Below, one piece after another: positions 1 through 64,000 of a DNA stretch of 64,000 nt. Every line of letters begins with the position of its first letter. Within the stretch, counting starts at the first letter, position 1. The translations under genes were made by a program, and so were the position numbers. Source of the DNA: Candidatus Dormiibacterota bacterium (GTDB lineage Bacteria; Chloroflexota; Dormibacteria; Aeolococcales; Bog-877); NCBI GenBank assembly GCA_035534915.1, contig DATLQZ010000111.1, forward strand, positions 16,258-80,257, written 5' to 3'. The notes under the pieces were generated by a model. The model was not told the DNA's origin and made no database searches. It saw only the letters and a program-made list of their open reading frames with translations.

Positions 1-1
1 G

Positions 2-766
2 CGGGAGATGATCCACGGGGTGCTGGAGATGACCGACAAGCCCGTCCGCGAAGTGATGGTCCCACGCGTCCAGATGGTGGCCCTGCCCAAGGATGCCTCC
101 CTCGCCGAGGCGGTGCAGGTCGTGTTGGATCATGGTCACAGTCGCATCCCTGTCTACGACGACACCATCGACAACATAGTGGGCGTGGTCTATGCGAAGG
201 ACCTCCTGCGCGCTCGTGGGGGAGGTCTGGAGCCCGACGGCGTTGCGGCGCTGGCGCGTGCTGCCACCTTTGTGCCGGAGGCCAAGCGGCTGGGGGAACT
301 GCTCCAGGAGATGCAGCGCGCTAAGGTCCACCTCGTGGTTGTCGTCGACGAATATGGTGGAACCGCTGGCCTGGTCACCATCGAGGATGTGCTGGAGGAG
401 ATCGTTGGACCGATTCGCGACGAGTACGACCTGGCCGAGCAGGAGGAAATTCAGGTGCTATCGCCGGTCGAGGCGGTGCTATCTGCTTCCGCCAGCCTGG
501 ACGACGTCAACGATGTCCTGCACCTGCGGCTGGAGGGCGAGGACTTTGACTCGGTCGGTGGACTGGTCTACTCCCTCCTGGGAAGGATCCCGTCGGTGGG
601 AGACAGGGTCGACGCCGGTGACGGCGTCACCATCACCGTCGAGTCGATCGATCGGCAGGCAATCCAATCGGTGCGCCTGACCCGGGATAGGCCCTTTCAG
701 ATTGACCCCGAGGAGGGCTTCAGCACGGGTTTCCCGCCCACTCCATCCTCGACGGCAACTGCCTGA
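2..766 (+). CDS. CBS-pair + CorC/HlyC C-terminal domain protein (hemolysin/CorC family), 5' end outside window
   Basis: ORF 8..766; frame stays open back to base 2. Motifs VREVMVPRVQMV, HSRIPVY and VVVVDEYGGTAGLVTIEDVLEEIVG are typical of CBS/CorC_HlyC proteins. Confidence 0.85.
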   Translation, partial: REMIHGVLEMTDKPVREVMVPRVQMVALPKDASLAEAVQVVLDHGHSRIPVYDDTIDNIVGVVYAKDLLRARGGGLEPDGVAALARAATFVPEAKRLGELLQEMQRAKVHLVVVVDEYGGTAGLVTIEDVLEEIVGPIRDEYDLAEQEEIQVLSPVEAVLSASASLDDVNDVLHLRLEGEDFDSVGGLVYSLLGRIPSVGDRVDAGDGVTITVESIDRQAIQSVRLTRDRPFQIDPEEGFSTGFPPTPSSTATA

Positions 767-771
767 CCCGT

Positions 772-1515
772 TTGCCCACCAGCTTCACCGACGAGGGGAT
801 TGTGCTGAGGCGCCGAACCTACGGTGACGCTGATCGGATCTTGGTGGTCCTCACCAGAGGCCACGGCAAGATGAGCATCCTGGCGAAGGGAGTGCGGCGG
901 GCCAAGGCTCGCAACCAGGCGGGACTCGACCTGCTGGCAAGGTCCCAGCTGATGCTGATTCCCGGCAGGAACATGGCAACCCTCGCCCAAGCGCGACCTA
1001 TGGATGGGGGTAGCGCCGCTGCGGATCTGGTCAGACTGGCGTGCGCAGGAGTGCTGGCGGAGCTTGTCGACGCCACAGTCGAGGAGGGCCGGCCTGAGCC
1101 GAGGGTCTACGACATCCTCGCTGAGGCGTCGGCACGACTGGCTCGCGCCGAGTCCGATCCACGGTTGGCGCTGGCGCTGGCCGCCTTTGCTCTGGCCGTC
1201 GCCGGTGGTTATCAGCCTGATCTCCACTCATGCATGGGCTGTGGAGATGCGTTGGCAAACCAGGATGGCGAATTCCTGCCTTCCCTCGGCGGGGTGGTTC
1301 AAGGGGACTGCATGGGCAGGGCAGCTGCATTGCCGTGCCAGGCCGCCACTCTGCGGGTGCTGCGCCGCATGGCAGTCGCCGATGAGGCGACAGTGGTTCG
1401 GCTGCGGTGGACACCTGCCCTCCGCGACGAGCTGGAGGCCATCCTCATTGCTCATCTGGAGCATCATTTGGACCGTCCGATGCGAGCCGCTAGAGTACTG
1501 GCGGAGGCACGTTGA
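772..1515 (+). CDS. recO: DNA repair protein RecO
   Basis: N-terminus EGIVLRRRTYGDADRILVVLTRGHGKMSILAKGVRR matches the RecO OB-fold consensus. Cys-rich zinc motif CMGCG...C downstream. Sits immediately after the CorC-like gene. Confidence 0.85.
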   Translation: MPTSFTDEGIVLRRRTYGDADRILVVLTRGHGKMSILAKGVRRAKARNQAGLDLLARSQLMLIPGRNMATLAQARPMDGGSAAADLVRLACAGVLAELVDATVEEGRPEPRVYDILAEASARLARAESDPRLALALAAFALAVAGGYQPDLHSCMGCGDALANQDGEFLPSLGGVVQGDCMGRAAALPCQAATLRVLRRMAVADEATVVRLRWTPALRDELEAILIAHLEHHLDRPMRAARVLAEAR

Positions 1516-1581
1516 TCTCGCCTCAGCGGTAGTCGTTGACGGCGACCCCGGTCCGGGCCTAAGCGCTTGGGGCGCCGCGGA

Positions 1582-2256
1582 TCAGTAGAGCTCAGTGGCC
1601 ATCGCCGGCGATGACGCGTAAGGATCAGCCGGGTCGGTTGGTGGCGACTCCCTGGGCGACGGATGGGGCCTTGAAGCCAGGCCCCCTAGAGCTCCTGCCA
1701 GGTAGGTCAGGCGCCCGGCGGACAACTGACCCACAAGCCCAGCTAGGGAGTGGAGCCGGGCGGATCGAAACTGGGTGATCACCGACAGGCCGGCCGAGGT
1801 CGCCACCAAGCGCACTACGCGGCGGTCTAGGGGGTCACGAGCGCGCTCCGCCATCCCTGCCTTGATCAGGCGGTCCGCAGCCGCCGTGGCGGCGGGCCCG
1901 CTTATCCCCAGAGCGGTCGCGAAGGCTCGCATGGTGAGACCTTCATGGGGTAGGCAACTCAAGGCGGCCATCTGACGGTCCGACAGCCCACTGGCCGGTG
2001 CGGAGTGGATCACGGCCGCTATTTGGCTCTCGAGCCGGGAAAGCTCGATCCAGAGCGAGACCACTCCGTCGGTACTCAGCGCGGCCACGGCGGGCGGCTC
2101 GTTCTCGCCGCTGCCCTGGAGCACTTTGGTGCTATAGCTTTCCACGGGATATGCGGGCGTAGGAGCGATCTCTGAAGGCGCCACTGGATCTGCGCCGCCC
2201 TCAACGCCAGCTTCCGAAAGATCGCAGATCACGACACCACCGTTGTCAGCCCCCAT
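1582..2256 (-). CDS. MarR-family transcriptional regulator with long N-terminal extension
   Basis: Winged-helix segment LTMRAFATALGISGPAATAAADRLIKAGMAERARDPLDRRVVRLVATSAG is MarR-like. Confidence 0.7.
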   Translation of the reverse strand: MGADNGGVVICDLSEAGVEGGADPVAPSEIAPTPAYPVESYSTKVLQGSGENEPPAVAALSTDGVVSLWIELSRLESQIAAVIHSAPASGLSDRQMAALSCLPHEGLTMRAFATALGISGPAATAAADRLIKAGMAERARDPLDRRVVRLVATSAGLSVITQFRSARLHSLAGLVGQLSAGRLTYLAGALGGLASRPHPSPRESPPTDPADPYASSPAMATELY

Positions 2257-2353
2257 GAGTGCTGTTTAAAATACCAGTCAGTGACGACATCCGTCGGTCC
2301 TTTGGCGTACCGACCAGCTCCGGCTGGCGCTGAGGAAGAGCTGTGGAGGCTGT

Positions 2354-3088
2354 GTGGTGGCTGTTGATACAAGGCCGATGACTGGCACTGAGAACCATCT
2401 CTTGGCATTTCTCCCGGACGCTGATCGCGAGGCGCTTGTGGCGAAACTCAGCCCGGTATTCCTGAACGTCAAGACCGTGCTTTTCGAACCTGGCCAAGTG
2501 GTGGACGCCGTCTACTTCCCGCTGGATGGGGTGGTCTCCTTGGTCACGCCGCTGGAAGATGGCGCCATCGTGGAGGTGGCGACGGTCGGCAACGAAGGTC
2601 TGGTCGGGGTACCGGTGGTCTTGGGAGGGAGTCTCGCTGTCCGCGCCATCTCTCAGGTGGCCGGCAGATGTCTCACCATGGAGACCGGCGGCTTTCTCTA
2701 CGAGATGGAGCGTCGAGGATCTCTCGCCTCCATCGTTCAGAACTACTTGCAGGCCCTTTTCGGGCAAATCTCTCTGGCCGCGGCCTGCAACCGGCTGCAC
2801 TCCAATGAGGAGCGGCTCAGCCGTTGGTTGCTGATGAGCCACGATCGAGTTGGTGCGGACCGGTTTTTGATCACTCACGAGTTCCTCAGCCAGATGCTCG
2901 GGTCGCGGCGAGCGACGGTCACCCTATCTGCGGGCATACTGCAGAAAGCTGGCCTCATCAGATATCAGCGCGGCCATGTGGAGATCGTCGACCGGCGGGG
3001 CCTGGAGCAGACCGCCTGCGAGTGCTACCGCGTCATCCAAGACGGGCTCGACCGAGTAGCTGCGACTGCGGGCCGCCGAACTTTCTGA
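2354..3088 (+). CDS. Crp/Fnr-family transcriptional regulator (cNMP-binding domain + C-terminal HTH)
   Basis: cNMP-like beta-roll (VLFEPGQVVDAVYFPLDGVVSLV) and C-terminal HTH (THEFLSQMLGSRRATVTLSAGILQKAGLIRYQRGHVEIVD). Divergent from the MarR gene. Confidence 0.8.
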   Translation: MVAVDTRPMTGTENHLLAFLPDADREALVAKLSPVFLNVKTVLFEPGQVVDAVYFPLDGVVSLVTPLEDGAIVEVATVGNEGLVGVPVVLGGSLAVRAISQVAGRCLTMETGGFLYEMERRGSLASIVQNYLQALFGQISLAAACNRLHSNEERLSRWLLMSHDRVGADRFLITHEFLSQMLGSRRATVTLSAGILQKAGLIRYQRGHVEIVDRRGLEQTACECYRVIQDGLDRVAATAGRRTF

Positions 3089-3659
3089 CTATGGTCCACT
3101 CTCGACTATCCGGGGCAGGCGCATCCGCGAGCCGAGTCATGGTCACCTCTTGGTGGCTCTATCCACAGTACGGACCGGGCTCTGGTCTCTGCGCCGCGGA
3201 GCGCCGGCTGTAGTCTGGCCCGAGACGAGCTCTAGGCGCGACCGACCCGCCGCCAACAGACAAGTTCGAGTCCGAGCGGCAGTGATGAGGGCTGGTGGGC
3301 CGCCTGCGCGCTGTGCGCACTCAGGAGCAACCATGTCTTGAGCCGGACCCCGTCGGGGTCCGGCGTGTCGGCAACTAGCCAGAGTTGACGGAACATACTC
3401 TCGACCAAGCTCTCGGTAGCCAACGGGTCGCCACCGGTGGATACCGAGAATCCCATGACAGCGGCCGCTGATCAGAGGCGAGCGCGCGAGCGGCGGAGCT
3501 CCCCACCTTCAGGTGGCGCACCAGTTCGGAATCGGCCTTCGTGAATCTGTGGGGGTCGTTGTCCCGTAGGGGTGCGCCCCTCTGCACCCATGACTGCTCG
3601 CCGAAATCCATGCAACGCAACCGAGCCCAGCCGCAAACCGCGTGGCGGCCTGCGGAAAT

Positions 3660-3691
3660 AGGACCGGCTCACCTTAAGATGAGCCGGTCCT
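3660..3691 (-). terminator. Perfect 12-bp stem hairpin (AGGACCGGCTCA-N8-TGAGCCGGTCCT), candidate intrinsic terminator for the minus-strand ORF ending at 3701
   Basis: Read directly from the sequence. On the minus strand the hairpin is followed by ATTTCC, a weak U-tract. Confidence 0.45.
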
Positions 3692-3700
3692 TGGGGGGAG

Positions 3701-3889
3701 TCAGATGGTCGCGGGATGCCTGGTGGGTGCGAGCCATTCAGGGGGCGCAGGCACTCCGCGTAGCTGCGTGAGTTTGAGGGCGGACAGAACGCTCATGGCA
3801 GCAGCCAGCAAAAAGGAGATGACGCTTGCCACCAAGGGGATCTGGCCGAAGGTCCACAACGCGTAGGCGTGGAGTAGACCGCGCCGCAT
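3701..3889 (-). CDS. Hypothetical small membrane protein (62 aa; internal Met of ORF 3701..4057)
   Basis: One hydrophobic helix (ALWTFGQIPLVASVISFLLAAAMSVLSAL). AAGGGCGAG lies upstream of the ATG. Terminator-like hairpin 10 nt past the stop. No family recognised. Confidence 0.3.
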   Translation of the reverse strand: MRRGLLHAYALWTFGQIPLVASVISFLLAAAMSVLSALKLTQLRGVPAPPEWLAPTRHPATI

Positions 3890-4904
3890 GGTCTCGCCCT
3901 TGTTCGCGATGTGAAAGTAGATGTTCTGGGCGGACAGCCGTGGGGAGACCGTCCGCTTGGCGTAGCTGCAGCCTTGGACCAACAGCGGTCCAGCTGCGCC
4001 CAGCCCAGGGCCAGCATGACCACGGGTATTGAGAGGATCGGCTCGAAGGCTCGACACTGCACCAGGTTCCTCCGAGGAATATTCAGCGCCCAGAACGACG
4101 CTTGCATCGACGATTGACTTTGCTGCGTCGCATGATGACAGGGTGCCTCTCAGACGTCAGTCCGCCAGCGTACCTACCGGCCGATGGCTACGATGATGGT
4201 CAAAAATTCCCGCTGTTCCGCGTCCGCCGGACACTGCTGCTCGTCGCCCGAAGAGTGCCGGCGCGGTCTCTATCCGCTCGCTGCAACGGCCGATTGACTC
4301 GAAACTGTAGGTCACAAAGGCGGTGTCGGTCACGATGACGTAGCCGTGGCACCGACCAGGATTCGCGACCTGGCGCGCGATCCGGGAACAGGCGGTGGCG
4401 ATTCGGGATGAACCCGGTCCAGTAACGCTGCTTGCCAGTCCAGCAGGGCACCGTGAGCGTAGGGCGTGTTCGCCGCAAGTAACGTGGCTGGGGGGAGGCG
4501 CGACCGACTTGCTGAGTTCGCCAACGACCTCCTGGCAACCGGTGTGAGGCGCGATACCGGTCCTCGCCGTGCACACCTCCAGTCAATCGAGGTAGTCGTT
4601 GACCATCCTCAGGCTTTGCCGGACTCGGTTCTGCGTGAGCTTGTCGCATGAACCCCCGGCGCGCTCCCCGGGTCACCCGGGGTTTGCCGATCAGCATTTC
4701 CATCACTCCATCGCCTTGCATGTCACCGAATGGCGGACTCGCTCCCGCGGTGGTAACGCCGGCGGCGGCGAGAAGTTTGCGCGGCTCGGCGTGGTCAGGA
4801 ACTATCCCGATGTAGTTCGTCTGCGCGAATTGATTCGTTAGTTACTAGCACCATTAGTTGAACTATCGGACTCTGGAAGATATCGCGGCGGCGAACTGTC
4901 GCTA

Positions 4905-4925
4905 TTACGTCCAGAAATGACGTAA
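4905..4925. promoter_or_regulatory. Perfect inverted repeat TTACGTC-N7-GACGTAA about 100 bp upstream of the ECF sigma gene (candidate operator)
   Basis: Read directly. Lies in an unusually AT-richer stretch (4838..5027). Confidence 0.25.
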
Positions 4926-5027
4926 AAGATGGAGGGACCTACGAGTCAGGATCAGACGGGCGGGGGGCGTGTGTGCTAGTGTCGGCATGCGTTTTGAAAC
5001 GTACCCTATGAACGGAGGCCAGCGCCC

Positions 5028-5606
5028 ATGTCGAGCGTGATGATCCCGGACAGGTGCTCCGAAGCTCAGCTGGCGAAACTCGCCGCTGGAGCGATCGTCG
5101 CTGGGCTCGACCCCGAGACCATGTACCGTGATTATCATCAGGCGATCCTTCGCTACGTACGCTGCCGCGTGGGGACGTTGGAGATTGCCGAAGACCTAGT
5201 CGCGGACGTGTTCCTCCGGGCAGTGGCGAAGGCCCCTGAGTACCGCGCTCTGCGGGACACTCCATTGCCCTGGCTTTACACGATCGCCGCTCGAAGGATC
5301 GCGGATCATTACCGGCGTGGACAGGCTGCCTGCAGGTTGGACGCGCGGCCGGACCTGGTCCGAGTTGATTCTGACCCTGCCGACGAGGTGGTGCTTAGGG
5401 CGATGGTGGCAGATGTCTGGCTGGCCTCGTTGGCTCTGCCGCTGACACAGCGCACAGCTCTCTGGCTTTGCTACGGCGAGGAGCTGGATATGGGTGAAAT
5501 CGCAGTGGTTATGGGTAAGAGCACTGACGCGGCGAAGCTCCTCGTTCACCGCGCAAGACGAGGCGTCCGGTCCCGCCTCGAGTCAGGCGCGGCGCTGGAG
5601 GCGTAG
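5028..5606 (+). CDS. ECF-type RNA polymerase sigma-70 family factor
   Basis: Region 2 (AEDLVADVFLRAV...PWLYTIAARRIADHYRR) and region 4 HTH (LTQRTALWLCYGEELDMGEIAVVMGKSTDAAKLLVHRARRGVRSRL). Confidence 0.85.
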   Translation: MSSVMIPDRCSEAQLAKLAAGAIVAGLDPETMYRDYHQAILRYVRCRVGTLEIAEDLVADVFLRAVAKAPEYRALRDTPLPWLYTIAARRIADHYRRGQAACRLDARPDLVRVDSDPADEVVLRAMVADVWLASLALPLTQRTALWLCYGEELDMGEIAVVMGKSTDAAKLLVHRARRGVRSRLESGAALEA

Positions 5607-5675
5607 ACCAGGATTGGGCGTGGCGGGACGGGGGGCGGAGGACTCACCGACTAAATGGGACTTGAGTTGGGAAAG

Positions 5676-5702
5676 CAGGGAACGGGCGGTCGCTCTTCCC
5701 TG
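5676..5702. terminator. 7-bp stem hairpin (CAGGGAA-N13-TTCCCTG) between the convergent sigma and cysS genes
   Basis: Read directly. Weak T-run (CTTTCCC) on the minus-strand side. Confidence 0.25.
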
Positions 5703-5717
5703 GAGTCGTTCCAGCCC

Positions 5718-7889
5718 TCAGTGGGAAGGCAACCCCGGGTGACCCGCTAGCAGAAGGTCCGGACGATGGTGCCACCGCTCGTAGAAGCGTCGGAAGTTCA
5801 GCTTGCTGAGTCGCTCCCGCTCGTCGGGCTCGGTGTCCTCCCAACCTCGGTGCTCGTGCATGACGGCGGACAGCTCCGGGAGCCTCATCTGGACCAGGCC
5901 GGCCGAGCGCAGGGTGAAGCAGAGGTGGAAGTCCAGCATCCGATAGAAGCGAAAGCGCTCATCCAGCAGCCCCAGCTCGGTGAATCGGTGTCGACGAACG
6001 GCCAGGCAGTATCCGTCGATTGCGTCCACCTCTCGCTCGTCGGAGTCGAAGAAGTCACGCATGTCAGAGCTGCGTGCGCCCCACCTTCCCACGGCTCCGA
6101 CCCCAGGGTCAGCGAGAGCCTCAAGGATTGGGGAGAAGCAATCTCCCACCAGCTCCACCCCGGTATCGAGGATGAGCAACGCCTGTCCCAGGGCCGCCCT
6201 GATGGTGATGTTGCGCGCGGCTCCCTCGCCCAATTGGTGATCGGCGTGAAATACCCGTAGGTTGGGGTCGGAGCCCGCAGCCTCAGCCAGCACTGCGGCG
6301 CAGGCAGGGCCGGCGTCGTTGTCGACCACGAGAACCTCTACCCGATGTCCTGCCTGGTTGCGTCTCACTGAGTCGAGGCACCGCCTGAGGTCTTCCGGAT
6401 ACCCCGACGTCACGACGCTGACCGAGATGTCGAAGCTATCGGGCTCGCCCCGCATATCGACTACCTGCCGCGGGGACGAGACCAATCCGCGACGCAGGTC
6501 CGAAGCTGTCGCTCGGCGGTATGCGGTGGAGGCGTGGTTGTCTTCGGGAACGACCCTCGCAGCGAGCAGCGCTTCCCTTTCACGATCCGCCCCCGGGAAC
6601 TCCCGAGCCGCCCGCTGCCGCTCGCGTGCGCCCGCGGAGATCACCCACGGCCCGTCTGCGGGGCGCTGCGAGGGCGGCTGATCGAGCCCGAGTCCAAGCA
6701 AGCTGTCCGCCTCCCTCAAGCCTAGCGCTCGCGTGGCCGGGGCAACTTGGTTGTCACCGGCAAACCGGAAGAGGTCGGCCAGAGCTCGGGGAAGGTTGAG
6801 GTCGTCCTCCAGCGCCGACTGGACCCGGGTCCGTACCTGCTCTGCCGCCTCAGGGTCGGCTCCCTCGGTCGGGCCCGACCCGACTCGCCGCAGCCGCTGG
6901 AGGCCCCGATCCGCGGCTTCCAGCGAAGAGAGGGTGAAGTTGAGCCTGGTGCGGTACCGCACGGTCGCGCAGAGGAAGCGGAATGAGAGGGGGTCAAAGC
7001 CACGCTGCACCAGGTCGTCGACGGTGTAGACGTTGCCGGAGGACTTGGCCATTTTGATCCCGTCGGCCAGCAGGTGCTGTCCGTGGACCCACTGCCGCAC
7101 GAACTGCCGCCCGGTCGCCCCTTCGCTTTGGGCGCGCTCGTCCTCGTGGTGGGGGAATATGTTGTCAACCCCGCCCGTGTGGATATCGATCTGCTCTCCG
7201 AGATAGGCCATCGACATCGCCGAGCACTCGATGTGCCAGCCGGGGAAGCCCATGCCGTAGGCGCTGTCCCAGACCATCAGTTGTCGCCCCGGATCAGCCT
7301 CGCGCCAGAGGGTGAAGTCAGCTGGATGTCGTTTCGATGGATCCAGCTCCACCTCGACTCCTAGCTGAAGTTGCCCCATCGCGTTGCCCGAGAGATGGCC
7401 GTAGTCGGGGTAGGCAGCCGTGTCGAAATAGACGGTACCTCCAACTCGGTATGCGAGGCCCCGCCGCAGCAGACCATCGATCAGGATCAGCATCTGCGGG
7501 ATGTGGTCGGTCGCTCGAGGGAAGACATCCGCCGGCTCGATTCCCATCGCCTTCTCGGCCCGGTGGAACTCCTCCTCGAACTCTCCAGCTATCTCCCGGG
7601 GGGTGCGCCCCGCAGCTAGAGCGGCCGCGATGACCTTGTCGCCGCCTCGCTCGGCCATCTCCTGGCGCATGTGGCCCACGTCGGTGATGTTCTTGACGTG
7701 CAACACATCCCAGCCCTGGGCCCTGGCGACTCGCTTTATCCAGTCGGCCATCAGATAGGACCGCAGGTTGCCGATATGGACCGAGCGATACACCGTCGGG
7801 CCACAGCTGTACATGGTCAGGCGACCCGTCTTGAGAGGCTCAATCTTGCGGATTTCACGAGAGAGGGTGTCGTAGAGTCGGAGCATCAA
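5718..7889 (-). CDS. cysS: Cysteine--tRNA ligase fused to a C-terminal GT2-like glycosyltransferase domain (723 aa)
   Basis: aa 1-460 form a complete class-I CysRS: HIGN, NITDVGH, GFPGWHIECS, KMAKSSGN, LEDDLNLPRAL, and the C-terminal ARERQRAAREFPGADRERE helix. aa ~486-690 are GT-A/GT2-like: SVSVVTSGYPEDLRRCLDSV, VLVVDNDAG, LLILDTGVEL, AIDGYCLAVRRHRF, DERFRFY. No stop or frameshift lies between the two parts. Confidence 0.9.
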   Translation of the reverse strand: MMLRLYDTLSREIRKIEPLKTGRLTMYSCGPTVYRSVHIGNLRSYLMADWIKRVARAQGWDVLHVKNITDVGHMRQEMAERGGDKVIAAALAAGRTPREIAGEFEEEFHRAEKAMGIEPADVFPRATDHIPQMLILIDGLLRRGLAYRVGGTVYFDTAAYPDYGHLSGNAMGQLQLGVEVELDPSKRHPADFTLWREADPGRQLMVWDSAYGMGFPGWHIECSAMSMAYLGEQIDIHTGGVDNIFPHHEDERAQSEGATGRQFVRQWVHGQHLLADGIKMAKSSGNVYTVDDLVQRGFDPLSFRFLCATVRYRTRLNFTLSSLEAADRGLQRLRRVGSGPTEGADPEAAEQVRTRVQSALEDDLNLPRALADLFRFAGDNQVAPATRALGLREADSLLGLGLDQPPSQRPADGPWVISAGARERQRAAREFPGADREREALLAARVVPEDNHASTAYRRATASDLRRGLVSSPRQVVDMRGEPDSFDISVSVVTSGYPEDLRRCLDSVRRNQAGHRVEVLVVDNDAGPACAAVLAEAAGSDPNLRVFHADHQLGEGAARNITIRAALGQALLILDTGVELVGDCFSPILEALADPGVGAVGRWGARSSDMRDFFDSDEREVDAIDGYCLAVRRHRFTELGLLDERFRFYRMLDFHLCFTLRSAGLVQMRLPELSAVMHEHRGWEDTEPDERERLSKLNFRRFYERWHHRPDLLLAGHPGLPSH

Positions 7890-8017
7890 TTGATGCTACC
7901 AGTGACTGGTCGCAGGGCCCCGACACCACCACCGTTGACTTGACCCGGGCCCTACCCAGGGTGGTGGCAGGCGGTGCAGACGGATATGGAGGGGAAGCGG
8001 GAGTGGTTGAGCAAGCG

Positions 8018-8698
8018 ATGTCAACGCGGACTCTGGTCCTGATCGGCGGCAGCGAATGGATGCCGGGATGCGAGGCGCTGGACCTGTGGTGGGGCTCCAG
8101 AGCCGCACGCAAAGCCGTCACGGTGGTGACCACGGCAGCCCAGGATGGTCCGGAGCGAGCCATGAGACGGGCAGAGGGGTACTTCAGCTCCATCGGCTTC
8201 GCGGCAGATCACTGTCGGATCCAGACCGCCAAGGATGCCGAAGATCCGCGGCTGCTTGGTGTCCTCTCCCAAGCAACCGCGATATTCCTCTGTGGAGGAG
8301 ACCCGAGTGCTGCGCGGCGGGTGCTGGTGGGCTCCCCGGCCGGGCGGCTGCTGCTGGACCGCTACCGGGAGGGAGTCCCTCTGGTCGGCTCCAGCGCGGG
8401 CGCCATGGTGCTGGCTGGGGCCTGCTTGGTGCCGAGCCAGCACTTCGCTGTCCAGCCCGGCCTGGGGATTGTGCCGCGGGTACTGGTGGTCCCCCACTGG
8501 AACTCAGCAGGTGCGGAATGGAGGCGGCGGGTTCACGAGCTGGTGGACCAATATGAAGTGCTGGCGGTTGATGAGCTGACTGGTGTGTGCTGGGACGGAA
8601 CCAGTTGGAGCGTGCTCGGGGCTGGATCGGCCTGTGTCGCCACCTCCACGGCTGAGCTGGTGGCAGGAGGGGGGATACCCTCGCCACCGATAGAATGA
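8018..8698 (+). CDS. Peptidase S51 / cyanophycinase-like (type-1 glutamine-amidotransferase-like fold)
   Basis: LVLIGGSEW..., FLCGGDP and VGSSAGAMV (GxSAG nucleophile elbow). I preferred the internal ATG at 8018 over the ORF-track start at 7940. Confidence 0.65.
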   Translation: MSTRTLVLIGGSEWMPGCEALDLWWGSRAARKAVTVVTTAAQDGPERAMRRAEGYFSSIGFAADHCRIQTAKDAEDPRLLGVLSQATAIFLCGGDPSAARRVLVGSPAGRLLLDRYREGVPLVGSSAGAMVLAGACLVPSQHFAVQPGLGIVPRVLVVPHWNSAGAEWRRRVHELVDQYEVLAVDELTGVCWDGTSWSVLGAGSACVATSTAELVAGGGIPSPPIE

Positions 8699-8755
8699 CC
8701 GAGTTCGTCTGAGTTCAGGCTCATCTGGCTCCCGGGCCGGGAGCTGCTGGAGGTC

Positions 8756-10069
8756 GTGATGGCTGAGCTGGTCCCCAACCGGCTGGAAACCCTGGTCTCG
8801 CTGTGCAAGCGCCGCGGCTTCGTGTACCAGAGCAGCGAGATCTACGGTGGCATCAACGCCGTCTACGACTTCGGTCCCCTGGGGGTTCGGCTGCGACGGA
8901 GGATACGCGACCTCTGGTGGCGGGAGATGGTGGAGCTTCGCGATGACGTGGAAGGGGTGGAGGCGGCGATCCTCATGAACCCGATGGTCTGGCAGGCCTC
9001 CGGGCATCTGTCCAATTTCAGCGACCCGCTGGTCGACTGCCTGGGGGAGTGCCACCAGCGTTGGCGTTCAGACCACCTAGAGGGGGATCGTTGTCCAAAC
9101 TGCGGAGGTCCCCTAAGTGCGCCGCGGCAGTTCAACCTGATGTTCAAGACGTTCATCGGACCGGTCGAGGACGAGGGCTCGGTGGTCTACCTGCGGCCCG
9201 AGACAGCGCAGGGGATGTTTGTGAATTTCAAGAACATCTTGGGCAGCTCGCGCCAGCGCATCCCATTCGGCATTGCCCAGATCGGTCGCAGCTTTCGCAA
9301 TGAGATTTCGACTGGTAACTTCATCTTCCGCCTCCGCGAGCTGGAAATGATGGAGATGGAGTGGTTCACCACCCCCGGTGACGATGCGCGGTGGTTCGAA
9401 TACTGGTGTGAGCAGAGAATGGGGTGGCACCAGAGCTTGGGCCTCAGGCCAGAGCATCTGCGGCTGCGACCGCACGGTGAGGATGAGAAGGCTCACTACG
9501 CTCTCGCCTCCTCCGACATTGAGTACCTGTACCCGTGGGGGTGGGGGGAGTTGGAGGGAATCGCTCGGCGTGGCGACTTCGATTTGACGCGCCACCAGGA
9601 GGCCAGTGGCAAGGATCTCCAGTACACAGACCCGGCGACTGGGGCTCGCTTTCTGCCCTTCGTGGTAGAGCCGGCACTGGGGGTCGACCGCACCTTCCTG
9701 GCACTGCTGCTGGATGCCTACGCGGAGGAGGAGGTGCGAGGTGAGACCCGCGTCGTGCTGCATCTGAGCCCTCGAGTAGCACCGTTCCAGGTGGCGGTGC
9801 TACCGCTCTCCAAGAAGCAAGAGCTGACAGAGGTCGCGCGTAAGCTTGAGGGTGACCTCCGGAGCCACTTCGCGACCGACTATGACGACACCCAGTCGAT
9901 TGGGAAGCGCTATCGGCGTCAGGATGAGATCGGCACTCCGCTGGCTGTCACCATCGACTTCGATACTCTCGAGGACCACGCGGCGACGCTTCGAGATCGT
10001 GACACGATGGAGCAGGTGCGGATCCCCCTGGATCGGCTTGCCGAAGTTTGCGCGGAGAGACTGAAGTGA
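8756..10069 (+). CDS. glyQS: Glycine--tRNA ligase (dimeric class II, GlyQS type)
   Basis: LVSLCKRRGFVYQSSEIYGGINAVYDFGPLG, YLRPETAQGMFVNF, GRSFRNEISTGNFIFRLRELEMMEMEWF, and a C-terminal anticodon-binding domain. Confidence 0.95.
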   Translation: MMAELVPNRLETLVSLCKRRGFVYQSSEIYGGINAVYDFGPLGVRLRRRIRDLWWREMVELRDDVEGVEAAILMNPMVWQASGHLSNFSDPLVDCLGECHQRWRSDHLEGDRCPNCGGPLSAPRQFNLMFKTFIGPVEDEGSVVYLRPETAQGMFVNFKNILGSSRQRIPFGIAQIGRSFRNEISTGNFIFRLRELEMMEMEWFTTPGDDARWFEYWCEQRMGWHQSLGLRPEHLRLRPHGEDEKAHYALASSDIEYLYPWGWGELEGIARRGDFDLTRHQEASGKDLQYTDPATGARFLPFVVEPALGVDRTFLALLLDAYAEEEVRGETRVVLHLSPRVAPFQVAVLPLSKKQELTEVARKLEGDLRSHFATDYDDTQSIGKRYRRQDEIGTPLAVTIDFDTLEDHAATLRDRDTMEQVRIPLDRLAEVCAERLK

Positions 10070-10127
10070 GGATCGGGAAGCGGCTCCTGGCGTCCGGAGT
10101 TCGAGTTGCGATGGGCGGCACGCATGC

Positions 10128-10895
10128 ATGGGGAGGAACCTTGAGGTGAGCGACCGCGGGGTCCTCGTGACAGGTGCATCCCGAGGAATTGGTCGGGCCA
10201 CAGCTCTGGCGTTCGCCAGGCTCGGAGACAGGGTAGCGGTGCACCATCGCGACTCTGAGGAGCTGGCCGCTCAGCTGGTGGCGGAGCTGCCCGGAACTGG
10301 TCACCTGACCGTGGGGGGAGACCTGGCGGATCCCGAGATAGCCAAGGCGGTCGTTGATTTGGCGGTTGCGGGCCTGGGCAGGGTTGACGTTCTGGTCAAC
10401 AACGCCGGCACCAGCATCCTTCACGACCTGACTCAGATGGACTTCGAGGAGTGGCGGGCTGCCTTCGACCGTACTATAGCTGTCAATCTCGCCGGCGCCG
10501 CCTACGTCAGCTACTTCGTGGCCCGGCAGATGATGGGAGCGGGGGGCAGGATAGTGAACGTCTCCTCCCGTGGCGCCTTTCGAGGCGAGCCGGGTCAGCC
10601 CGGTTACGGCGCCAGCAAGGCGGGGCTAAATGCGTTCGGCCAGTCGTTGGCACTGGCCCTTGGGGGATATGGGATCGCGGTCGCCACGGTAGCTCCAGGG
10701 TGGGTGGCAACGGACATGTCGAATGAGGAGCTGAAGCGTCCGCGAGGCGGCGCCATCCTGGAGCAGAGCCCCTTCCACCGGATCGCGGAGCCCGAGGAGG
10801 TAGCTGCTGCCATCGTGTTCCTCGCCTCGCCGGAGGCCACCTTCACCAGCGGCGCTATCCTCGATGTCAACGGCGCGTCATACCTCCGCAGCTGA
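10128..10895 (+). CDS. SDR-family oxidoreductase (FabG-like)
   Basis: TGASRGIGRA cofactor motif, NNAG, and a YGASKAG catalytic Tyr-Lys. Confidence 0.85.
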   Translation: MGRNLEVSDRGVLVTGASRGIGRATALAFARLGDRVAVHHRDSEELAAQLVAELPGTGHLTVGGDLADPEIAKAVVDLAVAGLGRVDVLVNNAGTSILHDLTQMDFEEWRAAFDRTIAVNLAGAAYVSYFVARQMMGAGGRIVNVSSRGAFRGEPGQPGYGASKAGLNAFGQSLALALGGYGIAVATVAPGWVATDMSNEELKRPRGGAILEQSPFHRIAEPEEVAAAIVFLASPEATFTSGAILDVNGASYLRS

Positions 10896-10930
10896 ACCAG
10901 GGGCAGGTACGGGCCAGCTCTGGGCCAGTT

Positions 10931-11704
10931 TTAGAACCCTGGGAAAAGGCTTCTCAACTCGTCGAGATCAACGCCGCCAGCCTTCGCCGGAGGGGTGTGG
11001 CCGCTATCAAGTCGACCATAGACGAGCCGGACCAGAGCCTCAGCCGGCAGGGTTAATGCAACCGCTCCGCTGCCACTCTCGCTCCCGCGCAGAAGCACTG
11101 TGTCACTGACCTCAAGGTGGAAGTGCCGCTCTGGGTCGCTCGTGGAGATGCCAAGCCGAAGCACCTTCGTCCCAGCCTTACCGGTCCTCGCCGCCAGCTC
11201 GGGAACGGTATCGATTAGGAGATTGACGGCGCTGGATCCCACGAGTGCCTTGGAGTCCAACGCCACTGCGATGTCCCAGGTGTGAATCGCGTGCTCGCTG
11301 AGTCGCATCCGCGCCAGCCCGGCCCAATCGAGGTCCCGACCGAAGAGGCTTAGGTGAAACCGCCTCTGGTCCTCCGCGCCGGTCTGCTCCAAACGCGTCA
11401 GGAGTTCCGCATCCCCGCGGATCGCGTCGCGGGCCTGGGCCTCCGGCGTGCGCGCATTCCAGCTGTCCCAGATGGGTTGGAACTGCTCACGACCGGGGGC
11501 TGCCTCATCACTGAGACCGGCTTTCAGGAAGAGTTGGAAGATCTCGGCCTGGGAACCCAGATGGGAAAGTACGTCTGCGATCGACCACTCGGTGGCATAC
11601 GACGTCGAGCGGAGCGCTCCGCTCGACAGGTCGCTGCTCACACTCCGCAGCCGCTGATGCGAATCGCGCAGCGCCGAGATCCAGGGTGTCGGATCGGTTG
11701 CCAT
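10931..11704 (-). CDS. DinB/maleylpyruvate-isomerase-family (mycothiol-dependent type) protein with SCP2-like C-terminal domain
   Basis: EWSIADVLSHLGSQAEIF metal-binding helix. ATG at 11704 is preceded by GGAGGA, so I preferred it over the ORF-track start at 11761. Confidence 0.65.
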   Translation of the reverse strand: MATDPTPWISALRDSHQRLRSVSSDLSSGALRSTSYATEWSIADVLSHLGSQAEIFQLFLKAGLSDEAAPGREQFQPIWDSWNARTPEAQARDAIRGDAELLTRLEQTGAEDQRRFHLSLFGRDLDWAGLARMRLSEHAIHTWDIAVALDSKALVGSSAVNLLIDTVPELAARTGKAGTKVLRLGISTSDPERHFHLEVSDTVLLRGSESGSGAVALTLPAEALVRLVYGRLDSGHTPPAKAGGVDLDELRSLFPGF

Positions 11705-11830
11705 GGCGTTCCTCCAAAGTCGAGTTTCAGGGAAGGGTGGATAAGCTGGCGGTTGGCGCAATCGACCGTGAGTCGAAGGTCTTAAGGTCGTTCGGCGCCG
11801 AGCGCTGGACCGGGCCAGCTCTCCTCCATC

Positions 11831-12397
11831 TCAGGGACGGACGAAGCGAGCCCTGACCGTGGTCACGACCGTGCGAGACGCCATGCCCATCGGGCTCCAG
11901 GTCATGGTGAGCCTGGTCCGGTCCAGCGCGATCTCCGCTGTCAAACCGATTGACTCGGTTCCGGCTCCCTCGACGGTCGCCTTGAATTCGAGGGGAGTGC
12001 TCACCCCAGCTGCGGTGAGCAGACCGGAGCAGGCGAGGGTCTTGATCCCGGTCGGTCGCGCGGAGGTCAAGCTCAGCTCCACCCCAGGGTGCTCCGCGGC
12101 CTTGAAGAAATCGGCGGACCGAAGGTGTACGTCTCGCTTGGCGTTCTGGGTGTCCACCGAGGCGGCCTGCAAGGTCACCTGCCCGGAGATGGCGCTGTCT
12201 GGGCCGATCGCAATCTCTCCTGTCGCACCAGCCAGGGAGCCTTTCACGGTCATCGCTCCCCAGAAGTGCTTGACCTGAAAGTTCGCACTGGTCGCCGCGG
12301 GGTCCACCACCCACCGTCCGGCGGCGGAGGCATCAGCGAGCCACGCTGCGACGTCGACGGGTGCCCCAGTTTGTAACTCGGTTTGGTTCAATCCCAT
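11831..12397 (-). CDS. YceI-family polyisoprenoid-binding protein
   Basis: FQVKHFWGAMTVKGSL...SVDTQNAKRDVHLRSADFF is the YceI signature. Confidence 0.85.
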   Translation of the reverse strand: MGLNQTELQTGAPVDVAAWLADASAAGRWVVDPAATSANFQVKHFWGAMTVKGSLAGATGEIAIGPDSAISGQVTLQAASVDTQNAKRDVHLRSADFFKAAEHPGVELSLTSARPTGIKTLACSGLLTAAGVSTPLEFKATVEGAGTESIGLTAEIALDRTRLTMTWSPMGMASRTVVTTVRARFVRP

Positions 12398-12439
12398 TGC
12401 TTACTCCAACTTGAATCTGTTTGGGAGGCTCCGGTATAT

Positions 12440-12493
12440 ATGGAGGGTCTCCTCCGGAAAAGTTTATCAGGAAATGGAGGGTGTCCTCCGAAT
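12440..12493. promoter_or_regulatory. Two copies of a 19-20 nt repeat with internal dyad (ATGGAGGGTCTCCTCCGGA / ATGGAGGGTGTCCTCCGAA), candidate TetR operator pair in the yceI-tetR divergent region
   Basis: Read directly. Each copy contains GGAGG-N4-CCTCC. The copies are 34 bp apart (start to start). Confidence 0.45.
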
Positions 12494-12506
12494 GGGCTAG
12501 AGTGGC

Positions 12507-13208
12507 GTGGTGCCCAGCGGTCCAGACCCGAGTCGAACCAACTCGCCGGAGCGGACGCCACCTAGTAAGCGTTTGCGACTTGATGCGCAGCGCAACCGTG
12601 CCGCCATCCTGGTCGCCGCCGAGGAGGTGTTCGCGGAGCAGGGCCTGGATGCCCCGTTGGAGGAGGTAGCCGCTCGCGCCGGAGTCGGAATCGCCACCCT
12701 GTACCGCCGCTTTCCCAAACGCGAACAGTTGGTGGCGGCGGCGCTCGTCGAGACCATCCGCCAGTACGCTCAGAGGGCGGAGGAAGCGCTGGCGGAACCC
12801 GACCCGTGGGCAGCCCTCGTGAGCCTAGTGGAGGAGGTCTGTTCGCTCCAGGCTAGAGACCTGGGACTTGGCGACCTCCTGACCATGGTGCTGCCGGCTG
12901 ATAAGCAGGTGGAGAGGTTGCGCCAGGTGGCCAATGACCACGTGGTGAAGTTGGTTGAGCGCGCCAAGGCTGCGGGACAACTCCGTCCCGACTTTGTGGG
13001 GGAGGACCTTCTGCTTCTGATGATCGCCAACTCCGCGATCGCTCACATCACCGGTCAGGATGCCCGCGCGGCGTCACCCCGCTTCGTCGCTTTGATGTTG
13101 GAGGCGTTTCGAGCCGATGGCAGGGGCGCCCTGCCGGAGCCGCCGACCGGCGACGCTATGGAGAAGGCGATGCGGCGCATGGCCCTGGAGCGGGGATGTG
13201 GCGAGTGA
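12507..13208 (+). CDS. TetR/AcrR-family transcriptional regulator
   Basis: N-terminal HTH: NRAAILVAAEEVFAEQGLDAPLEEVAARAGVGIATLYRRFPKREQL. Confidence 0.85.
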   Translation: MVPSGPDPSRTNSPERTPPSKRLRLDAQRNRAAILVAAEEVFAEQGLDAPLEEVAARAGVGIATLYRRFPKREQLVAAALVETIRQYAQRAEEALAEPDPWAALVSLVEEVCSLQARDLGLGDLLTMVLPADKQVERLRQVANDHVVKLVERAKAAGQLRPDFVGEDLLLLMIANSAIAHITGQDARAASPRFVALMLEAFRADGRGALPEPPTGDAMEKAMRRMALERGCGE

Positions 13209-13344
13209 GCGCGGAGGAGGGCCGCTCATGGGCCGGCGAACCGATCGGGATTACGGAGGCGGGCCGACGCCAGTCCGGTCGAATTCCGCCGGCGCTATAG
13301 CAAGCATTCAGACATATCGCCAGTCTTCTGGTGGGGCCGACCGC

Positions 13345-14745
13345 TCAGAGTGCGAACTCGTGGTGGATTGCCACCACCGCCTCCGTGAGTTCATCTGCCA
13401 GCACCGCTGCGGAGACGCTGAGCTCGGATGATCCTTGGGAGATCGCCACGACGTTTATGTGACGCTCCGCCAGTGCGCCGAACAGGCGAGCCGCGATGCC
13501 CGGGGTGCCGCGCATCGCCTCACCAACTACGACGACTATTCCGACTCGGGGGGTCTCGTCAATAGACCCCAGACCACTCGCCGATGACTCGAGATCGCGA
13601 AGGCGCTCCAGATGGGCTCCCATCCGCAGGCCGTGCTGGCCATCCACGGCGAAGCAGAAGACGTTGTCCGCGGACGACTGGGTCACCATGAGGGTTGGCA
13701 CCCGCTCTTCGTCGAGCGCCCGCAGGACCGACGTGGCCACCTTGGTGAAGGAGACTCCGTCGGCCCCTCCGACGGTGAACAGTCGGGCGTCGGAGGTGTG
13801 GGCGATGGCCCTTACTCCCGGCGCGTTCCGCACCCCCGGCGCGATCGTGGTGCCGTCCCGCTCGGGCGCCAGCGTGTTGCGTATTCGGACCGGGACGCCG
13901 AAGCGATGGGGCAGCTCCATGGAGTTGGGGTGGAGCACCTTGGCGCCGAAGAAGGCAAGCTCGATTGCCTCGCGATATGAGAGCTCGGGGATCACCCGGG
14001 CGTGCGGCACCAGCCGCGGGTCGGCAGTCATGACTCCGTCCACATCGGTCCAGATCCAGATCTCGTCCGCGGGCAGCAGAGTCCCCAGTATCGTCGCCGT
14101 GTAGTCGGAGCCGCCCCGTCCCAGGGTGGTGCACTGTCCTTCCGCCGTCTCCGCCCTGAAGCCGGTGACGACCGGAATGATCCCTACTTCCAACATCGGC
14201 TTGAGGGTTGACTGGATCCTGTCCCGGCTGGGGTTGAGCAGGGGCGCCGCCTGCCCGAAGTGGTCATCGGTGACTATCAGCAGGGCGGAATCGACCGATT
14301 CGGCCGGCAGCCCCAGAGCCCTCAGCGAAGAGGCAACCAAAACGGCCGCCATCAGCTCGCCAAGGCTGGAGATTGAGTCCATCTCCTGGGCAGTCACCAG
14401 TCCGCGCCGCGAGATACCGTCGCATACCCCCCGCAGCGTCGCCAGATGGGTCAGGAGGTGGGATCGAACCTGCTCGGCCTCCAGCTCGGGAGCCACGGCC
14501 TGGGCGCAGTGGAGGTGATCCTGTTCCAGCTGGTCCGCCAGTGCCCTCCATCTTCCGATCTCGCCCTGTGAGGCGGCGCGGGCCGCCTCCACCAGTGTGT
14601 CGGTGGTCTCGCCCATGGCGGATACCACCACCAGAAGCGGCCCGGCCGCCCGCCGGTCTCGGATTATCTGAGAGACCCTGGCGATGCGCTCGGCAGACCC
14701 CAGGGACGTTCCGCCAAACTTCATGACCTTGGTCCCAGCGGTCAT
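13345..14745 (-). CDS. lysC: Aspartate kinase (monofunctional, C-terminal ACT domains)
   Basis: KVMKFGGTSLGSAERI, VVVSAMGETTD, LGRGGSDYTA. Confidence 0.9.
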   Translation of the reverse strand: MTAGTKVMKFGGTSLGSAERIARVSQIIRDRRAAGPLLVVVSAMGETTDTLVEAARAASQGEIGRWRALADQLEQDHLHCAQAVAPELEAEQVRSHLLTHLATLRGVCDGISRRGLVTAQEMDSISSLGELMAAVLVASSLRALGLPAESVDSALLIVTDDHFGQAAPLLNPSRDRIQSTLKPMLEVGIIPVVTGFRAETAEGQCTTLGRGGSDYTATILGTLLPADEIWIWTDVDGVMTADPRLVPHARVIPELSYREAIELAFFGAKVLHPNSMELPHRFGVPVRIRNTLAPERDGTTIAPGVRNAPGVRAIAHTSDARLFTVGGADGVSFTKVATSVLRALDEERVPTLMVTQSSADNVFCFAVDGQHGLRMGAHLERLRDLESSASGLGSIDETPRVGIVVVVGEAMRGTPGIAARLFGALAERHINVVAISQGSSELSVSAAVLADELTEAVVAIHHEFAL

Positions 14746-14896
14746 CCCCGCGACCCCATGACTTGGATGCCTCCCTCAGCCCGCCAGCCCTTGCCGACGA
14801 TGGCCTGGAGGGGCCCCCTCCTCGCCAGGGAGACCGCAGCGGGCAGCTCGGATCCGGCTCCTGCGGCGACCAGATGCGCCTGGTCAGGTCGACTGG

Positions 14897-14938
14897 GGCC
14901 GGAGGCGCTGACGGTTCTCAACGTCCGCGCCTCCGGCC
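14897..14938 (-). terminator. Perfect 12-bp GC stem (GGCCGGAGGCGC-N18-GCGCCTCCGGCC) 27 nt downstream of the thrC stop, inside the 219-bp thrC-ask spacer
   Basis: Read directly. No U-tract follows, so it could be a terminator or part of an ask leader structure. Confidence 0.35.
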
Positions 14939-14964
14939 GACGGACTGGGATCTCGTCCCTCGAC

Positions 14965-16206
14965 TCATGCTACCCCGGCAGGCTCGTTCAGAAGGCTCTC
15001 GAATGCATTCAGCCGAGGCGCCAGGGCCTTCGTGGCCGGGAATGTCTGGCTGATGGCGTCGGTGGTCTTCAGCCCATTTCCGGTGATGCACAGGACCGTG
15101 GTCTGGTCGGGCGAGATAGTCCCTTGCGCAAACAACTTGGCCGCGCTGGCGACGGTGACCCCAGCCGCGGTCTCCCCGAAGACCCCCTCTCTTTCCGCCA
15201 GCAGACGGATTCCGGCAACGATCTCGTCGTCAGTAGCGGACTCAGCCCCGCCGCCGCTGTCCTTGATCACCTGGAGCGCCCGGTGCCCGTCGGCGGGGTC
15301 TCCGATGGCGAGAGAGTGGCAGATGGTGTTCGGCCTCTCTGGCACTATGTCGAGCGACCCCCGCCGAGCGGCGTTGGCGATGGGCGCGCATCCGGATGCC
15401 TGCGCACCGAACAGCCGAACCTGGTGGTCCGCCACCAATCCGAGCTGCACCAGCTCACGGAATCCCTTGGCGATTCGGCCGATCTGGGCTCCTCCCGCCA
15501 TGGGCACAACGACGTTGTCTGGCAGGCGCCAGCCCAACTGCTCAGCTATTTCGTAGGCGACTGTCTTTGAACCCTCGGCGTAATAGGCGCGCAGGTTGAT
15601 GTTCACGAATCCCCACGCGTGGGCCTCTGCGATCTCTACGCACAGCCGATTCACCTGGTCGTAGGTCCCATGAACCCGCACCAGCTTGGCTCCGTAGACT
15701 GCCGTTGCCAGCAGTTTGGCGGGCTCCAAGTCGGCTGGGACCAGGATCCACGCCTGCAGCCCCATCCGAGCCGCCTGAGCCGCCACTGCATTGGCCAGGT
15801 TGCCGGTCGAGGCGCAGCCGACAACCGTGAAGCCGAAGGCTCTGGCCTGAGACAGCGCCACTGCCACAACCCGGTCTTTGAACGAGAGGGTGGGAAAACA
15901 GACCGAGTCATTCTTGAGGTGCAGCTTGTCAGCGCCCCATTGGGAACCCAGCTCGGGGGCGTGCACCAATGGGGTGAAACCCACCGGCAACCCAGAGCGA
16001 TGCTCTGCCGCGACCGGAAGCAATTCGGCGTACCGCCAAATGTTGGTCGGTCTGCTCTCGATCTTGGCGCGGGTCAGGAGGCTGCGGATGGTTTTGAGGT
16101 CGTAAGCTACCTCAAGGGGAGTGAAGCACTCCTCACAGAAGGTGATCGGCGCGTTGCCGTAGGGACGGTCACAGCGGGGACATTGCAGCTGAAAGAGGTC
16201 GGACAT
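14965..16206 (-). CDS. thrC: Threonine synthase (with N-terminal zinc-ribbon)
   Basis: CPRCDRPY...FCEEC zinc ribbon; PLP-lysine motif FPTLSFKDR; C-terminal GNGLKT. Confidence 0.9.
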   Translation of the reverse strand: MSDLFQLQCPRCDRPYGNAPITFCEECFTPLEVAYDLKTIRSLLTRAKIESRPTNIWRYAELLPVAAEHRSGLPVGFTPLVHAPELGSQWGADKLHLKNDSVCFPTLSFKDRVVAVALSQARAFGFTVVGCASTGNLANAVAAQAARMGLQAWILVPADLEPAKLLATAVYGAKLVRVHGTYDQVNRLCVEIAEAHAWGFVNINLRAYYAEGSKTVAYEIAEQLGWRLPDNVVVPMAGGAQIGRIAKGFRELVQLGLVADHQVRLFGAQASGCAPIANAARRGSLDIVPERPNTICHSLAIGDPADGHRALQVIKDSGGGAESATDDEIVAGIRLLAEREGVFGETAAGVTVASAAKLFAQGTISPDQTTVLCITGNGLKTTDAISQTFPATKALAPRLNAFESLLNEPAGVA

Positions 16207-16552
16207 TGCTTTGGGTGCTCCTTTGCAGGTGGAGTGGAAGGGAATGGTTCGAGCGGGGCATTCAGGTGCGCGAGCGAGCAGTCACCTGAAGTAGTTACCG
16301 GGGGAGCACCAGCGCTGAGGCGCTAGAGCTTGGTTCGCGTGTCCCCCGTGCCACGCCGGCGCATTCGCCGACCCACCGAGCAACTGACCACGGCCATCCC
16401 GACCGTCCGTTCGTTTTTGGACGCGCCCTCTCGATGCGAGACGGGCAGGCCTTCACCCAAAGTCAGCATGCCAACACTCTAGCGCGAAATGACCAGGCTG
16501 CGCCACCAGGCCGCCTCGCGAACCCCATACCTGGGACACTCATTGCCTAACT

Positions 16553-17611
16553 ATGCAGAGATTTCGAGTCGGCGTCTTAGGCGCTACGGGGGCGGTGGGG
16601 CAGTATCTCGTCGGCCTGCTGGCCGAGCATCCGTGGTTTGTCCTCACCGAGGTGGTGGCCTCTGACAGATCCGCTGGCCGTCCTTATGCCCAGGCTGTCA
16701 GATGGAGAATGCCTACCGCCATTCCGGAGGCCGCCCGCGATCTCACGGTCAAGGATCTTCAATCGGAGCTGGACTGCGACCTGCTCCTCTCCGCCCTGGA
16801 TACGGGTGTGGCTGAGGTTGCTGAGGAGCCGTTTGCGAGGGCAGGATTTCCTGTCATCAGCAACTCTCGCAATCACCGCATGGACCCGGACGTCCCTTTG
16901 GTCATCCCTGAGGTGAACCCTGGCCACCTCGATGCCATCTCAAGCCAGCGCCGAGGCCGAGGGTGGGAAAGAGGACTGCTTCTGACCAACCCAAACTGCT
17001 CCACGATCGGGCTGGCGATGGCGCTCAAGCCTCTTCAGGACCGGTTCGGGCTTGCTGCGGTGCAGGTGACCACCATGCAGGCCATCTCCGGCGCCGGCCT
17101 AGACGGGATCTCGGCGGCCGCGATCCACGACAACGTAATCCCCCACATCGCGGGGGAGGAGGAGAAGCTGGAGGCTGAGCCGAAGAAGATTCTGGGCAGC
17201 TTCGACGGCGCGGCGTTTCGGTCGGCGGAGATCGCCATCAGCGCCCACTGCAACCGGGTGCCGGTTCTGGACGGCCATATGGAGTCGATCTCGGTCAGCC
17301 TCCGGTCCGAGGCCAACTCCCAGGAGGTGGCGGATGCCTTTCGGGAGTTTCGGGCCGATCAGTTGGTCCGCGATCTGCCGTCAGCTCCCATCCATCCGAT
17401 ATTGCTCACCGCGGATGAGTTCAGGCCGCAGCCGCGGCTGGACCGAGGCGTTGCGGCGGGGATGTCCGTGGTGGTCGGGCGGGTGAGGCCGTGCGCGGTG
17501 CTGGACTGGAAGTTCACCGCGCTGGTGCACAACATGGTACGGGGGGCCGCCGGAGCCGCCATCCTCAACGCCGAGTTGCTGGTGGCAGGAGGCTGGCTTG
17601 ACACGGTCTGA
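16553..17611 (+). CDS. asd: Aspartate-semialdehyde dehydrogenase
   Basis: VGVLGATGAVGQ NAD-binding motif, active-site NPNCSTIGL, and an HCNRVPVLDGH histidine. Confidence 0.9.
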   Translation: MQRFRVGVLGATGAVGQYLVGLLAEHPWFVLTEVVASDRSAGRPYAQAVRWRMPTAIPEAARDLTVKDLQSELDCDLLLSALDTGVAEVAEEPFARAGFPVISNSRNHRMDPDVPLVIPEVNPGHLDAISSQRRGRGWERGLLLTNPNCSTIGLAMALKPLQDRFGLAAVQVTTMQAISGAGLDGISAAAIHDNVIPHIAGEEEKLEAEPKKILGSFDGAAFRSAEIAISAHCNRVPVLDGHMESISVSLRSEANSQEVADAFREFRADQLVRDLPSAPIHPILLTADEFRPQPRLDRGVAAGMSVVVGRVRPCAVLDWKFTALVHNMVRGAAGAAILNAELLVAGGWLDTV

Positions 17612-17639
17612 GCCCTCCGACCCGACCGCATGACTCCGG

Positions 17640-18383
17640 CTATCCGAGTTCAGCCACCAGCGGGGCGTGGTCGCTGGGACGCGCTCCGGCGCGCTCCTGG
17701 CGATCCACCCAGATCCGGGTGAGGCGAGCTGCGATTGGGGCGCTGGCCAGCAGCAGGTCGATGCGCATCCCGAGTCCACGCCGGAAGAAGCCCTGGCGAT
17801 AGTCCCAGAAGGTGAAGCCCGGGTCGTCCCTGGTGATCGCCAGGTCCACCAGCCCCTCTGCGATCACCGCCTGCAGGGCAGCCCGCTCCTCAGCGGTGAC
17901 GTGAGTAGCTCCCACGAATGCCTCGGGGTCGAAAACATCCCGATCGGTGGGAGCCACGTTGAAGTCGCCCCCCACCAGCAGGTCTCCATGAGCTAGGTCA
18001 TTGGCCACGACCTGGCTCAATTCCTGAAGCCAGGCCAGTTTGTAGGTGAAAAACGGGTGCCCAATCTCGCGCCCGTTGGGGATGTAGACGCTGGCCAACC
18101 GGACTCCCCCGCAGTCAGCGGAGATGAACCTAGGCTCCGGAAGCCCCGTGGGGGCCGGGGTGCTGAGTCCGCGCACCACTCCTTCGATCCCGACACGGGA
18201 GATGATCGCCACCCCGTTCCACCTGCCGTCGCCGTGGTGAGCTGATTCGTACCCCATCGCGGCGAGGGCGTCCCTTGGGAAGGAGGAGTCTGAGCACTTT
18301 GTCTCCTGAATCAGGAGGACCTCCGGATGCTCCTGTTCCAACCAGCCCAGGACCCGCGGCAACCGCGCGGTCAAGGAGTTCAC
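17640..18383 (-). CDS. xthA: Exodeoxyribonuclease III (EEP fold); true start probably upstream at CTG 18404
   Basis: NSLTARL...EVLLIQETK, GDFNVAP, SDHAPLVAEL. The conserved IATWNV motif lies in frame upstream of the first GTG (see findings). Confidence 0.85.
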   Translation of the reverse strand: MNSLTARLPRVLGWLEQEHPEVLLIQETKCSDSSFPRDALAAMGYESAHHGDGRWNGVAIISRVGIEGVVRGLSTPAPTGLPEPRFISADCGGVRLASVYIPNGREIGHPFFTYKLAWLQELSQVVANDLAHGDLLVGGDFNVAPTDRDVFDPEAFVGATHVTAEERAALQAVIAEGLVDLAITRDDPGFTFWDYRQGFFRRGLGMRIDLLLASAPIAARLTRIWVDRQERAGARPSDHAPLVAELG

Positions 18384-18437
18384 GTTCCAGGTTGCGATCA
18401 GCAGTGGTGGTTCACCTCAAACGCCGAAGCACTGTCA

Positions 18438-20288
18438 TCAGCCTGTCGCGGGAACCCTCTCTCCGGCGAACTGCTCGAAGTAGAGTTTCGCGTAGGCTCC
18501 CTCCTGGGCCAGGAGCTCGGTGTGGCTGCCGCGCTCGATGATCCGGCCGTGGTCCATCATGAGGATCTGGTCGGCCGCCAGGATGGTCGAGAGGCGGTGT
18601 GCAATTGCGATGGTGGTCCGGCCCGTCATCAGCAGCTCGAGGGCGCCTTGAACCTCTCGCTCGCTGTGCGTGTCCAGCGCACTCGTGGCCTCGTCCAGGA
18701 TCAGGACCTTGGGGTCCTTGAGGATCGCGCGGGCGAGGGCGACCCGTTGCTTCTCGCCGCCGCTCAAACGATAGCCCCGCTCCCCGCTCAGGGTGTCGTA
18801 TCCGTCCGGCAGCTCCATGATCCGGTCGTGGATTGACGCCGCCCGCGCGGCCGCCTGCAACTCCTCGTCGCTGGCATCCGCTTTGCCCACGAGAAGGTTC
18901 TCGCGGATGGTTCCGTGAAAGAGGAATGTCTCCTGAGTCACCACGGCGATGGAGTCGCGAATGGTCTCCTGAGTCAGGTCGCGAAGGTCACGGCCGTCGA
19001 GAGTCACCCGCCCCCGGTCGACGTCGTAAAGGCGGGCGGCCAGATAGGTGAGAGTGCTCTTTCCGGCGCCGCTGTGCCCTACCAGAGCGACCAGTTGGCC
19101 CGGGTCAGCCTTGAAGCTCACGTTGTCGACCGCAGGGCGCGGGGTGTCCGGCTCGTAGCGGAAGGCGACGTCCTGGAAGGCGACCTCCCCTCGGATCCTC
19201 TGAGCGGGGATGGCAAGCGCCCCCGGCCGGTCCTGGATCTCCACTTTCTCATCTAGGTACTGGAAGATGCGGTCAAACAGCGCCAGTGCTCCCTGGAGCT
19301 CGACCTGGACGTTGAGCAGCTGTCCAATGGGGAAGAACAGCTGCGATTGGAAGGTAGTGAAGGCAACCAGTGTCCCCACCGAAACTCCGCCGTTCCTGCC
19401 CGCGTGCAAGAACAGCGCCGCCACCAGGTAGACGGCGGCGGGCAGGATGGAGAAGAAGGTGGAGATGAAGCCGAAGAACCAGCGCCCCACCATCTGCTGT
19501 CGGATCATGAGATTGGTGAGCCGTCCGGTCTCGTCAACGTACCGCTTGTGAGTCACCTTCTCGCGCCCGAAGACTTTGCTGAGGAGCACCCCACTCACCG
19601 AGAGAGTCTCCTCAGCAATCGCCGAGAGGTCCGCCAGGGTGGCCTGGGTGTCCGCGCTGACCTTGCGACGCACCTCGCCAACCCTTGTGGTTACCACCAA
19701 GAAAACTGGCATCATAACGACTGAGATGAGGGTCAGCTGCCAACTTAGGACGGCCATTCCAGTCAGCGTGGCTGCGGTTCGGGTCAGGTTGGAGACGATG
19801 CTGGTGGCGGTGTTGGTGATCACCGAGTCCACCCCTCCGACGTCATTGGTAAGTCGCGACTGGATCTCACCGGTCCTGGTTCCGGTGAAAAAGCGCAGCG
19901 GCAGGCTCTGCAGGTGTGAGTAGAGGGCGACCCGGAGGTCCTGCATCATTCGCTGGCCCACCACCGCGTTGAGGTAGGTCTGCCAGACGCCGAGCCCGGT
20001 GCTGATGACCGGGGTTACCACCATGATCCCGACGAAGATTAGAAGCAGCCTGGTCTTGTGCTCGAGGATCCCCTGGTCGATGATCAACTTCAGCATCACC
20101 GGGTTGACGATTCCCAGGGCCGCGACCACGACCAGGATTGCGAGCACCCCAACCACCTTGCGCCGGTAGGGGCGGAAGAGCTTGACGACCCTGAGCAGGG
20201 TGCTGCGGCTGATGGGAGTCTTCACCGCCGGCTTCTGGTAGCCGCCCAGCAAGTGCCGGGAGCCGCCGCCGCCCATGTGTATTGCCAT
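18438..20288 (-). CDS. ABC transporter, fused permease/ATP-binding protein (MsbA/MdlB-like exporter)
   Basis: Six-helix TMD followed by Walker A GHSGAGKST, signature LSGGEKQRVALARA and Walker B ILILDEATS. I preferred ATG 20288 (MAIHMGGGG...) because the longer ORF runs into the ppdK start. Confidence 0.9.
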   Translation of the reverse strand: MAIHMGGGGSRHLLGGYQKPAVKTPISRSTLLRVVKLFRPYRRKVVGVLAILVVVAALGIVNPVMLKLIIDQGILEHKTRLLLIFVGIMVVTPVISTGLGVWQTYLNAVVGQRMMQDLRVALYSHLQSLPLRFFTGTRTGEIQSRLTNDVGGVDSVITNTATSIVSNLTRTAATLTGMAVLSWQLTLISVVMMPVFLVVTTRVGEVRRKVSADTQATLADLSAIAEETLSVSGVLLSKVFGREKVTHKRYVDETGRLTNLMIRQQMVGRWFFGFISTFFSILPAAVYLVAALFLHAGRNGGVSVGTLVAFTTFQSQLFFPIGQLLNVQVELQGALALFDRIFQYLDEKVEIQDRPGALAIPAQRIRGEVAFQDVAFRYEPDTPRPAVDNVSFKADPGQLVALVGHSGAGKSTLTYLAARLYDVDRGRVTLDGRDLRDLTQETIRDSIAVVTQETFLFHGTIRENLLVGKADASDEELQAAARAASIHDRIMELPDGYDTLSGERGYRLSGGEKQRVALARAILKDPKVLILDEATSALDTHSEREVQGALELLMTGRTTIAIAHRLSTILAADQILMMDHGRIIERGSHTELLAQEGAYAKLYFEQFAGERVPATG

Positions 20289-20455
20289 CTGCCCGATGCT
20301 TCCCTCAGTGGAGCAGGTCCAACCGTCTCCCTGTGGGCGCGGCGGTCCTGTCGAGTCCACCGGAACTCTGCCCGATCTTAATCGACGTATGCTCGCAGCT
20401 CCTAGCATGCTCGTAAACTCCGGAGTGCAGAATCCAGGGAAGGAGGCATCCACCG

Positions 20456-23158
20456 ATGGCAAAGACCGCGGTAAAGACTCGTCCCAACCCAGGCAAACGG
20501 ACGCCTCCAAAGTTCATCTACGACTTCCAGGAGGGAGCGGGGGAGATGCGTTCGCTGCTGGGAGGCAAGGGCGCAGGTGTAGCTGAGATGACCAGGGCGG
20601 GGCTCCCGGTCCCACCAGGTTTCACAATCACCACCGAAGCCTGCCTGGCGTATCTGGATGCCGGCCGTGAGTTTCCCGAAGGGCTGCTGGAGGCGGTCAA
20701 GCGGCACTTGGAAGCGCTCGAGGGGCAGAGCGGCAAGCGTCTCGGTGACTCGGAGAACCCACTCCTGGTCTCGGTGAGGTCAGGGGCCGCATTCTCCATG
20801 CCGGGGATGATGGACACCGTGCTCAACCTCGGTCTTAATCGAGCGACCCTGGAGGGCCTGGCTCGCAAGACCGGCGATCGGCGCTTCGCGATGGACTCTT
20901 ATCGGCGCTTCATTCAGATGTATGGGCGGATAGTGCTCGGGTTGGAGCCCGAGTTGTTCGAATCCGAGATGGAGCTGGGCAAGGCGGCAGCTGGTGTCGA
21001 GAGCGACGCCGACCTCGGCGCCGATGCGCTGGAGCAGCTAGCCGATAAGTTCCGCGAGATAGTGCAGGAGCAGACGGGACAGCAGTTCCCTGAAGACCCC
21101 TGGGACCAGCTGACCAAGGCGATCGCCGCGGTCTTCGACTCCTGGAATGGCAAACGCGCCATCGCCTACCGTGATTTCAACAATATCCCGCACACTCTGG
21201 GCACCGCGGTCAACGTCCAGGCGATGGTCTTCGGGAATATGGGGAACGAATCCGGCACCGGGGTGGCCTTCACCCGTGACCCGGCCACCGGCGACCGCCG
21301 CATCTTTGGAGAATACCTTCTCAACGCCCAAGGCGAGGATGTGGTGGCCGGAATCCGTACTCCCCTACCGATCGACACGCTCGAGAGGGCCCTTCCAGAG
21401 GTCTACCGGAGCTTCGCGGAGATCGCAGAGCGGCTGGAGCTGCACTACCGGGACGTCCAGGACATGGAGTTCACGATCGAGCAGGGACGCCTGTTCATGC
21501 TCCAGACCAGAACCGCCAAGAGAACGGCTGCGGCGGCGGTCAAGATCGCCGTGGACATGCTGTCGGAGAAGCTGATCACCAGGGACGAGGCGTTGCGGCG
21601 GGTAGAGCCCGAACAGGTGGACCATCTCCTGCATCGCGCCATTGACCCTGGAGCTCAGGTGAAGGTGCTGGCGACGGGGTTGGCCGCATCTCCCGGCGCG
21701 GCGACCGGAGAGGCGGTCTTTGACGCCGACCGAGCCGAGGCGATGGCCAAGGAAGGCAAGAAGGTGATCCTGGTTCGAGTGGAGACCAATCCTGACGACG
21801 TGCATGGCATGATCGCAGCCGAAGGCGTCCTGACCTCCCGAGGTGGGCGTACCTCCCATGCGGCGGTCGTGGCCCGGGGCATGGGCAAGCCCTGCGTAGC
21901 TGGCACCGAAGCCCTCCAAGTGGATCTCGCCAAGCGCCGTTTCGAGGCCGGGGGAGTGGTGGTCAAGGAGGGCGATGTCTTCACCATCGACGGCACCACC
22001 GGACGTGTTATCGAAGGCGCCGTCCCTACGGTGGAGGCCGGGGTTTCCGGCGATTTGGAGAAGCTTCTGCAGACAGCCGACCGGGTCCGCCGTCTAAAGG
22101 TCTATGCCAACGCGGACACGCCGGAGGATGCCCTGAGAGCGCGCCAATTCGGTGCCCAGGGAATCGGGCTGTGCCGTACTGAGCACATGTTCATGCAGCA
22201 GGAACGGCTGCCCCACGTGCAGCGGATGATCCTGGCGCAGGAGAAGGAGGAGCGGGAGGCCGCCCTTGCCGAGCTGCTGCCCTTCCAGCGCGAGGACTTC
22301 CTGGGCATCCTCGAGGCGATGCAGGGGCTGCCGGTGATCATCCGGCTTATTGACCCTCCCCTGCACGAGTTCCTCCCCAGCCACGACGAGCTGTTGGTGA
22401 CCGTCACCAAGCTGAGAGATGCCAAGAAGGCGGGTAAGAAGCTGGAGCGGGCGGAACGGATGCTCAAAGCCGTGGAGGAGCTCCGCGAGCAGAACCCCAT
22501 GCTGGGGCTCCGCGGTTGCCGGCTGGGCCTGCTTTTTCCCGAGATCATCGAGATGCAGGTTCGCGCGATCGCGGAGGCTGCGTCCGAGCTGCGCCGCCGA
22601 CGTGTCAGGGCACTTCCCGAGATCATGGTCCCATTGGTTGGGGCCGCCGAGGAGCTCCGTCGCTCCCGGCTGATGATCGAGCGGACGCTGAAGCAGGTCG
22701 CGAAGGAGCAGGGAATCCGCTTCGACGTGAAGGTTGGCACGATGATCGAGGTTCCCCGGGCGGCGCTCACCGCCGGCGAGGTGGCCGAGCACGCGCAATT
22801 CTTCTCGTTCGGAACCAATGACCTAACCCAGATGACGTATGGAGTTTCCCGGGACGACGCTGAGGGGAAGTTCCTCCGTCAGTACGTTAGTGAGGGCATC
22901 CTGCCGGCCAATCCCTTCGAGCATTTGGATCCCGCTGGCGTGGGCCGTCTCATGAGCTTCGCGGTGCAGGAGGGACGTGAGGCACGCCCTAACCTCGAGG
23001 TGGGCATTTGTGGCGAGCACGGGGGTGATGCGCAGTCGATCGCGATCTGCGAGAGGCTGGGACTCGACTACGTCTCTTGCTCTCCATTCAGGGTGCCAGG
23101 AGCGCGGCTGGCGGCGGCCCAAGCCCGGTTGGAGCTGGGGGAGAACAAGGACGTCTGA
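20456..23158 (+). CDS. ppdK: Pyruvate, phosphate dikinase
   Basis: LLGGKGAGVAEMTRAGLPVPPGFTITTEAC, phospho-His segment GGRTSHAAVVARGMGKPCV, C-terminal PEP/pyruvate domain GLCRTEHMF...FFSFGTNDLTQ. Confidence 0.95.
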   Translation: MAKTAVKTRPNPGKRTPPKFIYDFQEGAGEMRSLLGGKGAGVAEMTRAGLPVPPGFTITTEACLAYLDAGREFPEGLLEAVKRHLEALEGQSGKRLGDSENPLLVSVRSGAAFSMPGMMDTVLNLGLNRATLEGLARKTGDRRFAMDSYRRFIQMYGRIVLGLEPELFESEMELGKAAAGVESDADLGADALEQLADKFREIVQEQTGQQFPEDPWDQLTKAIAAVFDSWNGKRAIAYRDFNNIPHTLGTAVNVQAMVFGNMGNESGTGVAFTRDPATGDRRIFGEYLLNAQGEDVVAGIRTPLPIDTLERALPEVYRSFAEIAERLELHYRDVQDMEFTIEQGRLFMLQTRTAKRTAAAAVKIAVDMLSEKLITRDEALRRVEPEQVDHLLHRAIDPGAQVKVLATGLAASPGAATGEAVFDADRAEAMAKEGKKVILVRVETNPDDVHGMIAAEGVLTSRGGRTSHAAVVARGMGKPCVAGTEALQVDLAKRRFEAGGVVVKEGDVFTIDGTTGRVIEGAVPTVEAGVSGDLEKLLQTADRVRRLKVYANADTPEDALRARQFGAQGIGLCRTEHMFMQQERLPHVQRMILAQEKEEREAALAELLPFQREDFLGILEAMQGLPVIIRLIDPPLHEFLPSHDELLVTVTKLRDAKKAGKKLERAERMLKAVEELREQNPMLGLRGCRLGLLFPEIIEMQVRAIAEAASELRRRRVRALPEIMVPLVGAAEELRRSRLMIERTLKQVAKEQGIRFDVKVGTMIEVPRAALTAGEVAEHAQFFSFGTNDLTQMTYGVSRDDAEGKFLRQYVSEGILPANPFEHLDPAGVGRLMSFAVQEGREARPNLEVGICGEHGGDAQSIAICERLGLDYVSCSPFRVPGARLAAAQARLELGENKDV

Positions 23159-23306
23159 CAGTCAACACCGGGTCTGTGGTCCTCGGGGCAAAGACAGCCG
23201 CGGCCGTTAGTCTTGTTGAGCTAGGGTCCGAGCAGGCCCCGCTCGGGAGGTGGCGATCGTCGGTGTGGTTGCGGTTGGCGGTGCCTACGTTCTTGCCCGG
23301 CGATGA

Positions 23307-23741
23307 CTACCTGTCGGGGCGATCGCCGAGCACGTACAACCTGACGATGGACTGCGCCACCGGTCTGGCGGCGGGCCGGTTGGGTCCGCCTATCTCAGTG
23401 ATCACAACCTCCCAGACCTGGGTGCTGCGTCCGGCATGGATCGGCCGAGCAACCGCCTGGACCTCTCCCTTCTCAATGGCGCGCAGAAAGCTGGTGTGGT
23501 TCTCGAGTCCGACCACCGGGCTGCCACTGTTAATGCTGGCTCCGACGGAGGCAGCGGTCTCGGAGATGGCCGCCCAAACCCCGCCGTGAACCACTCCGTA
23601 GGGTTGCAGATGGTGCGGGCCGATTGCCAGCGTGAGCACCACCTCGTCGGCAGTGGCTGAGACGATCTGGGTTCCCAGTGCGCCATCCAGACCGGACTCC
23701 AACTTCCGCAGCGGCGGGCCGGAAGAGCTCGGAAGTCTCAA
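23307..23741 (-). CDS. PaaI-family hotdog-fold thioesterase
   Basis: HLQPYGVVHGGVWAAISETAAS...GRSTQVWEVVI. The start overlaps the ALDH stop by 4 nt. Confidence 0.8.
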   Translation of the reverse strand: MRLPSSSGPPLRKLESGLDGALGTQIVSATADEVVLTLAIGPHHLQPYGVVHGGVWAAISETAASVGASINSGSPVVGLENHTSFLRAIEKGEVQAVARPIHAGRSTQVWEVVITEIGGPNRPAARPVAQSIVRLYVLGDRPDR

Positions 23742-25192
23742 AGCTGCAGCGACTTGGGGACCAGGAACTCCTCAATCCCGTAGCGACCGAACTCGCGGCC
23801 GTGGCCGGACTGCTTCACCCCCCCGAATGGGGCCGAGGTGCTGAAGGCACCTCCATTGACCTCAACTGTTCCAGCGCGCAGGCGCCTAGCGAAAACCAGG
23901 GCACGTTCCCGGTCGGCGGACCAGACCGCCGCCGCCAGCCCATAAGCGGTGCCATTGGCGATCTCCACCGCCTCGTCCTCACTGTCATAGGCGATTATCG
24001 ACAGGACTGGGCCGAAGATCTCCTCTTGCGCGATGGTCATGTTGGGGGTCACGTGATCAAAAATCGTCGCCTTAACGTAGTATCCGCGCTCGAGCCCATC
24101 CGGCTGATCTGCGCCGCCCACCACCAGCCGCGCCCCCTCCGAAAGACCCTGGTGGATGTACCCGCGCACCCGTTCCTGCTGGGTCTGCGAAGCCAGTGGG
24201 CCTAGCCGGGTCGCCTCATCCAGCGGGTCACCAAGAGTCAATTTGCTGGCAGTGGCGACGGCTGCCTCAACCGCCTGCGCGGCCAGGCGCGCTGGGACCA
24301 GTAGCCGGGTGAGGGCGGTGCAGGTTTGACCAGAATTGAGAAAGGCGTTGTAGACGGCGAACTTGGCCGCCGTCGCCGCGTCGGCATCCTCCAGCACCAA
24401 GCTCGCTGACTTGCCGCCCAGCTCCATGGTCACCGGCTTGACGGACGCCGCTGCCAGTTCGGAGATGCGTCGGCCAGCCCTGGTCGAGCCGGTGAAGGAG
24501 ACCTTGTCAACCCTGGAATGCCGCACCAGCGCTTCTCCGGCCGTCACGCCTCTGCCCGTCAGAACATTGAACACCCCCGGGGGCAATCCCGTGTCTACCG
24601 TCAGCTCCGCGAGCATCAAGGCGGTCAGCGGTGCGACTTCGCTTGCCTTCAGCACCACTGTCGACCCGGCGCCGAGAGCGGCAGCCACCTTGGCAACCAC
24701 CTGCTGAAGGGGGTAATTCCAGGGCGTGATGGCCGCCACCACCCCGACGGGCTCTTTGACGACAAGACAGTTGCCGACCTGCTCCTCGAACTGGTAGCTC
24801 CGCAACGACTCCGCGATGTGGCCAGTGATGGTAATCGGATTTCCCACCTGAACCGCTCGTGATTGACGGATCGGAGTACCCACCTCTCGGGAGATCGTCT
24901 GGGCGAACTCTTCCGCGCGATCTTTGATCGCCTCCTGGAGCCGATCCAGATGCGCTGCCCGCTCAGCGGGAGGAGTGGCCGCCCACTGGGAGAGCGCCCT
25001 GGCCGCGGAGTCAACCGCCGCATCCACATCCTCTATGTCGGCATCGGGCACCTTCGCCAACAGAGCACCACTGGCGGCTTCCATGACTGGAATCGCTTCA
25101 TCCCCGTGCGCCGCGCGGAACTCCCCGTCCACGAAGATCCGCAGGCGGTTCTCATCAGGGGTGCGAATCCCGAGCTTCCCGGAGCTGGTCAA
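23738..25192 (-). CDS. NAD(P)-dependent aldehyde dehydrogenase
   Basis: TPWNYPL, ELGGKSA, catalytic FLNSGQTCTA, EEIFGPV. Confidence 0.9.
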   Translation of the reverse strand: MTSSGKLGIRTPDENRLRIFVDGEFRAAHGDEAIPVMEAASGALLAKVPDADIEDVDAAVDSAARALSQWAATPPAERAAHLDRLQEAIKDRAEEFAQTISREVGTPIRQSRAVQVGNPITITGHIAESLRSYQFEEQVGNCLVVKEPVGVVAAITPWNYPLQQVVAKVAAALGAGSTVVLKASEVAPLTALMLAELTVDTGLPPGVFNVLTGRGVTAGEALVRHSRVDKVSFTGSTRAGRRISELAAASVKPVTMELGGKSASLVLEDADAATAAKFAVYNAFLNSGQTCTALTRLLVPARLAAQAVEAAVATASKLTLGDPLDEATRLGPLASQTQQERVRGYIHQGLSEGARLVVGGADQPDGLERGYYVKATIFDHVTPNMTIAQEEIFGPVLSIIAYDSEDEAVEIANGTAYGLAAAVWSADRERALVFARRLRAGTVEVNGGAFSTSAPFGGVKQSGHGREFGRYGIEEFLVPKSLQL

Positions 25193-25761
25193 ACGGTCGC
25201 CTTCGCGGGTGCGGTTGCTTGAGCGCCGGTGGCTCTTCCCAGCGCCTTGACGAGAGCTTCAACTGAGGGGTGGTCACCGAGGCTCGAGTTGATGTGGGTG
25301 AGGAGGACCCGGCCGGGCGGCTCTACCACCAGCGCCGCCCCCAACTGCAAGGCGTCGCCTTGCAGACCCTCCTGCCTCACGTGAAGCTTCCGGGCGTTCC
25401 ACCAGCCGTCCAGGAGGCCCCTGCCGAGCAGTCTCAGCGGAGACCGGTGGGCTCCCAGAGCTCGGTAACTGGTTCGGTCCGGATCGGTCACCACGCTAGC
25501 TCCGGGAGTCTTCAGTTGCTGGAAACGCATCGCCTGCTCGGGGCTACCGTTGCCGATGAACAGGAGGCTGCCGCCGGCCGACTGAAGGCGGGGTAGGGCC
25601 GCCATTAATACGGCCGCCTGCTCCAAGCAATACATGCACCCGAAGTGCCGCAGCCAGACCGCCACAGTGGGCCCGTCGCTCCAAAGGCTGGACAGCTTCA
25701 CCCGCTCACCGCGGGGGTTCAGCACCTCGATCTCGCCCAAAGTCGTAACGGTACTTCTCAT
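25189..25761 (-). CDS. Peroxiredoxin-like (AhpC/TSA-family, thioredoxin-fold) protein
   Basis: PTVAVWLRHFGCMYC redox motif; thioredoxin-fold length; 4-nt overlap with the ALDH start. Confidence 0.65.
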   Translation of the reverse strand: MRSTVTTLGEIEVLNPRGERVKLSSLWSDGPTVAVWLRHFGCMYCLEQAAVLMAALPRLQSAGGSLLFIGNGSPEQAMRFQQLKTPGASVVTDPDRTSYRALGAHRSPLRLLGRGLLDGWWNARKLHVRQEGLQGDALQLGAALVVEPPGRVLLTHINSSLGDHPSVEALVKALGRATGAQATAPAKATV

Positions 25762-25937
25762 AGGCGCATCGTAGCAAGTGGCCCTCGACGAGACGGCTCA
25801 GAAGACACATAATGGCGGAAAAGAGGGGGAGGTGCCATGGTCCCTGCCGTAGCCGTACTGGGCGCTCCAGCAATGTCCGCAGTTGAATTGCCGGGAGCAC
25901 CCCTCCCACAGTTTGGCCGTCTCGCGGGACTCACGCC

Positions 25938-26678
25938 TTGACCGCACAGCGGCAGCCGGCCCCGTGGCTGCCACCGGGGGCGATCCGGGCGGTGGGACGG
26001 ATCTCTCACAAGGAGCGGAGCCGTCGGGCCGCGGCCAGGCAGCGCCGACTCCCCTGGGAGGCTCGACGCTCGCAGCTCCTCGAAGCCTGTCTGAACGCCT
26101 TCGTCGCCAGAGGCCTCGAGATGACCACAATGAACACTATCGCTGCCCAAGCCGGGGTGAGCAAGCCGTTGGTCTACCGACACTTTCATAATCGGTATGA
26201 GGCCCTGTTGGCGGTCGTCGAGCAGCAGAGCCAGGCGCTGCTGGACCTCCTGGGGCTGGACGGAGCAGGAGTGGCTACCAACGATTTTGAGTCTCTGATA
26301 GCCGGCTTTTTGCGCTTCGCCCGAGAATCGCCGAGCGGGTTCCGCCTGCTGTTCCAGCTGGTGGACGCCAGCTCAGGACCCGCCAAGCGACGATTGGAGG
26401 GATTGCGAGCGGAGCTTGGCGAAGCGCTCACCAAGGCGATGCTCGCGGGAGTCCCGAGTCCCGGTGAAATCGGTTGGGCGGTAGCCGGCTCGGGACTGGG
26501 GCAGCTCATGGTTTCGATCTTGGTGGGAGTCGCCGGTGGTCTTTCGCGTGGCGAGGACCCCGCTCTGGTGGCTCGGACTCTGCATCGGCTGTTGCAACCG
26601 GACTGGGTGATTGCCGCCCTCCAGCCCCCGGTGGAAGAGCGGGCGGTGCCGCTGGGACTCCCCTTCGACCGGGCCTGA
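25938..26678 (+). CDS. TetR-family transcriptional regulator (start uncertain; GTG 25992 is an alternative)
   Basis: HTH: RRSQLLEACLNAFVARGLEMTTMNTIAAQAGVSKPLVYRHFHNRYEAL. Divergent from the prx-aldh-thioesterase operon. Confidence 0.75.
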   Translation: MTAQRQPAPWLPPGAIRAVGRISHKERSRRAAARQRRLPWEARRSQLLEACLNAFVARGLEMTTMNTIAAQAGVSKPLVYRHFHNRYEALLAVVEQQSQALLDLLGLDGAGVATNDFESLIAGFLRFARESPSGFRLLFQLVDASSGPAKRRLEGLRAELGEALTKAMLAGVPSPGEIGWAVAGSGLGQLMVSILVGVAGGLSRGEDPALVARTLHRLLQPDWVIAALQPPVEERAVPLGLPFDRA

Positions 26679-26933
26679 CAGTTGATCCCCTTCTCCGACC
26701 CACCCCGATACGATGGGGAGAGTCCGCTCCCATCACTGCGAACTTTCCGGTTCCTGCGTTGATGGGCAGATCAATCGGTTCAACTGGAGACCGCTCTGCC
26801 GAACATTGATCTTGTCGCACCGGAGCTAGTTGGGCCCACACGTCTGACGGGCGGCCCGAGCTCCGGGAAGAGCTGGCTGCTAGCCCGTTGTGCGGCCGAC
26901 TGGATCGCTTCGGGGGGCAGCCCTCGCCGCCTT

Positions 26934-29915
26934 GTGATCGTCACCCGCAGCCACGCCGGCGTCCGGCAGATGTCGGATCGGATCGAGGCGCTGCTGCCAG
27001 ATGCCCACGTGCCTCCGGTTCTGCTCACCCATGAGGGTCTCGCCAAGCTTGTGCTGCGGGAGACAGGGCAGCCAGAGCGATCGATAGTGGCCGCCAATGG
27101 GATCGCCGAATGGACCGCCATGAGCGCGGCGCTCACACAGTCTCTGCCTCTGCTTGACAGGCTCCGGCCGCTGGCCGAGGACCCTGGTTGCATCGAGGAC
27201 CTGCTCGCTTTCACTTCGGCGGTCAAGCAGGCGCTGGTCGGTCCCGGTCTGCTGGCGGGCAGGCTCCTGGCGGAGGTCGGCGTCCTGGCCGAGCTAGCGG
27301 TGGTTGTGGCCAGCTACCAAGGGGTCCTTGAGCGGATGGGGGCACGTGACAGCAGGGATCTGGTGGCCGAGGCCGTCGGAGCCCTCCAGACAAACTCCGA
27401 ACTACTTTGCGAATGGGCCGACTGGTTGCTGGTCGACGAGGCAGAGGACTTGAGCCCGGCCCAGTGGCATCTCATCCAGCAACTGGGAAACCGGCTATCC
27501 CAGCCCCGGCGTCTGCTTTTGGCCGGGGACCCCAGAGTTGCCCTCCCGGCACTCGCCGGCCCCTCCGCCCGCTCCTTCGAGGAGCTGTTCCCCCAGCAGA
27601 TGCGACCTACCGAGTGGGTGCTGGAGGAGGGAGCCTCCAGTTGGGGCAGGTGGGTCGCTGGGGCTCTCGAGCTGCAGCCCTCTCGACTTCCCCCAGAGGC
27701 GCTCACGGTCGCTGCCCCCGGAGAGGTGGAGTCGACTCCGGCCAGCGGCAGGATCTGGGCGGCATCGGATGAGACGGATGAGGCTTTTGCGATCGCCCGT
27801 GAGATCCAGCGCGCTCGGCTAGCCGGGGAGGTCTCCTACGACGAGGTTGGAATCCTGCTCTGGGATCAGGCTTCCCAGTTCGGCCAGATAGCGGAGGCGC
27901 TGCGAGCGATTGGAGTTCCGTTCCGGAGCGAGCGCCAGAAGTGGCAGGGCAGCGTCGCAGTCCGTGTCATCCTGCTCTGGCTCGAAGCGCTCCTTGCCCC
28001 CGGATCAGATTTGGCGGTCCTCCCCATCCTCGTCGAGGGTCCCAGCTCGTCCGAACCAGCGGAAGTCTGGAAGCTGCGCCAAGAGGCGGCTCGGCACCAG
28101 CGGTCTATTTCCGATGCCCTGCTTCGGCTGGCGGCGAGCGCTTCTGACAGCTCCACCGCTGCACCGATGGTCCGACTGGCGCTGCTTTGGCAGAGCGTGC
28201 GCAATGTAGTGACCGGCTACCGCCCTGCCCAGCTCTCAGGCGCGGACTTTGCGGCCTTGCTCTCCGAAATCGAACTGGGCACTGGGCTCTCCCAGTTGGC
28301 TCTAGGCGATGGTGACACCGCATCCGCCATCGCCAACCTGAGTTTGGCAGTGGACGAAGCGGTCGAGACGATGGAGCGGATCGGAGAGCCAGTGGCAACT
28401 CTCTCGCATTGGGTGCGCCTCCTTAGGGTCGGCATGCGCCGCTCTGGTTGGACAGATGAGGGTGCGCCCGCAGGCGGATTCCCGGAGGTGTCCGTCCTGT
28501 CCGTTTTGCGGTCCAAGGGTCGGCAGTGGCGGCGAGTCTTCCTGCCCGGGTCAGTGGACGGCATAGTTCCCGACTCTCGAGCGAAGCTGGGAATGCTCGG
28601 TTTTCAGGAGACCGAGCGCCTTGTGGAATTGGTCCCCGAGCTAGAGGATGTGATGACGGCACCTGGTCAGGCCAGGGAGCGCGCGCGGAGTCTGGTATTC
28701 ACAGCCTTGACCCGCAGCAGTGAGCAGATCACTGTGTCCTGGGTACGGCGCGCCGGGGAGCGCGACTGTCAGCCTTCTCCCGTCCTGGCTCAGCTGTCGG
28801 CTGCGGGACTAGCCCAGGGGCCTGCGCCCAGCGCCTTTCCCGTAACGCGCGCGGACTGCGTCGCTCTTGGTGCCGCCACCTGCGACAGAAATACACTCGC
28901 TGACTACTCTGCGGAATGGCCCTCCTTCGCGGAGCAGACCGAGAGCCTGGCGGCCTGCCTAGAGCCCTGGGACCCTGTGGCGGGATCGGAAGCTCTGATG
29001 AGATCCGACCTGAGCGCCACCTCAGTTCGTGCCTGGCTGGCCTGCCCGCGGTTGCACTACTACGGCCTGCTGCGGCCAAGGCAGACAGATTCCGCCCCTT
29101 TGGTCCTGGGGATAGCAGCGCACCGACTGCTCGAGATCGCCCACAGTCGCGCTCTCGGGTCCACCAAGGAGGTGGGTTCCTTTATATCCGCAGCGCAGGA
29201 GATTGTCACTCAGGAGCTGATGCCAGAGGTGCGCAGCCGCCTGGTGGACCATCTCCTCGCCCTCTTCGTGGAGCTTTGGCTTGGGCAGATGATCGTTCGC
29301 TGGGCGAACCTGATCGTGGGTCCGGATGGAACCGGCACTCAGCTGGCCAGTGAGGTTCGTTTCCGCCTCGATCGGGGACTTCTCAGACTGAGCGGCAAGG
29401 TGGATGCTCTGTGGCGCCATCACGACGGGTCTCTTGAGGTGGTCGACTTCAAGACCTCCTCCTCCGATCTTCCGACCGGCCCCGCCCTCGCTCGACAGCT
29501 GTTCGGAACCGAGGAGGAAGGCCCCAGCGACTGGCAGCTGCCACTCTATGTGATGGCGGCCCGATCCGGGGCCTTTTCGGAGCTGGTCGGCGGTGACCTT
29601 CCCGGGCTAGCCCGCAACTGGTACGTCGGCGCGGATCCGGGCCGGCAAACGGCCTTGGTGGCTAGGGGCTTTCGGCTCGGTGCCCCGGCTGACGCCCCTT
29701 CCCGCGGGATGTATGGTCTTAGCTGGGACCAGCTCGACCGACTCGAGTCCGAGTTGCAAAAGCAGGCAGAGCTGATCCTTGCAGGGCAGTTTCCAGCAGC
29801 GCCCCGACACAGCGGGCACACCTGCCGCGACCACCGCGGTTGCCCCCTCGAGAGCTGCTGTGATGGCGAGGGGACGGTCGGCGCGCAAGTGAGGGTCCCG
29901 GGGCCGAAGCCTTGA
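26934..29915 (+). CDS. AddB/AdnA-like helicase-nuclease subunit (degenerate SF1 motifs + C-terminal PD-(D/E)XK nuclease with 4-Cys cluster); real start probably upstream (CTG 26784/26796)
   Basis: LLVDEAEDLSP (motif II-like), FTALTRSSEQITVSW (motif VI-like). Nuclease: WLACPRLHYY, VDALWRHHDGSLEVVDFKTS, QLPLY, C-X6-C-X4-CC tail. An in-frame P-loop GGPSSGKS lies upstream of the first GTG. Confidence 0.8.
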   Translation: MIVTRSHAGVRQMSDRIEALLPDAHVPPVLLTHEGLAKLVLRETGQPERSIVAANGIAEWTAMSAALTQSLPLLDRLRPLAEDPGCIEDLLAFTSAVKQALVGPGLLAGRLLAEVGVLAELAVVVASYQGVLERMGARDSRDLVAEAVGALQTNSELLCEWADWLLVDEAEDLSPAQWHLIQQLGNRLSQPRRLLLAGDPRVALPALAGPSARSFEELFPQQMRPTEWVLEEGASSWGRWVAGALELQPSRLPPEALTVAAPGEVESTPASGRIWAASDETDEAFAIAREIQRARLAGEVSYDEVGILLWDQASQFGQIAEALRAIGVPFRSERQKWQGSVAVRVILLWLEALLAPGSDLAVLPILVEGPSSSEPAEVWKLRQEAARHQRSISDALLRLAASASDSSTAAPMVRLALLWQSVRNVVTGYRPAQLSGADFAALLSEIELGTGLSQLALGDGDTASAIANLSLAVDEAVETMERIGEPVATLSHWVRLLRVGMRRSGWTDEGAPAGGFPEVSVLSVLRSKGRQWRRVFLPGSVDGIVPDSRAKLGMLGFQETERLVELVPELEDVMTAPGQARERARSLVFTALTRSSEQITVSWVRRAGERDCQPSPVLAQLSAAGLAQGPAPSAFPVTRADCVALGAATCDRNTLADYSAEWPSFAEQTESLAACLEPWDPVAGSEALMRSDLSATSVRAWLACPRLHYYGLLRPRQTDSAPLVLGIAAHRLLEIAHSRALGSTKEVGSFISAAQEIVTQELMPEVRSRLVDHLLALFVELWLGQMIVRWANLIVGPDGTGTQLASEVRFRLDRGLLRLSGKVDALWRHHDGSLEVVDFKTSSSDLPTGPALARQLFGTEEEGPSDWQLPLYVMAARSGAFSELVGGDLPGLARNWYVGADPGRQTALVARGFRLGAPADAPSRGMYGLSWDQLDRLESELQKQAELILAGQFPAAPRHSGHTCRDHRGCPLESCCDGEGTVGAQVRVPGPKP

Positions 29916-32900
29916 GCAGGGAGCTCCAAGAGAGGCTGATTGCCCAGCTGACGGCGGCGCAGCAGGAGGTGGTGGGCGAAAGGGGGCGAGGTCCTATCAA
30001 GGTGATTGCCGCCGCTGGCAGCGGCAAGACAACCACGATGGCTGCCCTGTACGCCCTGGCTGTTCTGGACGGGCTGCTGCCAACTCAGATCCTCGCCGTC
30101 ACCTTCACCGAGCGAGCGGCCGAAGAACTAAGGCAACGGATATCGGCCACCTTGGCGGAGGTTGACAGCGCTGGTGCTGGGCGAGGACCTGCCTTGCTGG
30201 ATGGTGCCTGGATCGGAACCTTCCACCATGTGGCACGACGCCTCATCGCCGAGCAGGCATACGCCGCCGGGGTGCCTCGGGATCTCCGCACGCTGGACGA
30301 TCTCGAGGCGAGGATGGAACTTGAGCGCGCCGCTCGAACCGTTCGCGATGAGCTGCCTCGCAAACTGCATAGCCAAGCCCTCTTCCCTCTCAATCTGCAT
30401 CCGCGGGGGCTGCTGGCGATTTCGGACGGGGTGATCGACGCGGTGTCGCGACTGCGATCGACCGAGCTGTCACCGGCGGTTTGTCGCCGCCTTTCGGAAG
30501 CGGCATATCGGCGTTTCGCCGCCGCCGGAGACCCCGAGGAGGAGCTCAGCTGGCATCGTCTGGCGCTGGAGGTGACGTTGGCGGTGTGGGAGGAGTACGA
30601 GGCTACCCTCTCATCTCAGCGATGCCTCGACTTCGACGGCCTGTTGCGGCTGGCGCTGTCTGCCTTGACCCAGTCCCGGGGGCTCGGCGCCTGGTGCCAC
30701 GCAAATTTTCAACTTGTCATCGTCGACGAGTTCCAGGACACCAGCGCCATCCAGAGCGCCCTGTTGGACCAGGTGGTGGGGAGCCGGCCCCAGAAGCTGT
30801 TCGTGGTGGGCGATGCCAGGCAGTCGATTTTCGCCTTTCGTGACGCCAAGCCAGGAATCATGGAAGCCGCCCCCGGACGTTCTCTACGGCTGTTTCGAAA
30901 TCACCGCTCGCGCTGGCCGATCCTCGCTGCGGCCGACCATGTGATTCGGGCGGACCAGCAGTTCGCCGCTGATCTCCCGATGGAGGTCGCTCGCCAGGAG
31001 GCTCAAGCTCTTCCTGTACTTCTGGGATTGGCCCCCGATCCTGACCGGGAGGCCGAGGGCATCGCCGAGTTTCTGGAGTTGTGTCACTGCGAGGGCGTCC
31101 CAGGGCCGGACGGGGAGCTGCGGAAGGTGGGCTACGAGGAGATGGCGGTCCTGGCCTACACGTTCTCGAAGTTGGGGGCTCCTCTGGAGGATGCGCTGAG
31201 ACGCCGGGGAGTTCCGTTTCGGACGGCGACCGGCGGCCTGCTCCGAAGGCCGGAGATTAAGGACGCACTTGCGCTCCTTAGGCTGATCGTTGACCCCGAT
31301 GATGACTTGGCCTGGATCCGGGTGCTGCAGAGCGCCTGGATCAGGGTTAGCGACTCCCAGATGCTGCGAGTTTGCGCTCCCGGGGGTGTCGAGAATCGGC
31401 CGATCTGCGAGCGGGTGGAGGCCAGCCTGAGCGGGGGTGGATGGGACCCAGACGTTGCTGTCAGGGTTAGCCGGCTACTCTCGACCGCCAGAGAGCTGCA
31501 CGAGGCATCCAAGGTGAGGGCGGCGCCGCAGTTGGTGCCAGAGGCTATCGCGGCAAGCGGTCTTTTGGCGTATCACGAGGCGTGGGCGCTCGTGGAACCA
31601 GAGGAGGGGGGTAGGGCGCTGGCGGCGCTGCGATCACTAAATCGGGTTGCGATCTCCAGCCAGGCGAACGGCTCTTGGCTGGGGCTGGGTGGTTTCCTGG
31701 AGAGGCTCGGCACGATGGCGAAGTTGAGCGGGCGAGCTGAACCGCCGCCGCCAGGTGATCGGGCTGTGGTCACCCTGAGCACCATCCACCGCGCCAAGGG
31801 ACTGGAGTGGTCCGTGGTGGTGCTGGCGGACTGTCGGTCGCACCACCAACGGGGCCGCCCCGCCGTGGTGTGGGACCGGGGTGAGGCTTGCTTGGAGATG
31901 CCGGCAGTGGCGGGCAAAAACACCGCGGCAGGTGAGCGCTGGAAGGCCACCGCGGACGCTAGGGTGGCCCTTGAAGAGCACCGTCGGTTGGTGTACGTGG
32001 CGATGACCCGGGCCCGAGATCTACTTCTGGTCTCCACCACTCGGTCCAGGGCAACTGTTGCGGCGGATTCGGTCGAGGAACTCTCGGCTCAGCTCTGGGC
32101 TGGCGCCGCAGCTAAAGGGGAGTTTGCTGAACTAGTGAAGGCGCTGGGAGCAGGCGAGGAGTGGGTTGGGGCTCTTCCGGGATTCCCCGATTCGGTGCAG
32201 CTTCCGTGGGTTCAGGGGCCAGAGGTCTCGCTGCCAGGTCGTTCCGAAGTCGCGGCGGACCGGGCCCTAAGGCAGGCTGATTCTCGGCGGCTGGCAACCA
32301 AGTGGGAGCAGATTGAGGCTTTGGAGATTGGCTCCGTTGCGCGGCGGCCGCTGTCATCGGCACGGCTCAGCTTCAGCGGGCTTCGGCTGCTCGAACTCTG
32401 TCCCCGCCAATACTGGTTCCAACACGTTGCACACTTTCAGTCCCGCAGCCGGGGCGGCAACTCCGAGGACGCGGCAGCGGGGGAGTTTGGCGGCCACGAC
32501 GGTCGCGCTGCAAGGTCTCGGGAGCTGGGCTCGCTGGTCCATGCGGTGCTTGAGCGTGCCCATCGGATCCACCCGGATGCCGTCCCATCCACGTCCGAGG
32601 TGGAGTCTATTGCGGGGCGACTGGGGCAGGGTCTGTCTGACTCTGAGCTGCAACCGGCGCTGGAGTTGCTGCGTGGCTATTGCACGACGGCGGTGGCTGG
32701 GCTGCCCACAGTGGCCACCGAGCTACCTTTCTTCTGGCGGGGCTGGGCTGGGATTGGAGTCCCCCCGCTGGTGGGAGTGGTCGACCGGGTTGCGGTGCTG
32801 GAAGACGGCGCCCGGCTGGTGCTGGACTACAAGACCAACTACTCTCTGAACAGCGAGCAGCTTGTGGCCTATTCCCACCAGCTGCGCCTTTACGCGATGG

Positions 32901-33175
32901 CACTGGACGCGGCCGCTGACCCGTCCGCGGCACCAACCCAGGCGGCGCTGGTGGTGCTCAGGACCCGGCAGCTCATTCCCGTGGACTGCAGCGCCGAGGC
33001 GCGTCAGCGTAGCCGCGAGTGGGGCGCATCATTGGCGGGCCATTTGGCGGGAGGAGGCGAATTCTCGGCGTTGGGCCACCCCAACAGACCCTGCTCAGAC
33101 TGTCCGTTCGAACCTATCTGCCCAGAACGACGAACTCGCCCGCAGGTAGCTGCGGAGAGGACCCAGGACAGCTGA
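29912..33175 (+). CDS. UvrD/Rep-type SF1 helicase with C-terminal PD-(D/E)XK nuclease (AddA/AdnB-like subunit)
   Basis: AAAGSGKTTT, VIVDEFQDTS, GDARQSIFAFRDA, NHRS, TIHRAKGLEW, VYVAMTRARDLL. Nuclease: LLELCPRQYWF, VLDYKTN, QLRLYA, CSDCPFEPIC. 4-nt overlap with the upstream subunit. Confidence 0.9.
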   Translation: MSRELQERLIAQLTAAQQEVVGERGRGPIKVIAAAGSGKTTTMAALYALAVLDGLLPTQILAVTFTERAAEELRQRISATLAEVDSAGAGRGPALLDGAWIGTFHHVARRLIAEQAYAAGVPRDLRTLDDLEARMELERAARTVRDELPRKLHSQALFPLNLHPRGLLAISDGVIDAVSRLRSTELSPAVCRRLSEAAYRRFAAAGDPEEELSWHRLALEVTLAVWEEYEATLSSQRCLDFDGLLRLALSALTQSRGLGAWCHANFQLVIVDEFQDTSAIQSALLDQVVGSRPQKLFVVGDARQSIFAFRDAKPGIMEAAPGRSLRLFRNHRSRWPILAAADHVIRADQQFAADLPMEVARQEAQALPVLLGLAPDPDREAEGIAEFLELCHCEGVPGPDGELRKVGYEEMAVLAYTFSKLGAPLEDALRRRGVPFRTATGGLLRRPEIKDALALLRLIVDPDDDLAWIRVLQSAWIRVSDSQMLRVCAPGGVENRPICERVEASLSGGGWDPDVAVRVSRLLSTARELHEASKVRAAPQLVPEAIAASGLLAYHEAWALVEPEEGGRALAALRSLNRVAISSQANGSWLGLGGFLERLGTMAKLSGRAEPPPPGDRAVVTLSTIHRAKGLEWSVVVLADCRSHHQRGRPAVVWDRGEACLEMPAVAGKNTAAGERWKATADARVALEEHRRLVYVAMTRARDLLLVSTTRSRATVAADSVEELSAQLWAGAAAKGEFAELVKALGAGEEWVGALPGFPDSVQLPWVQGPEVSLPGRSEVAADRALRQADSRRLATKWEQIEALEIGSVARRPLSSARLSFSGLRLLELCPRQYWFQHVAHFQSRSRGGNSEDAAAGEFGGHDGRAARSRELGSLVHAVLERAHRIHPDAVPSTSEVESIAGRLGQGLSDSELQPALELLRGYCTTAVAGLPTVATELPFFWRGWAGIGVPPLVGVVDRVAVLEDGARLVLDYKTNYSLNSEQLVAYSHQLRLYAMALDAAADPSAAPTQAALVVLRTRQLIPVDCSAEARQRSREWGASLAGHLAGGGEFSALGHPNRPCSDCPFEPICPERRTRPQVAAERTQDS

Positions 33176-33203
33176 CCGGCGGGCGGCCGTCTGGGTCCGC
33201 GGG

Positions 33204-33542
33204 TCAGGAGCCCAGCCGAAAGAGCTGGGGTAGTTTCATCGCGAGCCCCATATCCCCTTTGACCTTGAGTTTGCCGGTCATGAAAGCCATGGTCCCGTCC
33301 AGCCGGCCGGAGATCAACTTGACGAAGTTCTCGTCTCCGATCGTGATGGTGATGTTCGGGCTTTGGGAGTCGCCCTTCTGAACCACGCAGGCTCCGTCCT
33401 TTATCTCAACGAACCAGCGACCGCCCTGCTCGCCAGAGATATCCCACTGGAAGGTTGCAGTCACTCCCTGTGCCTTCTCCGCCTGGAAGGCAGACGGGAT
33501 CCGGTCCATGATCTCTTGCGGAGTCAACTCTGTCTCAGCCAT
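33204..33542 (-). CDS. SCP2 sterol-binding domain protein
   Basis: ATFQWDISGEQGGRWFVEIKDG...FVKLISGRLDGTMAFMTGKLKVKGDMGLAMKL is the classic SCP-2 pattern. Confidence 0.8.
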   Translation of the reverse strand: MAETELTPQEIMDRIPSAFQAEKAQGVTATFQWDISGEQGGRWFVEIKDGACVVQKGDSQSPNITITIGDENFVKLISGRLDGTMAFMTGKLKVKGDMGLAMKLPQLFRLGS

Positions 33543-33813
33543 CTTGAGGTCTCCTCAACCCTCACCGAAGGTGGGGTGGTCGAACGAATACTGCTTGCCT
33601 GAGGTGGTGTCGGTCGATGAATGCCGGCTCCGCACCGGCTTGGGTGAGAGGGAGGATCGGACTCAATCATCCCCGAAGGTCCCCGTGCGGCGGGACGAAG
33701 GGTCGCTGATCCGTAACGACAACGCCGGGTGACAGCGGGTTCGCCGAGGCCCTTTGCCACTGTCGCTCGCGGCTGCTGCTCCTCTTTTCACGGCATCCGG
33801 TGGCAGCCAGGGC

Positions 33814-34782
33814 TCAACTCTTAGTCGGCGGCCGCATCCGCGCGTTGCCCTGCTCAAGCAGGGTGAAGGGCCAGCGCTTGGGCTTGCGGAGGTAGCCCAG
33901 GTTGGGAGCCAGCCGGGACGGCTCGAAGCCGAACCCAGTCGCGACCGAGTCGCGCGCAGTGATGTTGGGCTTGACCAGCATGTCAAGTTGCTGTGGTGTC
34001 ACCAGCGGATGGGGCATGATCTTATCCATCAGGATTGCCCCTGGCCGGATGAGGCGTGGGTCCAGATGCAGGGGGCGGCGCTTGGTTATCCCGAACCACT
34101 CCTTCCCAGTGGCCGCAGCCACGTCAATCGTGATCTGCTCCAGCGTGAGATGTTCCGGTCCCCCGATCTCGTAGATGTGCCCGTTTCGGTCCTCATCCTC
34201 GACGGCTGCTCGGAGGCACCGCGCCACATCGTCGGCCGCGATGGGTTGGAAGATGGCGGTGCCGTCGCCGGGCACGACCAGGAATGGTGCGGGCAGGCTG
34301 ATCGCCTTGGCGAGGAGGCTGAAGAAGCCATCGCGTTCCCCGAAGATAACCGAGGAACGCAGGACGACCCACTCCAGTCCGCTACCCCTGATCCACTGCT
34401 CGCCCTGCCACTTGCTGAACAGGTAGGGAAAGTTGGGATCGGGGTCCGCGCCGATGGCTGACAGTTGGACCAAGCGGCGAACTCCCGCACGTTGAGCGGC
34501 CTCCACCACATGGGCAGTGCCTCGGGAGTTGACCGAGTCGAAGGTCTGGACCCCCTGGTTGCGGATCACCGCGACCAGGTTGACCACCACGTCGGCGTCT
34601 TGGAACGCCTCCTCCAGGCCAGCCCCGGTAAGGACATCGCCGAAGGTGGGAGCCAGTCCAGAGGGAAGGGTGCTCGGGCGCGTCCCGCGCCCGAGTACCC
34701 GAATCTCGTGCCCCGACTCCAGCAGCAGGGGAACCAGATGAGAACCGACGAAACCGGTCCCGCCGGTCACCGCTACTCGCAT
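33814..34782 (-). CDS. NAD(P)H-binding atypical SDR (NDUFA9/NmrA-like)
   Basis: MRVAVTGGTGFVGSHLV Rossmann motif. Length and C-terminal region resemble complex-I NDUFA9-family proteins. Confidence 0.8.
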   Translation of the reverse strand: MRVAVTGGTGFVGSHLVPLLLESGHEIRVLGRGTRPSTLPSGLAPTFGDVLTGAGLEEAFQDADVVVNLVAVIRNQGVQTFDSVNSRGTAHVVEAAQRAGVRRLVQLSAIGADPDPNFPYLFSKWQGEQWIRGSGLEWVVLRSSVIFGERDGFFSLLAKAISLPAPFLVVPGDGTAIFQPIAADDVARCLRAAVEDEDRNGHIYEIGGPEHLTLEQITIDVAAATGKEWFGITKRRPLHLDPRLIRPGAILMDKIMPHPLVTPQQLDMLVKPNITARDSVATGFGFEPSRLAPNLGYLRKPKRWPFTLLEQGNARMRPPTKS

Positions 34783-34810
34783 CGGACGCCTCCCTCTGAC
34801 AAGAGTCGGC

Positions 34811-35161
34811 TTAGCGCTTGGCGGGGCGACGGCGGGGGGCGGTCTTGCCGGCTACGGAGCTTTTGAGAGCTGTCGCCGGGTAGAAGCGAACCTTCTGGGT
34901 CGCGGGCACCCGGACCATCTCCTGGGTCTGAGGGTTGCGGCGCATGCCCGCCGCAGTCTCGCGGAGCTTCCACCTGCCGAATCCGGCAATGGCGACCTCC
35001 TCTCCTGCCTCCAGCCTTTGGCCGATCAGGTCGAAGATGAGCTTCAGAGTGTCGTCAGCCATGGCGAAGTTCTGAAAGATGGACTCACTGGTTCCGTCCT
35101 CGTATTGAACGACGACCTTGCTTTGTAGGGTTTTGGCCAACTCGCGACGGTTCATAGACAA
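34811..35161 (-). CDS. HU/IHF-family DNA-binding protein with short basic tail
   Basis: FGRWKLRETAAGMRRNPQTQEMVRVPATQKVRFYP is the HU beta-arm. C-terminal KTAPRRRPAKR tail. Confidence 0.8.
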   Translation of the reverse strand: MSMNRRELAKTLQSKVVVQYEDGTSESIFQNFAMADDTLKLIFDLIGQRLEAGEEVAIAGFGRWKLRETAAGMRRNPQTQEMVRVPATQKVRFYPATALKSSVAGKTAPRRRPAKR

Positions 35162-35294
35162 GCCTCCCTGCTACTGCGGAGTTGAACGTTATCCGCTTTA
35201 TGTAAGGGATTTTAGACAGATGAGGGGGTGACTTGCAGGGTTTTGATCTCGTTTGTGGGGTGGGCTTGCTCGCTGCCGAGACCGCGGATGCGAT

Positions 35295-35323
35295 TTGCGT
35301 TAGCGAACAGAAGTTCGTATAAT
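35295..35323 (+). promoter_or_regulatory. Near-consensus sigma-70-type promoter TTGCGT-N17-TATAAT upstream of imuA
   Basis: Read directly: -35 at 35295..35300 and -10 at 35318..35323. The spacer is occupied by the LexA box. Confidence 0.6.
35304..35317. promoter_or_regulatory. LexA operator (SOS/Cheo box) CGAACAGAAGTTCG
   Basis: Perfect CGAAC-N4-GTTCG palindrome abutting the -10 hexamer and directly upstream of an imuA-imuB pair. Confidence 0.75.
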
Positions 35324-35458
35324 CGAGCCGAGCCTCACTCCCTGCTCTGGCGATCTGCTTCGGGGTGCTCTGATGGCCTTCTGGTGGGACTTGATTTGCC
35401 TTTGGACGTTCCCGGTCACGGTGGCGGCAGCGCTGGCACCGCCTCTTTGGAGCTTGCC

Positions 35459-36208
35459 ATGGCGGCGCTGGGTCGTCGCTACGGTCGGGTGGTGGTGCGT
35501 GCCGGTGGGAATCCGAGCCGGGGAGGGCTGCAGACGGGGATCGGATCTCTGGATGCGCTCTTTCCAGAGGCGGGCCTGCCTCGGGGTCGACTGAGCTGGA
35601 TCAGAGGGGAGTCTGGGGCAGGGAACTTTGATCTCGGCCTGGCGCTGTTGGCTCGGCTGTCACTTGCCCTGCCTGTGGCTGTAGTCGACTTCGACCATAG
35701 GGTGGACCCCGGTGATGTGGCGGACTATGGCGGGGAATTGGGGCACTGCTGGGTGGTGCGGCCCAGGACCCTGGAACAGGGCTGGGCCGCCGCGCGCTCG
35801 CTGCTCAAAGCGGGAGTTGAGTTCTGCCTGCTGCAGGCGGCCAAGTGGCCCCCTGTGGGCCGGGCCATTCCTGCCTTGTTGTTGGCAGCGCTGGAGGAGG
35901 GCAGCGGGGTTGCGGTGATGGGAGGAGGGCTGACGGTGCCTCTGGAGGTGGGGGGGAGGCTGAGTGTCGAGCTCTCATGCCGGCGTGTGGGGTGGTCGAT
36001 GGCGCACGGGGATGTGGCCGGAGTCCTGATACATCTTCTGGTTGCGCGCAGCCGAATGTCTCCTTCGGGGAGGGGCTGTGAGCTTCGGATCGACTTCCCC
36101 AGGCCGTACCCAAGGACAGCTGGGATTGTGGATCTGGGGATGCTCAGCTCCTCTGGACTGAGCGACTCCAATCCCTGGACGACTCCTCTTGCAGTGGCGG
36201 AGAGATGA
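35459..36208 (+). CDS. imuA: ImuA-like RecA-fold protein (SulA/ImuA family) of the SOS mutagenesis cassette
   Basis: TGIGSLDALFPEAGLPRGRLSWIRGESGAGNFDLGLALLARL matches the ImuA P-loop-like region. The ORF-track start 35228 lies upstream of the promoter and LexA box, so I preferred ATG 35459 (GGAG 7 nt upstream). GTG 35384 is also possible. Confidence 0.7.
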   Translation: MAALGRRYGRVVVRAGGNPSRGGLQTGIGSLDALFPEAGLPRGRLSWIRGESGAGNFDLGLALLARLSLALPVAVVDFDHRVDPGDVADYGGELGHCWVVRPRTLEQGWAAARSLLKAGVEFCLLQAAKWPPVGRAIPALLLAALEEGSGVAVMGGGLTVPLEVGGRLSVELSCRRVGWSMAHGDVAGVLIHLLVARSRMSPSGRGCELRIDFPRPYPRTAGIVDLGMLSSSGLSDSNPWTTPLAVAER

Positions 36209-37437
36209 ACCAGCAGGTGCGGCTGGCCTGTGTCAGCTTCCCCCATCTCGCTCTCATTCTTGCCTGGCGGACTCACCCTGAGCTCGCTGCAGAGGCCGTG
36301 CTGGTGGGTTCCTTAGACCGTGGTGGGCGGGGGGTGGTGCTGGCCGCCTCTGCGGCGGCTCAGGCGATGGGTGCCCACATCGGCCAGGACCTGCGGCAGG
36401 CGGAGCTTGCCTGCCCTGAGGCAGTGCGGCTGAGCGCCGATCCCATCCGGATAGATCAGTTGCGAGAGCAGCTGCGCATGGCGTTGTACGAATGCAGCCC
36501 CTTGGTGGAGCTGACCACGGATAGTCAGGTCTACCTGGATCTTGGAGGGCGCGACGCCCGCTGGGCGACCGAGGCGGCTCGTGCCTCTCACCTCGGCCGT
36601 TCGGTGCAGCAGGTGCTGGGATACCCACCTGCGGTGGGCATCGGGCAGTCCCGCTTTGTAGCCCTCGTTGCCTCCTCTAAGGCCGGTCCTGGTCGGGTTC
36701 GGATGGTGCCCTACGGTGCCGTTGCCGAATTCCTGGCCGACTGGCCGGTGAGCATGCTTCCGCTCCCACCCAGGACAGTGGAGAGACTGCAAGGATTCGG
36801 GTTGCAAAGCTGTGGTGACTGCCTCTCGATCCCTCTTCCCGACCTGCAGCGGCAGCTTGGGGCTGACGGGCTCACCCTGCATCGACTCTGCCTGGGGCAG
36901 GACACTGCTTTGATCAGCCCTTGGCGGGAAATCCCGCCCTGTGGGGTGCGAAGAGTTCTGGCAGGAGTGGTCGAGGACTCAGAGTCGCTGCGTTTCGGAG
37001 CCGCTGAGCTGGCGGAGCGGCTCGCTGCCGAACTCTCCTCCCTGGGTAGAGCCAGCGGGCGTTTGCGACTGCTGCTCATGGACGAGGATGCGACCGAGGG
37101 CGTTGTGACAGCCGCTCAGCCAGGCGTCTTCTGGGATGAGATAACGCCCCCAGCTCCGGTGGCCACCGCAGAGGAGTTGTTGCCACCCATTCTCAGCCTG
37201 TTTGCCCGGGCGCGCTGCCGGGCCTTGGTGATCGAGATCCACGCCCTGGACCTGACCCAGCCCCCAGCCGCACAGTCGCTGCTATGGGCAGTTGGGGGAG
37301 CCCGGAGCGCTGACATAGGGCGAGCAGCGGCCAGGCTAGCCCAGCGGTTTGGGCCAGAGCTGGTCTGGCGGGTTGAGGTTCGCGCCGGACACCCAGGGGA
37401 TATTCCTGAGGAGCGGTTGGTCTGGAGCCCTGGATGA
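36205..37437 (+). CDS. imuB: ImuB-like Y-family-polymerase homologue (short form, 410 aa)
   Basis: N-terminus LACVSFPHLALILAWRTHPEL...VLAASAAAQAMGAHIGQDLRQAELACPEA has the ImuB/Y-family palm-fingers layout without the acidic catalytic DxD. ATGA overlap with imuA. Confidence 0.8.
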   Translation: MNQQVRLACVSFPHLALILAWRTHPELAAEAVLVGSLDRGGRGVVLAASAAAQAMGAHIGQDLRQAELACPEAVRLSADPIRIDQLREQLRMALYECSPLVELTTDSQVYLDLGGRDARWATEAARASHLGRSVQQVLGYPPAVGIGQSRFVALVASSKAGPGRVRMVPYGAVAEFLADWPVSMLPLPPRTVERLQGFGLQSCGDCLSIPLPDLQRQLGADGLTLHRLCLGQDTALISPWREIPPCGVRRVLAGVVEDSESLRFGAAELAERLAAELSSLGRASGRLRLLLMDEDATEGVVTAAQPGVFWDEITPPAPVATAEELLPPILSLFARARCRALVIEIHALDLTQPPAAQSLLWAVGGARSADIGRAAARLAQRFGPELVWRVEVRAGHPGDIPEERLVWSPG

Positions 37438-37676
37438 GGCGCTTGATGGTCAAGACAGAGAGCTCGCTGCCTGCGGTGGTCGACCTCGGTGACGGACCCC
37501 TGCTGGTGGTGTCGCTGACCGAGCATTGGGTTGTTGAGGTTGGCTGGTGGCGCACGCCACCGGCGCGCTGGGAGCGACGCATCTACTGGCGGGTCCTGCT
37601 CGAGGATGGGAGGTGCGTGGATGTCTATTGGGATGGGGGGCGGCGCCGCTGGCGGCTGGCTCGGCTTTGGGGGTGA
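37434..37676 (+). CDS. 80-aa W/R-rich protein translationally coupled to imuB (ATGA overlap); resembles a detached ImuB C-terminal module
   Basis: HWVVEVGWWRTPPARWERRIYWRVLLEDGRCVDVYWDGGRRRWRLARLWG. From memory, this pattern is fused to the C-terminus of longer ImuB proteins. Confidence 0.5.
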   Translation: MRRLMVKTESSLPAVVDLGDGPLLVVSLTEHWVVEVGWWRTPPARWERRIYWRVLLEDGRCVDVYWDGGRRRWRLARLWG

Positions 37677-37757
37677 CGGCTGCGCGACGCGACTGGCGAG
37701 AACCATCCTCACTCTCGCTCCAGGGATTCCTTAAGCAACATCTGCTAGCTTGAGTTC

Positions 37758-39749
37758 ATGGCTCAGAATAAGCCGTCTGCCAGCCCCAGGGGTGGAGCTG
37801 GCAGAGGCGGCAACCAACCCCGCAAGCCCGCCCAGTGGCGCTCTGTCCAGTTTCTCCTGCCCTTGGGGGTCTTTCTGGCGCTGAATGTGCTCTTTGCGAA
37901 CGTCTTCTTTCCCCCCTCCCAGACCAAGAGCATCACCATTCCGTACAACGTCTTCATCTCCCAGGTGAAGAGCGGCGATGTGACCAGCATCACCAGCACC
38001 GGTGACACCATCCAGGGGACCTTCCGCCAGGCGACCGGGGTCACCGCCACCAGCAAGAACAAGGCGAAGGATTTCAGCACTCAGCTGCCCAGCTTCGCCG
38101 GGGGCCAGCTCGAGACGCTGCTGCAGCAGCACAACGTCACCATAAACGCCAACAACCCCAATCCTCCAGCCAACGTGTTGGTGGTGATCCTGGAGAGCTT
38201 CGGGCCTACCCTCCTTTTCCTTCTGATCTTTCTGTGGTTCATGCGGCGGACCGCGGCGGCAGCCGGCGGCGGCCTGTTCAGTCTGGGCCGCTCCCAGGCC
38301 CGGCTCTACGACCCGGAGCGACCGGCCACCACCTTCCAGGACGTAGCGGGGATCGAGGAGGCGAAGGAGGAACTAGAGGAGATAGTCGACTTCCTGCGCC
38401 AACCGGCCAAGTATCAGCGGCTGGGCGGGACCGTCCCCAAGGGCGTCCTGCTGGTCGGGCTTCCTGGCACCGGAAAGACGCTACTGGCCCGCGCGGTAGC
38501 CGGCGAGGCGGGAGTTCCCTTCTTCAGTATCTCGGCGTCCGAATTCATCGAGATGGTGGTAGGGGTGGGCGCCTCCCGGGTCCGTGACCTCTTCTCCAAG
38601 GCCCGGGAGGCGGCCCCGGCGATCATTTTCGTCGACGAGCTCGACGCCATCGGCCGCAGCCGCAGCGCCGGCCCCAGCTTCGGGGGCCACGACGAGCGAG
38701 AGCAAACTCTCAACCAGATCCTGACCGAGATGGACGGCTTCGACTCGCGAGAGGGGGTCATCGTGCTCGCGGCAACCAACCGGGCGGATGTTCTCGACGC
38801 CGCGCTGCTCCGGCCCGGTCGCTTTGACCGTCGGGTCTCTGTGCTGCCCCCGGATCGGGTGGGGCGGGCGGCCATCCTGAAGATTCACACCAGGGGGGTG
38901 CCTCTGGGGGACGACATCAATCTGGACAACCTCGCCTCGCAAACCCCAGGGCTGGTGGGCGCGGAGCTGCGCAACCTGGTCAATGAGGCGGCCCTGCTCG
39001 CAGCCCGCAAGGAACGGGCGGCAGTCACCATGAGCGACTTCACAGAGGCGCTGGAAAAGGTCCTGCTCGGGGCCGCCCGGCGCATCGTGCTGTCCGAGGA
39101 GGATCGGCAGCGGACGGCCTACCACGAGAGCGGGCATGCTCTGCTGGGTCTGCTCATCCCCGCCGCTGATCCGGTCCGCAGGGTTTCGATAGTTCCTCGC
39201 GGCCGGGCGCTGGGGGTGACCGTCCAGTCGCCGGTGGACGACCGCCAGAACTACCCGGAGACATACCTCAGGGCCAGGATCGTGGGGGCGCTCGGGGGCC
39301 GGGCTGCCGAAAAGCTCATTTACGATGTGGTCACGACCGGGGCGGAGAGCGATCTGCAGCAGGTGACTCAGATCGCGCGGCAGATGGTCGTGCGGTGGGG
39401 TATGAGTCCCAAGGTGGGACCGCTCAACCTTGTTGACGAAGGCGATCAGGGGGTCATGATGATCTCCCAGCGTCCCTACAGCGAGACCACCGCCGAGGTG
39501 ATTGACTCCGAGGTTCGCCGGATAGTGGAGGAGTGCTTCGCGGAGGCGCTGAGGCTGATTGACGCGAACCGCGACAAGCTGGTGGCGCTAACCACTGCCT
39601 TGCTCCGGGAGGAGTCGCTAAACGAGGAGGAGATCCTCCAGGTGACGGGACTGCCGCCCAAGCCGGTCTCTCTGGGGCCCGCTCCGCGTGACCTCAATGG
39701 GCGGTTGGCGGAACCTGAGCCCAGCCCCGCAGTGGTGTCGGCTGGCTGA
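37758..39749 (+). CDS. ftsH: ATP-dependent zinc metalloprotease FtsH
   Basis: Two N-terminal TM helices, Walker [19 protein letters not shown], Walker [13 protein letters not shown] region, zinc site HESGHAL. Confidence 0.95.
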
Positions 39750-39856
39750 TTCACGAGCCGAGCCAGGTAGGATCGGTGCTCCCGGCAATGTCAATCTGAG
39801 GTGCTGTAGCCCTGGCTCCCGTTCGCTTCATCCACTCCGCTGACTGGCAGCTCGGC

Positions 39857-40936
39857 ATGTGGCGCGAGCAGCTGAGCGAGGAGGCTCAGGCTCGCTTCGG
39901 GTCTGCACGCATCGATGGGATCCGCCGCATCGGGCAGCTCGCACTCGAGGTGGGGGCTCAATTCGTGGTGGTCGCGGGCGATGTCTTCGAGTCCAATCAC
40001 CTCGATCGCAGCGTGATCAGACGATCCTTGGACGCGATGGGCGAGGCCCAGGTACCAATCTACCTCCTGCCGGGGAACCACGATCCGCTGCAGCCAGGTG
40101 GAGTCTTCAACTCCAAACTGTTCCGAGAGGAGAGTCCGGAGAACGTGCATGTTCTCCGCGACACCGGTCCGGTCCACCCACTTCCGGGGGTGGAGTTGGT
40201 TGGTGTCCCGTGGTTGTCAAAGCGGCCCGCCCACGATCCTGTCGGCGATCTGTGCGCTGCATTGCAGCCGGTTGGAGGATGGCGAATCGTGGTCGCCCAC
40301 GGCGCGGTGGACGTGGCGAGCCCGGCGCCGGATAACCCAGAGTTGATTAGGGTCGGAATCGCAGAGCAGGCGATACGCCAGGGGCGTCTGCATTACCTGG
40401 CGCTGGGCGATCGGCACTCAACCACTTCTGTCGGCAGCAGCGGGGCTATCTGGTACTCGGGGGCCCACGAGCCGACCCGGTTCAGCGAGGTCGATCCCGG
40501 CAACATCCTGGTGGTGGAGCTGGGGGAGGGGAGCCCCGTGGTGGCTGCTCGGCGGGTTGGCACCTGGGCGTTTACGAACGCCCAGTTCACGCTCGCGGGC
40601 CCGCAGGACCTGGCGGCGGTGTTTGGCTGGCTGGAGGACCAACCAGCGAAGGATAGGACCCTGGTCCGTTTGACCCTGGTGGGGACCCTCTCGATTCAGG
40701 CGATGGCGGAGATGGAAGCTCGCCTCGAGGAGGCCCGCGAGCTCTTTGCCGCCGTACGTCTCTCCTCGCTCAGTGATCTTGCGCTGGCTCCGGACGAGTC
40801 CGACTTCTCCGGGCTGAACCTCTCTGGCTTCGCGGCGACGGCTGCGGACAAGTTGAGAGCGCGGGCCGAGACTGGTGATCAGGCGGCGGCCGATGCCCTC
40901 GCGCTGTTGTTCCGTCTGGCTAGGTCCGCATCTTGA
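39857..40936 (+). CDS. SbcD/YhaO-like metallophosphoesterase (DNA-repair exonuclease); real start probably CTG 39812
   Basis: VVVAGDVFE and LLPGNHDP calcineurin-like motifs. Motif I (RFIHSADWQLG) lies in frame upstream of the first ATG. Confidence 0.8.
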   Translation: MWREQLSEEAQARFGSARIDGIRRIGQLALEVGAQFVVVAGDVFESNHLDRSVIRRSLDAMGEAQVPIYLLPGNHDPLQPGGVFNSKLFREESPENVHVLRDTGPVHPLPGVELVGVPWLSKRPAHDPVGDLCAALQPVGGWRIVVAHGAVDVASPAPDNPELIRVGIAEQAIRQGRLHYLALGDRHSTTSVGSSGAIWYSGAHEPTRFSEVDPGNILVVELGEGSPVVAARRVGTWAFTNAQFTLAGPQDLAAVFGWLEDQPAKDRTLVRLTLVGTLSIQAMAEMEARLEEARELFAAVRLSSLSDLALAPDESDFSGLNLSGFAATAADKLRARAETGDQAAADALALLFRLARSAS

Positions 40937-43605
40937 GAGTGCTGCGGATCGCGATAGCGAATTACCGGGGAGTTGTCCGAGCCGCAGTCGACCTCGAACC
41001 TGTCGGGGTCACCGTGATCGAGGGTCCCAATGGCTCCGGGAAGAGCTCTTTGGCGGAGGCTCTGGCCACGGTGCTGACCACCCCGGAGACCTCCAAAAGC
41101 CAATCCATTCGCGCCATTCAGCCGGTCGGGCAGGACGTGGCGTCTGACATTGAGGTCGAGGTCGAGACCGGTGAGTACCGCTTCATCCTCGCCAAGTCGT
41201 ACAACCGGCGGGCGACGGCGAACCTGACTGTGTTGGCGCCCCATCCGGAGAGCCGCGTGGGCGGCGAGGCTCATGACCGGGCCATCGAGATTCTGGACCA
41301 GACCGGCGTTGACCGCCAACTGATGCGGGCGCTTTGGGTGCGCCAGGGAATGGAGATGGCGCAGGTGGCGCTGCGCGAGTGTCCCTCCCTCGGTCGAGCA
41401 TTGGATATGGCGGCCGGCTCCGTCCCGGCCGGAGAGGCTGAGCAGACGGTGCTGGAAAGTGCGCGCCAGGAGTACCTGCGGTACTGGACTCCGGGTGGCG
41501 CCGAGGCTAAACGGATGGGGGACTTGCGAAGGGGCGTGGAGAGCGCCAGGTCCGATGTCGAGGCAGCTCGACTGAAGGAAGTCGAATTGGAGGAGCAGAT
41601 CTCGCGCAGCGAGCGGTCATTGCGCGCCTTGACTTTGCTGCGGGAGCAGACCGGAGAGCTCCAGGTCGCCGCGACCTTGCACGCGCAGAGTCTGCAGGAG
41701 GTCGAGGGGCTCGCCGCTGAGGTGGAGCTGAGGCGTCAGCACTTTGCCACCGCGGCCGCCGAGGCCGGCCTAGCCCATGCCCGCCAACAGGCAAGGGAGG
41801 CGCTTGTCAGGGCCGTGGTTGAGGCCGAGACCAGGCTGCAGGCATCACTCAGCACCCTGGTCCTGATGGAGGAGCAAGAGGTACCGCAACGGCAGCGGTA
41901 CCTGGAGGCTGAGGAGGCGCTGCGGTTGGCGGGTGTCGCCTCCGATGAGGCGGCGACCCGGCTTCGCGTCCGAGCCGGCGACGAGGCGGTTCTCCACCAA
42001 CAGCAAGAGCTGGCTAGGTTGCGGCAACGCATGCAGGCAGTGAGCGCAGCGGTCCGAAGGCGGGCAGCGGCTCAGGCAGTCGTCGGCGCATCCAAGGTCT
42101 CGGAAGGCAGCCTTGAGCTACTGCGGGAGCAGGAGGGCAAGGTTCGAGAGGGGGCCGCTCGACTGGCCGCAGCCGGGGCTTCCGTTCGGTTCACCGCCAC
42201 CCAAACTGTGGCCATTGGCCGGGGCGAGGAGGTGAGCGAGCTCTTCGCAGGACAGACCCGGAGCTTTACTATTGCCGACTCCGTCGGGCGCTTCAAGGTC
42301 GGTGACTTGGTGGAGCTTGAAGTTGAGCCGGGGACCGGGGCTGCGGGGGAACGGGAGCGGCAGAGAGATCTTGTTGCCGAACGCGACCAAATGCTCCGCG
42401 ACCTTGGGGTCAAGAGCCTGCAGGAGGCGGCGCTCAAGCTCGGGGAACGGCAACGGGCCGAACGGCATCTGGAGGAGGCCGGCTTGGAGTTGGGGTCCAA
42501 TCTGGCCGGGTTGAGCATGGATGAACTGCAGGATCTGACAGCGGCCAAGGAAGCCGAGATTCAGCTGCAGACGAGCTCCCGAAGTTGGCGAGAGGCGGCT
42601 CCGGTGACAGCCGAGAGCGCCCGCGAGCTCGTTCTGAATGCGGAGCTAGAAGACGAGCGAGCCCGCGAAGAGAGGGACCGAACTGAGCGGCGGCGGGATG
42701 CCCTCCGCGATCCTCACCAGCAGGCGCGGCTGAGTGTTCAGGCCGCCAGGGCCGCGGTAAACCACGACCGGGAGGAGAGCGAGCGGTCTGGGGTGGCGCT
42801 GGAACAAGCCCGTTTCTTGGAGACAGACGACTCCCTCGCTGCCCGCGCCGCGGAATCGAGCGAGGCGGCGAAGTCCGCGGAGGTCCAGTGTTCCAATCTC
42901 GCGCACCGATTGGAGGCGCTGGAACCGCGAGTCGTGCGCGACCTCGCCGAGAACTCCGCCAAAGCGATGCGACGCCTCCAGGAGGACATCCACACCGAGG
43001 AGGGCGCGGGGATGCGGGCAGACGCCCAGGTCGAGGCGTTGGCCCCGGTCGGCCTCTTCGACATGAGGGAGTCACGGACCAGAGAGCTGGAGCGCAAAGC
43101 TTCGGACTTTGAGCGTGAGGAGCGGCTCGCGGTGGCGGCGCGCACACTTCTGGAGAGCTTGGAGCGGGCCCGCTCGGAGGCACAGCGGAGCTACCTTGAG
43201 CCACTGCGACAGCAGATTGAGGCGCGGGGCATGGTCGTGTTCGGGTCCGAGTTTGAAGTTCGGCTGGATGCGGAAAGCCTGCAGGTGGCCACCTGTCGTA
43301 TCGACAACAGCTGGCTGGAATGGGACAAGCTGTCAACCGGCACCCAGGAGCAGTTGGCGATCATCGTCAGACTCTCGGCGGCTTTCCTCGCTGCCCCAGG
43401 GGGTGGTGTGCCCCTCATCATCGACGACGCCCTCGGGTATGCCGACGAGGAGCGCTTGGAGCGAATGTGCGTGGTCCTAGGGCGGGCCGGACCGGATGTC
43501 CAGGTGATCGTGCTGACCTGCATGCCCCGGCGTTACCAGCAGATTGGGGGTGCTCGGACGGTGGGCCTGAGCAAGACAGCGCACCAAGCTCCAGCGAGCG
43601 GCTGA
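40933..43605 (+). CDS. SbcC/YhaN/Rad50-like SMC-type ATPase (890 aa, long coiled coil)
   Basis: N-terminal Walker A EGPNGSGKSSLAEAL, about 600 aa of E/R/A/L-rich coiled coil, C-terminal signature LSTGTQEQL and Walker B PLIIDDALGYAD. TTGA overlap with the phosphoesterase gene. Confidence 0.8.
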   Translation: MRVLRIAIANYRGVVRAAVDLEPVGVTVIEGPNGSGKSSLAEALATVLTTPETSKSQSIRAIQPVGQDVASDIEVEVETGEYRFILAKSYNRRATANLTVLAPHPESRVGGEAHDRAIEILDQTGVDRQLMRALWVRQGMEMAQVALRECPSLGRALDMAAGSVPAGEAEQTVLESARQEYLRYWTPGGAEAKRMGDLRRGVESARSDVEAARLKEVELEEQISRSERSLRALTLLREQTGELQVAATLHAQSLQEVEGLAAEVELRRQHFATAAAEAGLAHARQQAREALVRAVVEAETRLQASLSTLVLMEEQEVPQRQRYLEAEEALRLAGVASDEAATRLRVRAGDEAVLHQQQELARLRQRMQAVSAAVRRRAAAQAVVGASKVSEGSLELLREQEGKVREGAARLAAAGASVRFTATQTVAIGRGEEVSELFAGQTRSFTIADSVGRFKVGDLVELEVEPGTGAAGERERQRDLVAERDQMLRDLGVKSLQEAALKLGERQRAERHLEEAGLELGSNLAGLSMDELQDLTAAKEAEIQLQTSSRSWREAAPVTAESARELVLNAELEDERAREERDRTERRRDALRDPHQQARLSVQAARAAVNHDREESERSGVALEQARFLETDDSLAARAAESSEAAKSAEVQCSNLAHRLEALEPRVVRDLAENSAKAMRRLQEDIHTEEGAGMRADAQVEALAPVGLFDMRESRTRELERKASDFEREERLAVAARTLLESLERARSEAQRSYLEPLRQQIEARGMVVFGSEFEVRLDAESLQVATCRIDNSWLEWDKLSTGTQEQLAIIVRLSAAFLAAPGGGVPLIIDDALGYADEERLERMCVVLGRAGPDVQVIVLTCMPRRYQQIGGARTVGLSKTAHQAPASG

Positions 43606-44050
43606 GGTGAGCTAGCTCGGTCCCCGGCAGCCGGCAGCCGCATCTGAGAGTTCCAACCAGGGTTCACTCGGCGGTGCCTTAAGGGGCCGGCAAGTGGGTC
43701 GCAGGACCACTGGAGGGTGTTACTAGGCTGAGAGGACTCCAGACCTCGGACATCATGGGCACGCAGGGCGTGGAGCTGGATCATCCCGGCGGCCAGTGAT
43801 GCCTCCTTCCGGTCCGGACGGCGCAGGTGAACGCTGTGTTCGGGGGACTAGGATCCTGAGCCCGCCGAGCGCTCACCCAGCGAGGTTGAGGCACCTTGGG
43901 CCGTCTCGTCGCTCGGACTTGCTATACAGACCAATACCAGCTAGCCATGCGGATGCCCCTCGAGTCCACCTCCTCAACTCCGAGGGCATGTGGCGAGCCT
44001 TGCGTGCCGCGATTCTGAGCTGTCGTTCCTCATCGTAAGCGTACACCTGT

Positions 44051-47000
44051 TTGTATCATGGTCCGGTGGCAGAGCCAGGATTCGGTGAGTGTTGGGCGCG
44101 ATCCTACTTCTCGTTCCTTGAGGGCTCCCGCTCCCCAGAAGCGATGGTGGTACGCGCCTCCGAGCTTGGAATGACCGCCATAGGGCTGGTAGACCGGGGC
44201 GGTCTATATGGCGCGGTGAGGCTGGTGAGAGCGACTGAACGGGCTGGAATAGGCGCGATGGTGGGAGCGGAGCTGGATCTGACAGCCGGCGGTCGGTTGG
44301 CGGTCATGGCACTGGACCGATCCTCTTACCAACAGCTCTGCCGCGCGGTCAGCTGCGCGCAGCTAGCTGGGGTGAAGGGAGCCTCACGGCTGACGCTATC
44401 AGGGTTGGAGCGGGTCTTGACTGAGGCCGCGGGCGGGACCGCAGCATTTGAGGTGCGAGACGCGGCCATTCCGGACAGATTGAGAGAGCGCCTTCGTCAT
44501 GGGCTCGACAGGGAGCCAGGTGTTCTTCACGCTGTCGAGCCGGGGGAGCTGGATCGCTGCACGGTTCTGGCAGGGGGACCCCATAGTCCCATCAGCCTGG
44601 CCCTGCGGCGCGGAGATCGGCAGGCAGCAGACCAGGCAGCACTGAGCCTGTCCGCGGCCTTTCCTGGCGACCAGTTCCGCCTTTGCCTGCAGCACCATCT
44701 TGAGCCTGGCGACAGCTGGCTGGCGGCTGAAACCGTCGCCTGTGCGGAGCGCACAGGGGTTGGCCTGGTGGCGTCTGGCTCCCCACGCTACGCTCGACCT
44801 CAGGATGGACGTCTGCTGGATGTGCTGTCCGCCATCCGGCACGGCTGCACGCTGGAGGAGACGGCGGCCCGAGGTCTGCTGGCATCAAACCACGAGCGCT
44901 GGATGCGAGGGGAGGCGGAGCTGAGCGAGCTGCTGCCGTATCCCAAGGCCTTTGCGGGAGCGCAGGAGCTGGCGAGCCGGGCTGAGCTGAGGCTGGACTT
45001 CCGGCACAGTCGTTTTCCAGGCTTTCGGGTGCCCGGCGGGGAGAGCCCCGACATCTATCTGGAGCAGCTGTGCCGGAGGGCGCTTCCCGGTAAGTATCCA
45101 GTAGCGTCCGTCGAGGTCGAGGAACGGCTGCGGCATGAGCTTCAGGTCATCTCCCGTTGCCGACTCGCGGAGTTCTTCCTGATCGTGTTTGAGCTGATGG
45201 ACTTCGCCCGCTCTGAGGGAATCCCAGCCCAGGGCAGAGGATCTGCGGCCGACAGCCTGGTCGCCTATCTGCTGAGGATCACCAGGGTCGATCCCATCGC
45301 CCACCATCTGCTCTTCGAGCGATTTCTGCATGAGGAGATGGAGGGAACTCCAGATATCGATATCGACATCTCCTCGGCCCACAGGGAGCGGCTGATTCAG
45401 CATGTCTACGACACCTATGGGGAGTCCTGTACGGGGATGGTCTGCACCGTGATCACGTTCCGGCTGCGAATGGCAATTCGGCAGGTAGGAGCGGCATTTG
45501 GGATACCGCTGGCGTGGGTGGAACGACTTGGGCGGGCGATTGAGCGAGGCGACCCCGACGACCGGCGAACCCTGCTGGAGCGGGTGCTCGGGGTGGCTGG
45601 CGAGGATCCCGACCAGATGATGCGCTCTGTGCCCTGGCGGCAGTTCGCCGAGATGGTGGAGCAGGTGGTCGGGGTCCCGCGCCACCTCTCCATTCACGTT
45701 GGGGGAATGCTGGTGACGGGAGAGCCGCTATGGGACATGGCCCCGCTCGAGAGAGCCTCGATGGATGGCCGGGTCGTGGTGCAGTTCGACAAGGACGACA
45801 TCGAAGAACTCGGCCTCATCAAGATCGACCTGCTCGGGCTGCGGACCCTTTCAGTGGTGGAGGAAACCCTCTCCGAATTGGAGCGGGTGAGCGGGGTGAG
45901 GCCGGATCTGGAGGGTCTCGACTTGGCGGATCCAGAGGTCTACGCGATGTGTGCGAGGGCCGACACCATCGGGGTCTTTCAGGTCGAGTCCCGGGCCCAG
46001 CAGCAGACCCTGCCGCGTGCCAACCCACGGGAGTTCAACGACTTGGTCGTGGCGGTGGCGATCATCCGACCCGGCCCGATTCAGGGGCACGCGGTTCACC
46101 CCTACCTGCGCCGTCGCCAGGGTAAGGAGCCGGTCAGCTACCTCCATCCGCTGCTGGAGCCCATCCTGCGCGACACCCTGGGGGTCATCCTCTACCAGGA
46201 GCAGATCATGGAGATAGCGATGCAGGTGGCGGGCTTCACCGCCGGCCAGTCGGATCGTTTCCGGCGCGCCATGAACCGTCACCGCTCGCGGGTGGAGATG
46301 GCTTCGCTGGAGCATGATTTCCTCCTTGGCTGCACTCTAAAAGGGGTTTCGGGTGCGGTGGCCGCCAGGTTGTTCGAGGCGGTGCGGGGATTTGCTGAGT
46401 TCGGGTTCTGTCGTAGCCACGCAGCCGCCTTTGCGCGCACCGTCTATGAAACCGCCTGGCTCAAGCTCCACCACCCAGCCGCCTATCTGGTGGGGTTGTT
46501 GAATCATCAGCCGATGGGTTTCTATCACCCGTCGGTGCTGGTCGAGGAGGCTCGCCGGAACGGAGTTGTGGTGCTGCCGGTGGACGTCAACCAGAGCCGG
46601 GGCCGATGTCGTCTGGAGACCGATGCGGTGCGGCTCGGATTCAATTACGTGAAGGGGGTTGGGGAGGAGCTGAGGACGAAGCTGGATCAGGAGCGAGAGA
46701 GTGGTGCGTACTCATCGCCGGAGGACTTCTGGCGGCGCACCGGGGTATCCCCAAAAGTCCTCGACTCGCTGGTCATAGTCGGTGCGTTCGACAGCTTCGG
46801 AGAGCCCAGAAGGAAGCTGCTGTGGCGACTCAAGCCGGTGGAGGAGGCGCTTGCCACCATGCGCATGGAGCAAGATGTGCCAGTCCAGGGCGAGCTGCTG
46901 CCCCTGCCAGCTCTGCCGCCGGCGCTTCCCGAGCTGTCCCAGCGAGAGCGGGTTCAGGCTGACTATCGAGTGATGGAATTGACGACCGGCCCCCATCCGG

Positions 47001-47377
47001 TTGAGCTGTTACGTCTTGGACTGAACCGCTTGGGGGTGGTGAGGTTGGCCCACGCGCGGTCTGCATCAGCGGGCAGTAGGCTGCTGGTGGCCGGTTTGGT
47101 GATCACCAGGCAGGCACCCCCGTCAGCGCAGGGGATGCGCTTTTTCACCCTGGCTGACGAAAGTGGTCATCTGGACCTGGTTTTCTCTCCGCAGGTCTAT
47201 CGCGAAAACCGTTCGCTGGCCAGTCATGAGTCATTGCTGTTGGCGCTGGGAAGGCTCAGGTCAGCGGACGGGGTTGCCAGCTTGATGGTGGAGAGGCTCC
47301 TTCCCCTCCCCGGATCCACGGAGGGAGCCGACGGGGGGGAGCTCGTGCCATCTGCCACATCTCACGACTACCACTGA
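44051..47377 (+). CDS. dnaE2: Error-prone DNA polymerase III alpha paralogue DnaE2 (ImuC)
   Basis: PHP-like N-terminus (YFSFLEGSRSPE), palm/fingers motifs PDIDIDISS, IHVGGMLV, KIDLLGLRTLS, GVFQVESRAQ, IIRPGP, and a C-terminal OB fold. At ~1100 aa its length is typical of DnaE2, not DnaE1. Confidence 0.9.
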   Translation: MYHGPVAEPGFGECWARSYFSFLEGSRSPEAMVVRASELGMTAIGLVDRGGLYGAVRLVRATERAGIGAMVGAELDLTAGGRLAVMALDRSSYQQLCRAVSCAQLAGVKGASRLTLSGLERVLTEAAGGTAAFEVRDAAIPDRLRERLRHGLDREPGVLHAVEPGELDRCTVLAGGPHSPISLALRRGDRQAADQAALSLSAAFPGDQFRLCLQHHLEPGDSWLAAETVACAERTGVGLVASGSPRYARPQDGRLLDVLSAIRHGCTLEETAARGLLASNHERWMRGEAELSELLPYPKAFAGAQELASRAELRLDFRHSRFPGFRVPGGESPDIYLEQLCRRALPGKYPVASVEVEERLRHELQVISRCRLAEFFLIVFELMDFARSEGIPAQGRGSAADSLVAYLLRITRVDPIAHHLLFERFLHEEMEGTPDIDIDISSAHRERLIQHVYDTYGESCTGMVCTVITFRLRMAIRQVGAAFGIPLAWVERLGRAIERGDPDDRRTLLERVLGVAGEDPDQMMRSVPWRQFAEMVEQVVGVPRHLSIHVGGMLVTGEPLWDMAPLERASMDGRVVVQFDKDDIEELGLIKIDLLGLRTLSVVEETLSELERVSGVRPDLEGLDLADPEVYAMCARADTIGVFQVESRAQQQTLPRANPREFNDLVVAVAIIRPGPIQGHAVHPYLRRRQGKEPVSYLHPLLEPILRDTLGVILYQEQIMEIAMQVAGFTAGQSDRFRRAMNRHRSRVEMASLEHDFLLGCTLKGVSGAVAARLFEAVRGFAEFGFCRSHAAAFARTVYETAWLKLHHPAAYLVGLLNHQPMGFYHPSVLVEEARRNGVVVLPVDVNQSRGRCRLETDAVRLGFNYVKGVGEELRTKLDQERESGAYSSPEDFWRRTGVSPKVLDSLVIVGAFDSFGEPRRKLLWRLKPVEEALATMRMEQDVPVQGELLPLPALPPALPELSQRERVQADYRVMELTTGPHPVELLRLGLNRLGVVRLAHARSASAGSRLLVAGLVITRQAPPSAQGMRFFTLADESGHLDLVFSPQVYRENRSLASHESLLLALGRLRSADGVASLMVERLLPLPGSTEGADGGELVPSATSHDYH

Positions 47378-47394
47378 CTCCAGGGGAGCGGGAG

Positions 47395-48363
47395 CTATAC
47401 GACAGCTCCCGGTCGCTCCGGTCGCTCCGGCCGCCTGCCCATCCTGGACGCCAAAGTCCCCGCAGCCGCCACCATGACGATCCCGTACACGCCTCCGACG
47501 GCGCTGGAACGGGGATCTACCGCGACGGAGACTGCGATCGCCACCCCGAACTCCCGGATCCCGATCGGGAAGCCAACGGCGGTGGCCTGGCGGTGGTGCA
47601 GCCGCAAAACCCGCCCCAGCCCGAAACCAGCCGCCCCTCCGCCGGCGAGGAGGGCCAGGACCAGGGGCAGGACAGTAAAGATCGAGGTCGACAGGAGGAC
47701 CCCGCGGGCGCTGGCAGTACCGGCCAGAACGACCAGCACCAAGCAGAATGCGCTGAAGTCGAGGAAGTGATGGCGCCACCGCGCCAGATGGGGGACTCGG
47801 GCCCTGAGCGCCACCCCAACTATGAGGGGCAGCAGGACGGAGAGGGCGAGCTCGATAGCGAGCGACGAGGGGTTGACCCGCACTGTCGAGCCCAGGCCGA
47901 CGGAAAGCCAAAAGGGAGTCAGAACGATCGAGAGCGCCAGGGACCCACCCATGCAGGCGGTGGCGATGGCGGTATCTCCGCCTGCGATCGTGGCCATGAG
48001 CCCGCTGGTGATCTCCGCCGGTGCGACCGCGCAGATCAGGATTCCCGTCGCGACCGTGGAATTCGGAGCCATGAGGTGGAGCAACAGACCAAGCGCAGGC
48101 AGAACCGTCCACTGAACTGCCAACGTCAGGGCCACCAGATTTACCTTGCGCGCCGCCGCCCTAAGCTCCCCTGGGGTGAGGTTTAGTGCCACTCCCAAGA
48201 CTTGGCCGCCAAGGAAGACAGGGACCAAAGGGTTGAGTACGGCGGTGCTCTCTGGCAAGAGAACCCCAACCAGCGCTGCGAGCAGCACCCAGGCCAGGAG
48301 GGAGTGCCGAATGGGCAGAAGCAGTCGGGCTGGGTGGTGGGAGCCGCGGCTCAGATTTGGCAC
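47395..48363 (-). CDS. Bile acid:sodium symporter (BASS/SBF)-family transporter
   Basis: Polytopic membrane protein with LNLTPGELRAA, CAVAPAEITSGLMATIAGGD and ACMGGSLALSIVLTPFWL, typical of SBF-like transporters. Confidence 0.8.
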   Translation of the reverse strand: MPNLSRGSHHPARLLLPIRHSLLAWVLLAALVGVLLPESTAVLNPLVPVFLGGQVLGVALNLTPGELRAAARKVNLVALTLAVQWTVLPALGLLLHLMAPNSTVATGILICAVAPAEITSGLMATIAGGDTAIATACMGGSLALSIVLTPFWLSVGLGSTVRVNPSSLAIELALSVLLPLIVGVALRARVPHLARWRHHFLDFSAFCLVLVVLAGTASARGVLLSTSIFTVLPLVLALLAGGGAAGFGLGRVLRLHHRQATAVGFPIGIREFGVAIAVSVAVDPRSSAVGGVYGIVMVAAAGTLASRMGRRPERPERPGAVV

Positions 48364-48364
48364 T

Positions 48365-48970
48365 CTCTCAAGTTAGCGGAGTGGCCTGCTCCGGACCCGC
48401 CTCTCTCCCCTGCCGTAGCGCTGGCTGCCGAGCAGTGGCGTGTAGGTGCGCCGCTGCTTTCATCTCCGGTGAGCAGTTCAGTTTGGCACGGGAAGAAACC
48501 AGCGAGCGGATCGGTGCTGTTGCGAGCTTCAGCGAAGAGGGCGCGAGGGGCGATCGTCGCCCTCCGGGAGACGATCCTACGCACGTCTTCCGCTCAGCCC
48601 GTGCCGGCTGCCGCCCTTGACGTAGCGGCTGGCCACAACACATCCGCCCACTGTCGCTCTGCCTTGAGCAGGGCGTGGATGGGCTCGGGTGGACGTTGCA
48701 GATCTCCGTCCATGACGCAGACCAGTCGCCCATGAGCAAGCGAAATGCCGAGCACAACCGAAGTGCTCAGACCGCCGGCGCGATGAGCCGCCGGGCGGTG
48801 CACGAAGCGGACCCGACCGTCCTTCGCCGCGGTCCCCCGCGGAAGGCGGGGGTGTCATCGTCGCTGTCATCGACGAAAACTACCTCGAAGGAGACCTCGG
48901 CCAGCGAGGCACGAAGCCGCTGTAGGAGCAGCGGTACGTTGCCAGCCTCGTTCCGAGTCGGGACAATTAC
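48365..48970 (-). pseudogene. Decayed GT2 glycosyltransferase (polyprenol-phosphate mannose/glucose synthase-like), at least 3 frameshifts and no start codon
   Basis: Homology is spread over three minus-strand frames: VIVPTRNEAGNVPLLLQRL...EVVFVDDSDDDTP, then DGRVRFVHR...GGLSTSVVLGISLAHGRLVCVMDGDLQRPPE, then VVASRYVKGGS, then RRIVSRRATIAPRALF...STDPLAGFF. An in-frame TAG sits immediately upstream of VIVPT. Confidence 0.65.
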
Positions 48971-49072
48971 CTACAGCTCGATGGAGGGGGGCTGCGGGCG
49001 GGACCGTCGACGCGGCAGCTGGTGCAGTCTAGACCTCGACTGTCCCCAGACTCCGAGCCGTAACCGGATCGT

Positions 49073-49336
49073 TCATGCCGACCGTCGCCCCGGCCATCGG
49101 GCCAGTGCCAGGCGTGGATCGAAGCGCCCCTCTCCGAGGATTTCACTGCCTGCAAGCAGCACCGGTACACGGTCACCGTACGTCCGCCTTAGCTCAGGGT
49201 CTTGGTCGATATCGAACTCCTGGAGCGTGAGCTCTCGCTCCGCCACCAGCTGGGCCAGCGGACCTCTGACGGCCTCGCAAAGGTGGCAGTGGCGTCGGCT
49301 CAGCAGCACCAAACGCTCAGCCGTCACCTTTGACAC
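49073..49336 (-). CDS. Glutaredoxin-like / thioredoxin-fold small protein (CxxC)
   Basis: LVLLSRRHCHLCEAV...FDIDQDPELRRTYGDRVPVL is the glutaredoxin-2/DUF836-like pattern. Confidence 0.7.
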   Translation of the reverse strand: MSKVTAERLVLLSRRHCHLCEAVRGPLAQLVAERELTLQEFDIDQDPELRRTYGDRVPVLLAGSEILGEGRFDPRLALARWPGRRSA

Positions 49337-49946
49337 CCCAACTCTCCAGAGTGAAGAGGTACCGCCGCTTCCACAGCAGAAAGCAGCCCCCGCATAGGAG
49401 CCACCCCGCTCCTTCGAGCAGGACGCCAGGCAGCGTGGCCCTGGCGACCTGGCTTCCCGACACGGCCGCCACGGTGTAGACCGGGACCCGGGCTACGGCC
49501 AGGAGCACGACGGCTACCACGAGATCCATCGCCATCAATACCACCCGGCGCTCGCGCCTCAAGGTGCTGCGAAGCCGTGACGTGGAGACCCGCTCCAAGC
49601 TGGGCAGACCGATCGTGGGCTCGGGGCTGACGTTCAGCAGCCGACGCCAGCCCATCAGGGCCAGGCCACCTGCCAGCACGGCCGGCGCCAAGGCGGGCCA
49701 TGGCGCACCCTGCCTCAGGAAGTTCTCCCACCCACCAAGCACCGCGCCTGCCTCATAACGGGTGGTGAAGTAAGTCTGCAGCCAGTAGGACACACCAGCC
49801 AGCGCCAATCCCAAGGTGGCCACTAGCCCCCAGAAAAGGAGCCGCCAACGATGTTTAGAGAGCTCCGCGCTAGCGCGATACAGCACCGCCAACCAGGCGC
49901 TGTCCCATCGTGTTGACTTGCCCTTGGGGGCGGGCGTGCTGGCCAT
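49317..49946 (-). CDS. Hypothetical integral membrane protein (about 4 TM helices)
   Basis: Hydrophobic segments LLFWGLVATLGLALAGVSYWL, ALAPAVLAGGLALMGW, VVLMAMDLVVAVVLLAVA, GWLLCGGCFLLW. No family recognised. Start chosen at the internal Met. Confidence 0.45.
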   Translation of the reverse strand: MASTPAPKGKSTRWDSAWLAVLYRASAELSKHRWRLLFWGLVATLGLALAGVSYWLQTYFTTRYEAGAVLGGWENFLRQGAPWPALAPAVLAGGLALMGWRRLLNVSPEPTIGLPSLERVSTSRLRSTLRRERRVVLMAMDLVVAVVLLAVARVPVYTVAAVSGSQVARATLPGVLLEGAGWLLCGGCFLLWKRRYLFTLESWGVKGDG

Positions 49947-50029
49947 CGCCACCGAGTGTATTCCGGTTTGCAGGGCGGCTCCGGGGGCCAAGGTGGCGCC
50001 CGGGTCGGACGCACCGGCGGTGCGGCAAG

Positions 50030-50872
50030 TCAGCGGCCCGGAGGGCCTCGCCGGACGGCCGCAGCGACGCCCTCAAGGGCTGATGGGGTGGGCTCGAATC
50101 CCTGCAAAATCCAGGTGACTCCCGCCTCATCCATCCGCTCGACGGTCGCCGACGTGACCCCGGCTTGCACGCCTGTGCTGAAGGGCCAGGTGACGACCAG
50201 GTCGAAACCATCGTCGGCTCCACGTTGTTCCAGCTCGCGGTGGATCTCAAGCAGCTCCGCCTGCTCCGGTGGTTGTCGGGCGGTCGCTGGCGGGAAGATC
50301 GGGAAGAAGCCCTGGACTTTGGCGGCGCGTTCGAGTGGGCGCCGCCTTGGCCATCGACCGGCTGCCCAGAGTGGAAGCGGCTGTTGGATGGGCAGCGGGA
50401 GAAATGGGCTGGTGCTCACTCGGATGTCGCCTTCGTCCAGGACGGTGGGCCGTCCCGTCAGCAGCTGCTGCAGGAGCGCAAGGGACTGGTCGAGCAGTCG
50501 CCCTCGGGCTCGTGCGTCAACTACCTCTCCGAAGCCGCTGAACTCTTGCCACCCGTCATCGCCGAGGCCAACTCCGACCACCAAGCGCCCGCGCGAGAGG
50601 AGGTCAAGAGTCGCGATCTGACGTGCCATCACCCACGGCCGCCGCCGGGAAAGGGGGGTCACCATCGCTCCCAGGCGGATCCGCGTGGTGGCGCAGGCAA
50701 TCCCCGCCATGGTGATCCAGGGGTCAGCGATTGGTGTTCCGTCGCCGGCGAGCATGTGGTCCCAAAGGAATAGTCCATCCCACCCAGCCTCCTCGGCGTC
50801 GACGCCAATGCTGACCAGGCGCTCCGGGTCGGCCAGGGCGTAGAAGGGCGGCACGAACAGGCCGAATTTCAT
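50030..50872 (-). CDS. LLM-class (luciferase-like) flavin/F420-dependent oxidoreductase
   Basis: MKFGLFVPP...AEEAGWDGLFLWDHM...GRLVVGVGLG. Start taken at MKFGLF. Confidence 0.85.
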   Translation of the reverse strand: MKFGLFVPPFYALADPERLVSIGVDAEEAGWDGLFLWDHMLAGDGTPIADPWITMAGIACATTRIRLGAMVTPLSRRRPWVMARQIATLDLLSRGRLVVGVGLGDDGWQEFSGFGEVVDARARGRLLDQSLALLQQLLTGRPTVLDEGDIRVSTSPFLPLPIQQPLPLWAAGRWPRRRPLERAAKVQGFFPIFPPATARQPPEQAELLEIHRELEQRGADDGFDLVVTWPFSTGVQAGVTSATVERMDEAGVTWILQGFEPTPSALEGVAAAVRRGPPGR

Positions 50873-51036
50873 GCCGGATAGCATGACGGTTTGGTTTGGC
50901 TCACGCTGGCTCTTGCCGTGGCTCAGGCGCGGCTCGGAATAGGTAATGGGCCGGACTGTGTAGATCGTCTTGACGTGGACTACCCGCGGCATGGTGGCCC
51001 TGCGGGCACCGGGATCCGGGAGTCCATCTGTGTGGC

Positions 51037-52086
51037 GTGCTTAGAATCGAACAAATGGGTCCAACCCCGGAAGGCGAGCGCAGCCCGGGCACGACCCTGC
51101 GGGTCGTGACCTACAACATTCTGGCCGGTGGCGGCGAGCGCTGGTCGGCGATCTCAGAGGTTCTGGCCACCATCGGCGCCGATGTCGTCGCTGTCCAAGA
51201 GGTTGAGGACCCAGCCCCCTTGAGCGCGGTGGCCAGTGAACTGGGCTACCAGCTGCTTTTTGGTGAGGCGCCGAAATTTCGCCATCAGGCGGTGCTCTCG
51301 CGCTTGCCTGTACTGGCATGGCAGAACCACCAGGACCCAGCGGCGTGGCCGCGGAATTCCCTGGAGGTCGAGCTCGAGCTTCCGAGCGGCGCGGTCTTTC
51401 CGCGGATTCGGGTACACACCGTGCATCTGACCGCAGCCTTCCAACGTCGCGGCCGAGGCGAGCCAGATCGTCTTCGCGAGCTGGTCGCGGTCAGGAGCCG
51501 GGCCGACCACGAGCCGAGGTTGCCACATCTTGTCTTGGGGGACTTCAATTCCCTGGCTCCGGGGGATGGAATCCGAGCCACTGACTTCCTGGGGCAGCTC
51601 TCCCAGTGGCGCAGAAGCGGAGTTCTGGAGGAGGTGGGGGCGATCGGCCGGGTTCCCTCAGGGCTGGCTTCAATGCGCTGGTGGCGGGACCCACAGGCGG
51701 AGGTGTCCGAGATCTCCGAGGTGGCCAGGGCTGGGATCCCCCGACTTCCGTGGCTCGTCCACCCGCTCATCGAGCTGGTCCCCAGGGGTGAGACGACCGA
51801 CGCTGTCGTCGGCGCTCTGCTGCCGAGGGCGGCTGTGCGCAGCATGGGGGACGCTGGCTACGTCGACTGCCTGCGCCGGACGCACCCCCGCGCCGATAGC
51901 TTCACCTGTCCAACCTATCTTCCGGCGGTACGAATCGACTACGTCTTTGCCACGCCAGATCTGGCCGCGCAACTCGTCAGTTGCGAAGTGGCAGCTCGTA
52001 CAGGGACCCTCGGAGAGGTCGCCCGCAGGGCCAGCGACCACTTCCCCGTGGTGGCCGACTTCAAGCTAACGTGTAAGCAACTCTAA
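51037..52086 (+). CDS. Endonuclease/exonuclease/phosphatase (EEP)-family protein
   Basis: LRVVTYNILAGG, DVVAVQEV, LGDFNSLAPGD, SDHFPVVADF. Confidence 0.8.
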   Translation: MLRIEQMGPTPEGERSPGTTLRVVTYNILAGGGERWSAISEVLATIGADVVAVQEVEDPAPLSAVASELGYQLLFGEAPKFRHQAVLSRLPVLAWQNHQDPAAWPRNSLEVELELPSGAVFPRIRVHTVHLTAAFQRRGRGEPDRLRELVAVRSRADHEPRLPHLVLGDFNSLAPGDGIRATDFLGQLSQWRRSGVLEEVGAIGRVPSGLASMRWWRDPQAEVSEISEVARAGIPRLPWLVHPLIELVPRGETTDAVVGALLPRAAVRSMGDAGYVDCLRRTHPRADSFTCPTYLPAVRIDYVFATPDLAAQLVSCEVAARTGTLGEVARRASDHFPVVADFKLTCKQL

Positions 52087-52351
52087 GCGGGACGTAGCCG
52101 AGCGCCCTGGGACCGAAGCCGCGCCCGAGGGCCGACCGCCGTGGGACGGACGTTGCAGTGGAAGCCGCGGCCGAGGGGCACCCACCTGGGAAGGTGCCTG
52201 GGTGGGGTGGGGTCGCGCATTGGTGTACTGGCTGGATGCCGAGGTGACATCGACCTTGGGGGACACCCTCCTTCGGACACCGGCCGTTGACCGCGACAGC
52301 CGTGGTCGGGGAGATGACCCGGCGTCGTGAGGGCACCGGGTGGGTGTGTGA

Positions 52352-52369
52352 TTGGGCCCTTGGGCCCAA
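52352..52369. repeat. 18-nt perfect palindrome TTGGGCCC-TT-GGGCCCAA downstream of the tnpB-like remnant
   Basis: Read directly. May be an IS-end hairpin; this is unproven. Confidence 0.3.
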
Positions 52370-52439
52370 CCTGGGCTGGGCGGCGCAGGCAGCGCACGAC
52401 CGGAGTGGCTTGGGCGCTGCGGACCGCAAGCTCGCCTGA

Positions 52440-52995
52440 CCGGCGGTGCTGGTGAACTGCTTGCTGGGAGAAGAGGCCCTGCGATCACAGAGGCGCCGGG
52501 CGGCGTGGTCCCGGTCCGCAGAGAGTGCGCAATGCGCGCAGTGCACCCAGTGGTATCCACCATGCAGTCGCTCCGCTGAGCTGTAGCGCCGCAGACGGTG
52601 CTGGCACCGCAGGCAGATGGCTGAGGTCCCCCGGGGGAGGGATGGTGACCACCGCGCAGCCTGCTTTGGCGCCGAGGTGGTGCAGGGCTTGTTGGAACTG
52701 GCCGCGCGCACTTGCTGAGATGCGACCGTTGAGCTCGCGGCCTAGGGCAGCGAGGTCTTCGACATAGATGACGGTAGCCCCCAGGCAGAGCGCCTGATCC
52801 AAATCCCAGTGCGCGGCCGGGCCCAGGCGAGGCCCATGTCCCAGCTGGCACTGGCGGGCACGGAGGGCTTGGTGGTGAGCGCGCCAGCTGCGCAGCTTGG
52901 CATCCAGAGGGTGTGGGGCGTAATTGGCTCCTAACTGGCAGCAGCTCAGGCCCCTGGACTGAGCTGCTGGGGGGCATCTCTCCGAGATCTCCATA
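52440..52995 (-). mobile_element. Degraded IS200/IS605-family tnpB-like (RuvC + zinc-ribbon) remnant, 5'-truncated and frameshifted
   Basis: Frame 1: ...ATVIYVEDLAALGRELNGRISASARGQFQQALHHLGAKAGCAVVTIPP. After a shift in the run GGTCCCCCGGGGGAGGG (~52625), frame 2: RGTSAICLRCQHRL...WVHCAHCALSADRDHAA. This is the order of TnpB RuvC-II, CxxC...CxxC ribbon and RuvC-III motifs. No N-terminal half and no tnpA. Confidence 0.5.
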
Positions 52996-53006
52996 TACTC
53001 GAGGGA

Positions 53007-53882
53007 GTGACAGCGGTAGGAAACCAGGTGGCTGTGCCAGCGGCGAGGTATGCCCTGCTGGGGGGCTCGGGAACTGGGACCCAGGGTTCCCCTGAGGGCG
53101 ACGCTCGGGTGGAGTTGGTGAGTCGCGACCAGGTGTACCCCACTGGCTTTGGAGACACCCCGCCCGTAACCCACTTCCGCATTGATGACGACACCGGCCA
53201 GGATCGATCGGTGCTGTTTGTCCGGCCCCACGACGCGGCGCCGGCGAGGGGGCGAGGGCCACAGAGCCTGGCCCTCTTTTGGCTCTTTCGGGAAGCTGGC
53301 GTCCAACGGATCGTGGCCGAATCGGGCACAGCCAGCATCACTCAGCACTTTCACCCCAGGGACCTCATAATCCCTCACGACTTTCTCGACTTCACCAGGC
53401 AGCACGGCGGCCAGCTCATGCCCGGCGCGATGGTGTCAATGCGCGACCCCTTCTGTCCGGATATCAGGGAGGCGCTGTGGCAGCGATCCCGTAAGTTTGC
53501 CGCCGACAAGGCGACCAGGGTCTTCAATAGGGCGGTTCACGCGACTGTGGAGGGGCCCCGGCTGGAGACCGCCGCCGAGGTCGCTGCTCTGGCGCGCTTG
53601 GGAGGCGACATCATTAGCCAGGCGGTGACTCCAGAGGTCTATCTCGCCCGCGAGATCGGGGCCTGTTTCGCGACGGTGCAGATGGTCCTGAATTATGCCG
53701 AGGGCGTCCGACCGGAATGGGACTTTGAACTTCTCCGCGCCATCGTTCGCGAGGGGGCCGAGGAGTTGGGTGGTGTCGCACTCGACGCCTTGTTGGCCCT
53801 GCCAGTTGAGCCCAGCTGCAGCTGCGCCCGCTATCGGGAGCCGGCTGCGCGGGGCGACGTGGCGACCGCGGTCGCTTCGTGA
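53007..53882 (+). CDS. MTAP-family purine-nucleoside / 5'-methylthioadenosine phosphorylase
   Basis: YALLGGSG P-loop-like start, VLFVRPH, RIVAESGTASI, ATVEGPRLETAAE, ISQAVTPEVYLAREIGACFATVQMVLNYAEG. Confidence 0.8.
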   Translation: MTAVGNQVAVPAARYALLGGSGTGTQGSPEGDARVELVSRDQVYPTGFGDTPPVTHFRIDDDTGQDRSVLFVRPHDAAPARGRGPQSLALFWLFREAGVQRIVAESGTASITQHFHPRDLIIPHDFLDFTRQHGGQLMPGAMVSMRDPFCPDIREALWQRSRKFAADKATRVFNRAVHATVEGPRLETAAEVAALARLGGDIISQAVTPEVYLAREIGACFATVQMVLNYAEGVRPEWDFELLRAIVREGAEELGGVALDALLALPVEPSCSCARYREPAARGDVATAVAS

Positions 53883-54637
53883 CCGACCCGGTGCTTCGTG
53901 GGAAAACCGGGGATTCGCCACCGACCCGCAAACAGCTACCGACCCCAGGATGCCCAGAGCCCGTGGCGATCCGGTCGATGTTCACCGGAATTGCCCATCG
54001 GTACGACCTTCTGAATCTCGTGCTCAGCTTGGGCCAAGACAGACGCTGGCGGCGCCGCGCCGCGCAGCTGACCAGGGCGCAATCGGGAGACAGAGTCCTT
54101 GACCTCTGCTGCGGTACGGGAGCCATTGCCGCGCTCCTGCGTCGCCGCGTCGGGCCGCAGGGCACCGTGGTTGGAATCGACCTCACCGAGGCGATGATCA
54201 ACTGTGCCAAAGCCAAGGTGTTGGGAGTTCAGTTTCAGGTGGGGGACGCCTGTGACCTCTCTTTTGAGGATCGCTCCTTCGACGGTACGACGATGGCGTT
54301 CGGCCTGCGTAACATCGCGCAGCACCAGCTCGCTCTGGGTGAGGTGCTGCGCATCCTGCGGCCCGGAGGGCGAGCGGTCATTCTCGAGTTCAGCACCGTC
54401 GCTCGCCCCCTACGCCCCTTCTACCGCATCTACAACCGACTGGTGATTCCGGTCGTGGCGCGGGCTCTGCTGGGCAGGGCTGGCGCCTACCAGTACCTGA
54501 CTGACTCGATCGCTGCGTTCCCGCCCCCATTGGTGGTGTCGCGATGGCTCCGCGACGCCGGCTTCGAGCGGGTCAGGTACCAGCGGATGAGCCTTGGAAT
54601 TGTGGCCATTCATGTGGCGACCAAACCGAAGGGCTGA
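53879..54637 (+). CDS. ubiE: Demethylmenaquinone/ubiquinone C-methyltransferase (UbiE/MenG family)
   Basis: MFTGIAHRYDLLNLVLSLGQDRRWRR, SAM motif VLDLCCGTG, AFGLRNI, LRPGGRAVILEFS. GTGA overlap with the MTAP-family gene. Confidence 0.85.
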   Translation: MTDPVLRGKTGDSPPTRKQLPTPGCPEPVAIRSMFTGIAHRYDLLNLVLSLGQDRRWRRRAAQLTRAQSGDRVLDLCCGTGAIAALLRRRVGPQGTVVGIDLTEAMINCAKAKVLGVQFQVGDACDLSFEDRSFDGTTMAFGLRNIAQHQLALGEVLRILRPGGRAVILEFSTVARPLRPFYRIYNRLVIPVVARALLGRAGAYQYLTDSIAAFPPPLVVSRWLRDAGFERVRYQRMSLGIVAIHVATKPKG

Positions 54638-54773
54638 AGGCGCAGGCGGTGCGTCAGATGGTGGCCAGAGAGCGAGGTGAGCACAGGAAGACCGGTATCC
54701 CGGAGTCGGTTAGAGTGACTCCGGCAGCGTGCGGGAGCGCGCGTAGCCGGAGGCATTGGGAGGCGGTAGGCCG

Positions 54774-56438
54774 ATGATTCGCACTCTGATCGTGGCGGAC
54801 GCGCTCAATGCGGCGGCGCTCGAGCCTTGGGTGGGGTATCTCTCCAGCACCGGGGCGGTCGCGGCCGAGGTCGCCACCGACACTCGCTGTTTGAGCCGCC
54901 TGGAGGGCTTCGACGTGGTGGTGGCGCACGCTCCCGACGCCCGGCTCGCTGCCGAGGAGGAGGCAGGACTCTGCGATTTTGTGGCCGGCGGGGGCGGCTT
55001 CGTCGGCCTGCACTGCACCAGCGCGCGCTGGACTGGCGCCCGCTACAGAGCGATGGTTGGGGCTAGTTCGGAGGAGAGGCTCCCGCGGAGTGAACTGGTT
55101 GCCGAACTTCATCACACCGAACACGACACCATCCGCCGGATGTCGGGACCGATCACCGTCGAGGACTCCTGTTACGGGCAGTTTGATACATCGCCGGACG
55201 CGACGGTCCTGCTGAGCACGACCTGGAGGTCACGCCCCATTCCCGTCGCCTATGCGCGTCCATTTGGTAAGGGACGGGTCTTTTACTGCGGCCTGGGAGA
55301 GTCAACGTCCGGCTGGAGCCATCCTGATCTACAGGCCTTCCTCTACCGCGGACTGCGTCATGCGGCGGGCCGCGAGGAGAGAAGGTCAGTAGGGGTGGGG
55401 ATGTTGGGTTTCGGCGCGATCGGCCCCGAGCACACTCGAGCCATCCGCAGGGTGGCAGGGCTGGAGCTGGTCGGGATCTGTGACCGAAGTGAGCGGAGGC
55501 TGGCGGCTGCGCTGGGGGAAGTGCCCGGCACCAAGACTGTCACCGAGCTTGAGGAGCTCCTAGCCCTTCCCGCGATGGATGTTGTCGTCATCTCCACCCC
55601 GCCCAACACGCATGGCCCGCTGGGACTGCGAGCGCTCGAGGCAGGAAAGCACGTGGTGATAGAGAAGCCCTTCTGCCTGTCGGGAGCAGAGGCCGATCGC
55701 ATGTTGGCGGCGGCGGAGCGCGCTGGAGCCACTCTCACGGTCTACCAGAATCGGCGCTGGGACCCGGACTATCTGGCCCTGCGGCGGTTGGTCAGCGAGG
55801 GCGCTGTTGGCGACATTTTCCATCTTGAGGCGTTTGTCGGAGGCTTCAATCACCCATGCCACTTCTGGCATTCCGACGCCGCGATCAGCGGTGGGGTCAT
55901 CTACGACTGGGGATCGCACTACCTGGACTGGATTCTGGAATTGCTTCCGTCATCGGTCGTGCGCGTCTCCGCGAGTCGCCAGAACCGGGTGTGGCACGAC
56001 GTCACCAATGACGATCACTTTGATCTGAGATTGACCTTTGACGACGGTGCGGAGGCCCAGTTCATCCACTCCGACATCGCCGCGGCGCGGAAGCCCAAGT
56101 GGTACATCCTGGGGACCCGCGGCGCAGTGGTGGGGAACTGGAGAGAGGCCTCCTTCTCCACCCGCCGGCCCAACGGGGTCTTTGAGGAGCAGCTTCCGGT
56201 CGCTGATCTGCAATGCGAGCTTCACCTGCTGCGGCCCGCCGGACGGGGGCAGAGCCATGACGAGCGGATCGTCCTCCCCGCGCCTCCACCGGAGGCCTTC
56301 TACCGCAATCTCGCGGGCCACCTCCTCGCCGACGAGCCACTGGCTGTCGCCCCTGAGTCCGCTCGCCGCAACATTGCGGTCATGGAGGCAGCGACCGAGT
56401 CGGCAGCGTCAGGCAGGCCCGTCGAGGTCAGGGTTTGA
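54774..56438 (+). CDS. Fusion protein: N-terminal ThuA-like (class-I GATase-like) domain + Gfo/Idh/MocA oxidoreductase
   Basis: aa 1-200: FDVVVAHAPDARL...FVAGGGGFVGLHC (ThuA-like). aa 210-554: VGMLGFGAIGPEHTRA...VVISTPPNTHGPLGLRALEAGKHVVIEKPF (GFO Rossmann). Confidence 0.8.
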   Translation: MIRTLIVADALNAAALEPWVGYLSSTGAVAAEVATDTRCLSRLEGFDVVVAHAPDARLAAEEEAGLCDFVAGGGGFVGLHCTSARWTGARYRAMVGASSEERLPRSELVAELHHTEHDTIRRMSGPITVEDSCYGQFDTSPDATVLLSTTWRSRPIPVAYARPFGKGRVFYCGLGESTSGWSHPDLQAFLYRGLRHAAGREERRSVGVGMLGFGAIGPEHTRAIRRVAGLELVGICDRSERRLAAALGEVPGTKTVTELEELLALPAMDVVVISTPPNTHGPLGLRALEAGKHVVIEKPFCLSGAEADRMLAAAERAGATLTVYQNRRWDPDYLALRRLVSEGAVGDIFHLEAFVGGFNHPCHFWHSDAAISGGVIYDWGSHYLDWILELLPSSVVRVSASRQNRVWHDVTNDDHFDLRLTFDDGAEAQFIHSDIAAARKPKWYILGTRGAVVGNWREASFSTRRPNGVFEEQLPVADLQCELHLLRPAGRGQSHDERIVLPAPPPEAFYRNLAGHLLADEPLAVAPESARRNIAVMEAATESAASGRPVEVRV

Positions 56439-57451
56439 GCGACCCCCCGTTGCGCTGGGGCATCCTGGGAGCAGCCAGAATAGCCCGCCAGGCGGTGGTT
56501 CCCGCGATCAGGGCGGCGGGTGGCCAGGTCGCGGTCCTCGGCAGTCGTGACCGATCGCGCGGGCTGGCCATGGCCGCAGAATTGGGAATTCCCACGGTGG
56601 TCGAGGGGTACGAGTCGGTTCTCGAGAGCGCCCTGGATTGCGTTTACATCGCCCTGCCTAACTCCCTTCATTGGGAGTGGACGCTGGCGGCCCTCAATCG
56701 CGGACTGCACGTTCTTTGCGAAAAGCCGCTGGCGCTGACCCCCCGCCAAGCTGCCGAGATGGGAGCGGTGGCACGAGGACGGAGGCTGGTGCTGGCGGAG
56801 GCGGTGATGTATCGGTACCACCCCAGGTGGGCAAGGCTCATCGCGATGGTTCGCGGTGGTGCCCTCGGTCAGGTTCGACAGATCTCGGGAACCTTCGCGT
56901 TCACCCTTCGCCCGCCGCCTGACATTCGCTGGGACCCCGCCCTGGGGGGCGGGGCGCTACTGGACGTGGGCTCCTATTTGGTCAACGCCGCGCGCTGGAT
57001 CAGCGGGCAGGAGCCGGACCGCGTCGCGGCGCTCGGGGTGCTTCGACATGGCGTGGATGAGGCGGCCGACGTGGTCCTACAGTTCTTGGGGACGGACCAA
57101 GTTGCGCCCACCATGGCGGCCCTCAGCTGTGGATTTGGGACGGCAGAGTCACAGTGGCTCAGGGTAGAAGGCACCGTGGGATCCGTCCTTCTCGAGCGGC
57201 CGTTCACCGCCTGGCATCGCGATGCTCTTCCCATCCTTTGGGAGTCCGGGTCAAGTCGCTTCGAACAGGTCCCCTGCCCTGCTGGCGATCCCTATGAAGC
57301 GATGGTGCGAGCCTTTGAGGTGTCGGTCCGCGAAGGTGCTCCCACAGCGACTGGACCCGACGATGGAGCGGCGAATCTGGCCGTCCTTGAGGCCTGTCTC
57401 AAGAGTCTCAAGACAGGGCGACTCGAGCCGGTCGTTGACTTCCGAGGCTAA
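56435..57451 (+). CDS. Gfo/Idh/MocA-family oxidoreductase
   Basis: LRWGILGAARIARQAVVPAI...YIALPNSLHWEWTLAALNRGLHVLCEKPL. 4-nt overlap with the upstream fusion gene. Confidence 0.85.
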   Translation: MSDPPLRWGILGAARIARQAVVPAIRAAGGQVAVLGSRDRSRGLAMAAELGIPTVVEGYESVLESALDCVYIALPNSLHWEWTLAALNRGLHVLCEKPLALTPRQAAEMGAVARGRRLVLAEAVMYRYHPRWARLIAMVRGGALGQVRQISGTFAFTLRPPPDIRWDPALGGGALLDVGSYLVNAARWISGQEPDRVAALGVLRHGVDEAADVVLQFLGTDQVAPTMAALSCGFGTAESQWLRVEGTVGSVLLERPFTAWHRDALPILWESGSSRFEQVPCPAGDPYEAMVRAFEVSVREGAPTATGPDDGAANLAVLEACLKSLKTGRLEPVVDFRG

Positions 57452-58874
57452 TCCGGCAGCTCGAGCGCACCATCACCAAGGTCACTAGGCCAGGGGAGGG
57501 TCCATGTGGCTTGAGCTCTCGAACGCAGCTGCTGTTGAGAGCGGGAGAGCCGGCGGTCTTGGGCCAGGAGACTTGGACCAGGCTCCCGGGCAGCGCCCCG
57601 GAAATGGTGGCCCGAAGAACGCCGGTTGAGAGCTGGAAGGACATCGAGGTCAATCGGCCCGGGGCGCTGCGAATGAACGGCTGAGACAGAACGTGCAACC
57701 ATGGGGCATCGACGGGGCCGCCGTTCTGCCTCACTCCCCAGCCTTCAGAGTCATCCCACTCCCACCATGCCCACCCCGCCAGGTGGGTATTGGATAGGGC
57801 GATCTCATCCTCGGCCCACTGCGTAGCCAGCGGCTGGGTGCGATTGATGCCGACCTCTCCAACCCAATAGGGAGCTGGCAGCTGTCGCGCCTCTCCGAGG
57901 GCCTGGTTCCACTCATCTTTCAACGGTGCGGCGCTCCCCTTGAACGGGCTTCCCAGGAGGCTGCCGGCGTACAGATGGGTGGAGTACACAAGGTCCGCAG
58001 CGTGAAGCGGGGTGATGGCGGTGGGGTATTCGCCGAAGAGGTCGCCTTCAACGATGAACAGGTGATTGGGGTCTACTGCGGAGAGGGTCTTGATCCCGGT
58101 GGCGTAGAAGGGCCACAGTAGTCTGGTGGCGAAGATACCTGGTGGGATGGGAAGGGGGTGCGGCTCGTTGTAAAGGTCGTAGCCCGCCAAGTTCGAGTTG
58201 CCGCGGAAGCGCTGGGCCACGAAGGCCCACGCCTGCCAGTAAAGCGCCTGCCAGTTGGGATAGAGCCAGAAATAGGCGAGAGCTGCGTTGACGGCTGGTG
58301 ATAGATGGCGCTGCCACGCGGCTGGCAGACCGGGCAGGTGCAGATTGGGGATTCCTGGTACGCGGAGCCAGGCGGGAGCCCCGCTGCCACCGAATCCAAC
58401 GCCGAAGTCCTCCGTGTGCATGTCCAGGACGGCGTAGAGGTGGTGGGCGGCGCAGACCGAGACCATAGCAGAGATCTCATCCAAGTAGGTTGTGCTGAAA
58501 TGGCCCGGCTGCGGCTCTAGTAGGGACCACGAGATCGGAATCCGGACCACGTCGAATCCCTCTGCCTCCATGAGCAGAGCGTCGGCGTTGGAGAGGGCAG
58601 GAGGCAGGGGATTGGCCCCGGTCTCCAGCAGGGCAGCATCATTGAAGCCGCGGAGGATCACCGTCTGGCCCTGGGAGTTGGTGATGAGGCCGGAGCTGAC
58701 TTCTAACCACGGCAGGCCGGACGCCGGTGGCCGGTCCGGGGTCACCAGCACCGCCAGCGCCCTTGTGGGTAGGACTGTCAGCGCCGTCACGCCGAGAATA
58801 GTCGCCAAGAGACACGCGGGGACCGCCAGTCGGCCGCCGCGCTCTATTGGAGCAGGCAGCTGCCGCCGCGCCAT
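57408..58874 (-). CDS. Secreted glycoside hydrolase family 5 (cellulase-superfamily)
   Basis: Signal-like N-terminus. VILRGFN, VVRIPISWSLLEP, acid/base YDLYNEPH, nucleophile region YWVGEVG. Confidence 0.8.
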   Translation of the reverse strand: MARRQLPAPIERGGRLAVPACLLATILGVTALTVLPTRALAVLVTPDRPPASGLPWLEVSSGLITNSQGQTVILRGFNDAALLETGANPLPPALSNADALLMEAEGFDVVRIPISWSLLEPQPGHFSTTYLDEISAMVSVCAAHHLYAVLDMHTEDFGVGFGGSGAPAWLRVPGIPNLHLPGLPAAWQRHLSPAVNAALAYFWLYPNWQALYWQAWAFVAQRFRGNSNLAGYDLYNEPHPLPIPPGIFATRLLWPFYATGIKTLSAVDPNHLFIVEGDLFGEYPTAITPLHAADLVYSTHLYAGSLLGSPFKGSAAPLKDEWNQALGEARQLPAPYWVGEVGINRTQPLATQWAEDEIALSNTHLAGWAWWEWDDSEGWGVRQNGGPVDAPWLHVLSQPFIRSAPGRLTSMSFQLSTGVLRATISGALPGSLVQVSWPKTAGSPALNSSCVRELKPHGPSPGLVTLVMVRSSCRISLGSQRPARVALS

Positions 58875-58938
58875 TTCCGACTTGAGGAGTAGTCTCCGTC
58901 GAGAATCTCCCCGAGGATGCTAGCCCTGGTTTGGGCAG

Positions 58939-59427
58939 TCACTCTGATCCCACTCCTGTGTGCGGACCGCCCTGGAAGGCTATCACGCCATCCAGAAAGC
59001 GGCCGGTGTGGGCGTCCACCAGCACCAAGTACAGATCGATCTGCCCTGGAGCGGGCAGGTTTCCTGAGGCGTCGGGATTGGCTTGGAGTAGCACCACCCA
59101 GCACAGGCGAGGTTGCGCACCGAGGCTGCTTCCGGCTGCCGTGACCTCGGCGAGAACTACCTGCTCCACGCGGTCCTGGCGACCTTGGCGTTGTGCGACT
59201 GCCACCGCCTGGCCCCTTCGAATCGCTGCGGTTCCAGCTGGTTCGTTGAGAGTCAAACCGCTTCCCTGCATCACTGCCACTGTCTCGGGGAGGAGCCCCA
59301 GCCCATTGGGCTGGGGGGATGGCGCCATCGCCAACAGTGAGAGAACTGCGATCAGGATGGCCGCGAGTGCGAACAGGACGCCGGAGGCGGTGCGAGACGG
59401 TTGCTGAGAGGAGCGCGAAGCTGACAT
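58939..59427 (-). CDS. Hypothetical N-terminally anchored/secreted small protein (163 aa)
   Basis: TM/signal segment GVLFALAAILIAVLSLLAMA followed by a soluble beta-rich domain (LCWVVLLQ...IDLYLVLVDAHTGRFLDGV, PepSY-like feel). The coding frame looks better than the overlapping R-rich alternative ORF. Confidence 0.45.
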   Translation of the reverse strand: MSASRSSQQPSRTASGVLFALAAILIAVLSLLAMAPSPQPNGLGLLPETVAVMQGSGLTLNEPAGTAAIRRGQAVAVAQRQGRQDRVEQVVLAEVTAAGSSLGAQPRLCWVVLLQANPDASGNLPAPGQIDLYLVLVDAHTGRFLDGVIAFQGGPHTGVGSE

Positions 59428-59579
59428 ATTGCAGGACCATGATCGCGATTGCGCGGTGGGCTCAGGGCGCCCCAACTCGACGGTAGTTTCGAGCTTGGTC
59501 GGCTGCGGTAGGGTAGGGGTAGCGGGCGGGCCGCGACAGCGCAGCCCCCGACTGTCCAAAACGGAGGTTTCGAGAGTTC

Positions 59580-61499
59580 ATGGCCAAGACCGTTGGAATC
59601 GACCTGGGTACTACCAACTCGGTGGTCGCTGTGATGGAGGCCGGGGAGCCGGTCGTAATTCCCAACACTGAGGGTGGGCGGACCACTCCTTCTGTGGTGG
59701 CGTTCTCCAAAGGGGGGGAACGGCTGGTCGGCCAGTTGGCGCGTCGCCAGGCCGCCGTCAACCCCGAGAACACTGTCTACTCGATCAAGCGCTTCATGGG
59801 GAGGCTCTTCAACGAAGTCGAGGGCGAGCGCAAAATCGTTCCCTACCAGGTCATGTCGGGCAAGGACGGACGCGCGGAGGTAGATGTCGACGGCACCAAC
59901 TACACCCCCGAGCAGATCTCGGCCATGATCTTGCAGAAGCTCAAGGCGGACGCGGAGGCCTACCTCGGCGAGAAGGTAACCGACGCCGTGATCACGGTGC
60001 CCGCCTACTTCAACGACGCCCAGCGCCAGGCGACCAAGAACGCCGGGCAGATCGCTGGCCTCAACGTCCTGCGGATCATCAACGAGCCGACGGCCGCGGC
60101 CCTGGCTTATGGGCTCGACCGGAAGGAGTCGGAGAAGATCTTGGTTTTTGACTTGGGAGGTGGCACCTTCGACGTCTCCATCCTGGAGGTGGGAGAGGGC
60201 GTCTTCGAAGTCAAGTCGACCAATGGAGACACGCATCTCGGCGGTGATGACTATGACCGTCGGATCGTCGATTGGATGGCGGAGGAGTTCAAGCGAGACC
60301 AGGGGATTGACCTGAAGTCCGATCGGCAAGCGCTGCAACGGCTGACGGAGGCGGCGGAGAAGGCGAAGATCGAGCTCTCCCAGCTGGTCGAGACCCAGAT
60401 CAACCTGCCATTCGTGACAGCTGATCAGAACGGCCCTAAGCATCTGGATCTGAAATTCTCAAGAGCCAAGTTCGAGCAGCTGACAGCCGACCTCACTGAC
60501 CGTTGCAAGGGTCCTTTCGAGAACGCCTTGAAGGACGCCCACATGAAGATCGAGGAACTCGATGAGGTCATTCTGGTCGGTGGCTCGACCCGGATGCCGG
60601 TGATCCAAGAGCTCGTCAAGGGGATGACGGGCAAGGACGCCCACCGAGGGGTGAACCCCGACGAGGTGGTCGCTGTCGGAGCGGCGATCCAGGGCGGTGT
60701 CCTCAAGGGCGAGGTCAAGGACGTCCTGTTGTTGGACGTGACCCCGCTGTCGCTGGGGATCATGACCGAAGGCGAGGTGAACACCAAGCTGATCGAGCGC
60801 AACAGCACCATTCCCACGAGCAAGAGCCAGGTCTTCTCGACCGCGGCCGACAGTCAGTCATCCGTTGAGATCGTGGTGCTTCAGGGCGAGCGTCCGATGG
60901 CCCGCGACAACCGGACTTTGGGGCGGTTCATGCTCGACGGGATCCCGCCTGCGCCGCGCGGTCTGCCCCAGATTGAGGTGACCTTCGACATCGACGCGAA
61001 CGGCATCCTTAACGTGACCGCGAAGGATCGGGGCACGGGCCGGGTACAGAAGGTGACCATCACTGGGTCCACCACCCTCCAGAAGGAGGAGGTGGAGCGC
61101 ATGGTCAAGGAGGCGGAAGCCAATGCCGAGGACGACCGTCGCAAGGCCGAGGACATCGCCTTGCGCAATCGCTGCGACTCGTTGGTGTACAACTCCGAAA
61201 AGACCTTGCGCGAGCATGGCGACAAGGTCCCGGCCGAGCTGAAGGATGAGATCAACCAGAAGATCGAGGCGCTTAAGGCGGCGGTGGCTGCCCAGAACAG
61301 CGTCGACATGCAGAGCCGTGAGCACGACCTGTCCGAGGCCATCCAGAAAGTTGGCGAAGCTCTCTACGCCCAGGCTTCGCCAGGCGACGAACCCGAGGAT
61401 GGACACCCAGGAGAGGACATCCCGCCAGCAGCTGGCTCTACCGATGGGGCGGCGGGAGCCGACGGCGATGTCGTCGACGCCGAATTCAAGGAAGTGTGA
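59580..61499 (+). CDS. dnaK: Molecular chaperone DnaK (Hsp70)
   Basis: [36 protein letters not shown], and a C-terminal acidic tail. Confidence 0.97.
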
Positions 61500-62533
61500 G
61501 CAAAAGCCGGCCGGCTGCTCGGCTCCTAGCCGGTGCGGCCGCCCTGGCTGCTGTTGGCTCCATCCCTGTGGTCCTGCGGGAGCTGCGCCGCTCATCTGTG
61601 GGCCCATCCGAACAGGAGGTTGAGTCTGTCATTGATCGTGGGCTGGGTCGGTTCGGCGTTCATGGGCAGCACACCTATGTGGGGACGTCCCAAGGACGAG
61701 TCCACCTGCTGGTGGCCGGTGGGGGTGCGCACACGGTCATGCTCCTGCCCGGCCTGGGGGCCAGCGCAGGCAGCTACCCTGGTCTCATCGCCAACCTCGC
61801 CAGGAATCGCCGGGTGGTTGCCCTCGACCTGCCTGGTACAGGGCTGAGCGATCCCATTCAGTTCACCGGTCATCCTCGGCCCGCCTGGACGCAGTTGATC
61901 CGAGAGGTTGGGGATCAGCTGGGGCTCGCGAGCTTCCATCTCTGTGGGCACTCTCTGGGTGGGCTGGCTGCCGGGGCTTTTGCGGTGGACAGCCCGGATC
62001 GGGTCTCTGCGCTGGTGCTGTTGGCACCGGTTGGGCTGGCAGCCAAGCCTCCGCTAATGTGGCGAGCCGCGCTGTTACCCGGCCTGGCCGATGTGGTGTT
62101 CAGCCTAGATCTCCTGATGATGGGAAGACAATCAGCGCGGGGTGCATCCGACGTTCGCGGTCTTCCGCGGGGTCCGGTCGAGGTCGGGCCGGATGCTGAC
62201 GGGTATCGGTTTCTGGTCACTCGGCGCTTCACGACGGGCTTCGACCTGATGGCATTCAAGCGCCTGCTCGACCTCTCTGGCTTCCGGGCGGACTCGTTCC
62301 TGCTGCCGGCGCTTGGGCTGATGTCGGGAAGGGCGATGGTGGTCTTCGGCGACCACGACACCAAGGTGCCGGTCGCCCCAGCGCAGCTTCAGCTGCAGCA
62401 CTACCCTGGCTTAGAGCTGCGCGTGGTGGCGGGGTGGACGCACCTGTTCCCGTTCGTCAAGCCGTTTGAGACAGCGGAGTTGGTAGACGGATGGCTCACC
62501 GACTGCGAACAGCGAATGGCCCCCCGGAACTGA
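61496..62533 (+). CDS. Alpha/beta-fold hydrolase
   Basis: [10 protein letters not shown], nucleophile elbow GHSLGG, C-terminal GDHD...H triad region. GTGA overlap with the dnaK stop. Confidence 0.85.
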
Positions 62534-62850
62534 GTTAGCGGTTGTGGCCGGGCCCGTCTGGTGAGGCGCTTCCGGAGTTCGGCTGCGCCATGCTGGCGGT
62601 CGGTGGCCAGCGCCCGACGCCGAGATTGAAGCGATTCTCAATGGTTGGCTAGGTGACCTGGGCGTCTCTGGGGTGCATCACTTCTTCAAAACCGGTGTGG
62701 GGCGAATTCATGCGCTTGAAGTAGGAGTTAGGGAGCGCCTGAGGGGACCCCGACAGTCGGTCCAGATCACCGCCAGCTGGACCCACCTCCGCAGCCCAAG
62801 CTTCGTGGACCCCTGTCAGCGGGCCCGCCACCCACTTCCCGTCCTCCCCG

Positions 62851-63636
62851 TTACGTGCGGGGTGCGCGGACCTTGAATTCGGCACAGGCTGGATCCCGCA
62901 ACGTCGCCCGAACCCCAAAGGGCGTGTCGTCCGGACCCGTCACCACCGTCCCTCCGAGGGCACCCACCTTCTCTAGGGTGGCGGCGACGTCGCGGACATG
63001 CCAGTACACCGACCACCTGCCGCCGACACCCGGCGGGAGGAACTGTGATGCGTCCATGACGCCAGACAGATCCGAGTCTCCGGATGCGGAGCGCAGCGTG
63101 GTGGAGGTGATCTGATGCTCCCCAGCCGTCGAGGCCGTCACGACGCCGAGCACCGCTCGGTAAAAGTCGACGGCGCGACCGTGATCTCGCGTCTGGAGTT
63201 CGAACCAGCTGGGCGCTCCCGGTTCGTCCAACGCAGTGAAACCCGGGAAGGTCCCCGGTTGCCAAAGGCCGAAGTTCGCCCCGGTGGGGTCTAGAAGGAC
63301 TGCCTGCACACCGAGGTCCGCAACGGGCATCGCGGGGCTCAGAAGCGTGGCGCCGGCTCGCTCAGCGGCGGCGATGGTCGCGGTCACGTCCGCACAGGCG
63401 AAGTAGACGCTCCAGTTGTCCGTGGCTTTGCTGTCGCCCATGTCGCCCATGGCGCCGGCGATGGGCACGCCACCCCGCGTGAACATGAAGTAGCCCCCAA
63501 ACTCCGGGCTCGGATCCTGTGGCTCCCACCCGAACAGGCCCGCATAGAACCGCCGACTTCCTTCGACGTCCGAGGTCCAGAGATCCACCCAGCAAGGGGC
63601 TCCAAGCGGGGGGTTGCTTCGCGTGGTCATGGCCAA
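62851..63636 (-). CDS. Two-domain VOC (glyoxalase/bleomycin-resistance/dioxygenase) family protein
   Basis: PCWVDLWTSDVEGSRRFYAGLFGW and a second repeat PSWFELQTRDHGRAVDFYRAVLG. Confidence 0.8.
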   Translation of the reverse strand: MAMTTRSNPPLGAPCWVDLWTSDVEGSRRFYAGLFGWEPQDPSPEFGGYFMFTRGGVPIAGAMGDMGDSKATDNWSVYFACADVTATIAAAERAGATLLSPAMPVADLGVQAVLLDPTGANFGLWQPGTFPGFTALDEPGAPSWFELQTRDHGRAVDFYRAVLGVVTASTAGEHQITSTTLRSASGDSDLSGVMDASQFLPPGVGGRWSVYWHVRDVAATLEKVGALGGTVVTGPDDTPFGVRATLRDPACAEFKVRAPRT

Positions 63637-63905
63637 CTCCTGTGAGCGAGCGCCAGCTTCCGGGAACTCCGGCGGCGCGTCCCCGTCAGCTTCTTGGGGC
63701 GACGATGGTACGTCACACTCCCGTGGAAGGCAAGCGAGAGTTCTCCCGGGCTACGACCCCAGGCGGCGCAGAAGTCGTCGGCGCCGGCCAAGACCTCCGT
63801 CGTTAGCGCCTCTGCCCCGGGACCTGAGGCGCGTCGGGCGGAAAGGGTCCGCAACAGTGACTAGAGCTGCTAAGCGAGCCTGAGTGATATGTGACACGTG
63901 GTGGC

Positions 63906-64000
63906 ATGGCATTGTTGCGACTCAAGGCGGCGGCGGAGGTGCTGGGGGTGCACCCGGTGACGTTGAGGCGTTGGGCTGACGAGGGCCCGGTGCCGGTGGT
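63906..64000 (+). CDS. MerR/excisionase-type HTH protein, N-terminal 31 aa only (continues beyond window)
   Basis: MALLRLKAAAEVLGVHPVTLRRWADEGPVPV is the HTH_17/MerR pattern seen in excisionases, IS607-type serine recombinases and HspR-like regulators. Confidence 0.4.
   Translation, partial: MALLRLKAAAEVLGVHPVTLRRWADEGPVPV

Follow-up and report, generated by a model that had tools for sequence, protein, structure and literature searches.

A complete cysteinyl-tRNA synthetase (CysRS) and a glycosyltransferase (GT)-like domain of the GT-A fold are encoded by one uninterrupted open reading frame in the 64-kb stretch of DNA analysed here (the window). This fusion is the usual form of the cysS gene across large parts of Chloroflexota and is not rare. 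The explanation that we favour, and hold to be somewhat probable, is that a housekeeping-type CysRS carries an accessory transferase linked to CysRS and tRNA-Cys, for which we infer catalytic competence, a donor and an acceptor. A stand-alone family that combines an anticodon-binding domain (ABD) with the same GT-like domain and is encoded beside cysS is a new result of this analysis.

Structure and distribution of the fusion gene

The fusion occupies positions 5718..7889 on the minus strand, with its stop codon at 5718-5720. An ORF scan gave 723 aa counted from TTG 7889 and 722 aa counted from ATG 7886. The ATG, one codon downstream of the TTG, is likely the true start, because MLRLYDTLS fits the canonical N-terminus of CysRS and because a database protein that is 100% identical to the window fusion (P0001) has 722 aa. 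The first-pass annotation had described a full-length CysRS joined in frame to a GT2/GT-A domain, and the ORF, Pfam and NCBIfam results agree with this description. All motifs quoted there were found in the translation (HIGN, GWHIECS, KMAKS, LEDDLNLPRAL, SVSVVTSGYPEDLRRCLDSV, VLVVDNDAG, LLILDTGVEL and AIDGYCLAVRRHRF). In the Pfam scan both tRNA-synt_1e and Glycos_transf_2 were matched, together with a weak match to DALR_2.

The junction (around 6430-6510) had been reported to be free of stops and frameshifts, and an artefact at this site is excluded because the fusion recurs elsewhere. The identical in-frame architecture is present in all 120 best homologue protein clusters, P0001 is found on three independently sourced contigs, and the fusion is present in at least 119 species genomes, complete long-read chromosomes among them. 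In addition, the linker between the two parts is structured and conserved. Nothing was found in favour of an assembly or annotation artefact in which a sequencing error merged two neighbouring genes. This recurrence refutes it, and we give it a negligible probability.

Genome counts were obtained by a signature scan of GTDB species genomes and represent a lower bound. The signature was detected in at least 119 of these genomes, nearly all of them Dormibacteria, Dehalococcoidia or other Chloroflexota, and in many metagenome contigs, where it was either fused or cysS-adjacent. Of 92 ORFs that the 5′ end of the locus does not truncate, 89 carry the GWHIEC motif of CysRS. Two of the other three come from broken assemblies, L076 with an N-run and L083 with a frameshift, and the third, L115, reads as an ORF with ABD and GT domain that lacks the CysRS body. 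The fused proteins are annotated as cysteine--tRNA ligase only, and members of the family are also named ‘glycosyltransferase’ or ‘hypothetical’. In the full-text literature searched, which included papers on the diversity of aminoacyl-tRNA synthetases (aaRS), no functional description of a CysRS-GT fusion was found. The earlier statement that the architecture is not known to have been described functionally thus stands within that literature, while the architecture itself is common in Chloroflexota. Since the fusion is widespread, its novelty lies in its function and not in a peculiarity of the window.

The catalytic body of the CysRS (aa 1-334; 6888..7889, minus strand) has a Rossmann fold, with 8qhp and 1li5 as relatives in the PDB. 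It is covered by NF011108 (aa 1-334) and by tRNA-synt_1e (PF01406; aa 16-326, E 1.3e-89). The class I signature motifs are present as variants, with HIGN (aa 38-41) for HIGH and KMAKS (aa 279-283) for KMSKS. The cysteine-selecting zinc site is complete, with C29, C222, H247 and E251 conserved in 120/120 homologues; from the motif context (GWHIECS, FPHHE.E) we take these residues to be the equivalents of E. coli C28, C209, H234 and E238. H38, G40, N41, W218-C222, K279, M280 and K282 are likewise invariant in all 120, slight variation is seen at I39 and at position 281 (K-M-[AS]-K-S), and S283 is kept in 119/120. The body is followed by a helical-bundle (DALR_2-type) region with the LEDDLNLPRAL motif (aa 335-414; 6648..6887, minus strand). 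The Pfam match to DALR_2 is weak here (aa 355-378), and the region is spanned by the match to TIGR00435 (cysS), which aligns aa 3-459 with model positions 1-465 of 466 and, at 357.4 bits, exceeds the cutoff of 340. The best reading of these features is that the CysRS portion would be a working cysteinyl-tRNA synthetase of the housekeeping type, which forms part of the explanation that we favour. The gene also has a housekeeping context, with genes for RecO, an ECF sigma factor, peptidase S51 and a class II aaRS. Neither a second cysS nor a second copy of the GT was found in the 64-kb window, and we infer that the fusion is the only CysRS of the cell.

The ABD-linker-GT module

The C-terminal ABD of CysRS (CysS_C type; aa 415-460; 6510..6647, minus strand) was assigned from the end of the TIGR00435 match, the family consensus (R...R.......AD..R..L...G....ED...T..R) and an AF2 model, which contains two helices (H11-23, H27-39) and a beta-hairpin (E42-46, E51-55) with pLDDT values of 92-97. 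The copy in the window has diverged, carrying Arg where Gly is usual, and the Pfam scan gave no CysS_C match for it. The following linker (aa 461-485; 6435..6509, minus strand) has the length of about 25 aa that had been noted before. It is not a floppy tether, however, but is conserved and ordered, with a pLDDT of 89-98 and a motif, [IV]SSP.[ED]V...EPD, that is common to the fused and stand-alone forms. AF2 modelling of ABD and GT together resulted in a pLDDT of 94.7 and a pTM of 0.87 with the linker ordered; judged from pTM and pLDDT alone, the module is probably rigid. The favoured explanation includes that ABD, linker and GT domain are one ancient module tied to CysRS biology.

The GT-A (GT2-like) domain (aa 486-712; 5754..6434, minus strand) was recognized by several searches. 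Glycos_transf_2 (PF00535) matches aa 489-618 with 58.8 bits, compared to a gathering cutoff of 23.3, and a profile of the domain searched against the PDB retrieved K4CP (E 6e-16) and 6p61 (E 6.5e-14). A structure prediction, which had been suggested for the GT active site, yielded a confident GT-A fold (AF2 pLDDT 93.6, pTM 0.91), and Foldseek matched this fold to WrtF and ppGalNAc-T2 (probability 1.00, TM 0.65-0.77) as well as to AvpGT and K4CP (probability 1.00). At the same time, the domain stays far under every curated NCBIfam cutoff; its best match, the MftF model TIGR03965, reached 24-58 bits where 280 would be needed. Mean column conservation in the alignment of the 120 homologues is 0.62 in the GT domain versus 0.47 in the helical and ABD region of CysRS, and the helical bundle is the least conserved part of the protein (0.47). 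These results show a real domain that is conserved under purifying selection.

The non-canonical DxD motif that had been reported was confirmed, but as a property of the whole family. In the DxD-equivalent motif (L-D575-T-G-V-E579; 6153..6170, minus strand; assigned from column counts and the PDB alignment), D575 is present in 120/120 fused homologues and corresponds in the alignment to the leading Asp of DADD (6p61) and of DSD/DCD (K4CP). The position after D575-T is G in 71 of these sequences, S in 46 and Asp in none, so that the family form is DT[G/S] without a second Asp. E579 is found in 119/120 and might substitute for the second DxD carboxylate. The sequence RMLDF, reported in place of the usual ED.D, contains the invariant D653, which aligns with the Asp of GED in K4CP. 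We take the matching Asp in the (G)ED motif of GT2 enzymes to be the catalytic base. D653 belongs to a family signature, [FY]R[FY]YRxLD(653) followed after 24 aa by H678-x-H680-x-x-W683 (5841..5954, minus strand; signature scan and GED alignment), which matches once in the window, with no match expected by chance. Further residues invariant among the 120 fused homologues are H680, Y627, R633, R647, Y649 and R650, with H678 kept in 119/120. Of these, Y649, R650 and H680 are, like D653, invariant in both the fused and the stand-alone forms, and H678 is present in at least 90% of them.

A stand-alone form of the module

The GT profile also finds stand-alone proteins of ~300-345 aa (~320 aa) that carry an N-terminal CysS_C domain. 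This domain was found by Pfam in 10/10 stand-alone proteins tested, in 5/10 over the cutoff. Profile A4 gave 4270 matches at E≤1e-20, and the best 120 of these 4270 are all 299-352 aa long. In four independent contexts no CysRS body was found within 8-10 kb of the stand-alone gene. The module can be defined by a CysS_C-type ABD, the linker [ST]S..[ED]V...EP and a GT-A domain with LDT[SG]VE..GD, [FY]R[FY]YR..D and HxH..W; a curated model for it was not found. The copy in the window fits this signature and can be aligned over its full length with 55 further fused and 74 stand-alone sequences. In a neighbour-joining tree, these 56 fused and 74 stand-alone sequences form two pure clades. This reciprocal monophyly indicates an ancient split and not sporadic breakage.

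The stand-alone form occurs in Ca. Limnocylindria and some Actinomycetota, where it possesses its own duplicate ABD. In the sampled clade it is located next to cysS. A downstream and convergent (tail-to-tail) cysS was observed in 32/80 stand-alone metagenome loci, and the proportion depends on the downstream flank available: cysS adjoins in 28/31 loci with at least 1.5 kb and in 19/20 with at least 2.5 kb. No cysS was found upstream of the gene (0/24 loci). The adjacency recurs in 24 clusters formed at 80% identity; pairwise identity falls to 57%, and the genes on the opposite flank vary. The adjoining cysS is complete and unfused and belongs to the same H[IV]GN/KMAKS subtype, with 41-54% identity except for three edge-truncated partial matches; in Limnocylindria it is this unfused orthologue that bears the name cysteine--tRNA ligase. 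The two genes converge and do not form an operon, and the adjacency is lacking in some stand-alone lineages (L120, L121, L127 and L122-126). Taken together, fusion in one form and cysS adjacency in the other tie the GT-like domain to CysRS. This double linkage is strong comparative-genomic evidence for an unrecognized function related to cysteine decoding or tRNA-Cys.

The ABD hallmarks R, R, AD, G and D are invariant in the stand-alone proteins across deep divergence. In the GT domain, the active-site-like motif LDT[SG]VE..GD and D653 show no variation within the fused clade or within the large stand-alone clade adjacent to cysS. Among the stand-alone proteins, D523 and D550-H551 vary and D575 is missing in 5 of the first 17; the equivalents of Y627, R633, Y649, R650, D653, H678, H680, S695 and N698 are invariant in the same 17. 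Due to these variable positions and the loss of D575, some stand-alone members may be pseudo-enzymes, as judged from the alignments. In one lineage, a stand-alone gene without D575 is located 29 bp downstream of a gene of the FemAB family (aminoacyl-tRNA-dependent transferases). The GT-like domain has an acidic composition, with a mean pI of 5.9 in fused and 5.2 in stand-alone proteins and a net charge of -6 to -9, and the ABD of the stand-alone form is acidic too.

Proposed function and comparison with known systems

According to the explanation that we favour, the CysRS body would charge tRNA-Cys normally. The GT domain would be an active transferase using a nucleotide-activated donor, which might be bound via D523, D575/E579 and H678/H680, with D653 as the putative catalytic base. 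The acceptor would be recruited or positioned by the ABD and might be tRNA-Cys itself (its anticodon arm) or something bound together with tRNA-Cys. Several observations speak against this explanation: the GT-like domain and the stand-alone ABD are acidic, which typical RNA-binding modules are not, no member has the second DxD Asp, and the cysS adjacency is convergent and lacking in some lineages, with no conserved partner genes or tRNA genes found nearby. Furthermore, we know of no glycosylated nucleoside in bacterial tRNA-Cys. A more specific version, in which the GT-A domain is a tRNA-Cys-directed glycosyltransferase that is guided by the CysRS-type ABD, shared within the fusion and duplicated in the stand-alone protein, and adds a sugar to a nucleoside of the anticodon arm, is doubtful in our view. 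If true, it would be the first bacterial RNA glycosyltransferase and would be physically coupled to aminoacylation.

The missing second Asp, the variation of D523 and D550-H551 and the loss of D575 in 5/17 stand-alone proteins whose C-terminal-half residues stay invariant speak in favour of a non-catalytic accessory domain, a pseudo-glycosyltransferase. Here the GT-A fold would be a ligand-sensing or structural appendage that modulates the binding, charging or hand-off of tRNA-Cys, for example by sensing the nucleotide-sugar pool, and the stand-alone form would be a trans-acting factor binding tRNA-Cys or CysRS. The D575-less gene next to the FemAB-family gene would fit an adaptor role, and the Trbp111-like C-terminal domain of MetRS also has free-standing homologues. 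On the other hand, LDT[SG]VE..GD and D653 are kept in the fused and cysS-adjacent clades as selection on catalysis predicts, and an acidic domain is poorly suited for generic RNA binding. We regard this possibility as rather unlikely.

Quite unlikely, in our judgement, is an independent glycosyltransferase acting on envelope, polysaccharide or small molecules that was fused by chance or for co-expression, the ABD of the stand-alone form being a leftover of fission. It is true that the nearest relatives (MftF, K4CP, 6p61, WrtF and ppGalNAc-T) are ordinary sugar transferases, that an acidic surface is typical of soluble glycosyltransferases and that the neighbourhood contains no tRNA-related partner. 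However, a leftover ABD is at odds with its invariant hallmarks in the stand-alone family, and the ancient split into two clades, the adjacency to cysS in nearly all loci with enough flank and the maintenance of the architecture in so many species argue against a chance association.

The first-pass annotation had also proposed that cysteine activation is coupled to a glycoside as in mycothiol synthesis, for which CysRS paralogues have been recruited (MshC). The GT domain would then make or hold the glycoside and CysRS would ligate cysteine to it. MshC shares a homologous catalytic fold, its structures 8hfm and 3c8z were recovered as homologues, and the conceptual link of cysteine activation and sugar chemistry is the same. 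PIG-L deacetylases (MshB/BshB-type) are encoded in 3/75 downstream neighbourhoods, and the mycothiol-type DinB gene mentioned earlier is real (MDMPI_N/C in the domain scan; 10931..11761); yet it lies 3 kb off among unrelated housekeeping genes and does not recur. No conserved pathway neighbour was found around the fusion, with no neighbour family exceeding 15/75, no conserved deacetylase, acetyltransferase or other msh-type partner and no GT4 among the neighbours. MshA and BshA are GT4/GT-B enzymes and not GT2/GT-A. The MshC model TIGR03447 scored 218.4 bits against a cutoff of 485.1, whereas the cysS model was passed. The MshC and PDB matches stop at aa 378-382, whereas the fusion keeps a full ABD, and in the stand-alone family the GT-like domain persists with the ABD and without the cysteine-activating body. 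Hence, a thiol-cofactor enzyme is very improbable.

Compared to canonical bacterial CysRS (E. coli CysS, PDB 1LI5/1U0B; TIGR00435, NF011108/PRK14536 subtype), window aa 2-459 match 1li5 1-460, and both share the zinc ligands, a KMSKS-type loop, the helical bundle and a C-terminal ABD. The fusion differs by ~260 additional C-terminal residues comprising the ordered linker and the GT-A domain, by HIGN rather than HIGH as first signature in all 120 family members and, in the window, by an ABD that has diverged beyond the Pfam CysS_C match. With GT2 enzymes of the GT-A fold (PF00535), the family shares the Asp after beta2 (D523), the first DxD Asp (D575) and the (G)ED-aligned Asp (D653). Its nearest relatives are MftF (TIGR03965), the K4CP chondroitin polymerase (2Z86), 6P61, the fucosyltransferase WrtF (9OM*) and polypeptide GalNAc-transferases. 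By eye, the pattern ...Y.....RR...F.....D....R..G......P....H presumably resembles soluble GT2 enzymes. In contrast to these enzymes, the second DxD carboxylate is replaced by G or S with a Glu (E579) four residues past D575, family-specific invariants are present (R647, Y649, R650, H680, W683, S695 and N698), and a CysRS-type ABD and conserved linker always precede the GT domain.

The aaRS belong to the best-studied enzymes, and a domain appended to one of them is usually a sign of further biology, be it tRNA binding, editing, signalling or substrate channelling. In this family a whole enzyme-like GT-A fold is attached to CysRS across a large bacterial radiation that is abundant in the environment and comprises Dormibacteria, Dehalococcoidia (with SAR202) and other Chloroflexota. 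For an active domain, the candidates would be a novel tRNA modification or a new link between sugar-nucleotide chemistry and translation; an inactive one would be a new kind of accessory or regulatory module of aaRS. The family is testable with recombinant protein and opens a way into the biology of tRNA-Cys in lineages of which few members have been cultured.

The Trbp111/EMAPII-like C-terminal domain of MetRS is likewise appended to an aaRS and a separate protein in other lineages (free-standing Trbp111/CsaA). Trbp111 is a small, basic OB-fold RNA binder, whereas the extra domain of the fusion is an acidic, enzyme-like GT-A fold. LysX exists as a second copy alongside the housekeeping LysRS. 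LysX of Mycobacterium tuberculosis is a LysRS fused to an MprF-type lysyl-transferase (PMC2713425). The likeness is architectural only, namely a complete aaRS covalently joined to a transferase, and is a precedent for an attached enzyme whose substrate is fed or positioned by the aaRS. The partner in LysX, however, is a membrane aminoacyl-transferase that uses the aminoacyl-tRNA product, whereas here a soluble GT-A domain is placed by the anticodon-binding end. To our knowledge, QTGAL and QTMAN are the one kind of enzyme documented to glycosylate a nucleoside of the tRNA anticodon loop. These vertebrate RNA glycosyltransferases transfer galactose or mannose onto queuosine-34 of tRNA-Tyr and tRNA-Asp (PMC12518689). 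By analogy, and with no sequence relationship claimed, the anticodon loop is the position that an ABD-attached domain would be expected to reach. QTGAL and QTMAN differ from the fusion in being eukaryotic and free-standing and in acting on queuosine, and bacterial tRNA-Cys (anticodon GCA) is, as far as we know, without this nucleoside.

The fused reading frame and its distribution

The reading frame at 5718..7889 of the window (minus strand) is single and without interruption, and its translation counts 723 amino acids from a TTG codon. An ATG one codon after the TTG, at 7886, yields MLRLYDTLS..., the canonical N-terminus of cysteinyl-tRNA synthetase (CysRS). From this ATG, the product is 100% identical to a database protein of 722 aa (cluster P0001), which occurs on three contigs of independent origin under the name 'MAG TPA: cysteine--tRNA ligase [Candidatus Dormibacteraeota bacterium]'. 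The motifs quoted in the first-pass annotation were all found in the translation, and the in-frame fusion of CysRS to a GT2-like glycosyltransferase (GT) domain that it had proposed was confirmed by the uninterrupted frame and by concurring Pfam and NCBIfam scans. Pfam assigned tRNA-synt_1e to aa 16-326 (E 1.3e-89) and Glycos_transf_2 to aa 489-618 (58.8 bits, cutoff 23.3), and the NCBIfam cysS equivalog scored 357.4 against a cutoff of 340, with model positions 1-465 of 466 covered. In a PDB sequence search, residues 1-460 of E. coli CysRS aligned with aa 2-459; the window's copy of the CysRS-type anticodon-binding domain (ABD) alone gave no significant PDB match because its sequence is too diverged. 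The zinc ligands C29, C222, H247 and E251, as well as H38/G40/N41 of HIGN, W218-C222 of GWHIEC and K279/K282 of KMAKS, are each present in 120/120 homologues; position 281 of KMAKS is A or S, and S283 is found in 119/120. The synthetase half therefore has its catalytic residues intact and matches the cysS model over its full length. No base-composition break was seen at the CysRS/GT junction, and no second copy of cysS or of the GT domain was found within the 64-kb window.

How widely the fusion occurs had been left as a question for a survey. In a protein search, all of the 120 best-scoring clusters at 90% identity were proteins of 694-765 aa carrying both PF01406 and PF00535, with 47-100% identity. 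Their named sources are Dormibacteria, Chloroflexota, Dehalococcoidia and Anaerolineae MAGs, and two clusters are labelled Nanopelagicaceae and Verrucomicrobiae. Genomes were scanned with a hand-built degenerate DNA pattern for the GT-domain signature ([FY]R[FY]YRxLD, 24 aa, HxHxxW), which was validated first on the window (one match, zero expected). Matches were obtained in at least 119 species-representative genomes, so the fusion is widespread; the great majority of these genomes belong to Dehalococcoidia (SAR202 among them), Dormibacteria and unclassified Chloroflexota, and several are complete long-read chromosomes. The GWHIEC motif of CysRS was present in 89 of the 92 reading frames not cut at the 5′ end of their locus. 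Of the three exceptions, L076 (with an N-run) and L083 (with a frameshift) are broken assemblies, and the third, on a 3.9-kb contig (L115), reads as ABD and GT domain without a CysRS body. An assembly or annotation artefact is ruled out by the 120/120 fused clusters, the genome matches and the three independent contigs of P0001; the fusion is neither an artefact nor a rarity. Chloroflexota-type fusions also lie on contigs binned as Ca. Bathyarchaeia, Ca. Micrarchaeia and Desulfarculaceae MAGs (L046, L101, L058, L100), reflecting either mis-binning or horizontal transfer.

Conservation and fold of the GT-A domain

Mean column conservation was 0.76 in the catalytic body, 0.47 in the helical and anticodon-binding part, 0.53 in the linker and 0.62 in the GT domain. 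The GT domain is thus more constrained than part of the synthetase itself (0.62 vs 0.47). Among the 120 fused homologues, Y627, R633, R647, Y649, R650, D653, H680, W683, S695 and N698 are invariant, D550-H551, G554 and R559-N560 nearly so, E579 and H678 are each kept in 119, and D523, which follows beta2, is Asp in 103. D575 is likewise invariant; two residues further on stands G (71) or S (46), never Asp. In the domain profile, D575 aligns with the first Asp of the DxD motif (DADD in 6p61, DSD/DCD in the chondroitin polymerase K4CP) and D653 with the Asp of the K4CP GED motif. By analogy with GT-A enzymes, H678 or H680 might act as a C-terminal metal ligand.

The AlphaFold check that had been proposed for the GT part gave a confident GT-A model (AlphaFold2; pLDDT 93.6, pTM 0.91). 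By Foldseek, its nearest structures are the WrtF fucosyltransferase, polypeptide GalNAc-transferases and AvpGT, with a probability of 1.00 and TM scores of 0.65-0.77. The domain has a GT2 fold with two of the three classical acidic positions present, and its DxD is non-canonical family-wide. High GT-domain-profile scores were also obtained for proteins of 1500-4400 aa with 5-10 tandem GT2-like stretches (P0143, P0150, P0156-P0159 and others), which are probably unrelated multi-glycosyltransferase polyproteins.

Stand-alone relatives and their adjacency to cysS

Among 1.84 billion representative proteins, the GT profile matched the fusions and recurrent proteins of ~300-345 aa, which begin with Met and carry the GT-like domain from residue 55-80. 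Their N-termini resemble the C-terminus of CysRS: CysS_C (PF23493, the CysRS anticodon-binding domain) was detected in ten of ten short proteins tested, in five cases with a score over the gathering threshold. P0128, one of these ten, is a contig-end fragment of a fusion; no CysRS catalytic body was found within 8-10 kb of the other stand-alone genes examined on long contigs. A profile of 17 stand-alone proteins retrieved 4270 relatives at E<=1e-20. All of the top 120 are 299-352 aa long, and 48 of these have precomputed PF23493 and PF00535 assignments. Their database names vary between glycosyltransferase, hypothetical protein and, in JGI records, cysteinyl-tRNA synthetase; where a source is given, it is a MAG of Ca. 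Limnocylindrales, Chloroflexota, Solirubrobacterales or Actinobacteria. The stand-alone proteins fall under no curated NCBIfam model, MftF coming closest with 24-58 bits against a cutoff of 280.

In a neighbour-joining tree, a distance tree built on top-match samples (309 shared columns), 56 fused and 74 stand-alone sequences separated into two pure clades, which suggests one ancient fusion or fission rather than repeated gene breakage. The fused form is present in two Ca. Limnocylindria MAGs (L095, L106), and many stand-alone genes and unfused cysS genes are likewise labelled Limnocylindria/Limnocylindrales; both arrangements may occur within one class, even within one genome. An AlphaFold2 model of aa 405-723, built from 130 fused and stand-alone sequences, has high confidence over its whole length (pLDDT 94.7, pTM 0.87). 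In it, the ABD folds as helix-helix-hairpin, the linker is well ordered (pLDDT 90-98) and the GT-A domain follows, a picture that would fit a rigid module. A fold search with this two-domain model found no PDB entry spanning both ABD and GT domain.

Of the first 600 pattern matches in a metagenome scan, with an alignment of 29 stand-alone proteins as query, 311 were confirmed as relatives. For the best 80 loci of these at least 311 relatives, the combination 'tRNA-synt_1e + CysS_C' ranked top among the neighbours in a bulk Pfam scan, and direct tblastn located a CysRS gene in 32/80. In every case the two genes stand tail-to-tail on opposite strands, with the CysRS gene on the downstream side, and 50-2200 bp separate them. 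With at least 0.8 kb of downstream flank, cysS was present in 32 of 38 loci; with at least 1.5 kb, in 28 of 31; and with at least 2.5 kb, in 19 of 20. Upstream, no CysRS gene was found in 24 loci having at least 2.5 kb of sequence. The adjacent CysRS genes are complete, of the same H[IV]GN/KMAKS subtype as in the fusion, and terminate in an ABD of their own, lacking the GT domain; their database relatives are cysteine--tRNA ligase proteins of ~500-530 aa from Ca. Limnocylindria/Limnocylindrales. Since the 32 loci form 24 clusters at 80% identity, with pairwise identities as low as 57% and varying genes on the other side, the adjacency does not merely reflect recent common ancestry. It is not universal, being missing for P0198, P0168, P0207 and the P0129 lineage.

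Gene context and possible role

Pfam annotation of 75 downstream and 63 upstream neighbours of the fusion gene gave lineage-specific housekeeping genes (Na/Ca exchanger 15, MeaB 11, pyruvate kinase 10, FabH 7, RecO 6) and no conserved operon partner or pathway signal. Adjacency to a tRNA-Cys gene was dropped as a candidate, since no tRNA genes were found in the window or at 51 fusion loci. Divergent from the fusion gene and directly upstream of it lie a Pfam-assigned peptidase S51 gene (cyanophycinase/dipeptidase E family; 7940-8698, plus strand) and a gene for a class II synthetase of 437 aa (8756-10069, plus strand; tRNA-synt_2b and HGTP_anticodon), probably HisRS. Two synthetase genes thus lie within about 1 kb of one another; Peptidase_S51 is the adjacent downstream-side gene in 3/75 other fusion loci. 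On its other side, the fusion gene is adjoined by a convergent ECF-type sigma-70 gene (5028-5606, plus strand). Such genes are also adjacent to or near two stand-alone genes (L127:8775-9407, L120:3675-4166) and occur at only 1/75 other fusion loci; this proximity is probably a coincidence. Rhomboid-family protease genes lie 0.2-3 kb from stand-alone genes on three high-GC contigs (68-75%) without adjacent cysS (L120:11226-12596, L121:8070-9227, L127:11576-12787), and Rhomboid was rejected as a partner at 1/54 neighbours in a larger survey. In a Chloroflexota MAG (GCA_016196905.1) and Logan contigs (L122:744-1814, L123-L126), a gene of the FemAB family (aminoacyl-tRNA-dependent peptidyltransferases) lies 29 bp upstream, on the same strand, of a CysS_C+GT-like stand-alone gene without the D575 equivalent. 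The pair may form a tRNA-linked operon; the adjacency is confined to one 90%-identity cluster and missing elsewhere. Further along the window, 13345-17611 is a cluster of amino-acid biosynthesis genes, comprising aspartate-kinase-like (13345-14745, minus; AA_kinase and ACT), PLP-dependent PALP enzyme (14965-16206, minus) and aspartate-semialdehyde dehydrogenase (16553-17611, plus) genes.

The first-pass annotation had suggested that the fusion could serve thiol-cofactor chemistry of the MshC kind, citing a mycothiol-type DinB neighbour. That gene is real (MDMPI_N and MDMPI_C, mycothiol maleylpyruvate isomerase-like, DinB superfamily; 10931-11761, minus strand), but it is incidental; YceI-like and TetR genes flank it, and further genes of a thiol pathway are absent from its vicinity. 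The thiol-cofactor role (MshC/MshA-like) is not supported: the MshC model fails on the window protein (218, cutoff 485) whereas the cysS model passes, the tRNA ABD is kept, deacetylase or acetyltransferase genes are not conserved neighbours (PIG-L at 3/75), and the GT-like domain persists in a stand-alone family without any cysteine-activating body.

The module of ABD, linker and GT domain exists either as the C-terminus of CysRS or as a separate protein, the latter beside cysS, although not universally, and the GT-A domain is under purifying selection. Because the catalytic residues are intact, the context is housekeeping or otherwise variable and the protein is orthologous to the annotated cysS of unfused lineages, we infer that the fused enzyme is probably its genome's housekeeping CysRS. 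Invariance of the first Asp of DxD, of the (G)ED-position Asp and of a His pair points to a catalytically active GT domain in the fused clade. Its substrate would be connected with tRNA-Cys or CysRS, since a CysRS-type ABD always accompanies the domain, whose link to cysS is twofold. With the GT domain joined to the ABD, the part of the tRNA most plausibly within its reach would be the anticodon arm.

Several observations cut against this tRNA-directed reading. A basic surface had been predicted for an RNA-facing domain, but the GT-like domain came out acidic (mean pI 5.9 in fused and 5.2 in stand-alone proteins; pI 5.4 and net charge -10 in the window), as did the ABD of stand-alone proteins, and this acidity is counted against a generic role in tRNA binding. 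No member has the second DxD Asp. The stand-alone proteins do not keep D523 and D550-H551, and 5/17 of the first set lack D575; in larger samples (the 130-sequence alignment and the cysS-adjacent clade) D575 is invariant, and LDTSVEPTGD is nearly invariant in the latter. In the neighbour surveys, neither form had tRNA genes, genes for modification enzymes or any other conserved partner beside it. Given the acidic domain, the lost DxD Asp, variable donor-side residues and absent partners, the domain might instead be a non-catalytic accessory or sensor, which we regard as doubtful, or a transferase with an unrelated role, which seems distinctly improbable. A new kind of bacterial RNA-modifying system also seems rather unlikely.

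The fusion is already in public databases, labelled only as CysRS, and the stand-alone family as glycosyltransferase or hypothetical. We found no description of either architecture in the literature, including surveys of aaRS evolution and of the diversity of cysteine encoding in Chloroflexi, with partial coverage of subscription journals, so that absence is not proof. Although not unique to the window, the fusion adds a large, conserved and unexplained part to a core enzyme of translation, and its comparative-genomic link is clear. We class it as an aminoacyl-tRNA synthetase bearing an added accessory domain, of which a free-standing paralogue also exists. A bacterial precedent for a synthetase fused to a transferase is LysX (PMC2713425), and in vertebrates the RNA glycosyltransferases QTGAL and QTMAN act on an anticodon-loop nucleoside (PMC12518689).

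Follow-up and report, generated by a model that had tools for sequence, protein, structure and literature searches.

A two-gene ImuB, predicted from sequence, in a Candidatus Dormibacterota mutasome locus that probably comprises four co-directional transcription units

The window analysed here is a 64-kb stretch from a MAG of Candidatus Dormibacterota, an uncultured soil bacterium, and it was compared with 41 related loci, including one 2.49-Mb chromosome-level MAG. A 12-kb part of it carries an imuA-like gene, imuB, orf80, ftsH, an SbcD/SbcC-like pair, and dnaE2, all on the plus strand (Table 1). The open reading frames lie at or near the coordinates given in the original prediction, and protein family scans backed the gene identities, confirming the layout it had described, namely the identities, order and coupling of the genes and the separation of dnaE2 from imuA-imuB. 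The 4-nt overlaps claimed for imuA/imuB and imuB/orf80 are both ATGA, and the nuclease and ATPase genes are coupled, as predicted, by a 4-nt TTGA overlap. adnAB-like genes are also present in the neighbourhood.

Table 1. Genes and predicted regulatory features of the mutasome locus (window coordinates)
Feature	Position	Strand	Description
Predicted imuA operon SOS promoter	35295–35323	+	-35 TTGCGT (35295–35300); -10 TATAAT (35318–35323); N17 spacer
LexA (Cheo-type) box CGAACAGAAGTTCG	35304–35317	+	Inside the -35/-10 spacer of the imuA promoter
imuA-like	35384–36208	+	274 aa; predicted inactivated RecA paralogue, RecA fold
imuB	36205–37437	+	410 aa; Y-family IMS domain (PF00817); usual C-terminal domain absent
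orf80	37434–37676	+	80 aa; standalone ImuB C-terminal domain (ImuB-C, DUF6504)
Predicted ftsH promoter	37739–37751	+	Extended -10 CATCTGCTAGCTT, 6 nt, ATG 37758; leaderless type
ftsH	37758–39749	+	AAA+ zinc metalloprotease; TIGR01241 753 bits (cut-off 600)
Possible sbcD/sbcC -10	39768–39773	+	TAGGAT, 5' of GAGG Shine-Dalgarno and CTG start
sbcD-like	39812–40936	+	374 aa; SbcD/Mre11-like metallophosphoesterase; PF00149; weak TIGR00619 sbcd match
sbcC-like	40933–43605	+	890 aa; SbcC/Rad50-like SMC-type ATPase; SMC_N (residues 5–881), AAA_23
Probable DUF429 gene 3'-end remnant	43932–44016	-	Inside the gap before dnaE2
Predicted dnaE2 promoter	44041–44059	+	Degenerate LexA box GTACACCTGTTT (44041–44052); -10 TATCAT (44054–44059); 6 nt; GTG 44066; leaderless type
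dnaE2	44066–47377	+	1103 aa; error-prone C-family polymerase; NF004225 981 bits (cut-off 939)

The imuA-like product has RecA matches in Pfam and NCBIfam, is similar to RecA in the PDB (E = 1e-11), and matches ImuA_translesion weakly, missing the ImuA family cut-off with 22.9 against 150 bits. The Walker A Lys/Thr is missing in all orthologues (GESGAGNF versus GPESSGKT) and the Walker B Asp is substituted, and from these losses we predict that the protein is a dead RecA paralogue. Its start is GTG 35384, aligned with ATG in L004–L007 and L035. A start at 35228 was rejected because the promoter would fall inside that longer ORF.

The imuB product resembles DinB (PDB 7yll, E = 1e-27) and aligns with proteins named ImuB at 25–29% identity across 99% of its length. 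The positions of the catalytic D8 and D10 are occupied by C/S and that of D103 by S/T/A in 18 of 18 orthologues, and the clamp motif QSLLW (QxxLW) and the RecA-NT-like motif RLAQRFGPELVWRV are conserved; a catalytically inactive Y-family polymerase homologue is thus predicted. The domain absent from imuB was recognized in orf80. DUF6504 is matched by 21 of its 24 orthologues, and hhalign paired it with the last ~50 residues of canonical 483–609-aa ImuB (probability 87.8%, E = 3.3e-6). The overlap with the imuB stop is kept in about 33 species. Its AF2 model is all-beta (pLDDT 88.6) and found no match when compared with folds in the PDB. Judged by domain homology, orf80 is the ImuB C-terminal domain as a separate gene, and ImuB is encoded by two genes. 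This identity was absent from the original prediction. Taken together, the gene identities predict a mutasome made of a dead RecA paralogue, an inactive Y-family protein, ImuB-C, and DnaE2. Surveys published in 2019 and 2026 do not contain this combination. What is chiefly new is that ImuB occurs as two genes beside a dedicated ImuA-like partner.

At the head of the locus, the predicted imuA promoter encloses a perfect GAAC-N4-GTTC that occurs nowhere else in the 64 kb and also has the top PWM score (23.8, rank 1 of 63985 positions). The count alone is unsurprising, as 46 of 100 shuffles contained at least one perfect match. The box matters by its position, because that position is conserved in relatives, and most of the 41 related loci repeat the -35/box/-10 architecture 5' of imuA.

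The gene order imuA-imuB-orf80-ftsH…dnaE2 is kept phylum-wide in this set. Such an arrangement in a MAG might in principle come from a chimeric contig produced by misassembly or binning, and several related records do carry implausible taxonomic labels. We consider this artefact highly improbable, as the same 22-kb sequence is present in three independent assemblies (JGI, NCBI, ENA) with 99.5–100% protein identity, the order is repeated in the 41 loci including the chromosome-level MAG, and the GC content of the region is flat at 0.63–0.67. The synteny check on the 12-kb block upheld the position of ftsH between imuB/orf80 and dnaE2 across Dormibacterota but found the nuclease pair in four lineages only. 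The entire 20-kb neighbourhood is likewise conserved, with adnAB, SCP2, epimerase, HU, and SBF as collinear as the mutasome block, so the conserved order is no evidence of a functional link.

FtsH has all catalytic motifs intact (Walker A GLPGTGKT, Walker B IIFVDE, SRH, and HESGH) and, at 73–95% identity across the phylum, is the best-conserved product of the block. The 81-bp gap reported between orf80 and ftsH was found as described; it is only 21–31 nt in most species, where the ftsH promoter abuts the orf80 stop. Because the gap is so short there and no intrinsic terminator is detectable between the two genes, transcripts from the SOS promoter are likely to read through into ftsH, which may couple it to some degree to the mutasome unit. 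From here it could be argued that ftsH is functional in the SOS mutasome locus, with read-through from the imuA promoter raising FtsH or occluding its leaderless promoter, and FtsH proteolysis controlling mutasome levels. The genes are co-directional, orf80 and ftsH are adjacent in 38 of 39 loci while imuB has diverged to 52% identity, and the interposed ftsH is a phylum-specific trait, since Chloroflexota-type outgroups have dnaE2 directly after ImuB-C. However, essentially all related loci have the near-invariant motif CATCTGnTAGCkT-N6/7-start before ftsH; 33 of them contain it exactly once, always directly 5' of ftsH, and the window has a single occurrence. In L043, an insertion places ftsH 3.4 kb from orf80, yet the motif is retained with ftsH. 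The sequence before the ftsH start codon contains no Shine-Dalgarno element, and a read-through mRNA would thus be translated poorly at this internal start. Moreover, the unrelated SCP2, epimerase, and SBF transporter genes are equally syntenic, the top conservation in the block fits a housekeeping gene, and our literature search returned no paper connecting FtsH with ImuB. A role of FtsH in the mutasome is therefore unlikely, and the claim that ftsH belongs to the damage-inducible unit gives way to ftsH as a unit with its own predicted promoter.

Downstream of ftsH, the SbcD-like protein is similar to Mre11 in the PDB (E = 3e-4) and is one of more than 6000 proteins in a family of Actinomycetota and Chloroflexota with the motif HTADWQLGM; its motif I, D-x-Q and not D-x-H, is typical of this family. 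Its start must be CTG 39812 because the conserved motif I precedes the first ATG. The SbcC-like ATPase has the Walker A motif GPNGSGKS, contains no CxxC zinc hook, and received generic P-loop head matches only in PADLOC; its start aligns with GTG/ATG starts in L004 and L044. Upstream of the pair, GGTAGGATCG is kept in the window and L004 and reads GATAGGATCG in L035; pattern and PWM scans of the window found no LexA-like site or near-match there. At this site, the pair is confined to the window, L004, L035, and L044. About 36 of the 40 species representatives lack it and have transporters, DUF429, CHAD proteins, DUF11 proteins, or a transposase in the slot instead, often in minus-strand orientation. 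The pair is cargo of particular lineages, placed in a slot of variable content. When the window is compared with the L035/L044 lineage, the pair has diverged about as much as its neighbours (sbcD 65–68%, imuB 64%), which suggests that it has long been retained here and is not a recent random insertion.

The original prediction suggested a link between the pair and the mutasome, pointing to Bacillus yhaONM as part of the SOS regulon, and yhaO and yhaN are indeed listed in the lexA/SOS regulon (PMC3896406). By analogy, the pair might be a selected expansion of the locus, co-expressed with the mutasome to deal with breaks or hairpins at stalled forks. It is of the DNA-end-processing type, is co-directional and directly 3' of ftsH in all four lineages having it, has apparently resided there for long, and has adnAB-like genes in the same neighbourhood. 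Against this stand the unrelated cargo in the slot of about 36 species, the lack of an upstream LexA box, the pair's own conserved upstream motif and Shine-Dalgarno sequence, and the wide distribution of the SbcD-like family in other phyla. Close relatives also have unrelated genes (CLC channel, GGDEF, ABC transporter, MarR) between sbcC and dnaE2. We thus regard functional linkage as improbable and favour independent cargo.

DnaE2 comprises PHP, DNA_pol3_alpha, finger, HHH_6, and OB domains. Both public gene callers and the alignment of upstream regions agree on its start at GTG 44066, so the preceding non-coding gap is 460 bp (43606–44065) instead of 445 bp. It has no Rfam match and no excess structure. 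The probable gene remnant in it is 75% identical over 65 nt (blastn, E = 5.5e-5) to a DUF429 gene of L004 (19285–19995, minus strand) and by blastx matches the last 28 residues of that gene's product; DUF429 is a recurrent occupant of the slot in relatives.

The operator search proposed for 43606–44050 revealed a degenerate LexA box at the end of the gap, within a predicted promoter whose position is homologous to CGAACATCAGTTCG-TATGAT-N6-ATG in about 26 relatives. The site scores 7.8 (rank 3 of 63985 positions; training minimum 14.5), a value that overstates its weakness because perfect cores were used to train the PWM. Comparable degenerate boxes precede dnaE2 in the nearest clade (L005–L008), and most relatives have two LexA boxes per locus, one at imuA and one immediately 5' of dnaE2, both adjoining a -10 hexamer. 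As read from these alignments, the dnaE2 operator is intact in most relatives and decayed in the lineage of the window. The claim of only one LexA box, at the head of the locus, thus holds for canonical boxes but misses the degenerate second operator. This predicted leaderless promoter of dnaE2 with its operator had been overlooked earlier. Other operon-leading genes in the window likewise have a -10 placed 6 nt before the start codon.

We conclude that the 12-kb stretch is probably a set of four co-directional transcription units, two SOS-type mutasome units among them, rather than one expanded SOS operon. Of the earlier interpretation, the split remains, the synteny check it proposed bears out the position of ftsH, and the nuclease linkage and the dependence of ftsH on the SOS promoter lack support. 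In the proposed mechanism, a LexA-repressed promoter with a Cheo box between -35 and -10 would drive imuA-like, imuB, and orf80; ftsH would be transcribed independently as a leaderless mRNA from its conserved extended -10 promoter; the SbcD/SbcC-type pair would be expressed separately as cargo of the variable slot; and a leaderless dnaE2 would have its own -10, overlapped by a LexA box in most of the phylum and a decayed one here. Upon DNA damage, LexA cleavage would induce the first unit, and also the dnaE2 unit where the operator is intact. The products may then assemble into an ImuA-ImuB-DnaE2-type mutasome with ImuB as two polypeptides; published models suggest by analogy that ImuB-C would serve to bind DnaE2. 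If so, the error-prone DNA-copying genes fall into two separately controlled groups, and ftsH and the nuclease pair are independent neighbours.

The nuclease pair is like B. subtilis YhaO/YhaN (SbcF/SbcE), E. coli SbcCD, and actinobacterial SbcD-like/AAA pairs in gene order, nuclease then ATPase in tight coupling, and in type (a calcineurin-type phosphoesterase with Mre11/SbcD similarity and an SMC/Rad50-like ATPase), but differs in the missing LexA box, the D-x-Q motif I, and the missing zinc hook. Split imuA'-imuB/dnaE2 cassettes, standalone ImuB-C, and ImuB-C as a candidate DnaE2-binding module have been described (PMC6511836; PMC12926913). In M. tuberculosis, imuA'-imuB (Rv3395c-Rv3394c) lies apart from dnaE2 (Rv3370c), and the two mycobacterial units are damage-inducible and jointly required for induced mutagenesis (PMC6511836, PMC10421592). 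Like this system, the Dormibacterota locus groups the genes for a RecA-like accessory protein and a Y-family ImuB with clamp and RecA-NT motifs, both inactive, apart from dnaE2. In contrast to mycobacteria, its ImuB is two genes (410-aa core and 80-aa ImuB-C), its dnaE2 follows on the same strand at a distance of only 6.4 kb, behind ftsH and the variable slot, and its ImuA-like protein is too divergent for the ImuA family cut-off. An inactive Y-family gene followed by standalone ImuB-C in association with DnaE2 also characterizes the DnaE2X-iPolY-ImuB-C-RecA module ("split ImuB", Kyrpidia tusciae type; PMC6511836, PMC12926913), of which the outgroup locus L045 has exactly the contiguous form. 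In Kyrpidia tusciae-type systems, imuA is reported absent from operon and genome and RecA is thought to be used (PMC6511836, PMC12926913), whereas in Dormibacterota a predicted dead RecA paralogue is ATGA-coupled upstream and dnaE2 is detached behind ftsH. The proteobacterial imuA-imuB-dnaE2 cassette (Pseudomonas aeruginosa, Caulobacter) has the same three modules and a LexA operator at its head, but it is contiguous with a single operator and a fused ImuB, whereas in Dormibacterota the modules would be spread over two units, with a split ImuB and, in most of the phylum, a second operator.

The ImuA-ImuB-DnaE2 mutasome drives damage-induced mutagenesis and the evolution of drug resistance in many bacteria. 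The present locus is best read as two predicted SOS units of a split-ImuB mutasome, parted by an independently promoted housekeeping ftsH gene and a variable cargo slot, whose cargo in the window's lineage is an SbcD/SbcC-like pair. The ORF map of the original prediction agreed with the ORFs that we found, the overlaps being ATGA, ATGA, and TTGA, and family scans identified the products as a RecA-fold protein, a Y-family (IMS) protein, an 80-aa protein (orf80), FtsH, an SbcD-like metallophosphoesterase, an 890-aa SMC-type ATPase, and DnaE2. The GC content is flat over the region, and the same stretch was present, identical or near-identical, in three independent assemblies. Close ImuB homologues all came from Candidatus Dormibacterota. 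For comparison, we retrieved 40 loci from species-representative genomes via an ImuB alignment and added one further locus from a metagenome scan with an alignment of the SbcD-like nuclease (related loci are denoted L004-L044), and all window proteins were mapped onto them. The order is phylum-wide: adnA and adnB; SCP2, epimerase, and HU genes on the minus strand; imuA, imuB, orf80, and ftsH; a variable stretch; dnaE2; and an SBF gene on the minus strand. It is preserved even where ImuB identity drops to 52%. Because plainly unrelated genes are equally collinear, the conserved position of ftsH is by itself no evidence of a functional link.

Coordinates of genes, predicted sites and side features in the window and in related loci
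Feature	Sequence	Position	Strand	Remarks
ORF preceded by TAnnnT	window	7886	-	-10 spacing, no Shine-Dalgarno
ORF preceded by TAnnnT	window	12510	+	-10 spacing, no Shine-Dalgarno
LexA-like site, 1 mismatch	window	16400-16413		PWM match at 16399
Exodeoxyribonuclease III gene (xth)	window	17640-18383	-	
ORF preceded by TAnnnT	window	25761	-	-10 spacing, no Shine-Dalgarno
UvrD-helicase/PD-(D/E)XK nuclease pair	window	26934-33175	+	993 and 1087 aa, overlapping genes
HU-type DNA-binding protein gene	window	34811-35155	-	GGGAGG Shine-Dalgarno
LexA box, CGAACAGAAGTTCG	window	35304-35317		
imuA-like	window	35384-36208	+	start set by alignment
imuB	window	36205-37437	+	
orf80 (ImuB-C)	window	37434-37676	+	
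ftsH	window	37758-39749	+	TAnnnT at -10 spacing, no Shine-Dalgarno
sbcD-like	window	39812-40936	+	CTG start
sbcC-like	window	40933-43605	+	
DUF429 3'-end remnant, probable	window	43932-44016	-	last ~28 codons
dnaE2	window	44066-47377	+	GTG start; TAnnnT at -10 spacing, no Shine-Dalgarno
ORF preceded by TAnnnT	window	48363	-	-10 spacing, no Shine-Dalgarno
ORF preceded by TAnnnT	window	51055	+	-10 spacing, no Shine-Dalgarno
Insertion, orf80/ftsH junction	L043	1317-4685		
Insertion, HU/imuA junction	L037	5091-7900		
Mutator-family transposase	L005	16920-18356	-	inside the slot

The two large UvrD-helicase/PD-(D/E)XK nuclease proteins, whose genes precede the mutasome locus by 2 kb, look like an end-resection pair of the AdnA/AdnB or AddAB type, and their synteny throughout the phylum indicates a neighbourhood rich in DNA-repair genes. 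The HU-type gene is divergent from the imuA promoter region, a pairing kept in nearly all loci, and has a clear Shine-Dalgarno sequence, in contrast to its leaderless neighbours. Other junctions are interrupted by insertions of several kb in two relatives, and the ORFs of the one between orf80 and ftsH matched no Pfam family. The Dormibacterota-type locus was also found in GenBank SMAG records titled Micrarchaeaceae archaeon, Acidiferrales, Nanopelagicaceae, or Verrucomicrobiia (L014, L015, L022/L033, and L039), which are probably taxonomic mislabels.

The first gene of the locus encodes a dead RecA homologue adjoining imuB. The protein matches RecA in the PDB with E-values down to 1e-11, the Lys/Thr of Walker A is missing phylum-wide, and the Asp of Walker B is replaced; the gene overlaps imuB through ATGA and has a LexA box upstream. 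The score against the curated ImuA family NF033429 was 22.9 bits (cut-off 150), similar to those of RecA models (25.8-31 bits), and we refer to the protein as ImuA-like.

The Y-family fold of ImuB was confirmed by its IMS domain (PF00817, E=1e-16) and by a profile match to the DinB structure 7yll (E=1e-27). Its catalytic carboxylates, equivalent to D8/D10 and D103/E104 of DinB, are lost: the N-terminus reads RLACVSFPHLAL, the D103 position is occupied by S, T, or A in 18/18 orthologues, and the E104 position is variable. After the little finger lie an invariant clamp-binding motif, Q357-x-x-L360-W361 (QxxLW), and a conserved RecA-NT-like motif, RLAQRFGPELVWRV, both assigned by sequence pattern only. 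The 410-aa protein stops after the latter, without the fused ImuB-C domain. This domain is encoded by orf80, which is present as a gene separate from imuB in at least 37 of the 40 loci and overlaps the imuB stop by 4 nt in about 33. DUF6504 (PF20114) was matched by 21/24 orf80 orthologues (best E=2e-7), the window protein scoring 22.2 bits, slightly below the cut-off of 24.2. In a profile-profile comparison with hhalign, orf80 aligned with ImuB residues 446-494 (probability 87.8%, E=3.3e-6), the last ~50 residues of the canonical 483-609-aa ImuB. Homologues beyond the phylum are ~95-aa proteins, some of them labelled ImuB. The AlphaFold2 model of orf80 (pLDDT 88.6) is all-beta with six strands and found no match in a PDB fold search, in line with ImuB-C having been described as a beta-barrel that lacks solved relatives (PMC12926913). 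Since ImuB has no fused C-terminal domain and ImuB-C is separate, we filed the system as split ImuB, consisting of an inactive Y-family core (iPolY) and ImuB-C. The DnaE2 assignment is firm, with 981.3 bits against the curated error-prone model NF004225 (cut-off 939) and five Pfam domains (PHP, pol3_alpha, finger, HhH, and OB).

The LexA box at the head of the locus, which had been predicted to be the single canonical one, is indeed the sole perfect GAAC-N4-GTTC in the 64 kb. It lies within the 17-nt spacer between TTGCGT (-35) and TATAAT (-10), as in a Cheo-type operator, and the architecture of -35 TTGCnT, LexA box, and -10 TAyAAT is conserved upstream of imuA in relatives; the imuA unit is therefore predicted to be under LexA control. 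Upstream of dnaE2, about 26 relatives carry CGAACATCAGTTCG (L011, for example), followed directly by TATGAT or TATCAT, 6 nt, and the start codon, so that dnaE2 in these relatives is predicted to be leaderless with its own operator. At the homologous place the window reads GTACACCTGTTT-G-TATCAT-N6-GTG, with two core mismatches. We built a LexA PWM from 60 boxes and scored 63985 window positions; intact boxes score at least 14.5, the imuA box scored 23.8, and the dnaE2 site 7.8 (rank 3 of 63985). A lineage-specific operator had been suggested for the gap before dnaE2 (460 bp rather than 445 bp), where scans for GAAC-N4-GTTC and its 1-mismatch variants and the PWM found only this degenerate site at the dnaE2 promoter. 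GAACGCTGTGTTC, at about 43830, was rejected as an operator owing to its wrong spacing (N5) and lack of conservation. The second PWM match was considered as a recA/lexA operator and dismissed as chance, its neighbours being asd and thrC; an xth gene adjoins these two. The window's nearest clade has both operators in their usual position but with one or two core bases different from GAAC-N4-GTTC, at imuA in L005, L006, L008, and L033 (AAAC or GTTT) and at dnaE2 in L005-L008 (GCAC, GTAC, GTGT, or GTTT). This clade may have undergone a shift in LexA specificity or in how tightly the SOS response is controlled.

Several operon-leading ORFs in the window have a TAnnnT hexamer exactly 6 (once 7) nt ahead of the first start codon and no Shine-Dalgarno sequence, features that point to widespread use of leaderless mRNAs in this genome. 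The locus also gives a clean view, across an entire uncultured phylum, of leaderless promoters and SOS operators.

The ftsH gene encodes an FtsH (TIGR01241, 753 bits, cut-off 600) with Walker A/B, SRH, and HExxH motifs all present. Upstream, essentially all loci contain one copy of CATCTGnTAGCkT, a TGn-extended -10 element, followed by 6-7 nt and the start codon, and no Shine-Dalgarno sequence precedes the ATG. The motif is kept even in L043, despite the 3.4 kb between orf80 and ftsH. Neither ftsH nor sbcD is preceded by a LexA-like site in the consensus, 1-mismatch, and PWM scans. Read-through from the SOS promoter is plausible, since the orf80-ftsH gap is only 21-31 nt in most species and no intrinsic terminator was detected between genes (the number found was below chance expectation). 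We considered whether the phylum-wide position of ftsH right behind imuA-imuB-imuB-C is functional. SOS-driven polymerase would cross the ftsH promoter and alter FtsH output, and FtsH would limit the lifetime of the mutasome; with no terminator and a leaderless ftsH promoter abutting the imuB-C stop codon, the change could come from occlusion of the translatable leaderless mRNA or from re-initiation on the polycistronic mRNA. Such a coupling of a membrane AAA+ protease to the SOS response, which would be new, strikes us as improbable, and our literature search found no paper linking FtsH with ImuB. The original prediction raised the idea that an SOS operon had taken in an essential protease and a nuclease pair. 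This idea has little support, as ftsH has its own promoter motif and the pair is without a LexA-like site, and a function of either in the SOS response is likewise little supported. We keep to the reading of ftsH as an independently promoted housekeeping gene.

No stretch of the block varies more than the ftsH-dnaE2 interval (0.35 to 5.5 kb); its genes lie mostly on the minus strand and encode MFS transporters, DUF429, CHAD, and DUF11 proteins, a Mutator-family transposase, an ABC transporter, MarR, a CLC channel, and a GGDEF protein. The transposase lies in the slot of a close relative, L005, which fits the slot as a rearrangement hotspot. DUF429 is the commonest slot gene, and the probable remnant of its 3' end before dnaE2 in the window (75% identical to L004 at the nucleotide level and broken in frame) is likely what was left behind when a deletion took the usual slot gene. 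The 460-bp gap gave no sign of structured RNA, with no Rfam match, a folding z-score of +1.4 (no excess structure), and no meaningful repeats. The slot contains the SbcD/SbcC-like pair in four cases only, the window, L004, L035, and L044, and each time the pair immediately follows ftsH. We rejected a loss of dnaE2 from L004 and L035: its apparent absence probably reflects the 10-kb flank, given that dnaE2 lies 5.3 kb past sbcC in L044. The divergence of the pair (65-68%) is similar to that of imuB (64%), which suggests that the pair has long resided in one subclade and was replaced in the L005-L008 lineages.

The nuclease contains GDVFE and GNHD, and its motif I is D-W-Q instead of the D-x-H of SbcCD/Mre11 phosphoesterases, whose motifs I-IV are D-x-H, GD, GNHD/E, and H. 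It scored 32 bits against TIGR00619 (cut-off 77.65) and matched Mre11 in the PDB over its first 97 residues (E=3e-4); it is part of a very large SbcD-like family whose motif I is D-W-Q and which occurs in Actinomycetota and Chloroflexota. The ATPase has SMC_N head halves at residues 5-881. SbcCD/Mre11-Rad50 combine a split ABC head and a long coiled coil with a CxxC zinc hook, which is absent from the whole ATPase; we therefore call it SbcC-like and did not file it as SbcC. An anti-phage defence role of the pair was rejected, as PADLOC left the nuclease unmatched and, for the ATPase, matched nothing but its N-terminal P-loop, to a large number of unrelated ATPase models. The proposed analogy to Bacillus yhaONM holds in that yhaO and yhaN are listed among lexA/SOS genes (PMC3896406), but nothing found ties the window pair to LexA. 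Upstream of sbcD, TAGGAT, GAGG, and a CTG that is the sole possible in-frame start are conserved. Within 39800-39860 of the window there is no ATG, GTG, or TTG upstream of the essential motif I (VRFIHSADWQLG), and the CTG, inside a GCCCTGG that is conserved, is the sole start that is plausible and the one used by the NCBI annotation; L004 and L035 have different canonical starts nearby.

The Dormibacterota composition speaks to the question of mutasome origin, and a natural two-polypeptide ImuB would let the roles of the core and ImuB-C be probed separately. Our literature search found no paper describing a Dormibacterota mutasome. Split imuA'-imuB/dnaE2 cassettes and standalone ImuB-C genes have been described (PMC6511836), and a 2026 survey, whose main text contains neither "Dormibacter" nor "Chloroflex", defined a DnaE2X-iPolY-ImuB-C-RecA module as "split ImuB", from which ImuA-ImuB-DnaE2 may descend (PMC12926913). 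The survey proposed that split-ImuB systems borrowing RecA are ancestral to the fused ImuA-ImuB form and found ImuA only together with fused ImuB (PMC12926913). Of two outgroup DUF6504 contexts that we fetched, L045 has a contiguous iPolY-ImuB-C-DnaE2 and L046 has iPolY-ImuB-C alone; the ImuA-like gene and ftsH are absent from both. Since ImuA in the survey is confined to fused ImuB and these outgroups have no ImuA-like gene, the predicted Dormibacterota composition, a dedicated dead RecA paralogue with split ImuB and a dnaE2 that is detached and under its own control, is new, and it could represent an intermediate or a parallel solution in mutasome evolution. In contrast to the DnaE2X-iPolY-ImuB-C-RecA module, the Dormibacterota pair split ImuB with a dedicated, inactivated RecA paralogue, a combination not in the 2026 survey.
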